64,000 nt of DNA from Octopus vulgaris (lineage: Eukaryota): NCBI GenBank assembly GCA_951406725.2, contig OX597817.1, positions 45,632,001 through 45,696,000 of the forward strand. The letters run 5' to 3'. Shown piece after piece: positions 1 through 64,000 of the stretch. Positions within the stretch are counted from its first letter, which is position 1, and each line of letters opens with the position of its first letter. The notes under the pieces were generated by a model. That model was not told the DNA's origin. It was given only the letters and a program-made list of their open reading frames with translations, and searched no databases. The position numbers were made by a program, and so were the translations under genes.

Positions 1-696
1 GAAAACCTCTATAAATGGCTGATAATTGCTCAACATTTTAAAACAGATGTAATACTTACAATGTTTAATAAAATGATGTAGCGTGAATCGATCGTACCAA
101 ATTACCGAAGATATTCTTGTTGCTTACTTTGATTATATATATATATATATATATAATTCTGCAGGAATAGTTGTATATATTAAAGTACTTATAAAGTAAT
201 AAATTGAAGGGTTTTGGACCAAGGTGAGAGAAAAGAGAACTCATTTGTAAATATAGCATAAAATATCGGTGTATATGAGAAGAAAAAGTTTCCTTATTGT
301 TCCTCTCATCAAAGAACGGTAAACAATGAAATAAAGTTGTAAGAATGCTTTTGAATGTATCAGAAGTTTCTTAATTGCTTCGTCTTCGTTGGCGAATTAT
401 TTCGTTCAACCAATATTATTGGAGCTATATTAATTCCTTTTTAAATTTTTGAACATAAGTCATTTATATGTAGCTTTTTTCCTATATATATCTTAGATAA
501 TACAGACCGTATATGCTCTCTCTCTATAACTAGGGAGGAAAAGAGTGAGGGAGGGAAAGAGGAGGGTGAGAGAGAAAGAAAGAGAGATAGAGAGAGAGAG
601 AGACTAATGAGTTAACGATCATTGCTCGGAAGTGTGTACACATATGGAAAGAGCTGGGCCTCTATGAATAAACGCAAGTGTCTATATGTGAATATC

Positions 697-970
697 ACCA
701 TCTTCATCATCATCATTATCGTTTAATGACCGCTTTCCCTACTGGCATGGGTTGGACAGTTTGACTATGGACCAGCAAATCGGGAATCTGCAGCAGACTC
801 CAATCAGATTTTGCAAGGTTTCTACGGCTGGATGTCCTTCCTAACGCCAACCACACCGATAGTGTAGTGGTTGCTATTTATGTGCCACCGGCACGGGAGC
901 CAATCAGGCAGCACTAGCATCGACCGCGCTCATATGGTGCTTTTTACGTACCAGCGGCATGAGTGCCAGT
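697..970 (-). mobile_element. SINE-like fragment with (ATG)n 3' tail
   Basis: Minus strand reads ...ggttggcgttaggaaggacatccagccgtagaaacc...ccaacccatgccagtagggaaagcggtcattaaacgataatgatgatg. This is a metazoan SINE core-like motif followed by a short tandem-repeat tail. Confidence 0.55.
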
Positions 971-981
971 TATGCGATACA

Positions 982-1022
<41 letters not shown>

Positions 1023-1999
1023 ACACATATATATATATATATATATATGCACGCGCACACATATACACACACACAAAATGAGAGAGAGTGATCAGTGAGT
1101 TAACTAGTATTGCAAGGAAGTGTATACATGAACAGAGCCATGTCTTTATAGATAGATGCATGTGTGTACGAGTGGATATACAAGCATGGCTGTGTGGTAA
1201 GAAACTTGCCTCCCAACCACATGGTTCCAGGAGGTTCAGTCCCATAATGAGTTATATGTGTGAAACCCCAACATCTTCGTAAATTATCTGACATACTTCT
1301 CACTTTCTCTGACAATTGGGTGTTATTGGAAGATGAGATGGCTGTTACATACGCTCTCGTTCGCTCGTTATATTGATTTCTTCTAATGTTGCGGAACATC
1401 CTACAACATACGTTAAAGAGATATATACTTGATAAGAATATTACTTGTTTAAGTGGTGTAAAATGACTGCACCCGGAAATTTAACATACGACGATTACCG
1501 CCGAATGACAAATTTCCGGTCATTATATAATCCGTATAACTAGAAAAAAGAAGGTTTCATATTTTCTATTGGTTGGAATAAGAAACGGGTTTAATTACGC
1601 GAAAAGAACGTAGTTTATTACATTGATATCAGTAATATAATGCCAGTTAGATACACGAGTTATGCCGGATACGAAATTAGGGTACTATTAGCATAGTGAT
1701 TCACAATAAAGATCTCATAACACATGGGATCCATAGAGAACACTTGCACAAATCATTCAAGCTATTTTTCAGGTTGTGTTTTAATAGTATTAAAGTATGT
1801 TGGTAATTTCATCATATTAGAGTCAATAATATACACTTTAATGATGTTTCAGTTCTATTTATTAAACCGTATTTCTGTTTAATTTAGTGTTTTACGAATT
1901 AACCGTACTATTCAGCGATAGTTACAAGCGTTGACAATCGAAGCAACCTGAAGTTAAAGCAGCATTTAGAACTTTCAACGTTCAATGGGCAATATAATA

Positions 2000-2572
2000 T
2001 TGGGTTGTACGGAAAGTCCGTGCCGATTTTTAAAGGAAATCCAAGGTCAATAAATACTTGCCATTACATTTTTAATCAAACAAATATGAACCATTTTGTT
2101 GCACAATGCGTCTCCATATTTCCTTTAACTTGAAAATACCCTCTTCCCAGAATTGAGGTGGTTTCATGGCAAAGAATTCATCAAGGTACCTTTATACATC
2201 ATCCAAGGAATTGAAATTTTTAACATTAAGGCTATTCTGCAGAGACCTGAATAAGTGAATAAGTGGACATCCGAATGAACAATATCTGGTGAATATGGAG
2301 AGTGGGGTAACACATCCCAGCCGAGCTGCGGCAATTTTTGTCTGGTTCCCAAGGCATCAAGTGCCGAAAATGAACTTTCTTTTCTTCCATTTTAAAGGCT
2401 TACAGAATTAACACACGTTATGGGAACATAAACCTTCTTCCACGAAAAGATAGCTTAAACTCTACTCTAAATAGAGATGTAGTCAAATCCTATTTTATGG
2501 ACTAAACCATGTTCTAAACTAAGTCGAAATGTAAGCTACTATAAATCGCCTCGAACTTTCCGGACAACCCAA
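2000..2572 (-). mobile_element. Internally deleted mariner transposon
   Basis: TIRs ttgggttgtacggaaagt (2000) and actttccggacaacccaa (2572), flanked by TA on both sides. ORF 2164-2352 gives LGWDVLPHSPYSPDIVHSDVHLF, a degenerate YSPDLAPSD motif. Confidence 0.9.
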
Positions 2573-2865
2573 TATTTTGATTAACATGATAACACACTGA
2601 GTGTAGACGAGATAGCTTTGGTTTCCATAATATACAGGATATTATTGAATGACCATAAATGCTAAAAGGGTCTTCCTGTAGTAAAAAAAAAATGACGTGG
2701 TAAAGACCAACCACCTTAAAAATATAAACACATACAGATTCGAACACATTATAAGCTATACGATATTTTCACGTTGGCAGAGCAAAGAATATTTATCAAA
2801 AAATAAATGTGATGGGATAAAAATGTACTGCACATTTCGTTCAGCGTATATGTACATACTATTTT

Positions 2866-3148
2866 ATGCGCCCATTTCAAGCCTAGCCAGGCTCATGGGC
2901 CCGGCTTTCCGGATTCTGTGGCGTATATATTCCCTCCAGCTGGACGGGACGCCAATCCATCGCATCGTTATTCAAGAAACATGAAGAAAGTGTGAGAAAA
3001 AGTTGAGAATGAGAGAGTACAAAAGAGTACACCAGCAGCTTTAGATATTTTCGCTCAATAAACGCACACAACGCTCGGTCCGGGAATCGAAACCGCGATC
3101 CTCCAACCGCGAGTCCGCTGCTCTAACCACCGGCCATTGCGCTTCCAC
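2866..3148 (-). mobile_element. tRNA-derived SINE (local family C)
   Basis: Shares gcctagccaggctcatggg...gctggacgggacgcca with 7076-7340 and 62598-62852. Minus-strand head carries A-box-like tggccggtggttag and B-box-like ggtttcgattccc. Confidence 0.75.
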
Positions 3149-3245
3149 ATATATATAAATATGGATATATATGAGTGTGTGACATGAATTGTATGTGTCT
3201 ATTTTTACTCATATAATAATAATTAATGTGCATAGGAGAGGGTAC

Positions 3246-3459
3246 TGATTTCAAATTTTGGCACAAGGCCAGCAATTCGGGGAGGGGATATTTCGATTGA
3301 ATAAATCTCAATTATCAAATGGTATTTATTTTATCTACTCCGAAGGGCTGAGAGACAAAGTCGAAGTAGATGGAATTTGAATTCAGAACACGAAGATAGT
3401 CGAGATGTCACTAAGCATTTTTTCCTGGCCGGCTAACGATTTTTTCAACTCGCCGCCTT
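3246..3459 (-). mobile_element. tRNA-derived SINE (local family B, ccttgtgccaaaatttgaaa tail), degenerate
   Basis: Head and core align by eye to 37639-37872; tail matches 35722 and 44592. Confidence 0.65.
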
Positions 3460-4510
3460 GTATATAATAGAAATACGAACCATTCATATCGAAAACCTTA
3501 GTAGGTAGGCGTCCTGCACTATTTTCATATCACTGAATCTATCACAACGAAAATCAAATCGAAGAACGTGCGTTGGATAGAATTCACATATACACACATA
3601 TAAATCTATATTTATTTGTGTATTCATATATATGTATGAGTGTGTGTATTGTGTGCCTATATAAGGTATATGCGTGCTTTCCTAAGTAGAGCAACCGTTT
3701 CCTTTTTTCTTTATACAAAAATGACTTTGTTATATTGGTTGACACGATGAATACTCAATTAATCTTTAAACAAAGAAGATACAATTTAATCACTTTAAAT
3801 CTAAACGAACACAAAAATCGAGACGACCTAGTTCACTTATATTACTCCAAATCAGTTTTCTCACCCAACAGACGAGACAGATTTACCAATATCTTTGTCA
3901 AATTTACCTCAAAAATAAACAAAATTTTCCTGACTGATGATCTGTTTTATCAGCGATAAAACATTTAATATTTTGTCTTTTGATATTTCGAATAACTAGA
4001 AAATGAATGAAAACGAAGATAACCAATTTCAATCAATTACTTTTCAGAAAAATTGCCTGTCAATTCAGATTAACTTTGACCCATACAGACATATTAATAC
4101 ATCACAAGGCTTTACATCATCAGATATATGACATACAAGTGATTTTCACTATCATTAACGCCATACACATACATACATTTTATTTATGTCAACTAAGGTA
4201 GACAACCAGCGGGGTATCAAGGGGTGTGAGTCGAATTATTGAATTTCAAAGAGACAAGTATTAGCAACGACTGACACACGTGTTGTCAAAGTATCAATAT
4301 GATTTATAATGTTTACAACAGATGTCACTGCAGATGAAACTTGTTATATCCGAAATATTATAATATTTAACAAAAAATAAATAATGAAAATGGAAATATA
4401 TCCATTATTGTGGTATTAATTGAGAGTCGAGCATTGTGAAGATGCAAATAATTTTTGTTGTATAAATTCTCTCTCCCTCTTTCTATCTTTCTCTCTCAAT
4501 CTCAGTATAA

Positions 4511-4585
<75 letters not shown>

Positions 4586-4720
4586 CAGGTGGAGAGAGAG
4601 GGAGAGACAGAGCATTAATACAAGAAAAATTATTAGCATCTATGTATAATATGTATAGGTGCTAATAATTTTCGTTGTACAAATGCGCGCTCTCTCACCT
4701 CTATCTCTCTATACACACAG

Positions 4721-4761
<41 letters not shown>

Positions 4762-4793
4762 CATATATATATAAATATATAAATACATATATG

Positions 4794-4868
<75 letters not shown>

Positions 4869-5412
4869 ACATATATATTTGTATGTGTGTGTGAGAGAAT
4901 TTCAATGCTGATGCTAAATGATTTGCATTTACTCACAAGTCCAGCAGATGTAATGGAAGTGTGTTGATGAAAACGATCATCTGCAGCACTCAACTATTAT
5001 TTCAGCGATTTTGAAGGGTTGTAAATCCAAGATGCTGTAGGCGAGATTTCAGCGCAAAAGTTAAAAAGACGAAAGATATAACACAAACCATTTTTCCGAC
5101 GTTCAGTCGATGCTGCTAACTTGACGCTGCTTATAGTGTTCTTCAGTTTTGGAGCTGTACGCATCTGTCGGGTCAAAAGGAATACTTCTTTTGTGACTGC
5201 CAATGCATTGAAACATTCAACAAGAAACAACAGTAACAACAGACGCATTATTTATAATACCAAAAGCATTCTCTTCATATAGCAAGCCTTAATCATAAAT
5301 CTGACCAATGTATATCGTCCACCGTTTTGTTGTGACGAAGGACATTGCCATTGAAATTTAGTAATTTAAAATCAATTTCAAACAGATGTGCTTAATTTTA
5401 TATGTGTGTATG

Positions 5413-5451
<39 letters not shown>

Positions 5452-5540
5452 ATGTATGTTTGTATGTATGTATGTATGTATTCATGTATGTATGTATGCA
5501 TGCATGTCTGTATGTATGTATATATGTATATCTATCTCTC

Positions 5541-5598
<58 letters not shown>

Positions 5599-5619
5599 TG
5601 ATATGTGCATATCTACATA

Positions 5620-5890
5620 TGTGGCTCCTTGTGCAAAAGTCTTCTACTGTAGCCTCGGGCCCACCAAAACCTAGTGGGTGGATTTGATAGGCGGAAACCG
5701 AAGGAAGCCCATCGTGTGTTTACGTGCGTGTCCTCACTTACCACTCCTGCTTGACTACCGCCGTTGGCTTGTTTACGTCCCAATTACCAAGCGGTTTGAC
5801 AAAAAGATAGCTACACGGTATGCACCAGAATAAACTTTTGTGTGACAGTAACCTCAGCATGGCCGTAGTCTAATGACTGCAACAAGTAAA
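5620..5890 (+). mobile_element. Degenerate SINE (local family A)
   Basis: tcttctactgtagcctcgggcc...gtggatttgataggcggaaac...gtttacgtccc...cagcatggccgtagtctaatgactg matches the copies at 61874 and 63375. Confidence 0.65.
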
Positions 5891-7075
5891 TTTGGAAGGA
5901 GAAATCAACGCAAGGAATGGAAATGGAAATTTCAGTAATATTAATTTCGTAATCTTAAATAATTACTAAGCATATTTAGTTTTGTATCTGATCTTGTGCA
6001 ATGCGGAAGCAACTATGGACACACCTTTAACATTATTGAAACTCATCTACGCATATCAATTAATTCATAAAATGATCTTGCAGTGCAGCTATAATAGGAT
6101 TGTATGGGTAAATTGGTACAGAATTTCCGGCTCAATGGACCGAAGTGACATCAGTACTTTGTGCACGCACCCAAAGGACCCATTACTTTAACAAATACAA
6201 GTACGCTACCCGTACTAAATAGGAAATACATGTATACGTTAGAATTACCCTAATGCCACAAATGTCACGCTCAGAATATACATACATAGGTAGATTCGTA
6301 ACTAGGAAGTGAAGTAGGGTAAAAGGTAGGTAGATATATAAGTACGTTGAAAGATTTAGGAGCGTGTGTATGTGCTTGCATGAGATTGTACGTGCGTATC
6401 TAGCTATCAATGTATATGTATCAATGCACTTAATGTATATCACATATTCTTGCATGTTCGTCTTTGTGAAAGAAGGAAAGAGGAGGAGAGAAAAGAGGAA
6501 AATGTAATATTTAAGGATTGTTCACATGACAATGAGTAGTAAATGCATTCCTATTTGGTATTCAAATTCTACGTCTTCACATGAGATATCCAATTAGTCT
6601 ATATTGAAAGTCAAATACAGTGTATCGCTGATTGGTCCTTACAAGTCTGATCCTTCATTAGCAGCGCTAGTTTTGTCGAATTTTACATTTACATATCTAT
6701 ATGGTAATTATAATCCTATTATTCATGCATTCATTCCAGCGTTGCTATTTTGTATTCTTCTTTTAATAAGTTGATTGAAGGCTGTCTTATTTTCTATAGC
6801 AATGAACATAAAACAAACTCTAATTCTTATGTGATGGCATACAATATAATTGCTGATGCAAAGATTCGCACACATATAACCAATTAGAATACACAGCTGC
6901 CATATAAATACTCATAGGCGCATTAAAAAATACTCATAGTCGTTAATATACACTTACACACGAACACCTGATTATATAGCCAAGACCACACGCACATGCA
7001 TATGTAATTAACATATTTTATATGTTTCTGTCATTTCAACTGCGTTCCTGCTTGGGCGACGCTTTGGAGGATTTA

Positions 7076-7340
7076 AAAATAAAAAAAAAATAAATGCTCC
7101 CTTTTAAAGCCTGCCAGGCTCATGGGCACAGTTTCCCGGTTTCTATGGCGTATGTGTTCCCTAGCTGGACGGGACGCTAGTCCATCGCAGCGTTACTCAT
7201 TGTTGTCACTTGAGTGGACTGGAGCAACGTGAAATGAAGTGTTTTGTTCAAGAACACAACGCGTCACCCGGTCCAGGAATCGAAACCACAATCTTACGAT
7301 CATGATGCTGACACCCTAACCACTAAGTCACGAGCCTCCA
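7076..7340 (-). mobile_element. tRNA-derived SINE (family C) with 14-bp TSD
   Basis: TSD ctttggaggattta at 7062-7075 and 7341-7354; closely similar to 62598-62852. Confidence 0.85.
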
Positions 7341-7475
7341 CTTTGGAGGATTTAGAGGTCAAAATTTCCAGTCCTCATTCCTGCACCCAATATTAACTCT
7401 ATAGATTTTATTTTGCAGACAAGTATACAATATAAATATCCATTTATTTGTTAATATACGAATTCATAACTATAT

Positions 7476-7525
<50 letters not shown>

Positions 7526-8728
7526 CTGCATGCATGTAATTAAACAATCTCAGTCATGCAGGGCGCATAGGAATCTGGTCATGCTTTCCCTTTCGAGAAG
7601 CATATTTTGAGAACTATGTATACTAACGTATTGAAGAACATTCATACTCTTTCTCATTCTCACGTTCGTAGCCTAGAGAAAAAACTGCATTCCAAAGCCT
7701 AAGTTTCTTCTTCTTACATGAATATATTTCTTTAGCAGAGAAACAAGAGCTGATTCGCTAGTATGTTCAGCAGCGAAACAAAATGGAATGTTTGCCCCTT
7801 TTGGGAATCCGTACCTGGGTAACTGCATCTAATAAAAGATTATTCACCTGAGTTGCAAATACTAATTCAGCTGCCACGCCTAATGCGAATACAACAGCTT
7901 CTGCTTCACTCACTGAGTTAACGAGGCGGACTTCCATAGATCTAGCTGTGTGGTTAATAAGTATTCATTGCGGTTTTGTGAATAGGGGCCAGTCTTCATG
8001 TGTTGTGCCTTAGATAAGTATCTTCTACGCGAGTCCCGTCCCGACAAATGCCTAGCGAATGAATTTTGTTGACGGCAGTTGTGTGAAAACTCACCAAATA
8101 TATATTTGTGTGTTTTCTGTTTCCACCTTGACAACAGGTCTTAGTTTGTTTACGCCTCTGCAAATTAGCGACGCGACAAAGGTGACGATGAAATAAGTAC
8201 CAACTGCTAAAAAACTATCTTCTGGCGTCCATTTGTAGGACTAAGCCTTCAAAACGGTGCCCCAGCATGGCAACAATGCAATGATTGAAAGAGGTAAAAC
8301 ATCAACTATGGCGTGCTCTCACTGGCATCTGTGCCCACTGTCACACGATGGTATCTAGGAGTTGGATTCTTCGAAACCATAAGATGCACACCAATTTAAA
8401 TTACAGAAATAGCGAAAAATATGGGGTACATGTGTCTTGTATATTTGAAGTCAGATATACGTGCTACACGAATAGAAGAAAGACATATTGGGATTCAGCT
8501 TATGCAGAGTTTAATGTTTCACCTCCAACTCACCAATAATCTACATTTGATCAGCATGTGGTGGGGTTGATGAGTGTAACTTTATGCCGAGTGACTGGTG
8601 TAATTTTATTCGTAATAGAGTGAATCCTGTATAAATACCAATATGCAATCATTTTTCTGTAACAAGAATGAAAATTAGCAAATTACTATTTGTAAATCTC
8701 ACGACGCGAGATATTCACCATTAGTACT

Positions 8729-8944
8729 TTGGAGTAAAGATTGTTTGCCAACATAACATTGCAGTCCTGATTTATGACGAATGTTGCTGTAATTTAGCCC
8801 CAGGAGACATCTTCTCCAGCTAGTTATACGACACGATCGTGTCGTATAATCAGCTGGCGACGATGTCTCCTGGGGCTAAATTACAGCAACATTCGTCATA
8901 AATCAGGACTGCAATGTTATGTTGGCAAACAATCTTTACTCCAA
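8729..8944. repeat. 216-bp near-perfect palindrome without spacer
   Basis: 108-bp arms centred on cga|tcg at 8836/8837; four mismatches, all near the centre. Confidence 0.95.
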
Positions 8945-9506
8945 GAATAAAAGTGCCCGAACATACTAGATAACTTCTCTTGCAACGTTGCAATGCAACA
9001 AGGCTGTGGGTCGACAATGATGAATGAATGATTGTAGAAGTAGTTATAATAAAACTGACACAAGTTGAAAAGGGAAGAATATAAACACTTAAAATATAGT
9101 CTTCGGGAATTCTATTATTTTTAAAAGAAATATAAGTAAGAAAGTTGAAAGTGTTGTTAACAAATACTCTTTAATACTCTCCTTAAAAACATTTCTCCAA
9201 CGACCGTACGCTCAACATATTACCAGATGAATATAGAAGCTGTTGAATAATGATTAATATATTCAAATATTTCGTATCTCTTTTCTTCTCATATTTATTT
9301 TAAAAGAAAATCACAGATGATTTGTATGGCATGTTTGAGTGTTTGTTAAATACTCTTCAATGTACAAATTATAATCACATTCCTGATTTTAATTATCTAT
9401 GTAAAAATAACAGAGGTAAACACAGCACAGATAAATATAGCTGCGTTAATAAATGAGCATGTTTAAACTGGGGTGGGGGATTAACGAAGTTAATTAAAAC
9501 AATCTT

Positions 9507-10130
9507 AACTACAAAAAGTGTTTATTTTAATATTATGTTAATTAAATAAATGGAATTTCTTACAAAGAGGATACAGAGTAAACATTCATTTAATTTGTTT
9601 ATTCATTGCATTTATTTAGAATGTTTATCCAGTGTGTAGAATACTTTCTGCTGTTGTTTCATTTAATTAACTTGTCAGGAATACTTATCAAAAAATGATA
9701 TCGTATACAGTTCTTACGGAATAGAGTTCAATCTGATATATATGTTTTGGTGTAGATTATTTGTTTCATATGCGTATTTCATGGATTTGGAAATGTAATA
9801 AGTGGTGGCCCACAGAAGAACTATCTGCTTATCGTGCCTTTAAAGTAAATAGAAAGGTAAATTTCCTATGGTCAACAAAATCTCGACAAAAGATGTAGTT
9901 TTGTAATATTAATGTATTTTACTTTTGCATCAATATATTATTATTCACGGAACGAAGAAATGGTAAACTACAAAAAGTGTTTATTTTAATATTATGTTAA
10001 TTAAATAAATGGAATTTCTTACAAAGAGGATACAGAGTAAACATTCAGTTAGTTTGTTTATTCATTACATTTATTTAGAATGTTTATCCAGTGTGTAGAA
10101 TACTTTCTGCTGTTGTTTCATTGAATTAAC
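9507..10130 (+). repeat. ~165-bp direct duplication (9507-9671 and 9966-10130)
   Basis: aactacaaaaagtgtttattttaat...ctgttgtttcatt(t/g)aattaac occurs twice with about 4 substitutions. Confidence 0.9.
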
Positions 10131-11194
10131 GCAAATTTCCCGATAACAGTAACCACTCGCTATATCATAGCTCACTTATCATGCCCTCAGTAAATCGTGG
10201 AATATTCTGGCTAATATATATATATATATATAAAATTTATATCGTGAACTCCTTAGTATATCGCGGGTTTCTGCCGCAGATAGGTATTTATATTTTTTTT
10301 AGATCTTAATCATTTCTGTGATAAAATAAGCCTAAACATTAATACATTAATTAATAAAAATAGAGTACAGCACTCTACTGTATAAAACATGAAATAAAAT
10401 AGAATAAAGATAAGTGAAAAATTTTATTAAATCGATAAGCAATTTATTACGAAAATTAGTATTACTTAGTTCTATAAACATAATTATTATAAATAACTGT
10501 GTATTGTGTTTTTACCCCTTCTTTGACCTGTTCTATTTGCGTAAATTGGTATTATTTTTCTAACCTATACCCCACACTGTGCATAGGAATATCCCACCAA
10601 ATACCTCTTTTATTTTATATTTTGGTCTTTTTTTTATCGTCCAATGGTTCTACACGCAACATGACATGATTCTCGCCATATTCAACCTTTCCTTCTTCTT
10701 CACTTGCCTCTTCTTTTATTTATTTATTTTCCACTGTGATGAAACTCCATAAATCAAATCGGTTCTATTACCGGTTCTATTACTATGATAAGTATTCTCT
10801 TAGCATCATAATGGTAATTCCAAAAAAACATTGGCAGATGAAACAGCTGTTAGATGAGATGCCGTATTTTTGTAAATTATTTATATATAATAATTCATGC
10901 AAATCAACTGTTGTTCAGCAATGCCATCTCCATTTTCTGTTTTCTTTACATATATAGATACATACATAGAGGATAAGATCTTCATAAGAATTTATCAAGT
11001 AGTTAGCGTGAAAAACCTCATAAGAGAAAGAAAAAAACAATTACGAAATCACAGTGTGATAGGCGGCTAAATTCTGTTTTTAAATGATCTGCTTCGAGAA
11101 TTGGTTTCGGTACGTGTTTATTTATTTTAGTAGTTTTGACTTTAAGCGTCCCTCCTAGCGTGTGTCATCTATGTGTAAAAGTGCCCTCTATATA

Positions 11195-11227
<33 letters not shown>

Positions 11228-11232
<5 letters not shown>

Positions 11233-12358
11233 CAAATAAAAAAAGAAATATGCATATATATAAACATATATGTACGTACCTACGCATATATGAGTACAGG
11301 ACAATTAACACAAAGAAAAAACCTCTTCTTCAGTCGCTATGGTTTCATCTACTCTATCTTTGACAAGAAACTTTCCTTCCTGCGAAAAGCAAATCAATTG
11401 GTGCCCCAGCATGGCCACAGCTCATAAGCTGAAACTAGAATCAATCAATCAATCAATCAATCATATCTTTTCGCAGAGGGGTAAAAAATGGTAACGAAAA
11501 CAGGACAGTAATGACAGTGCAATTTATAAACAGTAAAAGACAGGACAAGGAAAAACAAGATAAGAAGGGCTGTTAACGCCGAACGAAAAAAAGTATTGCG
11601 AACGCGGATTTTTTTGTGAACGGCGAGCGGAGCAAAAAGAATTGTCGTCCATACCTCGAGAGGGTAAGGGTAGAAAGACAGTAGCGGAAGTCTCTCGCGG
11701 GTCAACGATGGGAGGGGGAGGAGGAGCAAGAGGAAGGGAAAGAAGAAGGGGAATGTTTGTGACGAAACAATGAAGAATGAAGAGGGGGAGAGAGAGAGAG
11801 TGAAGAATGAGAGAGAGGAAGAGACAAGTTAAGTAGAGGAAAAAGAAAATCAAAGAATGAAGGCTGAGAAAGGGATGGGACAGAAAGGTTCAGAGTGCAC
11901 ATCAAAGTTAATATCAAGAACAAAACTTAATATAAGGAACAATCTTACTTAAAAAGGGATGCGTGCGTTTCGTCATATAATATATTAATAAAAAAAAATA
12001 TGCATATATATAAACATATATGTACGTACCTACCTCTACATGTACATATACACGCATGTATGAGTACAGGACACCAAAAAGACGTCGAACACAATGAGAA
12101 ACGAAAACATAGACACAAACCAAAGGAACAGGACATTTTTTTAAACAACAAAAAATAGAGTACAGGACAATTAACACAAAGAAAAAAAACCCTTCTTCAG
12201 TCGCTATGGTTTCATCTACTCTACGTTTCGAAGGTGAAAGCGAGACGTATCTTCGACAAGAAACTTTCATTCTTGCGAAAAGCAAATCAATTAAAATTCT
12301 GAGATCTTTTCGCAGAGGGGTAAAAATGGTAACAAAACCAGGACAGTAACGACAGTAC

Positions 12359-12362
<4 letters not shown>
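11228..12362. mobile_element. Non-coding element with terminal direct repeats between (TA)n tracts (possibly Penelope-derived)
   Basis: 11240-11530 repeats 11990-12362 with internal deletions and a SINE-tail plus (TCAA)n insertion at ~11400-11460. Both ends abut (TA)n. Confidence 0.5.
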
Positions 12363-12411
<49 letters not shown>

Positions 12412-13342
12412 GTACTTATACATATATATGTATATGTATTTATGTGTCGCATACAAACATATACACACACAAATATACGTCAGGTAATCTTGATACAAAA
12501 AATATTACTTAACAGTAGATGATAAATAAGCTCATTGCCAAAAATTTCAATTCGTTATATATCTGTTTATGCGGGGGCTGCAGTAATGTATTTTGTATTA
12601 TAAACATTGTATTGTGCCATCTCGTTACATACTAATTTAGTTCTGGTTCATCCATACTTTGTTTTTGACAGTTAAAAATACTTGAAATGATTTATATCGT
12701 TTTATAAACATTTACAATAAAAAAGTATATTAAAATTCATGAATGTGAGAACATTTACGAACGTGAAGAAAAGGGGGTAGATATGACAAAGTAACTCTAA
12801 AATGAAAAAGAAGCGTTTCTTTTGAATTAAAGTAAAATAATTAGAGAGGGTGTTGATATTTCTGAGCTATAATTAATTACTGAATCATTCTGTTTCAAGG
12901 AAATGAGCTTTGACAATAAAACAATAGGGAGGGCATAAAGTATATTAAATGAGATTTGGAAAATCCATTGCTAAGAATGCTATTCCTGCTAAGCAGTTAA
13001 TCACTTATCAAGTCAATTAACTTGGCCTATGATACTCCAGTTTTTAACCACTTAATGATGGTAAGGAGAAAGTTACCGACAATCCCTTAAGAAGATCCGA
13101 TTAGCAATAAAAACAAATTTAAGCAACATATTTACAATAATATTAGGAAGTCAATCAATTTCCATAAATGAAGTACCATCAGTCCATTGTTAAATCGTTA
13201 GATTCATTAATAAGAAAAACGGTTTAAGTTATTCTATGTTGTCGAAATTTAACGCGCTCTCTGTATTAATATCCCACGATTTGCTACGATATATATCTCA
13301 ACTTCCGTAAAGATTGGTGTAGGTTTGAAACTGAAGCACACA

Positions 13343-13416
<74 letters not shown>

Positions 13417-14553
13417 GTTATGCTATTTCGCTACTTAAGTAACCTCTCTGTCCCTAATGTGTTCAGGGAGTGTATATATATATATATATATATATATACT
13501 TTATTTTAAGCAGCAGAAAATTCAACAAAATCTGTTACTCTGAGAAATGGACTTGTTTGATTGACCCTTTAGAAAAAAACGGTCAATCTTCGAGCGATAA
13601 ACAAAAAGGTCAAAAATATATGTATATATATAAAAACTTATAAAAATTATAAAATCCGAGCAAAAAACCTTACATTGGATAAAATACATATTGACGTTAA
13701 TGAAGAAAGTATAAATTAATGCAATTAAACCTGTTATAAATATTATACTGCAATACATATTTATATTAAGATGTAGATATATATATCAACATACACAAAA
13801 GGATGCGCGCAAACGCCATACATATACAGACGTATGAATATAAATATAAATATACACATAAATGCATGTGTACATATATTCATGCAAACCATCTCGCACG
13901 CAAGTTAAAAATCATCTATGTAGCGATTCTCATATACTGAGTAAGGGGGGGACGAAAGAAAGGAAGAGAGAGAAAAGGAACGAAGGAGGGGTGGGGAAAA
14001 AAACGAAATAAGAAAATATTATGTATACAAGCTGTGTAACGACATTATTGGCATATATGGAGACAAGTATACACACACAAGTTCGAATGGATACATATAC
14101 ATACAGTCGTGTATATGTGTGCTTAAGCACAAACATACTCTCACTTACACATACACAGATACGCATGCTTACAAATACATATCCTTGGCTATACACATAC
14201 TTATATCAACATTCTAATTTTGACAACATTGCTTTTTTAAAAAAACATTGCTTTTTTAAAAAAAAAATGGGTGCATTAATAAAAATATATCCGAATGACA
14301 TATAAAATAAAATATAGCACCCTATTTTGGATCATTTATAAATAATCAAGGTAATATAAATAATCAAGGTAATCCTATACAATACAATAACATGAAAACA
14401 AAGTCGAAGGTTTTTCCTAATGTATATGTAGAAACATAAGACTTTGCTATACGGATTAAGATCCGCATAGCTTGGAAACAAAATCCATCGTAGCGCTCAT
14501 CGTTCAAGAGTCAAAATCAAAATTTCAAGAATCAAAAATACAAAATATATACT

Positions 14554-15623
14554 CTATCCATATGGTATATTTATATTCGACATTTTGAATTTAGCCGCGT
14601 GCCTACTTAAGTTCATTAGCTCACTTCTTTGATTCAAAGAATTATTGTCTTTGAATAAGATGTACATTTTCTCTAATAGACAAAGTTTGCACTTGAAATT
14701 ATTTTTGTATGCTCCATGCCTGTATGGTGCCGCCCTGTCAAGAATGCTCCATGTCACGTTGAAAGGTGGGGCTTCCTTTTCTTTTAGTTTCCAGACATAT
14801 TTTGCTAGGCTGGTCCTCTTCCTATTCTCTGTGTATTTAAATGAATTTTTATGAGAATAAAATCTTGTTTTAAATGAATTTTCTGAAGCCCCTGTGTATG
14901 TCTTGTATTCCGATGAGCCTTCCACTTGCACCTTAGCTCTGTAAACTACTCCTTTCACTAGACATTTCCCTTCTAACGGACAGGAGCGTTCGTTTTTGAA
15001 ATTGCATTTCTTAATGGGCTCGGCACCATGTCTAATCTCAATTAGCTTCCTATTATGTTGGCTAATGTAAGAGGCGAAATTTCTGCAACAAGAATAGCTA
15101 ACCTTCAGGGTTCTTCTATTAAATATCCTATAGAATTTATGACCCTGCTTAAAATGCTTAGATACTAATCTCAAAAATTCCTTACCTATATTAGTCTTTA
15201 CGGCCAAATTGAAAGCCGGGTTGAACCACAAAACTTTCCTGGTCCTAGTTCTTCGTGCAGCATTATTATCAGCATTAAGCTGGTTGAACTGGATCTTCTC
15301 AGAGAATCCACTATTCTTTAATGCGCTATCGTAATAAGGTGCAGCATTATGGAATGCTGCCTCGTCCGAAGAAATTGAAGATATTCTTCTACCTACATTG
15401 CTGACTAAGTTCCTAAAGATAACTGGTGGATGGTTCGAATCTTTGCTAATATACGATAGCTTTTCATTGGGCTTGCGGAAAGGTTTAAATCTATCCGATC
15501 TTACATTAAAATTTACGTTTAAAAAATCTACACTATTCAGGTTAGCATCTATCGTAACCCGTAAGCCCATCCTTTGAAAGAAAGCTATGAGGTCCTTCCT
15601 AAGTCTATCTGATTCATGGCCGT
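14554..15623 (-). pseudogene. Penelope-like RT C-terminal/thumb region plus GIY-YIG endonuclease, 5'-truncated
   Basis: Frame is open from the inversion junction: NGHESDRLRKDLIAFFQRMGLRVTIDANLNSVDFLNV. Includes CPLEGKCL, GVVYRA...YTG (GIY-YIG), FKTRFYSH, CKLCLLEK and LNQRSEL...RH. RT catalytic motifs are absent. Confidence 0.9.
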
Positions 15624-16360
15624 TTAGAATGTTGATATAAGTATGTGTATAGCTAAGGATATGTATTTGTAAGCATGCGTATCTGTGTATGTGTAAGTGA
15701 GAGTATGTTTGTGCTTAAGCACACATATACACGACTGTATGTATATGTATCCATTCGAACTTGTGTTTGTATACTTGTCTCCATATATGCCAATAATGCC
15801 GTTACACAGCTTGTATACATATTTTTTTCTTATTTCGTTTTTTTCCCACCCCTCCTTCGTTCCTTTTTCTTTCTCTTCCTTTCTTTTGTCCCCACCCTTA
15901 CTCAGTATATGAGAATCGCTACATAGATGATTTTTAACTTGCGTGCGAGATGGTTTGCGTGAATATATGTACACATGCATTTATGTGTATATTTATATTT
16001 ATATTCATACGTCTGTATATGTATGGTGTTTGCGCGCATCCTTTTGTGTATGTTGATATATATATCTACATCTTAATATAAATATGTATTGCAGTGTAAT
16101 ATTTATAACAGGTTTAATTGCATTAATTTATACTTTCTTCATTAACGTCAATATGTATTTTATCCAATGTAAGGTTTTTTGCTCGGATTTTATAATTTTT
16201 ATAATTTTTTTTATATATATACATATATTTTTGACCTTTTTGTTTATCGCTCGAAGATTGACCGTTTTTTTCTAAAGGGCCAATCAAACAAGTCCATTTC
16301 TTTTTAAAGGTGTTGCGTTTGTAAGAGTATAGATTGAATTGATATATCGGTTCAATTCTA

Positions 16361-16412
16361 GCAAAAACTGTCTGATGAACGGCAACGAGAAACTCAGAGT
16401 AACAGATTTTGT
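16361..16412 (+). ncRNA. Minimal type I hammerhead ribozyme in pseudo-LTR (stem II degenerate)
   Basis: aaaactgt-CTGATGA-acg gcaa cga-GAAA-ctcagag-TA-acagatttt. Stem I ctgt/acag, short stem III, GUA cleavage triplet. Such minimal hammerheads are established features of Penelope pLTRs. Confidence 0.75.
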
Positions 16413-16508
16413 TGAATTTTCTGCTGCTTAAAATAAAGCATATTACTCTACCACTGGTATTTGAGTACTCTTTTTTCCACCTTGTTTCACATTTATGTGT
16501 TTACTCCG

Positions 16509-16572
<64 letters not shown>

Positions 16573-16577
16573 AGAAC

Positions 16578-16648
<71 letters not shown>

Positions 16649-17180
16649 GAAACCACACGGTTCTCGGTTCAGTCCGACTGCGTGGCACCTGGGGCACGTG
16701 TCTTCTGCTATAGCCTTGGACCAACCAAATGCTTGTCAGTGTGAGTGTTTGTCCCTTCTTTAACAAGCCTCTCAACAAACTAACAGGTAAGTTCCACATC
16801 GAATTAGTATGTCCACTGCACAATTTTGAGGGTAATTTTCCTTAACTATTTTCTAAACTTAGTAATTTTCTGTATCCTTATAAATCGAATGTTAAGTGTC
16901 TGCATTGTATGATATTGCATTAAATATATTTAAATTCGTTTCACCCATAACACCTCTTCAAATTATGCTACTGACCTTGCCTTATTGCATTCCAGATTAA
17001 TATTGCAAGAAGCTCGTTCATTATCATAAACAAGGTTTATAGATGTTGGGATTGTTTTAGTTTTTCATATACGTTTCCGTTTGACTTTACCTCGGTATAA
17101 ATGACTACGCATAATCCCTCGTTATGTCAGCTTTCCTACACATTAATTATAAAAAACTGATAACTGCAAAAACCAAGCAA

Positions 17181-17876
17181 GTATAGTCCGACCTTGAGTA
17201 TAATACGCAGGGGAATTTTAAGAGTCTGTGCTTCTGGAAATCCTAAACCTTGTGTATAATACGCACCCCTTCTCTAATTTGAGTCGTGCGTAATTAGGCC
17301 AGCAGCACCTAGTCGAACAAACACTTCCGCGCATGCGTAATACAATAATGGTGATGTTCTTAACTGTTATATGGGATGTAAATGTTTGCAAATTGTGTTT
17401 GTTACATGTTATTCTGTGTTCTGAATACTTTTATTCATGGCTTTCAGGCTTAGCTTAAGGTATTTTCTTATGCATACATATATGCATACATATATGCGCG
17501 TACACCCACACACAAACACACACATATATAGATATATAGATATATTCATATTCATGGATATACTTTTGTGTAAACATATAGAAAATCAATGATACACAGT
17601 CTACATTTTCAAAGCTAGATGTATACATTGTGTGTGTGTATGTGTGTGTGGGGTGTGTGTATACATTAGATTTTGTACTCGTGGTAAAAACATTTTGCAT
17701 ACGGATATCTGTACATAAATTCTTTAATTTGCTAAAAAAATACATATAAACGATACAGAACTAGCGACAAATGAAAATTTAGAATATTTAGGAGCATAAA
17801 ACACAATATATTTAATGTCGCTATTTAGGTATATATATATATATATATATACATACATACACACACACACACACAT

Positions 17877-17970
<94 letters not shown>

Positions 17971-18206
17971 GTCAAGTTAATATATGCATACATTATATGA
18001 CTATAAAAATCTATAACGATAAAAGTGATTAAGCGTAGGCGTAGGCTTAAGATTGCATCGGAATAAACATTGCTGGACAGCAAATAGAGACTCGCGCATT
18101 GCATAGAAAATATTTTTCATTTTTAACCTCGTATATAGAACGCACTAGGGATTGTGACCTTTAAATTTTGGGAAAAAATTCGGATTATACTCGAGGATTT
18201 ACGGTA
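17181..18206. mobile_element. Probable pogo/Tigger-like non-autonomous DNA element
   Basis: Right end cggattatactcgaggatttacggta reverse-complements to taccgtaaatcctcgagtataatccg. Degenerate left counterpart ccttgagtataatacgc at ~17192; interior expanded by microsatellites. Confidence 0.45.
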
Positions 18207-18946
18207 TGAGGGCGCCTACCTATTAGAAATAGCAGCAGAATATCTCTTCAGTTGAACACACTCATTGAGTAATCTAGTAATATGTTGCTGAAAGTAAGTG
18301 AGAAAGCAACCGAAATAGCTTCGACCGCTTGAGTAGATCTAAGCATTAAATTTCACAGCAAATATATGAGATTTGGCTTATTCTTATACACCTCCCCACA
18401 AAAGGAGACAGCATGTTCTCTTCGTGGTCTTCATCGTGGTATGAATATATTTGGAGTCAGATGCTTTGGAGGGTGATATTTACGAGTTTCGACAAATAAT
18501 TTGCAATGCATCTACTTCAATGTTTAAAGACGGTGAAATACATGACGATAGACTTAATATCATTATACAACACAATCAATAGAAATTGTTCACATTACAT
18601 AGCACATCGTATGTCTAAATGCAACATTTAATATTTGATCCATAAGATGGAATATTAATCAATTCCTAGAATGTATCAATTAAAAATAATTCAATGGAGT
18701 TAATCAGTTCATTTTACACCATGTTCAATTCAACGTGCCAGTTCATTGACTTACAATGTCAGAAACACCAGGGGTTGTAGCGCGGCACACTCAAGCATTT
18801 ACATCCGTGTCCTTCATTCATTGAATGCTCGGTGAATGCTTACTTAGTACAGTGGCTTCCAACAGTGGTTGCTAACCCTTTTATTTAAATGAGTTCTCCC
18901 ACTGTACCCTATTAAAAGGCTTATCCTTATGATTATATATATATAT

Positions 18947-19112
18947 ATGCTTAAAGCCCTCCTCTTCACTAAGACAACCTGGGGTCTGCAAGGGCAGTAC
19001 TGGGAGCCTTGAACTAAATTCAAAATTTCGTGTATGTATATATATATATATATCTTTATATGTATGTGTGTATATATGTATATATATATATGCATATATA
19101 TATATACATACA

Positions 19113-19176
<64 letters not shown>

Positions 19177-19302
19177 CATACATATATATACACATATATA
19201 TATACACATATGTATACACGAAAATTGAATTTAGTTCAAGGATCCCCAGTGATGCCCTTGCAGACCCAAGATTGTCTTAGTGAAAGGGAGGACTTTTAGC
19301 AT
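18947..19302. repeat. Inverted repeat (~85-bp arms) around a TA-rich microsatellite
   Basis: tcactaagacaacctggggtctgcaagggcagtactgggagccttgaactaaattcaa versus ttgaatttagttcaaggatccccagtgatgcccttgcagacccaagattgtcttagtga. Confidence 0.9.
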
Positions 19303-19834
19303 GTATCTGTTGTCATGAGACTCAACTGGGCGAGAGTATGCATTCCTTTGCCAGAAAGAAGTAATTCCAAGATTTCTGTTTTTATTTTATTGTTTCCAAG
19401 TAGATACCTTTCTGTTTCAGATATTTTATTTAAGTCCTGTACCTTAGTTTATCGGGCCTGGATGGATAAACAGTAAAAGCTCTGACTATAGTGGGATTTG
19501 GAAATAGAACGTAAATGGCCGTAACGAAATTGCACATGTCATTTTGTACAGCAATCTACGAATTCTACTAATCTTCCTTCCTGAGGATGTTATTAATAAG
19601 GACGATAAATGTGAGTGAGGAAAATTGCTGTTAATGTTTATTAAATGCAGAATGTCAACGAAAATTGATGTACACAGAAATCATCTACAGTTGGTAGACA
19701 AAATAGAGTAAATACATTCCATCTGACCTATGCACCCCACGAATGAAACCGTCATACATACATTCAAATAATACAAATATAGACATAGGCTCATACACAT
19801 ATGCACACACACATATTTTTATACACATGAACTA

Positions 19835-20410
19835 AGTGTGTTCGGATTAAATTTGAGAGCTTCCATAAAAGGCAATAAAAAGGCAATATCTCATACGAAA
19901 ATAAATATACTTTCAAAAATGAAAATAAACTATGATCAAGATTATGGCCGGCAGATGACGATTTACTGAAATTAGCCACCCTCAGATTTCATCACAGACT
20001 CCAGGCATCTCCAGAACATGATGTATGCGTTACTCTCTCTGTCCGTGAAAGATCTTCGAACACCTCTTTTAGCTTTGCCACCAACTCGGCCTTCGTGTTA
20101 TAGGCAGAGCGATTGGTGTCCCTATGAACCGCGCCCCGTACTTAGTATACATAGAATTCACATCGGGAAAATTAGGAATCCAGAAACTGGGGTTGTTGAA
20201 GTCGTAAAAATTTCACAATGACATTTTTAAACTCTTTCCGGAGGTATAGCAAGCAGTCAAATCCTGCTGCCATGTAAATGGCCTTTCAGTAGCAATCATA
20301 TCTTTCTAGAGTTTGACTAGTCTCCATAGCTTTACGTAGTCGTCTCAATGAAGCTTTAGGTCTTGTTCAATAGCATCATATTTTGGAGGAACTTGGTGTC
20401 CCTGATGTCA
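19835..20410 (-). mobile_element. Decayed Tc1/mariner-superfamily (maT/DD37D-like) transposase fragment
   Basis: Minus-strand relics RPFTWQQD, NFYDFNNPSFWIPNFPD (cf. WPPNSPD) and NTKAELVAKLKEVFEDL; contains stops and frameshifts. Confidence 0.7.
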
Positions 20411-20537
20411 CGTCTTACAACCACTAGGATTCACACAGTGCATTTGACTGATGTAATGATGTCGGAAAAATACAGGTAATTCTTTTAAATATTCAGATTG
20501 CTTCTTATTCTTCATCGCCTCTAACAATTTCTCAAAT

Positions 20538-21176
20538 TTGTTGGCATCCTTTTTGTCTCGGGAGACAATGGAGTTGCGCATAAAGTAGTCTAGTCCGGCT
20601 TTTACATTTCATGTCCTGATACATTTCCTGCTGTGGCTGTGTAGTCCTATCCTGGACAAACACTCCCTCTGGCAGGTACCGCAAATGTAGCGAAGACTGT
20701 TCCTGGCTGGTTGTAATGCCATAGTTTCTTGTTGACGTCTTTTCCTGTCTTTCCATTTCTGCTCTCTCTCTCTCTGCCACTCCTTTGTATTCCTTCTCTT
20801 ACGGTATGTCGCCAGTCTCCACGGTTGCCGGCAACTGCCTCCCAACCGCTAATATTGATGTTGCAGGCCTTCATGTCCCTTTTGCAAACATCCTTGTAAC
20901 GTAAGAGCGGTCTACCCACAGACCTAGTACCCCTAGCAAGCTCTCCGTAGAGCATGTCCTTGGGGATACTGCCATCTTTCATACGGCTAACATGCCCAAG
21001 CCATCTCATACGTCTTGTGTGAGGAGTGCAAACATGTTTGGTATTCCTGCTTGCCTGAGGACATCTTTGTTGGGGATATGGTTCTGCCATTTGATGCGGA
21101 GGATTTTCCAGAGGCAGCGCAGGTGAAAGATGTTTAGGCGACGCTCTTGGCGTGTGTATAGCGTCCAAGTCTTACC
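20538..21176 (-). mobile_element. RTE-clade LINE 3' fragment
   Basis: TWTLYTRQERRLNIFHLRCL, RMRWLGHVSRM, LYGEL...GRPLLRYKD, terminal CGTCQRECLSRIGLHSH; 3' end ccattgtctcccgagacaaaaaggatgccaacaa. Confidence 0.9.
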
Positions 21177-21351
21177 GTTAATATTCATGATCCCTATATA
21201 TCAAGCTCTTCCTGAAAGAATGGAGCATGAAGATCATCCCATTTAGCCCGAAAACAATGTACATATAGTACCTACATACACACACACACACACATATATC
21301 CAGGGAAGAATACATATCTATCTATATATCTATATAAATGTATATATATAT

Positions 21352-21393
<42 letters not shown>

Positions 21394-21488
21394 GTGTATA
21401 TACTGATAGAAATGGCAGGACAGAAAATAATGAAAGAGATCTCGATATTATGTAAATAGAGGAATTTATATGTAAGTATAATATAATA

Positions 21489-21529
<41 letters not shown>

Positions 21530-21531
<2 letters not shown>

Positions 21532-22245
21532 AACGACGGTGAGTCAAAATTTTTTCGCTTACTTGACTTTTCAATGCATATACAAAAATCAGTGGATAAA
21601 CAAGTACGTTATTGTTCTGAATAGTCTCCTTCATACTCCTTGCACTTGGTCCAGCGGTCCACAAGTGTGCGTATTCCTTCGAAGTAGTTCTTCGGTTGGT
21701 CGTGCAACTATGTATAGATCGCTTCCTTCACATCTTCATCTGTAGGAAATTGACGACCTCGTAAACCGCTTTTGAGTGGTCTAAGTATATGATAGTCAGA
21801 AGTGGTGAAATCTGGGCTGTAGGCAGGGTACTCCAACACCCCCAGACCAAATTTGTTAACGGTTTCAAACAGTCTGGGTGGTCGCGTGTGGGCGTGCGTT
21901 GCTATGCAACAACAAAACTTTCTTCGACAATAGGCCTCGGTGTTTGGTACTAATTGCAGGCTACAATTTGTTGACCAACAAAGCACTGTATCTTGCACTT
22001 TTGATCGTACACCCTTTTCCAGGCAGTCTTCCAGTATAGCTCTTTTTGAGTCCCAAAGAAGGCTTAGCGTCACCTTTCCCTTGGAAGACTGGGTCTTGAA
22101 TACCTTTGTCGCGGGCGAGCCAAGATGTTTCCAACCCATACGCCGTGTTTTGGATTCTGCATCATAATGATGGACACAAATTTCTTCGGAAAATTTGCAG
22201 TCAATTACCTGGCCCTCTACTACTATGTGATATTAATATTCAGAT

Positions 22246-22343
<98 letters not shown>

Positions 22344-23100
22344 GTAATGATGATGTGACGTCTCACAGCCTTTACGATTCTGCTGTAATGATGTCGGCAA
22401 AATACAGGTAACTCTTTTCGAATATTCAGATTGCTTCTTGCTCTCCATCGCCGCTAACTTCTCAACTACAATGTTAATATTTATGATCCCTATATATCAA
22501 GCTCTTCCTGCTTGTTCTTATCCTTATAGCGATTGTCTAAACGTTGGCAGACTTCAAGAAGTTTGCGCTTGTGCTCTGCAACAAGCTCTTTCAGCACCCA
22601 TTTAGCACAGACTTTATCGAAACCGAGCTCATCGTGGATGATTTGATAGGCAGAACCTTGACTAATCTGCAGAGAATGAGCTACCTCATCGATGATAACT
22701 CACTGGTTCACCATTACCATATCTCAAGCATGCTGAATATTCTCCTCACTGGTGGGGGTTGACGATCGTCCTGTCCCCTCTTCGTGCATCACGATTGTCC
22801 GGCCTTCTTTTACACTTCTCGATCCACTGTGCGATTGCCTCGCATTGTGCTAAAAACCTCCGAAGAATTTCAGCACGTGACACCTTCCGATTAGTGATCT
22901 TTGTTCTTCTTTGGTGCAGATTGCAAGTGGAGTGGTCAGTCTTACATTGTAAAGCCAGAACGAAAAATGGTGCGACCAGGCTCAAACGTCAATCACGTGA
23001 CCATGTTATTACCACCTATAAGCATGCATGCGATGACGTAAGTATGACCATACTAAAGATATGTTATGGTAAAACTGCGAATAACGTGTGTCTTCCCCTC

Positions 23101-23101
<1 letters not shown>
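21530..23101 (-). mobile_element. Decayed mariner transposon interrupted by a ~340-bp insert (~22170-22510)
   Basis: LEYPAYSPDFTTSDYHILRPLKSGLRGRQF motif in 21708-22139; N-terminal HTH-region relic in 22746-22985; weakly matching ends; flanked by (TA)n. Confidence 0.8.
22250..22353. repeat. (AAT)n microsatellite
   Basis: Directly visible. The ~70 bp preceding it is similar to the sequence preceding the (AAT/AAC)n tract at 26132-26223. Confidence 0.95.
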
Positions 23102-23158
<57 letters not shown>

Positions 23159-23161
<3 letters not shown>

Positions 23162-23448
23162 CAGTTATCGCGAAACTAATATGGCAGTCCATAAATATAA
23201 GACTAAAGCTCCAAGAGGCCATCGCCTCTAGCTACCTATATGACACATGAATCTGTGTCAATTATAACCTTCGAACAGGGGAGGTCAGCCGCTTCCCCTT
23301 GCTGGTCAGACACCGGCAGACATGTTTCAGGGTATTTGCCCTTTAACAATGCAGAGTAGCTAAACCCAGCAGGCGGCACTGCCGACCGTCTGTTCGAAGG
23401 ATTATTTACCTGATTTCAGTGGAATACATCCACTGGTTTTCAAAATTA

Positions 23449-23456
<8 letters not shown>
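23159..23456 (-). mobile_element. Small structured element with degenerate hammerhead (Penelope pLTR/retrozyme-like)
   Basis: Minus strand gca-ttgttaa-aggg caaata ccct-GAAA-catg-TC-tgc, enclosed by inverted repeat ccttcgaacag/ctgttcgaagg; sits between two (TA)n tracts. Confidence 0.55.
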
Positions 23457-23506
<50 letters not shown>

Positions 23507-23665
23507 ATGTATGTATGTATGTATGTATGTATGTATGTATGTATGTATGTATGTATGTATGTATGTATGTATGTATTTATGTGTATGTCTGTATGGATGT
23601 ATGCATGTACGTATGCATGAACGTATATGTGGATTGTATCATTAATTCAAAGCTCATATCGTATA

Positions 23666-23873
23666 CAATTGCAGCGTGGAAGGTGTTTATAAGCCATTTA
23701 AGAAACACACAAAACCGTTAGATTCACCTCAACATTTAAATTTAATTTGTCAAAATATTTTCGTCGCTTTGAGACAGCGACCTGTTCACTGACAAAACTT
23801 CGTGCTGCATTGTTTTCGTTCCAGCACAAGACCTCAGATCAAGTCACTTGCTATGCAAGTACATCTCCGTAAT
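23666..23873. mobile_element. ~205-bp retroposed element, copy 1 (internally inverted relative to copy 2)
   Basis: Homologous to 39675-39878; TSD tcatatcg(t/c)ata at 23654-23665 and 23874-23885. Confidence 0.75.
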
Positions 23874-24406
23874 TCATATCGCATAGTTCCCTCACGTTGA
23901 TTCCTCTCAAGTATTAGATTAATGGCACACATGTAAGTAGAGTACCCAGTCACGTACGCTCGCATTCGAGGATTATAGTTCAGTTACAAATAGAACAACA
24001 CTCTGTGTGCAAATTTATATTTCTACATCTCTGAGTTTATGAGCGTCATTGTAATATACTGATTAAGTGTGATTAATGGCACTTGTGCATTAAGAGAGGA
24101 AGACGTCTTCAACCAAAAGAAAACACAGGGTATCTATAGTAACCTGGCAATGACGTCATTGTGAGACAATATTCATAATAAATGGTCGCATAGAAAATAG
24201 ATACTATATGGTGTGTCGCATAGAAATATCTCATTTGTTCTTTGGTAGTATGTGACTGCGTGTTTCCATCGCTATGCTTCTGTATATTTCCATTATAATG
24301 CAGTGCATGCATAAATGTATGTACATCGTATTATATATCTATTAATCTACCTATCTGTCTATTTGTCTCACTTTCAGTATATATATATATATATATGTAA
24401 TATATG

Positions 24407-24444
<38 letters not shown>

Positions 24445-24595
24445 TAGATAGATACAGATGTAGATATATAGATATATGTATGTGTATGTATGTATATGGA
24501 TATATATATATACATGCATGTATATAAATATATATATATATACTTACAAATATATATATGCATATATATATATATATGTGTATATATATATGTGT

Positions 24596-24641
<46 letters not shown>

Positions 24642-24671
24642 ATATATATATATATATAAATATATATATAA

Positions 24672-24984
24672 GCATTCCGTCGGTTGCGACGACGAGGGTC
24701 CCAGCTGATACGATCAACGGAACAGTTTACTCGTGAAATTAACGTGCAAGTGGCTGAGCACTCCACAGCCACGTTTACACCCAACGTAGTTCTCGGGAGA
24801 TTAAGCGTTACACAGAGTGTGACAAGGGTGGCCCTTTGAAATACAAGTACTACTAATCTTTGCCAGCTGGAGCAACGTGAAATAAACTTTACTGCTCAAG
24901 GACACACCGCGCCGCCGTGAATTGAACTCACGACCTTACGATCATGAACCGAATGGCACTAACCACTAGTCCATGCGCCTTCAC
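24672..24984 (-). mobile_element. tRNA-derived SINE (local family D)
   Basis: Minus-strand head ggcgcatggactagtggttag...gagttcaattc; shares gtggctgagcactccacag and cacagagtgtgacaagg blocks with 36122-36647. Confidence 0.7.
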
Positions 24985-24987
24985 ACA

Positions 24988-25032
<45 letters not shown>

Positions 25033-25134
25033 ATAAAAACGGTAAGATAACAAAGGAAAGAAAGAGACCTCGATATTATATAGATAGAGGAAATTATCTG
25101 TAAATGTAATAATTATCATATGTTACATTTACAG

Positions 25135-25185
<51 letters not shown>

Positions 25186-26716
25186 GAGATAGATATATAA
25201 TGTAGTATATAGATATCAGTGTATGCTTGTGTATGTGTGAGTTTATCAACGTATTCTTGTAGATATTTCTCAATGTGTATCGAGGCAATACACAGGCGTG
25301 TACTCCATTTATTGTGTGTTTATAAGCCTGTCTAAGTTTGATCAAACTTTTATGAGCATAAGTCAATATCACATTCAGCGAAATATGTGCATGATGACTA
25401 GGTATGAATATATACCTCAAACATATATTTATAAACACAGCATTTGTCTATATATCTAACATACTAACAACTACGCAATTTTTGTTATGCGCATAGGCGT
25501 AAATAACTCTTTCCATATATTCTACTGTACATTTAACTGTTTTGCGTGTAATTTCTTCTATACGTAGTACTGTATGTGTTTGTATTTTGTACATGTAGAT
25601 AGGTTTGGCGGATTTTTATATAAAAATAATTAGAGGCAGTTATATGTTTCATTCAAAGGAACTACTTGTATATTGTCGTATGCTTCATTCACAAATCCCT
25701 ACGCCTCCTTCCCGTGCTGCTATTTCTCAACAATAGTGACAGCACAGGTTGTCGTAATAATAAGCACATTTCCCATGATCGACATAAACAAACGACAACA
25801 TCATTCTACAGCAGCATTGTTATTATCAGTATCCTCCGAATTCTCATTGTTATTATTCCTAATAGCAAGTGTATTGTCGTCATCGTCAATAGCGCGAACG
25901 TCATATCTGTGGTTACGAAAATAAATTCCAAATCTTTGGTAATGAATAGAATAACGTTAATAATTAGAAAAATGATAATATTGATAATAAAATCTTCCAT
26001 AATCATATAGAAAGATATTATGTATGTGGAAATTGTATCTATGTATGCACAAAACAAAATATTTCGTGGGAAAATGTACAGTCGATTACCAGAAACCTCT
26101 CCTACTATATGATATTAATGTTCAGATCCTCAATAATAATAATAATAATAATAACAACAACAAAGACAAAAACAACAACAACAACAACAACAATAATAAT
26201 AACAACAATAATAATAATAATAAATGCCCTGGTGCATTGCCAGGCAGTGGCTCTCGTGGCTTCTGATCTTAACTGATTGGAAGTGTTATCATGTACATTG
26301 TTTTGTCTTGGTATAAAAGATGGCCTACAGCAAATATTCTGCTCAATACCAGAGATTTGCTTGACCTTAACCAGCCGAGCATGTCGCTTAGTGGCTGATG
26401 ATATGTACATCTCTGATCACGAGCAGAAGTAGTGGGGGAGCATCATAGCCTTGTTTTGAGAGGGATTCTTTGGGGTTTGAATAATTCACCTCTGGAAACA
26501 TGGGTGTCCCGTTCAACGTCCTTAAACAACCCTTATTCAGGGACTTTTTCAGCAGGATGGGTTACTCGACCAGAAGAAAATTCTAACTGGGCCTCACCTG
26601 CAAGGTCATACGCTGTTTATCTCGATATGAAGTCACCATGTCGCGCACATATTTCTGTGATGCATGTGCCTAGTGTACCCTTATCATCTGGGTAGTCATG
26701 ATGGGTGTACTGGGCT

Positions 26717-27272
26717 TCGTATATTTGCGGAAAATTCACAGAGACAATTGATCATATTGTTTTGGGTTGCCCAGTCCTCGGTGAAAATGAATATCTTATA
26801 AGGCATGACAGACTAGGGCAGTACATCCACTGGAATGCTTTTAATTAGTAGAAAATTAAATGCCAGGGTAAGTGGTGCATGCACCATCCAGAGGATGTAG
26901 TAAATGGCGCGGGAATCACCACACTTTGGAACTTCCCAATAAAAACACAGAAAAATTGACTCCAATCGACCAAGCAATGTAATCAAGGACTACAGCAGAG
27001 GAACTTGTCTGTTAATAGATAAGTCTGTCCCACAGAAACGAATACGAAAATCTGTCTCACTATACATATCAGCAAATTGAAATCACAAAAATGTGAAAAT
27101 GTAGTACTACGATAATACCAGTAATAATTGGTGCGTTAGGAATGTTAAAGAAGGGAGCTGAGAAGTAGAGGTTTATCAAGCAACTCCCTGGTAACTCCCG
27201 TCTCCTTGAACTACAAAAGATAACCTAGTATATGGGTGTAGCCCATATACTACGGAAAGCATTCTCCATCTA
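26717..27272 (+). mobile_element. Dong/R4-clade LINE 3' fragment (zinc knuckle plus restriction-like endonuclease)
   Basis: CGKFTETIDHIVLGCPVLGENEYLIRHDRLGQYIHW; TLWNFPI...NRP..VIKD..RGTCLLID; IPVIIGALGMLKKG; ELQKIT...AHILRKAFSI*. Confidence 0.85.
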
Positions 27273-28289
27273 AAATGGAAGAAATGTGATGATAATTTTT
27301 GTATGCATAGCAAAATAAAAGTGCTCTTGCTACTCTTGGCCTCTGCAGGATGCTCGGTACTAGTGCAGCTGTAATAGAGTTTTAATGAAAGGAAACCATA
27401 CATGATAATAATAATCTTTGATGTTGATAGGAGGAATTACTTGTTTATTGAAGCTTTAGTCGCAACAGACCATTCATAGACAATAGGTTACTCAGCACCT
27501 TTCTGTTATATGTCACAAACAAAACTATAAAACAAAAGTGAACATCGTGTTTAACCTTTGAATTCGTATATCCTTGGTCTTTAACACAAGTATATAACCG
27601 CCCCAAATTTTAAAACCAGGTACACGCCGCTGAAACACATTACTCGACCTATGCACTAGATGTTTCTCAACACGTTAACTAGGCACCTTTCAAGACTGGA
27701 GAAAACATACTTCGATTAGGTACCTAATCCATTACAGATTTGTGGTAGCTAACTTTTAAAATAATTTAGTGGCATGTAAACCATTTTTCTTTTGATGCTA
27801 TATTGTACCACGGAATAAATCTATAGATTTTAAAACCAAATTTATGAATAGACAAATATAAAGATCTTCAATTTATATATACTATCTTCCTGCATAGGTG
27901 CTACGTTACACTCAATCACATATGGGAGTTTTTTCCGTGACAATGCCTTTTTTAACTGACAACAGACACAGTGCTGTAACCTCATTACTAAAGACTTCAC
28001 AAAATTGTAATAACTAATTTGCGTATATTATTCATTTTATAATATATGGTAAGTGTTAAAGGAGGCTTGCCTGTTGTATGTAGCAATTCGTTCAAGAAAT
28101 GCAGAAATGAGTGGCTCCCAAATTACGAGAGTCCTATCTAATGTAATGCGAAAGATGAGTATTATTTTATGTTAACTGACTGGGCTTGTTTAATTTCCGC
28201 ATTTTTATAAAGTACCTCCTCTGCTATTGTAAATCTTCAACCTATTCTTTTTCGCTGTAGGGAAGTAAGAGATAACAAGCAGAAGCAAC

Positions 28290-28600
28290 TTACCACCGTT
28301 GATGCTTTGACAAAGCAGAGGTTACATGTTATTTATGGATATGTGGCCATTGCGAAGATGAATGGGTATAGATGCGTGAAGAAATTTCAGGATGAGGAAA
28401 CCAGCATTGGAGACAAACTACATAATTGAACAGGATCACCAGAATCGTCATTGAAAGAAGGAAACGCTTCATGGGGCAGACAAGTCACAATGCATGAACT
28501 TCTTGCAATATAGCCTAGGACCAAAATGAATTAATGATGATAATAGAATGCTTTGCTTATCAGAAAGTGTATGGAAATTGGGTGCCTCGATCGCTGATGT
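28290..28600 (+). mobile_element. Mariner transposase N-terminal relic
   Basis: RLHVIYG, VKKFQDEETSIGDK and YQKVYGNWVPRSL (WVPR/HEL motif). Confidence 0.55.
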
Positions 28601-28847
28601 GATGGGTACGACAGTACATCTAAACTATATCAAAGAGAATTCGAACTCTACATCTACTGGTAATGCAAAAGGATAACCTGAGTGCGAGGCTGTGAGTTAA
28701 TAAAGAACTACTGATATTGTGCAGTTTGTACCACCTGCGCCAGTTCATGCAGAATTTACGCACTTTTAGAAGAATTCTCATATACATTTTAGGATTGGTT
28801 TTTCAATAATCTGTCCATTTTTTTATTAGCTTCAGTAGCAATTCTAA

Positions 28848-29231
28848 TCTCTCTCTATATAAACGGCAGTTTGTCTGTGCGTTTTCTGTGTGTCTGTTTT
28901 CTCGTACCCTCACTCTGACCACGGCTTTCAACCGATTCTGATGAAACTTGACACACACATAGCCCAATGTCATAATTCAAAACTAACGCAGCGAAAATTT
29001 TGAAAAGTTCCCCCAGTTCTGAAAAAAATCGATAAATTCGACATGGGGTCGAGAATGAGAAACCCAAACCACAGACCGTCTAGGGGACGCAACTCCACCT
29101 GTTTTAACTCTCAAAAAACATTTACCATCATTTTTTTTCCATTTTTTTGCTATTTTTTGGCTATAACTCTCTAAAAATGCTTTATAGTTATTTCCCTTAC
29201 AAACCTGAGCAACGCCGGGCGATACTGCTAG
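28848..29231 (+). mobile_element. Non-autonomous Helitron
   Basis: Begins TC after an A, has (tctg/tgtg) repeats near the 5' end, GC-rich subterminal hairpin cctgagcaacgccggg, and ends CTAG before a T. Confidence 0.8.
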
Positions 29232-29931
29232 TTCTATATAAACGATCCTAGAACATCTTTTATCCTCTGTTCGTCTTCAATTATTTTCTGTTCGTCTTCA
29301 ATTACCTGTAATATCCATCCCCGCCTCCTTATTTTATTGCTTTCTTTTGTTTGAATTCTTACCCGCCGTAATTTCTTTTGCTAACATTTTAAGCTAATCC
29401 AAATTGATTGAACTCTTTTGTCATCAACATAGGTACAATGCCACATATTCTAGGGAAGAGATTTGATGAGAAGCATGTTTATTTACACATACATATATGG
29501 AGGAATTTACACAGACACTATAACAGACACACACAAATTGTGTCCATGTGTGTTGATCAGTGTGTATAAAAATCCACATCTGATTCAAACAGCACTACGA
29601 TATTTCGAAATACAAATTGTTTTGCCACAAGAATGCCCACGAATATAGTGAAAAGTAGTCACAATTGACATAAATATGCGTGCAATTACATGGAGGAAGC
29701 GGACAATCTGTACAAGTAGACGCAAAACTAAACAATCCTCTATTCTTGAAATAATAGCGTTGTGTGGCCCTGGTTATTGGAAAGTAATCCAGGAAGCGGA
29801 ATTGGTTGTATATGTACGACATTTATTCAAGATTATGTTACGGTAAATTTGTTGCAAATAAACGAAACAAGGACTCATTGTTCTATAAACAAATCGGACG
29901 GGAAATCCAAACATGTACAATGCATACATAT

Positions 29932-29934
<3 letters not shown>

Positions 29935-29975
<41 letters not shown>

Positions 29976-30029
29976 TATATATGTATCTGTGTTTATACAT
30001 ATATGTAAGCATGTTGTATACACACACTC

Positions 30030-30071
<42 letters not shown>

Positions 30072-30158
30072 GTGAGTGTGTGTATACAATATGCTTACAG
30101 ATATGTATAAACACAGATACATATATATGCATATATATATATACATATATATATATAT
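29935..30158. repeat. Inverted repeat (~62-bp complex arms) around (TA)n
   Basis: 29971-30032 is the reverse complement of 30071-30132 with 2 mismatches. Confidence 0.9.
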
Positions 30159-30688
30159 AATTGCCATGTAGGTGTATATATTTGCACATAAGTATAGACA
30201 TATGTATGCTTGAGTGTATGTATGTATGTGTAAGTACAATTGTTATGATAAAATATTTAAGGACATTGTTTCAACAAAACATAGTTGTGGGTTCGCTACC
30301 ATTTAGTAGCATCTTTTGCTAGTGACTGTATATCAATTATATTTCCAGTTGTAAGATGCACTCATGTCCCCTGCCTTCTACATGAGATTAGGGTAATTCT
30401 ACAAGTGTCTCTGGAATACAGTCATTGACAAACGAATTCAGTGAAGACATTGACCGAACAACTGATTTTTCACCGTCAATGACGACGCAGATACTTTTAT
30501 ACTTGCATATCCATTACTTGTTTCAGTTATTAGACGGCAGCTGTCCTGAGGCACCATCTTCAGAAAATTTTAGCCGAATCAACGGTCCCCTGTATATGTG
30601 TTTAAGCTTGGTACTTGGAACTTATTATGTCTGTCACCTTGCCAAGTCGCTGATTCACGAGTATGTCAACACCCCCAACATACACACT

Positions 30689-30750
<62 letters not shown>

Positions 30751-31011
30751 GAATGGAGGCAATACAAACGGAAAACTAGAGGAACATGACCTATTATCCA
30801 ATACAGTATTTAGTATATATGCGTACTTTCTTCGACATTATTAAATCAATATAAAGTTCGAAATAATATTAATATTAAAAACATACATGCATATATACAT
30901 ATAAATTTTTAATATTTAAAAACACGCAAATATTTAAAAATATGTAGTCATTTAAACACACACACTCACACAAACACACACACACTCACTCACACATACA
31001 CACACACACAG

Positions 31012-31083
<72 letters not shown>

Positions 31084-31085
<2 letters not shown>

Positions 31086-31232
31086 CGGGCTTTCGGTTTC
31101 TGTCTACTAGGTCCACTCACAAGGCTTTGGTTTGGCCGAAGCTATAATAGATGACACTTGCCGATGTTATCCCGCTGTGGGACTGAACCCGGAACCACAT
31201 AGTTGTGAAGCAAATTTCTTACCACACAACGA
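31084..31232 (-). mobile_element. SINE family A, 5' half
   Basis: gggactgaacccggaaccacat and ccactcacaaggctttgg match the other family A copies. Confidence 0.75.
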
Positions 31233-32147
31233 CGCTTGCAGCTTTTTGTACTTTGATCCTTTTGGTATTTGCACTTTTTTCGGTTGATGCCATTTTTCAT
31301 TACAGTAATTTGTACAAATATACAATTCAGAAGAATCTGTCTGTAATCGAACAAGAAATAAATATATGTGTTATCAGGTTTCCAGCTTAGAATAAAAATT
31401 CTTAATGGGTGACAATTTTGCTTGGCAACGAAGCTCTGTGTTCAATGTTAGAGTCTTCATTTACTTTATATTACTTTAATGCATGTAAAATGTATTGCTC
31501 AAGGGTTCTATGTATTTGATTTTAAGATTCTCTAAAATTTTAACTTGATTTTGCGACTCGAATGACTAGCTGTCTCATAAATTCCCGGAAGCTATGAGGT
31601 TGAACGAGTTTATGCTTCACAATTCACTAATAGAGGAACATCTTTGACTTATATTACTTCACATGGAGGCAATGCAAGAATAATTCTTCTCTCCTGCTTA
31701 CATACAACCACTTTACAATCAATTTCTGTTACTTAGTCCGACATATTTGACAGTAGCTATCGTGTCAGTTATAACGCATCACCATTTTATTGTGGAGTTG
31801 TTTTCAACTTTGTGGTGCCGGACCCAAATTTATTGTCAGAAGGAATGCTGCATTACACATGTTTAGAGAAATAAGAATCAAGTGTGCTATAAGAATGTGA
31901 ACTTGATTTTATTTTCGATTAAATCAATATGCAAATGGATTCTATAATTTGCTGATTCTATATTCTGTTTTTTATTTCCATTATTAGTTATTCCAAGTGC
32001 TTTTGGATCATATCTTTTGACTGGTGTTAATATGTTATAAAAATAATAAATCATGTTGTCCACACACAACAAAACAAAATTACCATAACGAAATTTTTGA
32101 GAAGCGTTTCTTGGAAATTTACGATTTTTAAGTCTAGGTCCTATCCA

Positions 32148-32410
32148 CTTCACCTTGATCACCTTGACCGACCAGTCCGTCGGGCGTCGATTTGACACCG
32201 CTGGTCACAGCACGCAGTTCACTCCTCCCTGGATGGTGCCTCTCTCATCGGCGTGATCCCAATCGCCCTCCTGAAATCGTAACTCCACCGTTGTGGAGGC
32301 CTTCAGAGTGGTCGTTTCTGCTCGCGCGGGTACCCTCGACAACTGCGCGGGTTCACCGATTTTTGGTGAGCCTGGCGACGTGTCCAGCCCCATCCACTTA
32401 CCTCCAGTAA
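32148..32410 (-). mobile_element. RTE-clade LINE 3' fragment
   Basis: AGHVARLTKNR*TRAVVE..YPREQKRPL*RPPQRWS; tail caaggtgatcaaggtga. Confidence 0.75.
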
Positions 32411-33380
32411 TTAAAAGTTTCGACAAATAGATTTCGATACAAAAAAAAAAGCTGCTGAAATCTCTTCCCGATAGGATCGAGACAAAGACATTTACGTCCA
32501 CAATGAAATTACAGAAAGCAGTAAAAGAACAATTGAACAACGCACGCCCACAAACATATATAGAGGCAAAACCTGTGCAAAATACACACACACACAAACA
32601 CACACACTCACATACACGCACGCACACACAGGCAGAGAAACATTTCTAGACATACACACACAACCTCTTACATACATACATGCATACACCATTTTTTAGC
32701 ATGAGGCAATATTACAGAGAAATGTTTAACTGTTAAACTTCGTCATGCGTAGGCGCCGAGTAGAAATAGAATGAATATAGCTGATTCGTATGGTAGTTAG
32801 GCGAGTTCTTCTTCATATCCATGACAGCAAGAATCAGCATTTTGTTAATATATAAATGAAATAGTCAAAATTAGAATTTTAATAAAAGCAATGGTTTTCA
32901 TGAAATCTTATTTCTGGTGATGTTAATTAACAGTCTAAGTTCTCATTAGTTTCTCATAAAATTTTAGAAAATATAATCCAATAAAATACAGAAAATAAAC
33001 GTGTGGTGATATGAGCGGAATGCAATTAGAAACGAACCGAGCCATCTGAAGTCTGATTAAGAATGGATTGCAAAGAATAGGTGCAAATACACAACTAGTG
33101 TTATTCTGGAAAAGTGTATTTGTATACTTAAAGAGACAATTTTTTTTTTTGTATTTTACGTGTTAGATGTTAGGGTTCTTATCTTGTCTCCGTTAGAGGA
33201 TGGAATATTATGGATGCCAAAAAGTATAAGCGCTTGAGCAAGCAGAACCATTTCGATTTTCAGAACTATGCGATAGATAAAAATAGGTTCTCTGTTCTAA
33301 GTAAATATATGCATGTGTGGATGTGTGTGTGTGGGGGGGGGGTACGTGCGCGGGTGCGTGTGTGACTTTAGAAGGCTATA

Positions 33381-33612
33381 TATTTCTTTACCACCCACAA
33401 GAGACTAAACGCAGAGAGGACAAACAAGGGCAGACAAACGGATTAATTCGATTACATCGACACCAGTGCGTAACTGGTTCTTAATTTATCGACCCCGAAA
33501 GGATGAAAGGCAAAGTCGACCTCGGCGCAATTAGAACTCAGAACGTAGCGGCAGGTGAAATACGGCTACGCATTTTGCCCGGCATGCTAACGTTTCCGCC
33601 AGCTCACCGGCT
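33381..33612 (-). mobile_element. tRNA-derived SINE (family B, gtgggtggtaaagaaa tail)
   Basis: Full-length reverse complement of 37639-37872. Confidence 0.85.
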
Positions 33613-34129
33613 TTCATTAGAGGGATATATTATCCGGGCAAATACTGTGGTAGCTGTCAGTCTTGTTCCGGGTTACGGCTAATCACATCGGTTAGTATTT
33701 AATATCTATGACTCTAGGGAACTGTCACTCACGCGTTAGATTCCGCCGATGAAGTATTCTGTGTTCGCTTCACCGAATGGCAATATTATCTGGGCAGAAA
33801 ATTATGCCCGGTTATATATGCAACTGCACTTGCCCTGTGTAGTGGAAAGTGTGTAGGTTGTCCTAACCATAAATATTTGCTGTTTGACATTGTAAAATGA
33901 AAGGAAATAACTTATTAGTATGTACCAGTCTTCATATTCGCTATCGTTATAATTATTGCATACACACATATTGTTGTGTCTGGAGAGAGTCACTCTGTTT
34001 TAGTGTCTTGTAATTTTACAGACACAGCGGTAAAATTTCCACTGATTTGTTTTATATTTTTTCAGACACAACAGAATATGCTTCAACACACAAACACACA
34101 TGAAGAATCATGCAAACCAAAGCCCAAAA

Positions 34130-34166
<37 letters not shown>

Positions 34167-34398
34167 ACGAAGCTATGAGTTCGCAAAACCGCATTGGTGG
34201 ATATATAATTTCTTTATTTGTGAATTAAGGCGACCATTGGTTTCATGTTAAGAAAAGTTATCAAAAATGGAGACGAAAACCTTTCTCCATGTTATCGGCT
34301 TCAAAAATTGCTAAGACACTAGGGTAATTTTCTACATTTCGTAACTTGAAAGGAATGTCAGCTTTAATTGACAAATAAAGAAAATAAATATACATATG

Positions 34399-34468
<70 letters not shown>

Positions 34469-35721
34469 CATACATATATATATATGTGTACATTTGTATG
34501 TGCGTGAGTGTGTGTGTGTGTGTGTATGTGTGTGTAAAATGCATATGTATAGAAAGAATTGACATCTGAATACATTTTTGACACGACTCTAGTTGGATAT
34601 TTTAAAAACGTTAGAAGCAGTGACGGAGGCTCAGTGTCTCTCCCTCCTTTCCATATATGAATATGTATGTGTATTTGTATGCATTTGTATGTGTGTGTGT
34701 ATCTGTAATATTTGAGGTTATTTAAAACTGAATAGTGTTCTCTCACGATCAGAATTAAATGCTTTATAGGAGTTCATCCTCGTCGTAAATATAATATGAC
34801 AACTTGTATAGAAGATTGGTTTGACGAGCGGTAACAGGAAGCTCAAGTACTTCAGTAAATATCCATTGATGTAGCTCAGCTTCATAAAATAAATATCTAA
34901 ATTCTACTTAATCTTTCGAGTAATTTTTTTTCTCCCCTTTGTCTACTCCAATCTAGTTCAAGTTTACAGAAGCAGACACACGCACACATACATATATACA
35001 TGCGCAAACACACATCTACAAATACATATATATACATATATATATATACACATATACAAACACATTCTTATGTACATTTACGTGTATGTCGGTGTACATG
35101 TTTATCATTTTTGCTAGTATAATTTAGTGAGAAAAGTACTTTTCAGAAGTACTTTAGAACAAACATGTTAGGTATTTGTGAAATTGTAACTAATTTACAA
35201 GGACAGAAATAAAAAAAAAAAAATCCAGCTATTACTTTTAATGTACAATATCAATAATGATAGTTAATGTCATCAAAAAATTTTTCGTCACCATCTTCTT
35301 CGTGACATGGCATTAAATTAGTGTATATTGTTATCATGACATACTCTTCGTGTATGATTCCACTCAAAACTATATTCTGATATGCAACAACTTCATTTTT
35401 CTTTTTTCAAATTTTCGAGTTTCTATTTTAATTTCTATATAGATTAAGTACCAGCATGTGCTAACGATAGAAAAGTCTACTTCGAATTGTCATCCTCATA
35501 CATAGAATCTATCATCGCAAGTATGATTTGAATACATTACAGAGACACATTAGCTCTTTACTTAGAGAAAGCAGTATTGTTAGATTAGTTATTTTCCTAT
35601 TTCTCTCATTATTCATACAGCGTTTCAATAGCCGAAGTTATCTTCAATTATAGTTTTCTATATGAATTGCTAGTAGAGTTGAATTACTTGACTGACTTTT
35701 CCACAATCGAATTCGTAAGAC

Positions 35722-35884
35722 TGGTTTCAAATTTTGGCACAAGACAGGCAAATTTCGCAGGGGAGGGAAAAGACGATTACGTCGACCTCAGTTTCCGACT
35801 GGTATCTATTTTATCAACCCCGAAATGAGAAAAAGCAATGTCCACTTTGGAAGAGTTTGAACTGAGAACGTAAAGACGGACGAA
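35722..35884 (-). mobile_element. SINE family B fragment (gtgccaaaatttgaaacc tail)
   Basis: Matches 3246-3459 and 44592-44740. Confidence 0.6.
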
Positions 35885-36121
35885 TTATTAATATCAATGT
35901 GATGAAAATTCTTCTAGAATATTGAGACATCTCATAACATTTTACTTGTAAGATTTAGTTTTGCCTCCCTATTTCCTGAGACAAATATGTGTGTAGTTTG
36001 AGAAACAGAAAGTTGTGGTACTGACGTCAGATTTCAAATAATCAGAAGAAAAGTAACAGAAACATCCTGTCCGTTTACCATCAGTTTACTATCCATTTAC
36101 TAACCGTTTACTATCATGTCA

Positions 36122-36647
36122 GTACAGGCGCAATTGTTCAGTGGCTAGGGCAGCGGGCTTGCGGTCGTAGGATCGCGGTTTCGATTCCCAGACCGGGCAT
36201 TGTGAGTGTTTATTGAGCGAAAACACCTAAAGCACCATGAGGCTCCGGCAGGGAGTGCTGGTGAACCCTGTTGTACTCTTTCACCACAACTTTCTCTCAC
36301 TCTTTCTCCCTGTTTCTGTTGTACCTGTATTTCAAAGGGCCAGCCTTGTCACACTCTGTGTCATGCTGAATATCTCCGAGAATACTACGTTAAGGGTACA
36401 CGTATCTGTGGAGTGCTCAGCCACTTGGACGTGAATAAATGAGCTGCGACGTCAATGGTGCCAAGCTGTATCGGCCCCTTTGCCTTTCCCTTGGATAACA
36501 TCGGTGGCGTGGAGAGGGGAGGCTGGTATACGTGGGTGACTGCTGGTCTTCCATAAACAACTTTACCCGGACTTGTACCTCGGAGGGTAACATTCTATGT
36601 GCAATTCCATCGTCATTCATGACTGAAGGGGGTCACAAAAAACACAA
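36122..36647 (+). mobile_element. Full-length tRNA-derived SINE (family D) with 13-bp TSD
   Basis: TSD tactatcatgtca at 36109-36121 and 36648-36660; B box ggtttcgattccc. Confidence 0.85.
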
Positions 36648-37638
36648 TACTATCATGTCACAAATTATTGCATGTTTATATATATAAATTTAGCGAACGA
36701 CACAGTGTACACGAAATGTCAGTTTTAGCAACAACACTTAGAAGAACGTGTATATTCATTTTGAGAGCAAGTTCTATTTTTCCAATAATAAATGCTCACA
36801 GTCATGCTATTGAACTTTATTTCTCAGTTGGTTAATCATTTCGCTAATCAACTAACCGACTATTTGATTAATCATACGATCAATCAACGAGCTAGGTTTG
36901 TCAAAATCCTTTCATTGCTAATGATGATCTCATCAATGGCGTGCCTCTCTAATTCAAGTCTGATTCAAGACGGTCACTCCACTTCAGCTCAGAATTAGAT
37001 ATGTATTTCCTTATTCATGAACCAGTAATTAAAAATCAGAATTGAAAACAAATATCAGTCAATACCGGAGATTCCAACAAAAAGATAACATGCGTTACCT
37101 ACAAGAATACACAAACAGCACATAAACATCATACATTAGCCAATATAATTTTAATATTTTAGAAATATAGCCAATATGGGACTCAGGCACTAATGAAAGA
37201 TAAGAATCTCATCCTTGTTTCGGAAGTAAGCTTTCGCCTTGGATTACCATCATTATCGTAGCTGTTTCATCTCACAGATTTAATAAATTGCAGTTTACTA
37301 CTATATTCTTGGACAACGGTCATTGACAAAAAAAAAACAGGTTTTGAGCAAACAAATCAAGCGGTAACTGTTGTGTATTCTGAATTTGTTAAAATTGATC
37401 TGTAGATAGGAATGAAAATGTAAATTTTAGTAGTGCTATAAACTCCGAATTAGAGTTAGGGGAGTTTCAGTAAATTGAACGTAATGTTAAGATTAACAAG
37501 AAAAATCTGATCTCTGTTTCGGAAGTGATGGACAGTTGTGAAGACTCTGTTCTAGCTTAGATTTGACCTAGCTAACGCAGCATTACATTTCTTGCCTAGG
37601 ACTCAGTTGTAGACATGGTAATATAAACAGAAGTTCTA

Positions 37639-38101
37639 AGGTGGCGGGCTGGCAAAATCGTTAGCTCAATGGGCAAAATGCTTCGCGGTATTTCGTCTGC
37701 CACTACGTTCTGAGTTCAAATTCCGCCGAGGTCGACTTTGCCCTTCATCCTTTCGGGAGCGATAAATTAAGTACCAGTTACGCACTGGGGTCGATATAAT
37801 CGACTTAATCCGTTTGTCTGTCCTTGTTTGTCCCCTCTATATTTAGCCCCCTTGTGGGCAATAACAAAATATATGGTTTAACGACGCTTGTATTGATTTA
37901 TTACGTAAATATAACACGGTTTTTCGTCTGCCGTTACGTTCAGAGTTCAAATTCCGCCGAGGTCGACTGTGCCTTTCATCCTTTCGGGGTCGATTAAATA
38001 AGTACCAGTTACGCACTGGGGTCGATATAATCGACTTAATCCGTTTGTCTGTCCTTGTTTGTCCCCTCTGTGTTTAGCCCCTTGTGGGTAGTAAAGAAAT
38101 A
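37639..38101 (+). mobile_element. Two tandem SINE family B copies
   Basis: 37639-37872 is complete with head (B box gagttcaaattcc). 37915-38101 lacks the first ~45 nt. Both end in ccccttgtggg(c/t)a(a/g)taa(c/a)..aa. Confidence 0.85.
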
Positions 38102-39041
38102 GATACAGTTACTGATTTGCTAAATTTTCGATGGAGTAGATGATGGAAGCGTATTGAACTCGGTAGAAAACTTTCAAAATCTACTATTATTTGCCGGATG
38201 CATAAATGCTTCGCTGATACCAGGTGAAAATGTAAACACATATATAGCAAATTCCAGTGTACATTTATTGAAACCAGCAAAGCTAAAGTAATAAACGTAT
38301 AAATTCGAAGAAAGTCCATTAAAATTAAGCAGCTAATTGTTCAACCACATAATGATTCTTTCACTATCATAAACACCATCACGTTATCACTCCCGAGAAT
38401 TTCTATATATCTCCCGTTCTTCAACAACAAAATATCGTTTAAATACTTTCAAATGAAGCATAATACTATATTTAAATACATATGAAGCATACTAAATTTG
38501 CCCTGCTAGTATCATTAGCAAAAATGCAATACAAATTCAACATATACTGATACTAAATTAATAAAAAGTAAGTTTCCGGCCAAAACATAATCTGCAAATT
38601 CATATCATAAATCGTTGCGAATCATATATATTCAGCATCTTCGGCATAAGTGAATGACAATATATAATAAAAATATATTAGTTTCTATTTATCTATTTAG
38701 TGTATATGCTGATCTTATATTCCTTATTTCTAATAAATATACATATTCTCGTAGTATATAAAATAACTGCTCTTTTTTAGTTTCCATATAGCAATTGCAT
38801 TTTAAGATAATTTCTCATTATCTCTATTGGTATCATATCTTTATAATCATTTCTGAGTGTAAATTCTCCTCTGTTTAGAGTGATCTTCACCCATCGTATT
38901 CTACAGAACCATGATTCGATTCCTGAGTGGATTTAATACGCAGTATGCTTCCACTAAACAGGTTATGTTACTCAAAAAAAAAGTATAACCTTAATTGAGA
39001 TTAAAAAAACAGTTTCTCTTTATTTATATACACCATTTATA

Positions 39042-39476
39042 TACTCTTTACTCTTTTACTCTTTTACTTGTTTCAGTCATTTGACTGTGGCCATGCTGGA
39101 GTACCGCTTTTAGTCGAGCAAATCGACACCAGGACATATTCTTTGCAAGCCTACTTCTTATTCTATCGGTCTCTTTTGCCAAACCGCTAGGTTACGGGGA
39201 CGTAAACACACCAGCATCGGTTGTCAAATGATGTTGGGGGGACAAACACAGACACACAAACACACAGACACATATATATATATATATTTATATATAAATG
39301 TATACATATATACGACGGGATTCTTTCAGTTTCCGTCTACCAAATCCACTCACAAGGCTTTGGTCGGCCCGAGGCTATAGTAGAAGACGCTGGCCCAAGG
39401 TGCTACGCAGTGGCATTGAACCCAGAACCATGTGGTTCGTAAGCAAGCTACTTACCACAAAGCCACTCCTACGCCT
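39042..39476 (-). mobile_element. Full-length tRNA-derived SINE (family A)
   Basis: Head aggcgtaggagtggctttgtggtaag...gggttcaatgcc, internal (TA)/(TG) tract, (gagtaaaa)n tail. Confidence 0.85.
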
Positions 39477-39674
39477 ATATGTTAACTATTTTTCGTTAGT
39501 TTTAGGAGATAGTGATAGTAAATCAGTTTTAAGTGCCAAGCTCATTCTTTCCACTGTAGATGGTTAGTACTTCACTTCCTTAAAACTAAATGAATAACAC
39601 AGAGAGACCGTTTCTATCTTCTGTTATTTTCAGCTTTAATGTTACTATTTTTACTGTGTAAACATTTATCAATT

Positions 39675-39878
39675 CAACAGCACGAAGCTTTGTCAGTGAA
39701 CAGGTCGCGGTCCCAAAGCAACGAAAATATTTTGACAAATTAAATTTAAATGTTGAAGTGAACCTAACGGTTTTGTGTGTTTCTTAAATGGCTTATAAAC
39801 ACCTTCCACGCTGCAATTGTTTTCGTTCCAGCACACGATCTCAGATCAAGTCACTCGCTATGCAAGTACATCTCCGTA
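39675..39878 (+). mobile_element. ~205-bp retroposed element, copy 2
   Basis: Homologous to 23666-23873; TSD atttatcaatt at 39664-39674 and 39879-39889. Confidence 0.75.
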
Positions 39879-40305
39879 ATTTATCAATTGGTTCTGTGTG
39901 AATCACAAGATCCGGTTATATTATCACATAGCTGCTAATATTGCAAATTTAAGACGGAATGGAGCATTATGTCTATGTTGAAAACCACGTCTGTATCACA
40001 CGTTCGCACAAAACCATGGATTACGTTAAAGAGCACCGTTCATTTCAATAGGTCGCGTAAATTGCTTTTCTACAATTAAAATACTGATTATAGTAACAGC
40101 TTGAAGAGTGAGGAATATATGAGCCCGGTTGGATAATCTTTTATGCAATCTTCAGGCGAGAATTGCGTAATGTGATTCTGACGGTGAACTTATTCCATAT
40201 TTCTGTATAAACTTGGAATTTATATCGACTAATATCATGTTTTTAACAGCATGATACATAAGCTGAAGACCTACAAAAAGCGAAAAAGATTTGACAGTTT
40301 TAGGT

Positions 40306-40306
40306 T

Positions 40307-40338
<32 letters not shown>

Positions 40339-40433
40339 AATCATCATCATAATTATTATTGTTATTATTATTATCATCATCATCATAATTATTCTTATCA
40401 TTGTTATTATTATTATCATTATTATCATTATTA

Positions 40434-40468
<35 letters not shown>

Positions 40469-40470
40469 GC
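40306..40470. repeat. Compound (ATC)n/(ATT)n microsatellite
   Basis: Directly visible. Confidence 0.95.
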
Positions 40471-41054
40471 TGTTGTTCTGTCTGTTGCTAATACTATTTT
40501 CTTTTAAAATGAAATCTTATTTTATTGTTTTTTTGAGAATATATATATACTTTTTGCAATAAAAGTTTCCAATAAAGATTTTCAGGAAAAAAAGTAAATG
40601 ACTGTTTTTTTTCCTTTAATTCTCCGGTCTCAGAACAGACATACCATACTTACTTAATAACTAACTAAATCTCTAGTTATATATAAACCGAATTTTTATT
40701 GAAGGCATAAAACATATCCAAATACAACATCAACTGTTTCTCTATAATATTTTCTGTCAGCATATGTCGTAAAACCAGCAGTGTCGTCGTTGTTATGAAG
40801 TTTTTAAGAAACAGATTTTAAGATTTAATTAAAAAATTAATGTTTCGGTATAAGTTGAATATAATATAATGCAATATATCATAAATATATACCTCCGTAG
40901 ATACACATATGCATACACAACCTTATATATGCACGTATGCTTTTGCGGTTATGCAAGTACAGACAAAGACAGACATGTGTGGGCGGCTGAGAAGTTCGCT
41001 TCACAGTCATAGTGTTTAGAGGTCGGTACCAAATGCAGATTGGTGAATGCAATC

Positions 41055-41480
41055 GTCTTCTCAATAGCAACATATGGAGGCGAGACCTGGACACTAAAGA
41101 AAGTTGATCAGAACAGAATTAATGCCTTCGAGCTTTGGTGTTGAAGAAGACTTTTGCGGATTCCATGGACAGCGAGGCTCACCAATGGAAAAGTTCTTAA
41201 GCAGATCAGGCCGAAAATATTGCTAGAAGTTAGGATCACCAAGCATAGATTGGCATATTTCTGTCATATTATGCGGAGAAAATCCCTGGAGAAGGACATC
41301 ATGCTCGGAATGGTCAGTGACAAGAGAGGAAGAGGCCGACCAAGAATCCGCTGGCTTGACACCATCAAGAGTGACACAGGAAAGGTCATAGCCAATCTGA
41401 AAGAAGCGACCCAGTATAGAACTGGCTGGAGAACACTGATCCATCGAGTAATCGAGAGTCGACCTCGACTGAACGATAGA
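41055..41480 (+). mobile_element. RTE/BovB-like LINE 3' fragment
   Basis: ATYGGETWTLKK..NRINAFELWC*RRLLRIPWTARLTN...YFCHIMRRKSLEKDIMLGMV...RGRGRPRIRWLD. Confidence 0.9.
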
Positions 41481-42280
41481 AAGATATACGACTTTGGGAG
41501 ACTTTAGAAAGTGTCTTTCCAGAAGTTTCTACAACATACTCGACTTGACCAATGCCTTCGTGAAGAAATATTTCTGGGAGCTTGTTTCATAGATATATGT
41601 GTCCTTTTGAGTGTGTACGGTTGTGTTGACATATGTGAGTGAACATAGTCAATTTTTTTAAATATGTGTCCTAACATGCCTTTTCGCTTGGAAACGTTTG
41701 AGAGAAATGGATTACCAGATCTTCTCACTTAATTGGCGGAGTGTATATAGAAAACATGGAAATAATTTCCAGAACTACAGACGATGTAGGATGATGGCGC
41801 ATCAACAATAATCATTTGCCACGCAGCAGGGTCGCAGAAGTGAATGGTGATATAATAAATGTGATTGGGCAGTTGTTACTTGCAAGGTTTGTGGAAAGAC
41901 ATTTCTATGGCGGTTTCCTTAGGAAAAGCTCCAGAGCGTTTGAGGAAATAATTGGAATTAAAAAATCAACTTGAAGTGAGATTATATACTGAAAAGTATC
42001 ACCAAATATCTTAGACACACACATCTTCCACTTGTAAGGAACCACAGACGCAAAATTAATAATACTTCTAATCCCCTTGAAGGTTAGAATTTTTATACAA
42101 CTTCATTTTATGTTACACCGATGTTGGGTTTTAAAACTTTTCTTTCACGAGAAAAATAATTTAGGTAAGTGTGAGCCGATATTTGAGTTGAAGAGTGGTT
42201 TGTAGCTGCCGATATTAAGCTTTTTTTTTCATTTGGGAAAGCCGTGATTATTTATTCAGTATAGGAAGTTTTGGATACCT

Positions 42281-42507
42281 CTCTTTTACTTGTTTCAGTC
42301 AATTTGACTGCGGCCATGCTTGAGCATCGCCTTCAGCCGAACAAATCGACCCCAGGACGTATTCTTTGTAAGCCTAGTACTTATTATATCGGTCTCTTTT
42401 GCCGAACCACTAAGTTACGGGGACGTAAACACACCACCATCGGTTGTCAAGCGATGTTGGGGGAGACAAAAACAGACACACAAACATACACGCACACACG
42501 CACTTAC

Positions 42508-42554
<47 letters not shown>

Positions 42555-42791
42555 GACAGTGCCCCAGCAGGGCCACAGCTCGTGGATAAAATAAAATAAA
42601 AAGATAAAAAATATATATATACATATATTCGACTGGCTTCACTCAGTTTCCGTCTACCAAATCCACACACAAGGCTTTGGTCGGCCCAAGGCTGTAGTAA
42701 AAGACACTTGACGAAGTTGCCACGTAGTGGGACTAAACCGAGAACCATGTGGTTGGTAGCAAGCTACTTACCATGTTGCCACTCCTACCCC
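42281..42791 (-). mobile_element. SINE family A with internal SINE-tail insertion
   Basis: Matches 39042-39476; extra gtgccccagcagggccacagctc at ~42559, also seen at 11401. Confidence 0.8.
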
Positions 42792-43848
42792 TACCTGCTG
42801 GGATGAGAAACAAACCAAGCTCAGAAAAATCACCCACGATTCGCTAACGTGTATTTCGGAATTTGCATATGAATGTAAATTCATAATCGTAAATAACTGT
42901 GCGTAAATGACGTATCCTTATAACTGCGTACCAATGCATTTGCAATATTACCTTGTTTTTGACTCGATGCTATTTCGAATACTTTGAGAGTCGGATTCGA
43001 GTCATCCAAGATCTCAGAGCCATAAACCTCGATGAGTATGTGCTTTTTCAGCTCAGTTTTTCCTAACCTAGATTGATTCTTTGCTCGACAAACAGACAAC
43101 AGATATTTCTTTGCGGTGTTTGTGGTGCTACTGCGTTAATGAAATATAAATATTTATGCAGCTTTCTCGAAACATAAAATCTCGTATAATGCCCTTGACG
43201 TGTGAGAGATCGATTCTTGGTCTTGCCATACTGTTGTATACCGTAAGAGTCAATGAATAAAAAGAGAAAAAAAGACAAAAACCATACAAATTTAAAGTAA
43301 TAGAAAGGCAGATAAGAGGTTTTTTTATACCATATAACTGGTCGTGAACTAGTATACGTATACGCTTCGCATACCTAGTTTCAACTTATTTCGTATAGCG
43401 AAAGCCATGAATATTTATAAATAACTAACATAAATACAAAATTGCATTTTTGTTGATGAAGAATAATTATTAATTTTCATATCGTTTATTATCAAAAGTT
43501 TCAGATGATTTATTATCCTAAAAGTGTTGTATCTCCTAATGACTTTTTTCTTCCTTTCTTTCATTTAAATTCTTTTACTTACTGTCAACACATTTTAGTG
43601 TAATATGTTATCATCATATACTTATTGTTTTTAATATAAATTTATCTGACTTTTAATTACACAAGTTTTAGTCGTCTTTTATCATTTACGCAATGAAATT
43701 TATATACTAAATTTCCTGAAATGATCCTAGAATTTTACATTACTGCAACTCAGTGCAGGTTCAAATCCTGTATAAGCAATTTTATTTATATTAGAAATGT
43801 CGGTTTCAAATTCTTCCTCTCCCCAGCATGTTTGAGGTGGCGGAATGA

Positions 43849-44205
43849 GTTTCAGTCATTTGACTGTGGCCATGCTGAAGCACCTCCTTTAGTCGAGCAA
43901 ATCGACCCCAGGACTTATTTTTTGTAAGCCAATACTTATTCTATCGGACTCTTTTGCCGAACCGCTAAGATACGGAGACGTAAACACACCAGCATCAGTT
44001 GTCAAGCGATATTGGGGAGAACAAACACATACACACACACATATATATATATACGACGGCATTCTTTTCAGTTTCCGTCTACCAAATCCACTCGCAAGGT
44101 TTTGTTCGGCCCGAGGATATAGTAGAAGACACTTGCCCAAGGTGCCACGCAGTGGGACTGAACCCGGAACTATGTGGTTCGTAAGCAGGCTACTTACCAC
44201 ACAGT
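43849..44205 (-). mobile_element. SINE family A
   Basis: Matches 39042-39476. Confidence 0.85.
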
Positions 44206-44591
44206 CGTATATGGAAAGCTAAAAATAGAGACATATTTCGCTATAGAATAAAGCGAAAAATAATCATGAGCAAATAAAGAGAAAAACAATGAGAAATCTA
44301 AAAGTTAATCGCTTCCTAATGAAATAGCTGCTGTGTCTATATGAGGCGTAAACAATAGTTACCACTATAGACAGGAAATATGTGGGGAATGAAAATAGAA
44401 TATGCTTTTTTTTCATTAGTACTTATGGGAAATGGGAAATATTGAAAAACATTTAATTATATTTGAATTTGAAGTGGAATAATATATAAAGAACTTAGAA
44501 TACAAATAGAAGTGTTATCCAGGACGTCGTATTTGCTAAGTTCATATTTTAATAATATTTTATCGCAATGACTGAATTATTCTCTGTGTAT

Positions 44592-45237
44592 ACAGGTTTC
44601 AGATTTTGGCACAGGGGCAACAATTACGTTGAGGGGACGCCAGTGCTCTGTTCGTATTTATTTTATCAATCTCGAAAAAATGAGAGGCAAAGTCGACCTC
44701 GGCAGAATTTGATCTCAGAGCGTAACAGCAGACGAAATACCCATTTCTTTACTACCCACAAGGGGCTTAACACAGAGAGGACAAACAAGGACAGACAAAC
44801 GGATTAAGTCGATTATATCGACTCCAGTGCGTAACTGGTACTTATTTAATCGACCCCGAAAGGATGAAAGGCAAAGTCGACCTCGGCGGAATTTGAACTC
44901 TGAATGTAACAGCAAACAAAATATCTATTTCTTTACTACCTACAAGGGGCTAAACGCAGAGAGGACTAACATGAACAAATAAACGGATTTATGTCGATTA
45001 TATCGACCCCAGTGCGTAACTGGTACTTATTTAACCGACTCCGAAAGGATGAAAGGCAAAGTTGACCTCGGCGGAATTTGAACTCAGAACATAGCGGCAG
45101 ACGAAATAACTACTTCTTTTTACTACCAATTAAAATACAGAGGGAACAAACAAGGACAGACATACGGATTAAGTTGATTATATCGACCCCAGTGCATTTC
45201 GCCCGGCGTGCTAACGTTTCTGCCAGCACAACGCCTT
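44592..45237 (-). mobile_element. Nested tandem cluster of SINE family B
   Basis: Three units ending in the gg(t)agtaaagaa-type tail (tail ends near 44742, 44927 and 45114) lie between the head (45194-45237) and body (44592-44740) of a host family B copy. Confidence 0.8.
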
Positions 45238-45831
45238 ATATCAGTAATTGTATCGTCGAAATCCTGTATAAAACGACGCAGTGCCATTCGTACAATGTTA
45301 AATAAATAAATATTACAAGGCTACATTTGTTTCTGTAATGAACAAGGATATAATTCAATATGTATTCTCTTTTCCCGTTAAGTTGTTACTTGCACGTATG
45401 GCAGTAATCACACATACATGTCAATGTAAAGATGCGCGACTTGTTAATTAAATCGTTCAACACACGATGATAAAGACGTGAGTTTGTTTCTAGACAGCAT
45501 TCTTTTTAACTATTCCAGTTCATTCAGTTGAAAATGTGTACCAACTAAATGTTGGTGGAGTCCTTCTTCGTTTCAGCTGTTCTATTCACGATATTCCGAC
45601 GGATTAAGTGCTGTGGGGACGAAATATTGCTTATAAATAATCGCAAATACTTAGGCAGCAAAAGCAGTTAGCATAAGTATGGTGATTCTTTATTACCCAC
45701 TAGGGGCGACACAGAGGTGGACACCAAGAGACATGGGGACATAGAACATTATAATTAAAATTTATGAAAATGAATTGTTAAACGAAAAAATGATAAAATG
45801 AAAGCGATACCAACGGCCCCGTCCGTCAGCA

Positions 45832-47254
45832 TCACTTACCTGTCCTTTGTTTTTCATAGTCACTTGAATGTTCTTTGCCAATACGAATAAATTCCATATC
45901 CATTCTTACTCCGAAATACTCATCCATATTTTCCACGAATTCATCGCTCATTCTTATATCTTTCACCTCCCAATTCTCCCTTTCACACCTCACCATAAAC
46001 TCACCTATGTTCTTCTTTTCAATCACAGCATACCTAGTCTCACCAACTTCATACCATTTATACTCTTCCATTAGACTTTTAACTTCTTTCTGTTCAGTCA
46101 TAGTACAAATGTACGGCCTGATATCGAATTCAATCTCTTGTCTGTGTGTGTATTCTTTTTTTTTCTTTTGTTTTCTTGTTGGGGGGGAGCGGGTGGGTTC
46201 AATGTCTGCAGGAATAGTGTGGGACTCAGAGGGTGTGGGTGGTTTTGGGGTAGATTGGTGTTCCATGTTATTTTCTTTGCCTCGTATTCTTCTCTTCATC
46301 TTATTTCCAGCTTCCTTCCATTTCTGTGTATTCTCTTCCTCTTCTACTGTCTCCTTCTCCTCTGGTTTCTGCTTCTCTCTCTCTGGTTCGGAATCCATTT
46401 CTTTCCCTGGGGGAGGGCAGAAGGCTCTTATGTGACCCCTCAGGCCACACTTGTAACAACGTGGAGCTCTGCCCTCCACCCACACTCTCATGATCACGTC
46501 TCACAATCTGATGCTTTCCGCCAGGTCCACCAGTACCTCGGTCTCTGCCTGTACGTTCAGCTCCACTGTTACGCCTCTCCATCCCTCGGACTTAACCGAG
46601 GCATGGAGAATATCCACTTCCTCCTCGTGGCCGCTGATCACAGCCGCCACAATCCACTCTGCCTCCACGTTTGGTGGCACTCCCTCCACCCTTATTCGTG
46701 TAATCCTTCTGTTTAAATACGTAGGTAAGTGTTACCTTTTCTGACTTCACCGCCTTCGCCGCCATCTTCCTCGCTGCAGATTCACTTTTAAAATGTACCA
46801 CTACGGTTCCGTACTTGGATCCTCGAGTCAGAAAATTTATTTCCTCCTCAGTTCTTCTCAGGGCTTCCTCTATCCATTCCATGGTTACAACTTCTACCCT
46901 CTTCCATTCGTTTGCGAACACCCTGTAAATAATGGTCCTCTTATCATACCATTCTTTTCTCCTGGGTGTCGGTGATAGTTCCACCTCACCGCTTTCCTTT
47001 TTCATGTATTTCTGGTAACTTGGTAGCTTGGCCAAGTCGACCCCTTTCTCTTCCGCCTTCTTGGTTACACCGGCAGAGGTATAACCCAGCTTCTAATCCA
47101 ATTTCTTCGCTGCCATTTCTAGCTCATTCTCAGACGTAGACAAGTCTGATAAAGACTCAAAAACTCCAGCCTTTTCTTCCATCAGCTTCATTGTAATTGC
47201 CTGTTCCAGTTCCTCATCTGTCGTGGACAAGTCTGTTAGAGACTCATAGTCCAT
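45832..47254 (-). pseudogene. Unit 1 ORF1-like gene, disrupted
   Basis: Fragments 46592-47035, 46501-46689 and 45832-46497; nonsense codons at ~47093 and 46501 and a 2-nt deletion at ~46728. Confidence 0.85.
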
Positions 47255-47599
47255 TTCCTTCTGTCTGACAGACCGAAAACGGCCGCCAAAACAGAAAAAG
47301 TGTAACGCGCAGAACGAGCGAAACGCGAAACCGCATCAACGCCGTTCACAATTTCCACAACAACAACAACGCTTTTTGTTCTTTTTTACCGAATTTTCAG
47401 GAGCCGAAAAAAACACAACCGACCAAATGGGTTAGCATAAGTATGGTGTTTCATAATTACCCACTAGGGGCGACACAGAGATGGACACCAAAAGACATGG
47501 GGACATAGAACATTTATAATTAAAATTTATGAAAAATGAATTGTTAAGTGAAAGAAAATGATATTATGAAAGCGATACCAACGGCCCCATCCGTCAGCA

Positions 47600-49021
47600 T
47601 CACTTACCTGTCCTTTGTTTTTCATCGTCCCTTGAATGTTCTTTGCCAATACGAATAAATTCCATATCCATTCTTACTCCGAAATACTCATCCATATTTT
47701 CCACGAATTCATCGCTCATTCTTATATCTTTCACCTCCCAATTCTCCCTTTCACACCTCACCATAAACTCACCTATGTTCTTCTTTTCAATCACAGCATA
47801 CCTAGTCTCACCAACTTCATACCATTTATACTCTTCCATTAGACTTTTAACTTCTTTCTGTTCAGTCATAGTACAAATGTACGGCCTGATATCGAATTCA
47901 ATCTCTTGTCTGTGTGTGTATTCTTTTTTTCTATTGTTTTCTTGTTGGGGGGAGCGGGTGGGTTCAATGTCTGCATGGATAGGGTGGGACTCAGAGGGTG
48001 TGGGTGGTTTTGGGGTAGATTGGTGTTCCATGTTATTTTCTTTTCCTCGTATTCTTCTCTTCCTCTTATTTCCAACTTCCTTCCATTTCTGTGTATTTTC
48101 TTCCTCTTCTACTGTCTCCTTCTCTTCTGGTTTCTGCTTCTCTCTCTCTGGTTCGGAATCCATTTCTTTCCCTGGGGGAGGGCAGAAGGCTCTTATGTGA
48201 CCCCTCAGGCCACACTTGTAACAACGTGGAGCTCTGCCCTCCACCCACACTCTCATGATCACGTCTCCCAATCTGATGCTTTCCGCCAGGTCCACCAGTA
48301 CCTCGTTCTCCGCCTGTACGTTCAGCTCCACTGTTACGCCTCTCCAGCCCTCGGACTTAACCGAGGCATGGAGAATATCTACTTCCTCCTCGTGGCCGCT
48401 GATCACAGCCGCCACAATCCACTCTGCCTCCACGTTTGGGGGCACTCCCTCCACCCTTATTCGTGTAATCCTTTTGTTTAAATACATAGGGAAAAGTGTT
48501 ACCTTTTCTGACTTCACCGCCTTCGCCGCCATCTTCCTCGCTGCAGACTCACTTTTAAAATGCACAACTACTGTACCGTACTTGGATCCTCGAGTCAGAA
48601 AATTAATTTCCTCCTCAGTTCTCCTCAGGGCTTCCTCTATCCATTCCATGGTTACAACTTCTACCCTCTTCCTTTCGTTTGCGAACACCCTGTAAATAAT
48701 GGTCCTCTTATCATACCATTCTTTTCTCCTGGGTGTCGGTGATAGTTCCACCTCACCGCTTTCCTTTTTCATGTATTTCTGGTAACTTGGTAGCTTGGCC
48801 AAGTCGACCCCTTTCTCTTCCGCCTTCTTGGTTACACCGGCGTAGGTATATCCCAGCTTCTCGTCCAATTTCCTTGCTGCCATTTCTAGCTCCTTCTCAG
48901 ACGTAGACAAGTCTGATAAAGACTCGAAACCTCCAGCCTTTTCTTCCATCAGCTTCATTGCAATTGCCTGTTCCAGTTCCTCATCTGTCGTGGACAAGTC
49001 TGTTAGAGAATCATAGTCCAT
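47600..49021 (-). CDS. Unit 2 ORF1/gag-like nucleic-acid-binding protein, 473 aa (L1/Tx1-type)
   Basis: CYKCGLRGHIRAFC (CX2CX4HX4C) preceded by RRM-like alpha/beta segments (GTVVVHFKSESAARK, TRIRVEGVP, MRVWVEGR). Continuity past codon ~360 depends on homopolymer lengths at ~47920-47955. Confidence 0.8.
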   Translation of the reverse strand: MDYDSLTDLSTTDEELEQAIAMKLMEEKAGGFESLSDLSTSEKELEMAARKLDEKLGYTYAGVTKKAEEKGVDLAKLPSYQKYMKKESGEVELSPTPRRKEWYDKRTIIYRVFANERKRVEVVTMEWIEEALRRTEEEINFLTRGSKYGTVVVHFKSESAARKMAAKAVKSEKVTLFPMYLNKRITRIRVEGVPPNVEAEWIVAAVISGHEEEVDILHASVKSEGWRGVTVELNVQAENEVLVDLAESIRLGDVIMRVWVEGRAPRCYKCGLRGHIRAFCPPPGKEMDSEPEREKQKPEEKETVEEEENTQKWKEVGNKRKRRIRGKENNMEHQSTPKPPTPSESHPIHADIEPTRSPQQENNRKKEYTHRQEIEFDIRPYICTMTEQKEVKSLMEEYKWYEVGETRYAVIEKKNIGEFMVRCERENWEVKDIRMSDEFVENMDEYFGVRMDMEFIRIGKEHSRDDEKQRTGK

Positions 49022-49368
49022 TTCCTTCTGTCTGACAGACCGAAAACGGCCGCCAAAACAGAAAAAAGTTTAACGCGCAGAACGAGCGAAACGCGAAACC
49101 GCATCAACGCCGTTCAGAATTTCCACAACAACAACAACGCTTTTTGTTCTTTTTTACCGAATTTTCAGGAGCCGAAAAAAAACACAACCGACCAAATGGG
49201 TTAGCATAAGTATGGTGTTTCATAATTACCCACTAGGGGCGACACAGAGGTGGACACCAAAAGACATGGGGACATAGAACATTTATAATTAAAATTTATG
49301 AAAAATGAATTGTTAAGTGAAAGAAAATGATATTATGAAAGCGATACCAACGGCCCCATCCGTCAGCA

Positions 49369-50793
49369 TCACTTACCTGTCCTTTGTTTTTCATCGTCCC
49401 TTGAATGTTCTTTGCCAATACGAATAAATTCCATATCCATTCTTACTCCGAAATACTCATCCATATTTTCCACGAATTCATCGCTCATTCTTATATCTTT
49501 CACCTCCCAATTCTCCCTTTCACACCTCACCATAAACTCACCTATGTTCTTCTTTTCAATCACAGCATACCTAGTCTCACCAACTTCATACCATTTATAC
49601 TCTTCCATTAGACTTTTAACTTCTTTCTGTTCAGTCATAGTACAAATGTACGGCCTGATATCGAATTCAATCTCTTGTCTGTGTGTGTATTCTTTTTTTT
49701 TCTATTGTTTTCTTGTTGGGGGGGAGCGGGTGGGTTCAATGTCTGCATGGATAGGGTGGGACTCAGAGGGTGTGGGTGGTTTTGGGGTAGATTGGTGTTC
49801 CATGTTATTTTCTTTTCCTCGTATTCTTCTCTTCCTCTTATTTCCAACTTCCTTCCATTTCTGTGTATTTTCTTCCTCTTCTACTGTCTCCTTCTCTTCT
49901 GGTTTCTGCTTCTCTCTCTCTGGTTCGGAATCCATTTCTTTCCCTGGGGGAGGGCAGAAGGCTCTTATGTGACCCCTCAGGCCACACTTGTAACAACGTG
50001 GAGCTCTGCCCTCCACCCACACTCTCATGATCACGTCTCCCAATCTGATGCTTTCCGCCAGGTCCACCAGTACCTCGTTCTCCGCCTGTACGTTCAGCTC
50101 CACTGTTACGCCTCTCCAGCCCTCGGACTTAACCGAGGCATGGAGAATATCTACTTCCTCCTCGTGGCCGCTGATCACAGCCGCCACAATCCACTCTGCC
50201 TCCACGTTTGGGGGCACTCCCTCCACCCTTATTCGTGTAATCCTTTTGTTTAAATACATAGGGCAAAGTGTTACCTTTTCTGACTTCACCGCCTTCGCCG
50301 CCATCTTCCTCGCTGCAGACTCACTTTTAAAATGCACAACTACTGTACCGTACTTGGATCCTCGAGTCAGAAAATTAATTTCCTCCTCAGTTCTCCTCAG
50401 GGCTTCCTCTATCCATTCCATGGTTACAACTTCTACCCTCTTCCTTTCGTTTGCGAACACCCTGTAAATAATGGTCCTCTTATCATACCATTCTTTTCTC
50501 CTGGGTGTCGGTGATAGTTCCACCTCACCGCTTTCCTTTTTCATGTATTTCTGGTAACTTGGTAGCTTGGCCAAGTCGACCCCTTTCTCTTCCGCCTTCT
50601 TGGTTACACCGGCGTAGGTATATCCCAGCTTCTCGTCCAATTTCCTTGCTGCCATTTCTAGCTCCTTCTCAGACGTAGACAAGTCTGATAAAGACTCGAA
50701 ACCTCCAGCCTTTTCTTCCATCAGCTTCATTGCAATTGCCTGTTCCAGTTCCTCATCTGTCGTGGACAAGTCTGTTAGAGAATCATAGTCCAT
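49369..50793 (-). CDS. Unit 3 ORF1-like gene, 363 aa, single in-frame TAG then same-frame C-terminal domain
   Basis: ORFs 49702-50793 and 49369-49638 are in the same frame; TAG replaces the AAG of unit 1. Confidence 0.75.
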
Positions 50794-51139
50794 TTCCTTC
50801 TGTCTGACAGACCGAAAACGGCCGCCAAAACAGAAAAAAGTTTAACGCGCAGAACGAGCGAAACGCGAAACCGCATCAACGCCGTTCAGAATTTCCACAA
50901 CAACAACAACGCTTTTTGTTCTTTTTTACCGAATTTTCAGCAGCCGAAAAAAACACAACCGACCAAATGGGTTAGCATAAGTATGGTGTTTCATAATTAC
51001 CCACTAGGGGCGACACAGAGATGGACACCAAAAGACATGGGGACATAGAACATTTATAATTAAAATTTATGAAAAATGAATTGTTAAGTGAAAGAAAATG
51101 ATATTATGAAAGCGATACCAACGGCCCCATCCGTCAGCA

Positions 51140-52562
51140 TCACTTACCTGTCCTTTGTTTTTCATCGTCCCTTGAATGTTCTTTGCCAATACGAATAAAT
51201 TCCATATCCATTCTTACTCCGAAATACTCATCCATATTTTCCACGAATTCATCGCTCATTCTTATATCTTTCACCTCCCAATTCTCCCTTTCACACCTCA
51301 CCATAAACTCACCTATGTTCTTCTTTTCAATCACAGCATACCTAGTCTCACCAACTTCATACCATTTATACTCTTCCATTAGACTTTTAACTTCTTTCTG
51401 TTCAGTCATAGTACAAATGTACGGCCTGATATCGAATTCAATCTCTTGTCTGTGTGTGTATTCTTTTTTTTCTATTGTTTTCTTGTTGGGGGGAGCGGGT
51501 GGGTTCAATGTCTGCATGGATAGGGTGGGACTCAGAGGGTGTGGGTGGTTTTGGGGTAGATTGGTGTTCCATGTTATTTTCTTTTCCTCGTATTCTTCTC
51601 TTCCTCTTATTTCCAACTTCCTTCCATTTCTGTGTATTTTCTTCCTCTTCTACTGTCTCCTTCTCTTCTGGTTTCTGCTTCTCTCTCTCTGGTTCGGAAT
51701 CCATTTCTTTCCCTGGGGGAGGGCAGAAGGCTCTTATGTGACCCCTCAGGCCACACTTGTAACAACGTGGAGCTCTGCCCTCCACCCACACTCTCATGAT
51801 CACGTCTCCCAATCTGATGCTTTCCGCCAGGTCCACCAGTACCTCGTTCTCCGCCTGTACGTTCAGCTCCACTGTTACGCCTCTCCAGCCCTCGGACTTA
51901 ACCGAGGCATGGAGAATATCTACTTCCTCCTCGTGGCCGCTGATCACAGCCGCCACAATCCACTCTGCCTCCACGTTTGGGGGCACTCCCTCCACCCTTA
52001 TTCGTGTAATCCTTTTGTTTAAATACATAGGGCAAAGTGTTACCTTTTCTGACTTCACCGCCTTCGCCGCCATCTTCCTCGCTGCAGACTCACTTTTAAA
52101 ATGCACAACTACTGTACCGTACTTGGATCCTCGAGTCAGAAAATTAATTTCCTCCTCAGTTCTCCTCAGGGCTTCCTCTATCCATTCCATGGTTACAACT
52201 TCTACCCTCTTCCTTTCGTTTGCGAACACCCTGTAAATAATGGTCCTCTTATCATACCATTCTTTTCTCCTGGGTGTCGGTGATAGTTCCACCTCACCGC
52301 TTTCCTTTTTCATGTATTTCTGGTAACTTGGTAGCTTGGCCAAGTCGACCCCTTTCTCTTCCGCCTTCTTGGTTACACCGGCGTAGGTATATCCCAGCTT
52401 CTCGTCCAATTTCCTTGCTGCCATTTCTAGCTCCTTCTCAGACGTAGACAAGTCTGATAAAGACTCGAAACCTCCAGCCTTTTCTTCCATCAGCTTCATT
52501 GCAATTGCCTGTTCCAGTTCCTCATCTGTCGTGGACAAGTCTGTTAGAGAATCATAGTCCAT
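51140..52562 (-). CDS. Unit 4 ORF1-like gene, frameshifted in homopolymer region (374 aa)
   Basis: ORFs 51438-52562 and 51140-51616; otherwise nearly identical to units 2 and 3. Confidence 0.7.
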
Positions 52563-52908
52563 TTCCTTCTGTCTGACAGACCGAAAACGGCCGCCAAAAC
52601 AGAAAAAAGTTTAACGCGCAGAACGAGCGAAACGCGAAACCGCATCAACGCCGTTCAGAATTTCCACAACAACAACAACGCTTTTTGTTCTTTTTTACCG
52701 AATTTTCAGCAGCCGAAAAAAACACAACCGACCAAATGGGTTAGCATAAGTATGGTGTTTCATAATTACCCACTAGGGGCGACACAGAGATGGACACCAA
52801 AAGACATGGGGACATAGAACATTTATAATTAAAATTTATGAAAAATGAATTGTTAAAGTGAAAAAAATGATATTATGAAAGCGATACCAACGGCCCCATC
52901 CGTCAGCA

Positions 52909-54331
52909 TCACTTACCTGTCCTTTGTTTTTCATCGTCCCTTGAATGTTCTTTGCCAATACGAATAAATTCCATATCCATTCTTACTCCGAAATACTCAT
53001 CCATATTTTCCACGAATTCATCGCTCATTCTTATATCTTTCACCTCCCAATTCTCCCTTTTCACACCTCACCATAAACTCACCTATGTTCTTCTTTTCAA
53101 TCACAGCATACCTAGTCTCACCAACTTCATACCATTTATACTCTTCCATTAGACTTTTAACTTCTTTCTGTTCAGTCATAGTACAAATGTACGGCCTGAT
53201 ATCGAATTCAATCTCTTGTCTGTGTGTGTATTCTTTTTTTTCTATTGTTTTCTTGTTGGGGGGGAGCGGGTGGGTTCAATGTCTGCATGGATAGGGTGGG
53301 ACTCAGAGGGTGTGGGAGGTTTTGGGGTAGATTGGAGTTCCATATTATTTTCTTTTTCCTCCACATATTCTTCTCTTCCTCTTATTTCCAACTTCCTTCC
53401 ATTTCTGTGTATTTTCTTCCTCTTCTACTGTCTCCTTCTCTTCTGGTTTCTGCTTCTCTCTCTCTGGTTCGGAATCCATTTCTTTCCCTGGGGGAGGGCA
53501 GAAGGCTCTTATGTGACCCCTCAGGCCACACTTGTAACAACGTGGAGCCCTGCCCTCCACCCACACTCTCATGATCACTTCTCCCAGTCTGATGCTTTCC
53601 GTCAGGTCCACCAGTACCTCGGTCTCTGCCTGTACGTTCAGCTCCACTGTTACTCCTCTCCAGCCCTCGGACTTAACCGAGGCATGGAGAATATCTACTT
53701 CGTCCTCGTGGCCGCTGATCACAGCCGCCACAATCCATTCTGCCTCCACGTTTGGTGGCACTCCCTCCACCCTTATTCGTGTAATCCTCCTGTTTAAATA
53801 CGTAGGTAACAGTGTTACCTTTTCCGACTTCACCGCCTTCGCTGCCATCTTCCTCGCTGCAGATTCACTTTTAAAGTGCACAACTACGGTCCCGTACTTG
53901 GATCCTCGAGTCAGAAAATTTATTTCCTCCTCAGTTCTTCGCAGGGCTTCCTGTATCCATTCCATGGTTACAACTTCTACCCTCTTCCTTTCGTTTGCGA
54001 ACACCCTGTAAACAATGGTCCTCTTATCATACCATTCTTTTCTCCTGGGTGTCGGTGATAGTTCCACCTCACCGCTTTCCTTTTTCATGTATTTCTGGTA
54101 ACTTGGCAACTTGGCCATGTCGACCCCTTTCTCTTCCGCCTTCTTGGTTACACCGGCATAGGTATAACTCAGCTTTTCTTCCAATTTACTTGCTGCCATT
54201 TCTAGCTCCTTCTCGGACAAGTCTGATAAAGACTCGAAAACTCCAGCCTTTTCCTCCATCAGCTTCACTGCAATTGCCTGTTCCAGTTCCTCATCCGTCG
54301 TGGACAAGTCTGTTAGAGACTCATAGTCCAT
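52909..54331 (-). pseudogene. Unit 5 ORF1-like gene, divergent 5' part, frameshifted after 328 aa
   Basis: ORF 53345-54331 with about 17 aa differences from unit 2; the downstream part is broken. Confidence 0.75.
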
Positions 54332-54512
54332 TTCCTTCTGTCTGACAGACCGAAAACGGCCGCCAAAACAGAAAAAGTGTAACGCGCTGAACGAGCGAAA
54401 CGCGAAACCGCGTCAACGCCGTTCAGAATTTCCACAACAACAACAACCTTTTTTGTTCTTTTTTACCGAATGTTCAGCAGCCGAAAAAAACACAACCGAC
54501 CAAATGGTAGCA

Positions 54513-55474
54513 GTGCTCGGTTGTGACATATTTCTTTATTACCCACCAGGGGGCGACACAGAGGGGGACACCACAAGACATGGGGACATAGAACATTATA
54601 ATTAAAATTTATGAAAATGAATTGTTAAACGAAAAAATGATAAAATGAAAGCGATACCAACGGCCCCGTCCGTCAGCATCACTTACCTGTCCTTTGTTTT
54701 TTATAGTCACTTGAATGTTCTTTGCCAATATGAATAAATTCCATATCCATTCTTACTCCGAAATACTCATTCATATTTTCCACGAATTCATCGCTCATTC
54801 TTATATCTTTCACCTCCCAATTCTCCCTTTCACACCTCCCCATAAACTCACCTATGTTCTTTTTTTCAATCACAGCATACCTAGTCTCTCCAACATCATA
54901 CCGTTTATACTCTTCCATTAGACTTTTAACTTCCCTCTGTTCAGTCATAGTACAAATGTACGGCCTGGGTTCGATTTCAATCTCTTGTGTGTGTGTATTC
55001 TTTTTTTTCTTTTGTTTTCTTGTTGGTGGGGAGCGGGTGGGTTCAATGTCTGCATGGATAGGGTGGGACTCAGAGGGTGTGGGAGGTTTTGGGGTAGATT
55101 GGAGTTCCATATTATTTTCTTTTTTTCCACATATTCTTCTCTTCCTCTTATTTCCAGCTTCCTTCCATTTCTGTGTATTCTCTTCCTCTTCTACTGTCTC
55201 CTTCTCCTCTGGTTTCTGCTTCTCTCCCTCTGGTTCGGAATCCATTTCTTTCCCTGGGGGAGGGCAGAAGGCTCTTATGTGACCCCTCAGGCCACACTTG
55301 TAACAACGTGGAGCCCTGCCCTCCACCCACACTCTCATGATCACTTCTCCCAGTCTGATGCTTTCCGTCAGGTCCACCAGTACCTCGGTCTCTGCCTGTA
55401 CGTTCAGCTCCACTGTTACGCCTCTCCAGCCCTCGGACTTAACCGAGGCATGGAGAATGTGCTCGGTTGTGACA
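54513..55474 (+). repeat. 16-bp TSD gtgctcggttgtgaca flanking unit 6
   Basis: Identical at 54513-54528 and 55459-55474. Confidence 0.95.
54679..55458 (-). pseudogene. Unit 6 ORF1-like gene, 5'-truncated
   Basis: Homology begins at ILHASVKSEG (55458). The apparent N-terminus MTTKQRSVAVTTEH comes from flank and TSD. Confidence 0.85.
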
Positions 55475-55521
55475 GCTACGCTACGCTGTTTGGTGGTCAT
55501 TTATGCAATTTTATGGAGAGA

Positions 55522-55560
55522 CTAGCTATTTTGACCCGTGCTTCGCTCGGGTCAAAATGG
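55522..55560 (-). mobile_element. Helitron 3' terminus (5' end not located)
   Basis: Minus strand attttgacccgagc gaa gcacgggtcaaaat ag CTAG t: strong hairpin followed by CTAG-T. Confidence 0.65.
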
Positions 55561-58216
55561 TGGTGTAGTTCTTTTGTGCGTGTTGTCTCCTTTTCTCATT
55601 CTTCTTTTGTTCTTTGCCTGGTTCTTTTTCTTATGTTTTTATTTTTTCTTCGTATTTTTCTTCTTTTTCTTCTTTCTCTTCTTCTACTGTTTCTTTTCTC
55701 CTTTTCCCCTATTCCTTATCATAGCAACCAAATGGTAGCCCCGAGCGACTTGCAACACCCCTCACAACATTGCCCACTCCATTTTACCCCCCCAGTGTAA
55801 ATTTAGCGCCAATCCGACCCCATCTACCGCCGCTTAAAATGAGACAAATAACCAAGAAAACAAACAACTTTTTCGCATTTCAGCTGTATTGATATTGATG
55901 AAAATCCAAAGAGTGTAATTCCCTTCAACAGACTATGTTTTCTGGGCAAGCAAACAACCTAAGTCTACTACTTTCTTTTTGTTCGGTATTTTGTTCCCGA
56001 TGATATTCCTCACAGAGTGATGAATCTATATATTTATGTATAATTTTGCAGCAATATGGTTGTTTGACCTTATTAAATTCAAGAAAGAATTCTGAAATAA
56101 TTTGAATATTTTTAATTTTAAAATTTGCTGTACAATGCTATATATGCATATATTTTCTCCTCGTCGTTTGTCTGTGTGTACGACTCTTCAATAGACAAAA
56201 CAAATTTTACGCTTGCACAAGTCACAGATTACAAAATAGCTGAAAGTTTTTGTTCGCTTTTGTTGTCTCTCAGTGTTATCTCCTGGTGTTATGCACTTTG
56301 ATCTATGTTCTTATTTTGTGCGTCTGTTGTTTGTGATGTCTGCTCATTCTTTAGTCGATATCTACTTGACTTTCCGAAATCTCGAAGGAATAGAAACTTG
56401 GCTTGTTTCGAACTTTGCATACAATTTGAATGTCTATTTATTTAGTGAATATGTCGTACGATCTGTATGAAGAATAGTTGAGATTTAAATTGTTTGTATT
56501 GGGAATGAAACGCTAGCACACTTACAAAACCAATAGACGTCTGAACAATTCAAATATTCTTTCAAATCTCTAGCACCGAATCGCAAGTTTCTTGCAGTTG
56601 TGATTAAATTGTTATTTAAATGTATTGAGTGAATGTGTAGTATTTTATCTAATATTATTTGTCCGTAAAATATAACCAAAATTCAAGGTATCCTGTTCTG
56701 AAATTATGTCACTTTCGTTCTTCATTTTAGAATTATATCTTAGCTTTTTATTTTCTAGATAAAGGTAACAATTTCTGTCTTCACAAAGTCAATTTATTTG
56801 ATAGGATTTTGCATTTTAGATATTTGCAAATTACGGTTTGGAGAGCTTCCAATATTGACACTTTTTGAAACTCATGAATCTATAAAATGTGGTGATATTA
56901 TTTCGTCTACTCTTTGATTCTCTGAAATAGTATTATTAGATTATTCCCTATCTTTGATTCATAAGAAAAAGGCCTTCGTTTCATGTTTCGTACGTAGCCT
57001 TACCTTAAAGCAGCAAAGATAGCCGAAAATGTGCTTTTTCCTCAGATTTCCTAATTTTACGACATTTTGTGGTAGTTATTGAACTTTTAATTTTCAAAAG
57101 CTGCGAGTAAAAACGTTGATCTAATCCTGTACAGTATGGAGGTCCATATTTTATATTCTAGAAGAATTATTATTAGTTTTCTAGCTATTTTTCATTTTTC
57201 CTAGAGATTTTTTCCTCAAAATTATCGTTTTTTCTATGGTTGGTGTTGTCGAACATTACTTTTATTTCTATCCAGACCATAATATATTTTCCAATGAACA
57301 GTACTGTAGAATAATATCTTTCTCGAATGCTTTAATTTGCATTTTCATAGCTATGTTTTATTGTCTCTGTGGAATTTAGCAGTGTAATAAACATTTGTCA
57401 AGAACACTTTCCAGGTGGTATGGTTAATTACTATATGTCTATATACATTTTTGCTGTTAGGCTCCATAGTTATTTGCAAATTGCTATCTTTGTCACCATT
57501 TGTTTCTGAATATATATTTGTTTAAAGAGGATATTAATTTCCATGCCAACGTGAAATGTATGATGATTCTTCTTAAATAAGTAATTATTCTCAATATAAA
57601 ATGTCTTCTCTCCCAAACCTTGGTAATGGCCAGAGCTTTTACCTTTCATATTAAGTACAGCCAGTAAGTAATAGATTCATAATTTTATTTAAATGGAACC
57701 AGGAAAATTGAAATGAGAAATGAACAAAAATGTATCCTTCTCTTATATATATAGCATTGAAACATTATCACTGAGCAGCAGAAAACTGTGCTTTAATGGA
57801 TGAATCCTCATTCGTTTTAAATGTCATCATTCTGGCTATATATAACATGGTCTTCTGAATTCAATTATTTAGCTTACAAGTGCGAAAGCTGTAGTATGAA
57901 ATATAATTATTAGTTACAAATGGAAAACCATAACTTATTTTACGATGTCTACAAGAAAACAAAAGCAGTTGCAAGTGCGTTAACAAACCTGTTGCAGAAT
58001 GAACCACACCCATTGTTAAGGACTCTGTGCTATCAATTGAAATGATCATTTTTATAAGGACGATTGTTTTTACGAAAATTACAGTTCTGATTCCTAAAAG
58101 AGTTACAAGGCCAAGAATTACCGAGACATGTTGCGAGCCGGTGATTAAATTTTCAATATTAGTTCAAATAAAATGAATGTTAGTAATCGATGACTTAACA
58201 AAGACATCAGCAACAA

Positions 58217-58740
58217 TATTATTATTATTTACATTTAATCTCCATGTTTGTTACAATCACTTGCCGAGACACACCCAGCGTCCTAAGGCGAGTGAAGGAT
58301 ATGAGATGCTACAGTATGACTGAAAGCGTGAGGAGGGAATGTGGGAGCGAAATATCTTCATGTAATACAACACATTTGAATTGATAGGGTTTTATAAGAT
58401 GTGGACAGCACTTGTCAGCACTACCTTTTGGTTTTATCTGAGACATGGTTCTCCTGGTGTATATTCCAGATGTTTCCGACATCCTTTTTTATCATACCTA
58501 GCGTGCTCACAATAACAGAAACAGCTCTAGCTTTGAGATGCCACATCTTTTGTATTTCAACTGTCAAATTCCTTTACAAATTACTTTTTATCAGTGGGAA
58601 CTCTTACATTTATTGGTATAAAAGTATTTTCTTTCTAGTGTTTAATGACTATGTCTGGTCGATTAGCCTGGATAATTCTATCGGAGTTCACTGGAAAATC
58701 TTAGAATATAGTGACATTTTTACTTTCAACGACTAGATCA
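58217..58740 (-). mobile_element. Dong/R4-clade LINE 3' end (RLE domain) with (AAT)n tail
   Basis: VVESKNVTIF*DFPVNSDRIIQANRPDIVIK; LTVEIQKMWHLKA...LGMIKK; QKVVLTSAVHIL; ends at aataataataat. Confidence 0.85.
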
Positions 58741-58799
58741 AGATGATGTCCACACAACTAAGAAGGAGTGCCAAACGGAGGAGAATGTAAGACCAAGAT

Positions 58800-59070
58800 G
58801 ATTATTGGTACAAGTACCTTGGGATCCTGGAGCTGGACAATATCTTGCAGATACGGAAATGAAAGACAGTCATCACTGCATGTTTCAAGCGCCTTGGACT
58901 TCTCTTGAAATCAAAGCTCAACTCAAGGAACCTTGTGACTGCCATCAACATATGGGCTGTTTCTGTACTCCGCTATAGTGCACCCATATTGAGATCCCTC
59001 TACCCAATAGACAATGGCAATGCATGGTGTCCTCCACCCTAAGGCAAATGTACACGGTTTCTACATGAAG
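58800..59070 (+). mobile_element. Dong/R4-clade RT C-terminal fragment
   Basis: YKYLGILELDNIL; FKRLGLLLKSKLNSRNLVTAINIWAVSVLRYSA; MHGVLHPKANV. Confidence 0.8.
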
Positions 59071-60939
59071 AAAAGTAAGGGTAGACGTGGGCTGATTAGT
59101 GTATGGGAGTGCATCAACTGTGAAAGAAAAAATAGTTCCGTACTCATAAGTGATGTGTAGTGCATATTGTTCTCTGTCTCTGTTGCCTATCTCACGTCTT
59201 CTAATGAACCGTAATTTTGAACGATGTCTCATATATATCTGTGCACAACACAGTTCGAGGATACTGTTCTATTTGCTGTTGTGATTCCTAATCTATTTTC
59301 CTCAAAATAATTGTGGAATGCTGTCAAGCATTTTACCAATAGTAAACTTTCGCATGCCTCAATTCATTCTCTGCTATTAAATACTTTCGCTAGAAAATTC
59401 CACTGTTTAAATTCACATTGCAGCGTCTGTTTCTTAGTTTTTTTCGTATCCATTTGCATGATTGTGATAGCATGAACTTCTTCTGTAAAACCTTATTTTT
59501 CTGTACTTTTTGAGAGCTCATTTTATTTCATTTTGGGGTGTCTTCCCATTTTCTACTTCGTGTGTTGTTGGCGGAGGTTTGTCATCCTTAGACCTATTAA
59601 ATTACCTCTTGTGTGCTCATTGCATTTTGACGGGGTGGCTAAAGTTGGTTACGGTGAGACATGGTTGACATGCCTAGTCATTGTTTCTTGAATATGGCAT
59701 GTAATAATCTCTGCTGCTGCATATAGTTTTGGTTTCCGAGTTCTTCTGGACGAAATGTCATTATGGAGAACATTGTAACGCAACTACAATATTCGACAAG
59801 TTTTTCTTATCATGACATTCATAAATACCTTTGATTGTTGCACAACAAATGAAATAATTTTAAGGGATCATTTGGATTCGTAAATCCATTCTGACCTCAC
59901 TCAACTGCACATTGTCTTTTATTACCTTTTCTCTGACCGCTTTCACATACTGTAACACAAAAGCTATAAAGTGTAAGGGCCAAAATCATTACAAATGCGT
60001 TTGCCGAAAAAGTTGTGTTTCTCTGCTAAGCATAATGGAACAAATTATATAGACGGTCGTATCCCTCAAGATTTCAGCCTCAAACAGGCTGCGTTATCAG
60101 GCCTTAAACCATAGATAACAATAATTTAAGTCTTATTACATTCGAGTGAGATAAATCTTTAGATATTTTGTTCAGGCCACTCCCGGTTTTTTCGAGGACC
60201 AACTTTAGTCCTGACATTTTTCAAAAGCTTAAAGCAAGTTAATGGTTAGTACAAGATTGAACGTTATATTACGTACAAAAAAATCTTTTTAAACACTCAC
60301 TCTACTGTGCCTTGATATTCATATGCCCTTATTCCAAATAAAACTTCATATCCGCACACTCCAATTAGCACGATATGTTACGAAAACTTAACTTATCTGT
60401 AATATCATTAATACATTTTAGAACTCTTGCATAACAAATTGTGAGCCTCGATGTTGTTTTGTTGATTGACGTAGCCTTCAAAGTGTTACTATTGTTCTCT
60501 GATTTTTTAAACACCTTTTTACCTCATTGAATTAAACTTCATTTATTTGATTTTGTCTGAAGGTGCATTATTATTTTCAATTTTGTAACTATATGCGAAC
60601 ATAGTTTTTAGTTTCGTTGTTGAAGGATCTCGTCATTACGGAATGAACCGGGTTGTTTTTAAAAACCAAAATTCTACAAAGCGATAACAAATTCTAAAAC
60701 ATGAAAACATTTCTGTTTACTTCGGTATGAAAAATATTAAAAGTGTCCTGTTAGTAAATAATCCGAGTGAAGAAAATATTTTCATTTACTTTGAACTTGT
60801 AGAATATCCATAATTACCAGAACCCGTAAAAGACGACTTGTGACTGTAATAAACGAAAGCGAGCAATACTAATAAGAAAACCAAAAACAACAGTAATAAC
60901 AAAATAAAAATAATAATGGAGAAAAAGACTCCAAGGCAA

Positions 60940-61870
60940 ACTTGAAGAGATGAAAATTAATTAAGAACATTAATATCATGCCGCAGAAAGAAACTCAGAT
61001 AAGAGAATTAGATCAAAGACGGGCAAACAAATATTTAGGAATCGATGAAGCAAACCGTGTACAACTAACGCAAATGAAAGAAAAGATTAAAAATGAAATA
61101 TCATAGCTGCATTTGATTAATACTTAAAACAGAGTGAAATACAAAAAAAAAAAAAGATAATAAGCATCTATCACCTAGTTGTCCTAGTAATAAATTATAG
61201 ATATAGTATTCTCTGCTGGACTCTAAATGAAAAAGCAAAGCAACACAGAAAGGATATAATGACAGCCTTTGGAGTACACCACCCGAAATAAGGCATAGAC
61301 AGAAAGGGGCCCTTATGCATGGAGAAAGTTATTATAAAACGTCACTAAAAAATTACCGACAAAGCTAGGTATAAACAGAAAATTAATTCAGATAACTCCT
61401 CTAATTGTTTTCTGTCTTCGAAGAAAACTGTAAATACTACAATGTATTAGGTATTGCCGGTAATTCGGTAATTATGAAGTAACAGCAGCTACACTGACAG
61501 AAATTCTGGAAAGGAAAAAGAAAAGGAAACATTAAATTTCTCCAAGAAAAGGCACTGATATGGTTGTAGAATAAAAGCGCCTACAAGGCCGCTGCCTGAA
61601 ATATTATCATAAACGCAGAATTTGATCGCTATCGCTCATTCAGCAAAGATAGAAGGATTTTTGATATGGTACAGGATAAAAGCCTCTTCCGTAGATATCG
61701 CTAAAAAGCGAATAATAAGATAAAATGCTAATTAACTAAGAATATGTGAATAGGAAAGACTAAATAATTGGTCATATCGTAACTAACTACGCAGTCTTAG
61801 CTACGTAATGATACATCTCTAGGTATGATAAAATTGAACATCTACTGAAGATTATGTAAAAATTACAAAA
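60940..61870 (+). mobile_element. Highly decayed Dong/R4-clade fragment
   Basis: QIRELDQRRANKYLGIDE...QMKEKIK, GVHHPK and KIEGFLI..QDKSL relics, following an (AAT/AAC)-rich tract. Confidence 0.65.
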
Positions 61871-61873
61871 TAT

Positions 61874-62035
61874 CAGGAGTGGCAATGTGGTAAGTAGCTT
61901 GCTTACTAACCACATTGTTTCGGGTTCATTCCCACTGCGTGGTACCTTGGGCTAGTGTCTTCTCCTGTAGCCTCGGGCCGACCAAAGCCTTCTGAGTGGA
62001 TTTGGTAGGCGAAACTGAAAGAAGCCCGTCGTATA

Positions 62036-62077
<42 letters not shown>

Positions 62078-62311
62078 TGTGTGTGTGTGTGTGTATATGT
62101 TTTTGTGTCTGTGTTTGTCCCTCCAATATCGCTTGACAAATGATGGCGTTGTGTTTACGTCCCCGTAATCTAGCGGTTGGGCAAAAGAGAAACCGATAGA
62201 ATATGTACTAGACTTACAAAGAATAAGTCTTTGGGTCGATTTGCTCAACTAAAGGCGGTAATCCAGCATAGCCGCAGTCAAATGACTGAAACAAGTAAAA
62301 GAGTAAAAGAG
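61874..62311 (+). mobile_element. Full-length SINE family A
   Basis: Reverse complement of 39042-39476. Confidence 0.85.
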
Positions 62312-62597
62312 AGAAGTTCTGACCTATCCCCTGACAGAATGAAAAATATGCGTTATAAAAATACACACAAATGTTGTTAAGGAAAACCAGAAAAACAGAT
62401 AACTCCTAATAGAAGATAACAGTCACAACGGAGGTTAAACTATTAGTAAAACAAAAATATCGTCTTTTAATTATTTCAGTCACTGGACTGTGCTTTGCAG
62501 GAGCACGCCTTGAATAGTCTAGTCAAGCAAATCGTTCCACAACTGAATTATTAAGTCTGGTTTCCTTTGCCAAACAGCTAGATTAATAAAACAAAAT

Positions 62598-62852
62598 ATA
62601 AATGCGCCCTTTTAAAGCCTAGCCAGGCTCATGTATCAGTTTTCCCGGTTTCTATGGCGTATGTTTTCCCCCCAGCTTAACGGGACGCCAGTCCATCGCA
62701 GCGTTACTCATTTTTGCCAACTGAGTGGACTGGAGCAACGTGAAATGAAGTGTTTTGCTCAAGAACACAACGTGTCACCCGGTCCAGGAATCGAAACCAC
62801 AATCTTACGATCATGGTGCTGGCGCACTAACAACTAAGCCACGCGCCTCCAC
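62598..62852 (-). mobile_element. SINE family C
   Basis: Closely similar to 7076-7340. Confidence 0.85.
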
Positions 62853-63374
62853 AAACAGCTACATTACGGGAATGTAAATAGAATAACATCGGTTCTCAAA
62901 TAATGGTGGGGAAACAACAAAAATATATACAGCCTTGTGAGTGGATTTGGTTGGCAGAAACTGAAAGAAACCCGGCCTATATGTGTGTGTGTGCGAGTGT
63001 ATGTGTGTGTGAATGTGTATTTGTGTGTGTGTGTACATAATATATCTGTATTTAAACATATGTGGGCTTGTATATGTCTGACGTGGAGTGGAACCGAAGT
63101 CGAAACCAGGTGGTTTTGAGAGTTAAAGAAAGGTAAAACTAAGCTCTAGGGTATCTTTTATCGTATATTTTTTACTTGTTTCAGTCATTGCTACAACCAT
63201 ACAAGAATGCTGCCTTAAAGTCTTGCGACGAACGGATTGGCCCCATTACTTATTTTAAGCTGGTGCTTATTCGAAGTGTCTCCGTGCCGAAACGTCATTT
63301 CACGGAGATGTAATCACCAGTTTGTGAAGCACTGTCGGAAAAAAAACAAAAGTATACACACACACACGACATTA

Positions 63375-63787
63375 GCCGTAGGTGTGGATGTGTGGTAAAT
63401 TGCTTGCGTACGAACAACATGGTTCCGGGTTCAGTCCCACTGCGTGGCACCTTGCGCAAGTGTCTTCTACTATAGCCTCGGGCCGACCGAAGCCTTGTGA
63501 GTGGATATGGTAGACGGAAACTAAAAGAAGCTCGTAGTATATATGTATATATATATATATATATGTACGTGTGTGTTCGTGTGTCTGTGTTTATCTCGCC
63601 ACCATTGCTTGACAACCGATGCTGGTGTGTTTACGTCCCCGAAACCTCGCGGTTCGGCAAAAGAGACCGATAGAATAAGTATTAGGTTTACAAAGAATAA
63701 GTCCTGGAGTCGATTTTCTCGACTAAAGGTGGTGCTCCAGCATGACCGCAGTCAAATGACTGAAACAAGTGAAAGAGTAAAGAGTAA
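63375..63787 (+). mobile_element. Full-length SINE family A
   Basis: B box ggttcagtccc, family A body, (aagagta)n tail. Confidence 0.85.
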
Positions 63788-63789
63788 GC

Positions 63790-63829
<40 letters not shown>

Positions 63830-64000
63830 GCCAATTAAGGACTGAACACGAAAAGTGGACAGTCAACATGCTAGATATAGACGTCAAATCGCCATTCTCC
63901 ACAAAGATTATGTTCTCAAATCAAACTCAGCACAAAACCAAAGCAATACACAAGTGAAAATATACGAAATAAAATAATTACCCATGTACTGATCAGTTTC

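What the first reader, a model, noticed from the sequence alone, without database searches (positions are those of the whole stretch)
45685..45745. ORF1-only element and a tRNA-SINE share the same 3' terminus: three-part system with an unseen partner LINE
Seen: element 3' end (minus strand) tgtccacctctgtgtcgcccctagtgggtaataaagaat in unit 1 and tgtccccctctgtgtcgccccctggtgggtaataaagaaa in unit 6. SINE family B ends tgtcccctctgtgtttagccccttgtgggtagtaaagaaa (38060-38099; also 33381, 37830, 44742). Neither carries a real poly(A) tail. Known: SINEs borrow the 3' end of the LINE whose RT recognises it, whereas mammalian L1 and HAL1 rely on poly(A). Inference: a stringent, 3'-end-recognising LINE mobilises both a non-coding SINE and a protein-coding half-element.
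Basis: partly seen in the sequence, partly recalled or inferred. Interest (0 to 1): 0.8.

Follow-up and report, generated by a model that had tools for sequence, protein, structure and literature searches.

The report
Octopus half-LINE shares a SINE's tail
A very common octopus jumping element that codes only for an RNA-binding protein ends in nearly the same 50 letters as an abundant short non-coding repeat, so both likely borrow the copying enzyme of a third, full-length element that was not found here.

Summary
The shared end is real. The last ~50 nt of the ORF1-only units and of the SINE align terminus to terminus (40-41 of 50 columns; 0 of 1000 shuffles reach the best scores). The element is a 1.75-kb octopus non-LTR retroelement. 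It has one ORF (two RRM folds plus a CCHC knuckle, no RT or endonuclease) under purifying selection, 16-18-nt target-site duplications and one 5'-truncated copy. It is high-copy, and it forms head-to-tail joints elsewhere with different spacers. The partner LINE was not seen: no genome is held, and 478 contig loose ends were not displayed. Stringent recognition is therefore inferred. A shared weak hairpin is possible but shows no compensatory change. 'No poly(A)' holds for the window, but the element ends in AATAAA and one contig shows A9. ORF1-only elements (HeT-A, HAL1, Ag-Sponge) and SINE/LINE shared tails are both known. I found no report of the three-way case, or of any such element in a mollusc (10 searches; Repbase and Dfam not checkable). 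Verdict: new variant of a known kind, moderate interest.

The parts
45685..45740 (-). 3' tail of unit 1, homologous to the SINE tail; ends in AATAAAGAAT; can form a weak three-part hairpin
45685..47430 (-). Unit 1: full-length ORF1-only element (ORF frameshifted), flanked by an exact 18-nt duplication
45667..45684 (.). 18-nt target-site duplication of unit 1; the same 18 nt separate the units at 47431-47448, 49200-49217, 50971-50988 and 52740-52757
47449..49199 (-). Unit 2: ~178-nt 5' UTR, open 473-codon ORF, 154-nt 3' UTR including the stop, variant end TTATGAAA
47600..49021 (-). ORF1-type protein P0001: two RRM-like folds (residues ~96-265), CCHC knuckle (266-281), charged linker, C-terminal region of unknown fold; no RT or endonuclease
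49218..52739 (-). Units 3 and 4, 99.8-99.9% identical to unit 2: likely local DNA duplication (or assembly expansion)
52758..54507 (-). Unit 5, a mosaic: identical to unit 2 in alignment columns 1201-1600 (0 of 396 differences), 3-6.5% different upstream
54529..55458 (-). Unit 6: 5'-truncated copy with an exact 16-nt TSD (54513-54528 and 55459-55474); its tail is the closest to the SINE's
37917..38100 (+). SINE B copy truncated inside the head; best tail match at 38050-38100
37638..37870 (+). Full-length SINE B copy with A- and B-box-like motifs; decayed tail
33381..33612 (-). Full-length SINE B copy with a decayed TSD of about 14 nt (4 of 1000 shuffles)
44610..45236 (-). Head-to-tail SINE stack: one internally deleted B copy, two head-truncated B copies, and one copy with a different tail

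Best explanation
The 1.75-kb repeat is a high-copy octopus retroelement that encodes only a LINE-type ORF1 protein, and its last ~50 nt are homologous to the 3' end of an abundant SINE; both likely took this end from, and would be copied by the reverse transcriptase of, an autonomous ORF1+ORF2 LINE lineage that was not found here. Shown: ORF1-only structure, retrotransposition marks, selection on the ORF, tail homology. Inferred mechanism: (1) The half-element arose from a LINE by loss of ORF2, keeping its 5' promoter region, ORF1 and 3' end. (2) Its own ORF1p coats its RNA in cis, which would explain why the ORF is conserved. (3) The LINE's ORF2p binds the shared 3' ~50 nt (U-rich stretch, weak hairpin, A-rich end) and primes reverse transcription at a nick, leaving 16-18-nt TSDs. 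(4) The SINE acquired the same end from the same LINE lineage, probably earlier, which would explain the ~80% rather than near-100% match. (5) New copies tend to land just 3' of older copies, and unequal crossing-over then multiplied one unit locally. L1-Tx1 is my first candidate for the partner; its clade is not determined.
For: Tail homology is significant, anchored at both termini and confined to ~50-60 nt. Exact 18-nt and 16-nt TSDs, and a 5'-truncated copy. Predicted tandem RRM folds (pLDDT >90 over residues ~71-270; Foldseek top hits are two-RRM proteins, E 3e-5) plus a CCHC knuckle match type I ORF1 (PMC4120745 passages). pN/pS against unit 2 is 0.27 (unit 1) and 0.21 (unit 5). 5339, 1346, 439 and 208 contigs of four runs from three organism labels lie on the unit. 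Summed depth is of similar order from the 5' to the 3' end and 2-4 orders of magnitude above the unique flank. Contigs 84-87% alike still run from the ORF end across the stop into the 3' UTR, so the ORF1-only layout is old. 9 of the 12 displayed joint rows are head-to-tail joints with different 6-35-nt inserts, and the SINEs stack head-to-tail too. The SINE body also occurs with a second, unrelated tail, so the tail behaves as an exchangeable module. The proposed hairpin is fully paired (10 of 10) in 4 of 9 tails, two element and two SINE. O. vulgaris has 13 recently active L1-Tx1 families (421 insertions, 2.29 Mb, mean about 5.4 kb by my division; PMC13282606).
Against: No LINE with this tail was seen. 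None of the 24 displayed loose ends leads from the tail or the stop codon into foreign sequence (478 not displayed). No ORF1-ORF2 fusion appeared among 149 homologues scanned with Pfam or in two searches of longer proteins (weak tests). No compensatory base pair was found, and the folds are no more stable than shuffles; the 76-nt folds differ between element and SINE. A TSD was found at only 1 of 4 SINE loci tested. AATAAA and a possible A9 tail also allow poly(A)-based recognition. pN/pS for unit 6 is 0.65.
Confidence: 0.6

Rival explanations
1. The tail passed directly between the two non-autonomous elements: either the SINE body was joined to the half-element's 3' end by template switching, or a SINE supplied the 3' end of an ORF2-less LINE remnant. 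No present-day LINE need carry it.
For: The SINE body occurs with two different tails, so tail exchange happened. The half-element RNA is a plentiful donor, given its many copies. Tail exchange among SINEs is documented (PMC5786205, passages). No LINE with the tail was seen.
Against: Both elements still need an RT that accepts this end. The sharp ~50-nt limit and the terminal anchoring are what SINE/LINE pairs show (PMC3747384, passages on maize ~45-50 nt). The failure to see a LINE is uninformative without a genome.
Confidence: 0.2
2. A common LINE ancestor gave both ends, but recognition is relaxed. The conserved stretch is a 3'-end-formation signal (U-rich tract plus AATAAA or AGTAAA), and the RT reads an oligo(A) end, as mammalian L1 does with HAL1.
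For: AATAAA lies 4-6 nt from the end. One contig has A9 after the end. No covariation was found. Units 2-5 have lost AATAAA but look like DNA duplicates rather than retrotransposed copies.
Against: None of the 6 units and none of the 5 SINE B tails in the window has a poly(A) tract. A Pol III SINE would not be expected to need a Pol II polyadenylation signal (general knowledge). Conservation extends 40 nt upstream of the hexamer. Stringent LINEs can also end in poly(A) (SART1; PMC3747384).
Confidence: 0.15
3. The similarity is chance or compositional (pyrimidine-rich then A-rich ends).
For: The match is short and about 80% identical; 5 of 15 pairs are not significant.
Against: 0 of 1000 dinucleotide shuffles reach the score in 8 of 15 pairs, 0 of 96 real segments reach it, and the match sits at both termini.
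Confidence: 0.03

Closest known systems
HAL1 (half-L1) of mammals (PMC5753468 and PMC5786205, passages; Bao & Jurka 2010 not held)
   Same: Non-autonomous, encodes only ORF1p, interspersed, depends on a LINE ORF2p.
   Different: The ORF1 here is two RRMs plus CCHC (type I), with no Transposase_22 match. The host is a mollusc, the window copies have no poly(A) tract, and the 3' end is shared with a SINE.
HeT-A with TART/TAHRE in Drosophila (PMC5537684, passages)
   Same: ORF1/Gag-only, type I-like ORF1, head-to-tail arrays in one orientation, RT supplied in trans.
   Different: The 3' UTR is 154 nt rather than unusually long. Insertions are internal with 16-18-nt TSDs, there is no sign of chromosome-end targeting, and a SINE shares the tail.
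Ag-Sponge (CR1-derived ORF1-only element of Anopheles; one passage in PMC5786205)
   Same: ORF1-present bipartite non-autonomous LINE; CR1-type partners are of the stringent kind.
   Different: The parent clade here is unknown and no sequence comparison was possible. I saw no SINE partner mentioned for it.
SINE/LINE pairs with a common tail, e.g. UnaSINE/UnaL2, ZmSINE2/LINE1-1_ZM (PMC3747384, passages and Table 1)
   Same: Short homologous 3' terminus between two retroelements, with a possible hairpin.
   Different: The visible partner is itself non-autonomous and no compensatory changes were found. That table has no mollusc row and no Tx1 partner.
Octopus tRNA-derived SINEs of Ohshima & Okada 1994 (title seen in reference lists only; the name OK for this SINE is my recall, untested)
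   Same: Abundant octopus SINE with A- and B-box-like head.
   Different: Identity was not tested. No partner element was found reported in the passages read.

Membership tests
ORF1-present non-autonomous LINE (HeT-A/HAL1/Ag-Sponge class) | Single ORF of LINE ORF1 type | tested here: met
   Two RRM folds plus CCHC; type I definition from PMC4120745
ORF1-present non-autonomous LINE (HeT-A/HAL1/Ag-Sponge class) | No RT or endonuclease in the transposing unit | tested here: met
   The unit is 1.75 kb between TSDs with a 154-nt 3' UTR; diverged contigs cross the stop into the UTR
ORF1-present non-autonomous LINE (HeT-A/HAL1/Ag-Sponge class) | Retrotransposition marks (TSD, 5' truncation, many copies) | tested here: met
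   18-nt and 16-nt TSDs, truncated unit 6, thousands of contigs
ORF1-present non-autonomous LINE (HeT-A/HAL1/Ag-Sponge class) | An autonomous parent LINE sharing the 5' and 3' parts | not testable with these tools
   No genome held; indirect searches blank
HAL1 | Mammalian L1-type ORF1p (coiled coil-RRM-CTD, Pfam Transposase_22) | tested here: not met
   No PF02994 match in P0001 or 23 aligned relatives; the predicted fold has two RRMs and a CCHC
HAL1 | Poly(A) tail (recalled feature) | tested here: inconclusive
   None in 6 of 6 window units; AATAAA in units 1 and 6; A9 in one contig
HeT-A | Unusually long 3' UTR and insertion only at chromosome ends | tested here: not met
   154-nt 3' UTR; internal site with unique flanks and TSDs
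Tx1/L1 clade derivative | RT phylogeny of the parent | not testable with these tools
   No RT available; type I ORF1 occurs in I, Jockey, R1, Tad1, L1/Tx1, L2 and CR1 clades
Tx1/L1 clade derivative | Target-site preference | tested here: inconclusive
   Repeated head-to-tail joints, but the two TSDs share no clear sequence at the first nick
Stringent SINE/LINE tail system | Homologous 3' terminal sequence | tested here: met
   Between SINE and half-element only
Stringent SINE/LINE tail system | Conserved stem-loop with compensatory changes | tested here: inconclusive
   31 of 32 inner-stem cells paired, 0 of 4 pairs changed on both sides, 8 sequences only; z -1.6 to +0.4
Stringent SINE/LINE tail system | The tail is required for mobilisation | not testable with these tools
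   Needs a retrotransposition assay
tRNA-derived SINE | tRNA-related head with A and B boxes | tested here: inconclusive
   Box-like motifs present; no ARAGORN or Rfam match; no cloverleaf in the MFE fold

The most novel reading that the evidence does not exclude
Octopods carry an old radiation of ORF1-only elements. In it the half-element, not an autonomous LINE, is the donor of the SINE's tail, and its ORF1p (RRM-RRM-CCHC) is what reads that tail and delivers both RNAs to a LINE reverse transcriptase that does not itself carry the sequence. A non-autonomous element would then act as the helper of the genome's most abundant repeat class.
Probability: 0.12. Interest if true: 0.8.

Novelty: new variant of a known kind. 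Interest (0 to 1): 0.43.

Why it matters
SINEs make up 11.7% of the O. vulgaris genome, mostly unclassified (PMC13282606 supplement), and I found no partner named for this one. The shared 50 nt is a direct probe for finding that LINE. The element would extend ORF1-only retroelements from flies, mosquitoes and mammals to molluscs. It would also allow a clean test of two open points: whether animal L1/Tx1-type RTs read a specific 3' sequence or only poly(A), and what an ORF1 supplied in cis gains a parasite that competes with a SINE for the same RT. In practice its ORF contaminates octopus gene models: chimeric predictions carry its C-terminal part at 91-95% identity.

Tried and rejected
The tail pattern gave 0 matches in metagenome, viral and prokaryote contigs, and P0001 gave no relative in metagenome contigs. 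These collections are not expected to hold octopus DNA, so the blanks are uninformative. Searches of longer proteins (829-2365 aa and 1508-4305 aa) found no ORF1-ORF2 fusion (weak). Pfam on 149 homologues showed no endonuclease or RT domain at the thresholds used. P0005 joins the C-terminal part to what looks by eye like an endonuclease motif, without a Pfam hit; I take it as a chimeric gene model. 106 of 238 other open frames in the window were scanned with Pfam and showed no RT or endonuclease family. No listed run is on record as RNA, so nothing is claimed on expression. ESM Atlas gave CCHC-type clusters at 0.91-0.92 and a ZCCHC3-RBD cluster at 0.89, leads only. I suspected the C-terminal region was homologous to that of distant relatives, but BLASTP and an HMM did not support it. 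The ORF1 tree is poorly resolved (6 of 19 branches starred) and has no reference LINEs, so it gives no clade. RNAalifold on the tails found only a 3-pair stem, on an alignment that is off by two columns in the outer stem. Six independent insertions were rejected as the origin of the array: units 2-4 are 99.8-99.9% identical and unit 5 is mosaic. Earlier scan findings: nothing on this locus or sequence; the word hits concern other systems. Ten paper searches found no description of an octopus ORF1-only element or of this tail pair. Repbase, Dfam, the Zenodo library of PMC13282606, Bao & Jurka 2010 and Ohshima & Okada 1994 could not be seen and may already hold it.

Full report
**Setting.** The window is octopus DNA: the closest protein matches are named O. 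vulgaris records at 74-95% identity. No genome is held for it. Six units of a repeat lie head to tail on the minus strand between 45685 and 55458.

**Observation.** The quoted ends are there. With whole elements aligned against whole SINE copies, the best local alignment falls at both 3' termini in 12 of 15 pairs. At most 12 of 1000 dinucleotide shuffles reach the real score in 10 of 15 pairs, and none do in 8 of 15. None of 96 real window segments reaches the top score. Identity is 41 of 50 columns for unit 6 and 40 of 50 for unit 1, then falls to about half. The five weaker pairs involve the decayed SINE copies or the variant end of units 2-5. No copy in the window has a poly(A) tract. However, units 1 and 6 end in AATAAA and the SINE in AGTAAA, and one contig of run X3 has nine A's after the end, which may be a tail or an A-rich target.

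**The element.** Unit 2 has a 178-nt leader, an open 473-codon frame and a 154-nt 3' UTR. The AlphaFold model is confident over residues ~71-270, and fold searches match that part to tandem RRM proteins. A CCHC knuckle follows at 266-281. This is a type I ORF1, found in many LINE clades (PMC4120745 and PMC5203782, passages), so it does not fix the clade. There is no RT or endonuclease. Against unit 2, pN/pS is 0.27 for unit 1, 0.21 for unit 5 and 0.65 for the partial unit 6 (a simple count, not a codon model). HMMER finds 365 relatives at E <= 0.001. Of 20 looked up, 12 are named O. vulgaris, O. sinensis, O. bimaculoides or Argonauta hians, at roughly 20-58% identity, so the protein family is old in octopods. 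Whether those relatives also lack ORF2 could not be seen.

**Retrotransposition marks.** Unit 1 is flanked by an exact 18-nt duplication, and unit 6, which is 5'-truncated, by an exact 16-nt duplication. Units 2-4 are 99.8-99.9% identical and unit 5 is a mosaic. The middle of the array therefore likely grew by unequal crossing-over, or by assembly error, from a few independent insertions. Contigs of four public runs were laid on unit 1 and its flank: 5339, 1346, 439 and 208 contigs. Summed depth was of similar order from the 5' to the 3' end and, in the three runs that cover the flank, 2-4 orders of magnitude above it. The tool warns that this is no copy number, so I conclude only 'many, often full-length'. 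Contigs 84-87% alike run across the stop codon into the 3' UTR, so diverged subfamilies share the ORF1-only layout. Nine of the 12 displayed joint rows link a 5' end or a truncated 5' edge to another copy's 3' end, with nine different inserts of 6-35 nt (5 rows not displayed). Head-to-tail stacking is thus a property of the family, not of this locus. I infer that new copies land just behind older ones, or are joined by template jumping.

**The SINE.** It is about 230 nt long with A- and B-box-like motifs; ARAGORN and Rfam give no match. I recall it as the octopus OK family, which I could not test. Five copies start at the same point between the two boxes, and three of them are joined directly behind another copy's 3' end. 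The same head and body also occur with a second, unrelated tail in three copies, so tails are exchangeable. A decayed ~14-nt TSD was found at 1 of 4 SINE loci tested.

**Structure of the tail.** A three-part hairpin (UCU/AGA, UGU/RUA, GCCC/GGGU) can be drawn in both elements. It is fully paired in 4 of 9 tails (units 1 and 6 and two SINEs) and has 8-9 of 10 pairs in the rest (the unit-2 row was parsed from a different anchor). The inner stem keeps 31 of 32 cells paired, with three one-sided changes and no two-sided change. Folding is no better than shuffles, and the 76-nt folds of element and SINE differ. The structure is neither shown nor excluded.

**The missing partner.** It was not found. 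None of 24 displayed loose ends leads from the tail or the stop codon into foreign sequence, but 478 were not displayed. Protein searches for ORF1-ORF2 fusions were blank, and scans of non-animal collections were blank as expected. Candidates exist. O. vulgaris has 80 L1-Tx1 families, 13 of them recently active, plus L1, CR1 and I families (PMC13282606, main text parts 1-2 of 3 and supplement). O. sinensis has an unplaced I-superfamily clade (PMC10294476, passages). From general knowledge, RTE and Dong-R4 lack an ORF1 of this kind and are unlikely parents. Long TSDs and clustered insertion lean me to Tx1, many members of which have target preferences (PMC4494074, passages), but this is a lead only.

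**Mechanism.** Most likely (0.6), an ORF1+ORF2 LINE lineage gave its 3' end to both: the half-element by loss of ORF2, the SINE by tail capture. Its ORF2p then copies both, with the half-element's ORF1p acting in cis. Rivals are direct tail transfer between SINE and half-element (0.2), common descent with relaxed poly(A)-based recognition (0.15), and chance (0.03).

**Comparison and novelty.** ORF1-only non-autonomous LINEs are a described class: HeT-A from Jockey, HAL1 from L1, Ag-Sponge from CR1 (PMC5786205, passage; also PMC5753468 and PMC5537684, passages). This element works like them but fails the HAL1 ORF1 type and the HeT-A UTR and telomere features. SINE/LINE common tails are textbook; the table in PMC3747384 lists no mollusc and no Tx1 partner. 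Other papers seen as passages, none naming this element: PMC9223172, PMC4824008, PMC4758252, PMC9115989, PMC3531059 and PMC8967140. Ten searches found no octopus ORF1-only element and no SINE sharing a tail with one. Repbase, Dfam and the original 1994 and 2010 papers were out of reach. Verdict: a real, well-supported pairing of two known kinds of parasite in a new combination and lineage, with the third part still hypothetical. Interest 0.43.

Noticed in passing
window 44610-45236, 37917, 35884: Five SINE copies begin at the same point (position ~51-54 of the full copy, between the A- and B-box-like motifs), whatever lies upstream. This suggests a recurrent RT stop or RNA processing site.
   Followed up: partly
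window 3255-3462, 35725-35884, 44610-44741 (minus): A SINE subfamily with the same head and body but a different 3' tail, implying a second partner or a tail swap.
   Followed up: partly
window 47413 (loose ends, runs X1 and X10): A second subfamily of the element has a different 5' terminus (37 contigs in X1, median 8 nt). Both termini begin with initiator-like CAGT or CATT (motif recalled).
   Followed up: no
window 45330-45707 (record 24, run X3): In another organism label the orthologous left flank also joins a copy of this tail, but with 27 gap letters (not displayed). This may be an older or independent insertion at the same spot.
   Followed up: no
window 55475-55745: The right flank holds an 11-bp inverted repeat (~55525-55558) and, at ~55730-55740, a second ACCAAATGGTAGC motif like the junction at unit 5's 5' end; possibly a promoter-like region or a related element's start.
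   Followed up: no
window 13543-16301: A 386-codon open frame (14554-15714, minus) that looks by eye like a Penelope RT end plus GIY-YIG domain, between inverted repeats of ~680 nt at 97.5% identity; no Pfam hit.
   Followed up: no
window 20647-22232 (minus): An RTE-like C-terminal fragment (judged by eye) next to a mariner transposase fragment (PF01359).
   Followed up: no
proteins P0002-P0008, P0013, P0017, P0071, P0115, P0130, P0148: Predicted proteins that are chimeras of host or transposon exons and pieces of this ORF1 family; those looked up are octopus records.
   Followed up: partly
proteins P0144/P0156, P0029 cluster, P0027, P0032: Distant ORF1 relatives sit on contigs of 1.7-2.2 kb, the size of an ORF1-only unit. 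One (P0156) is on a 6159-nt contig that would leave room for an ORF2. The DNA could not be fetched.
   Followed up: no
window 39021-39482, 42281-42793, 43849-44204, 61875-62311, 63369-63812: Another dispersed repeat family of about 450 nt, five copies at 75-85% identity; not examined.
   Followed up: no
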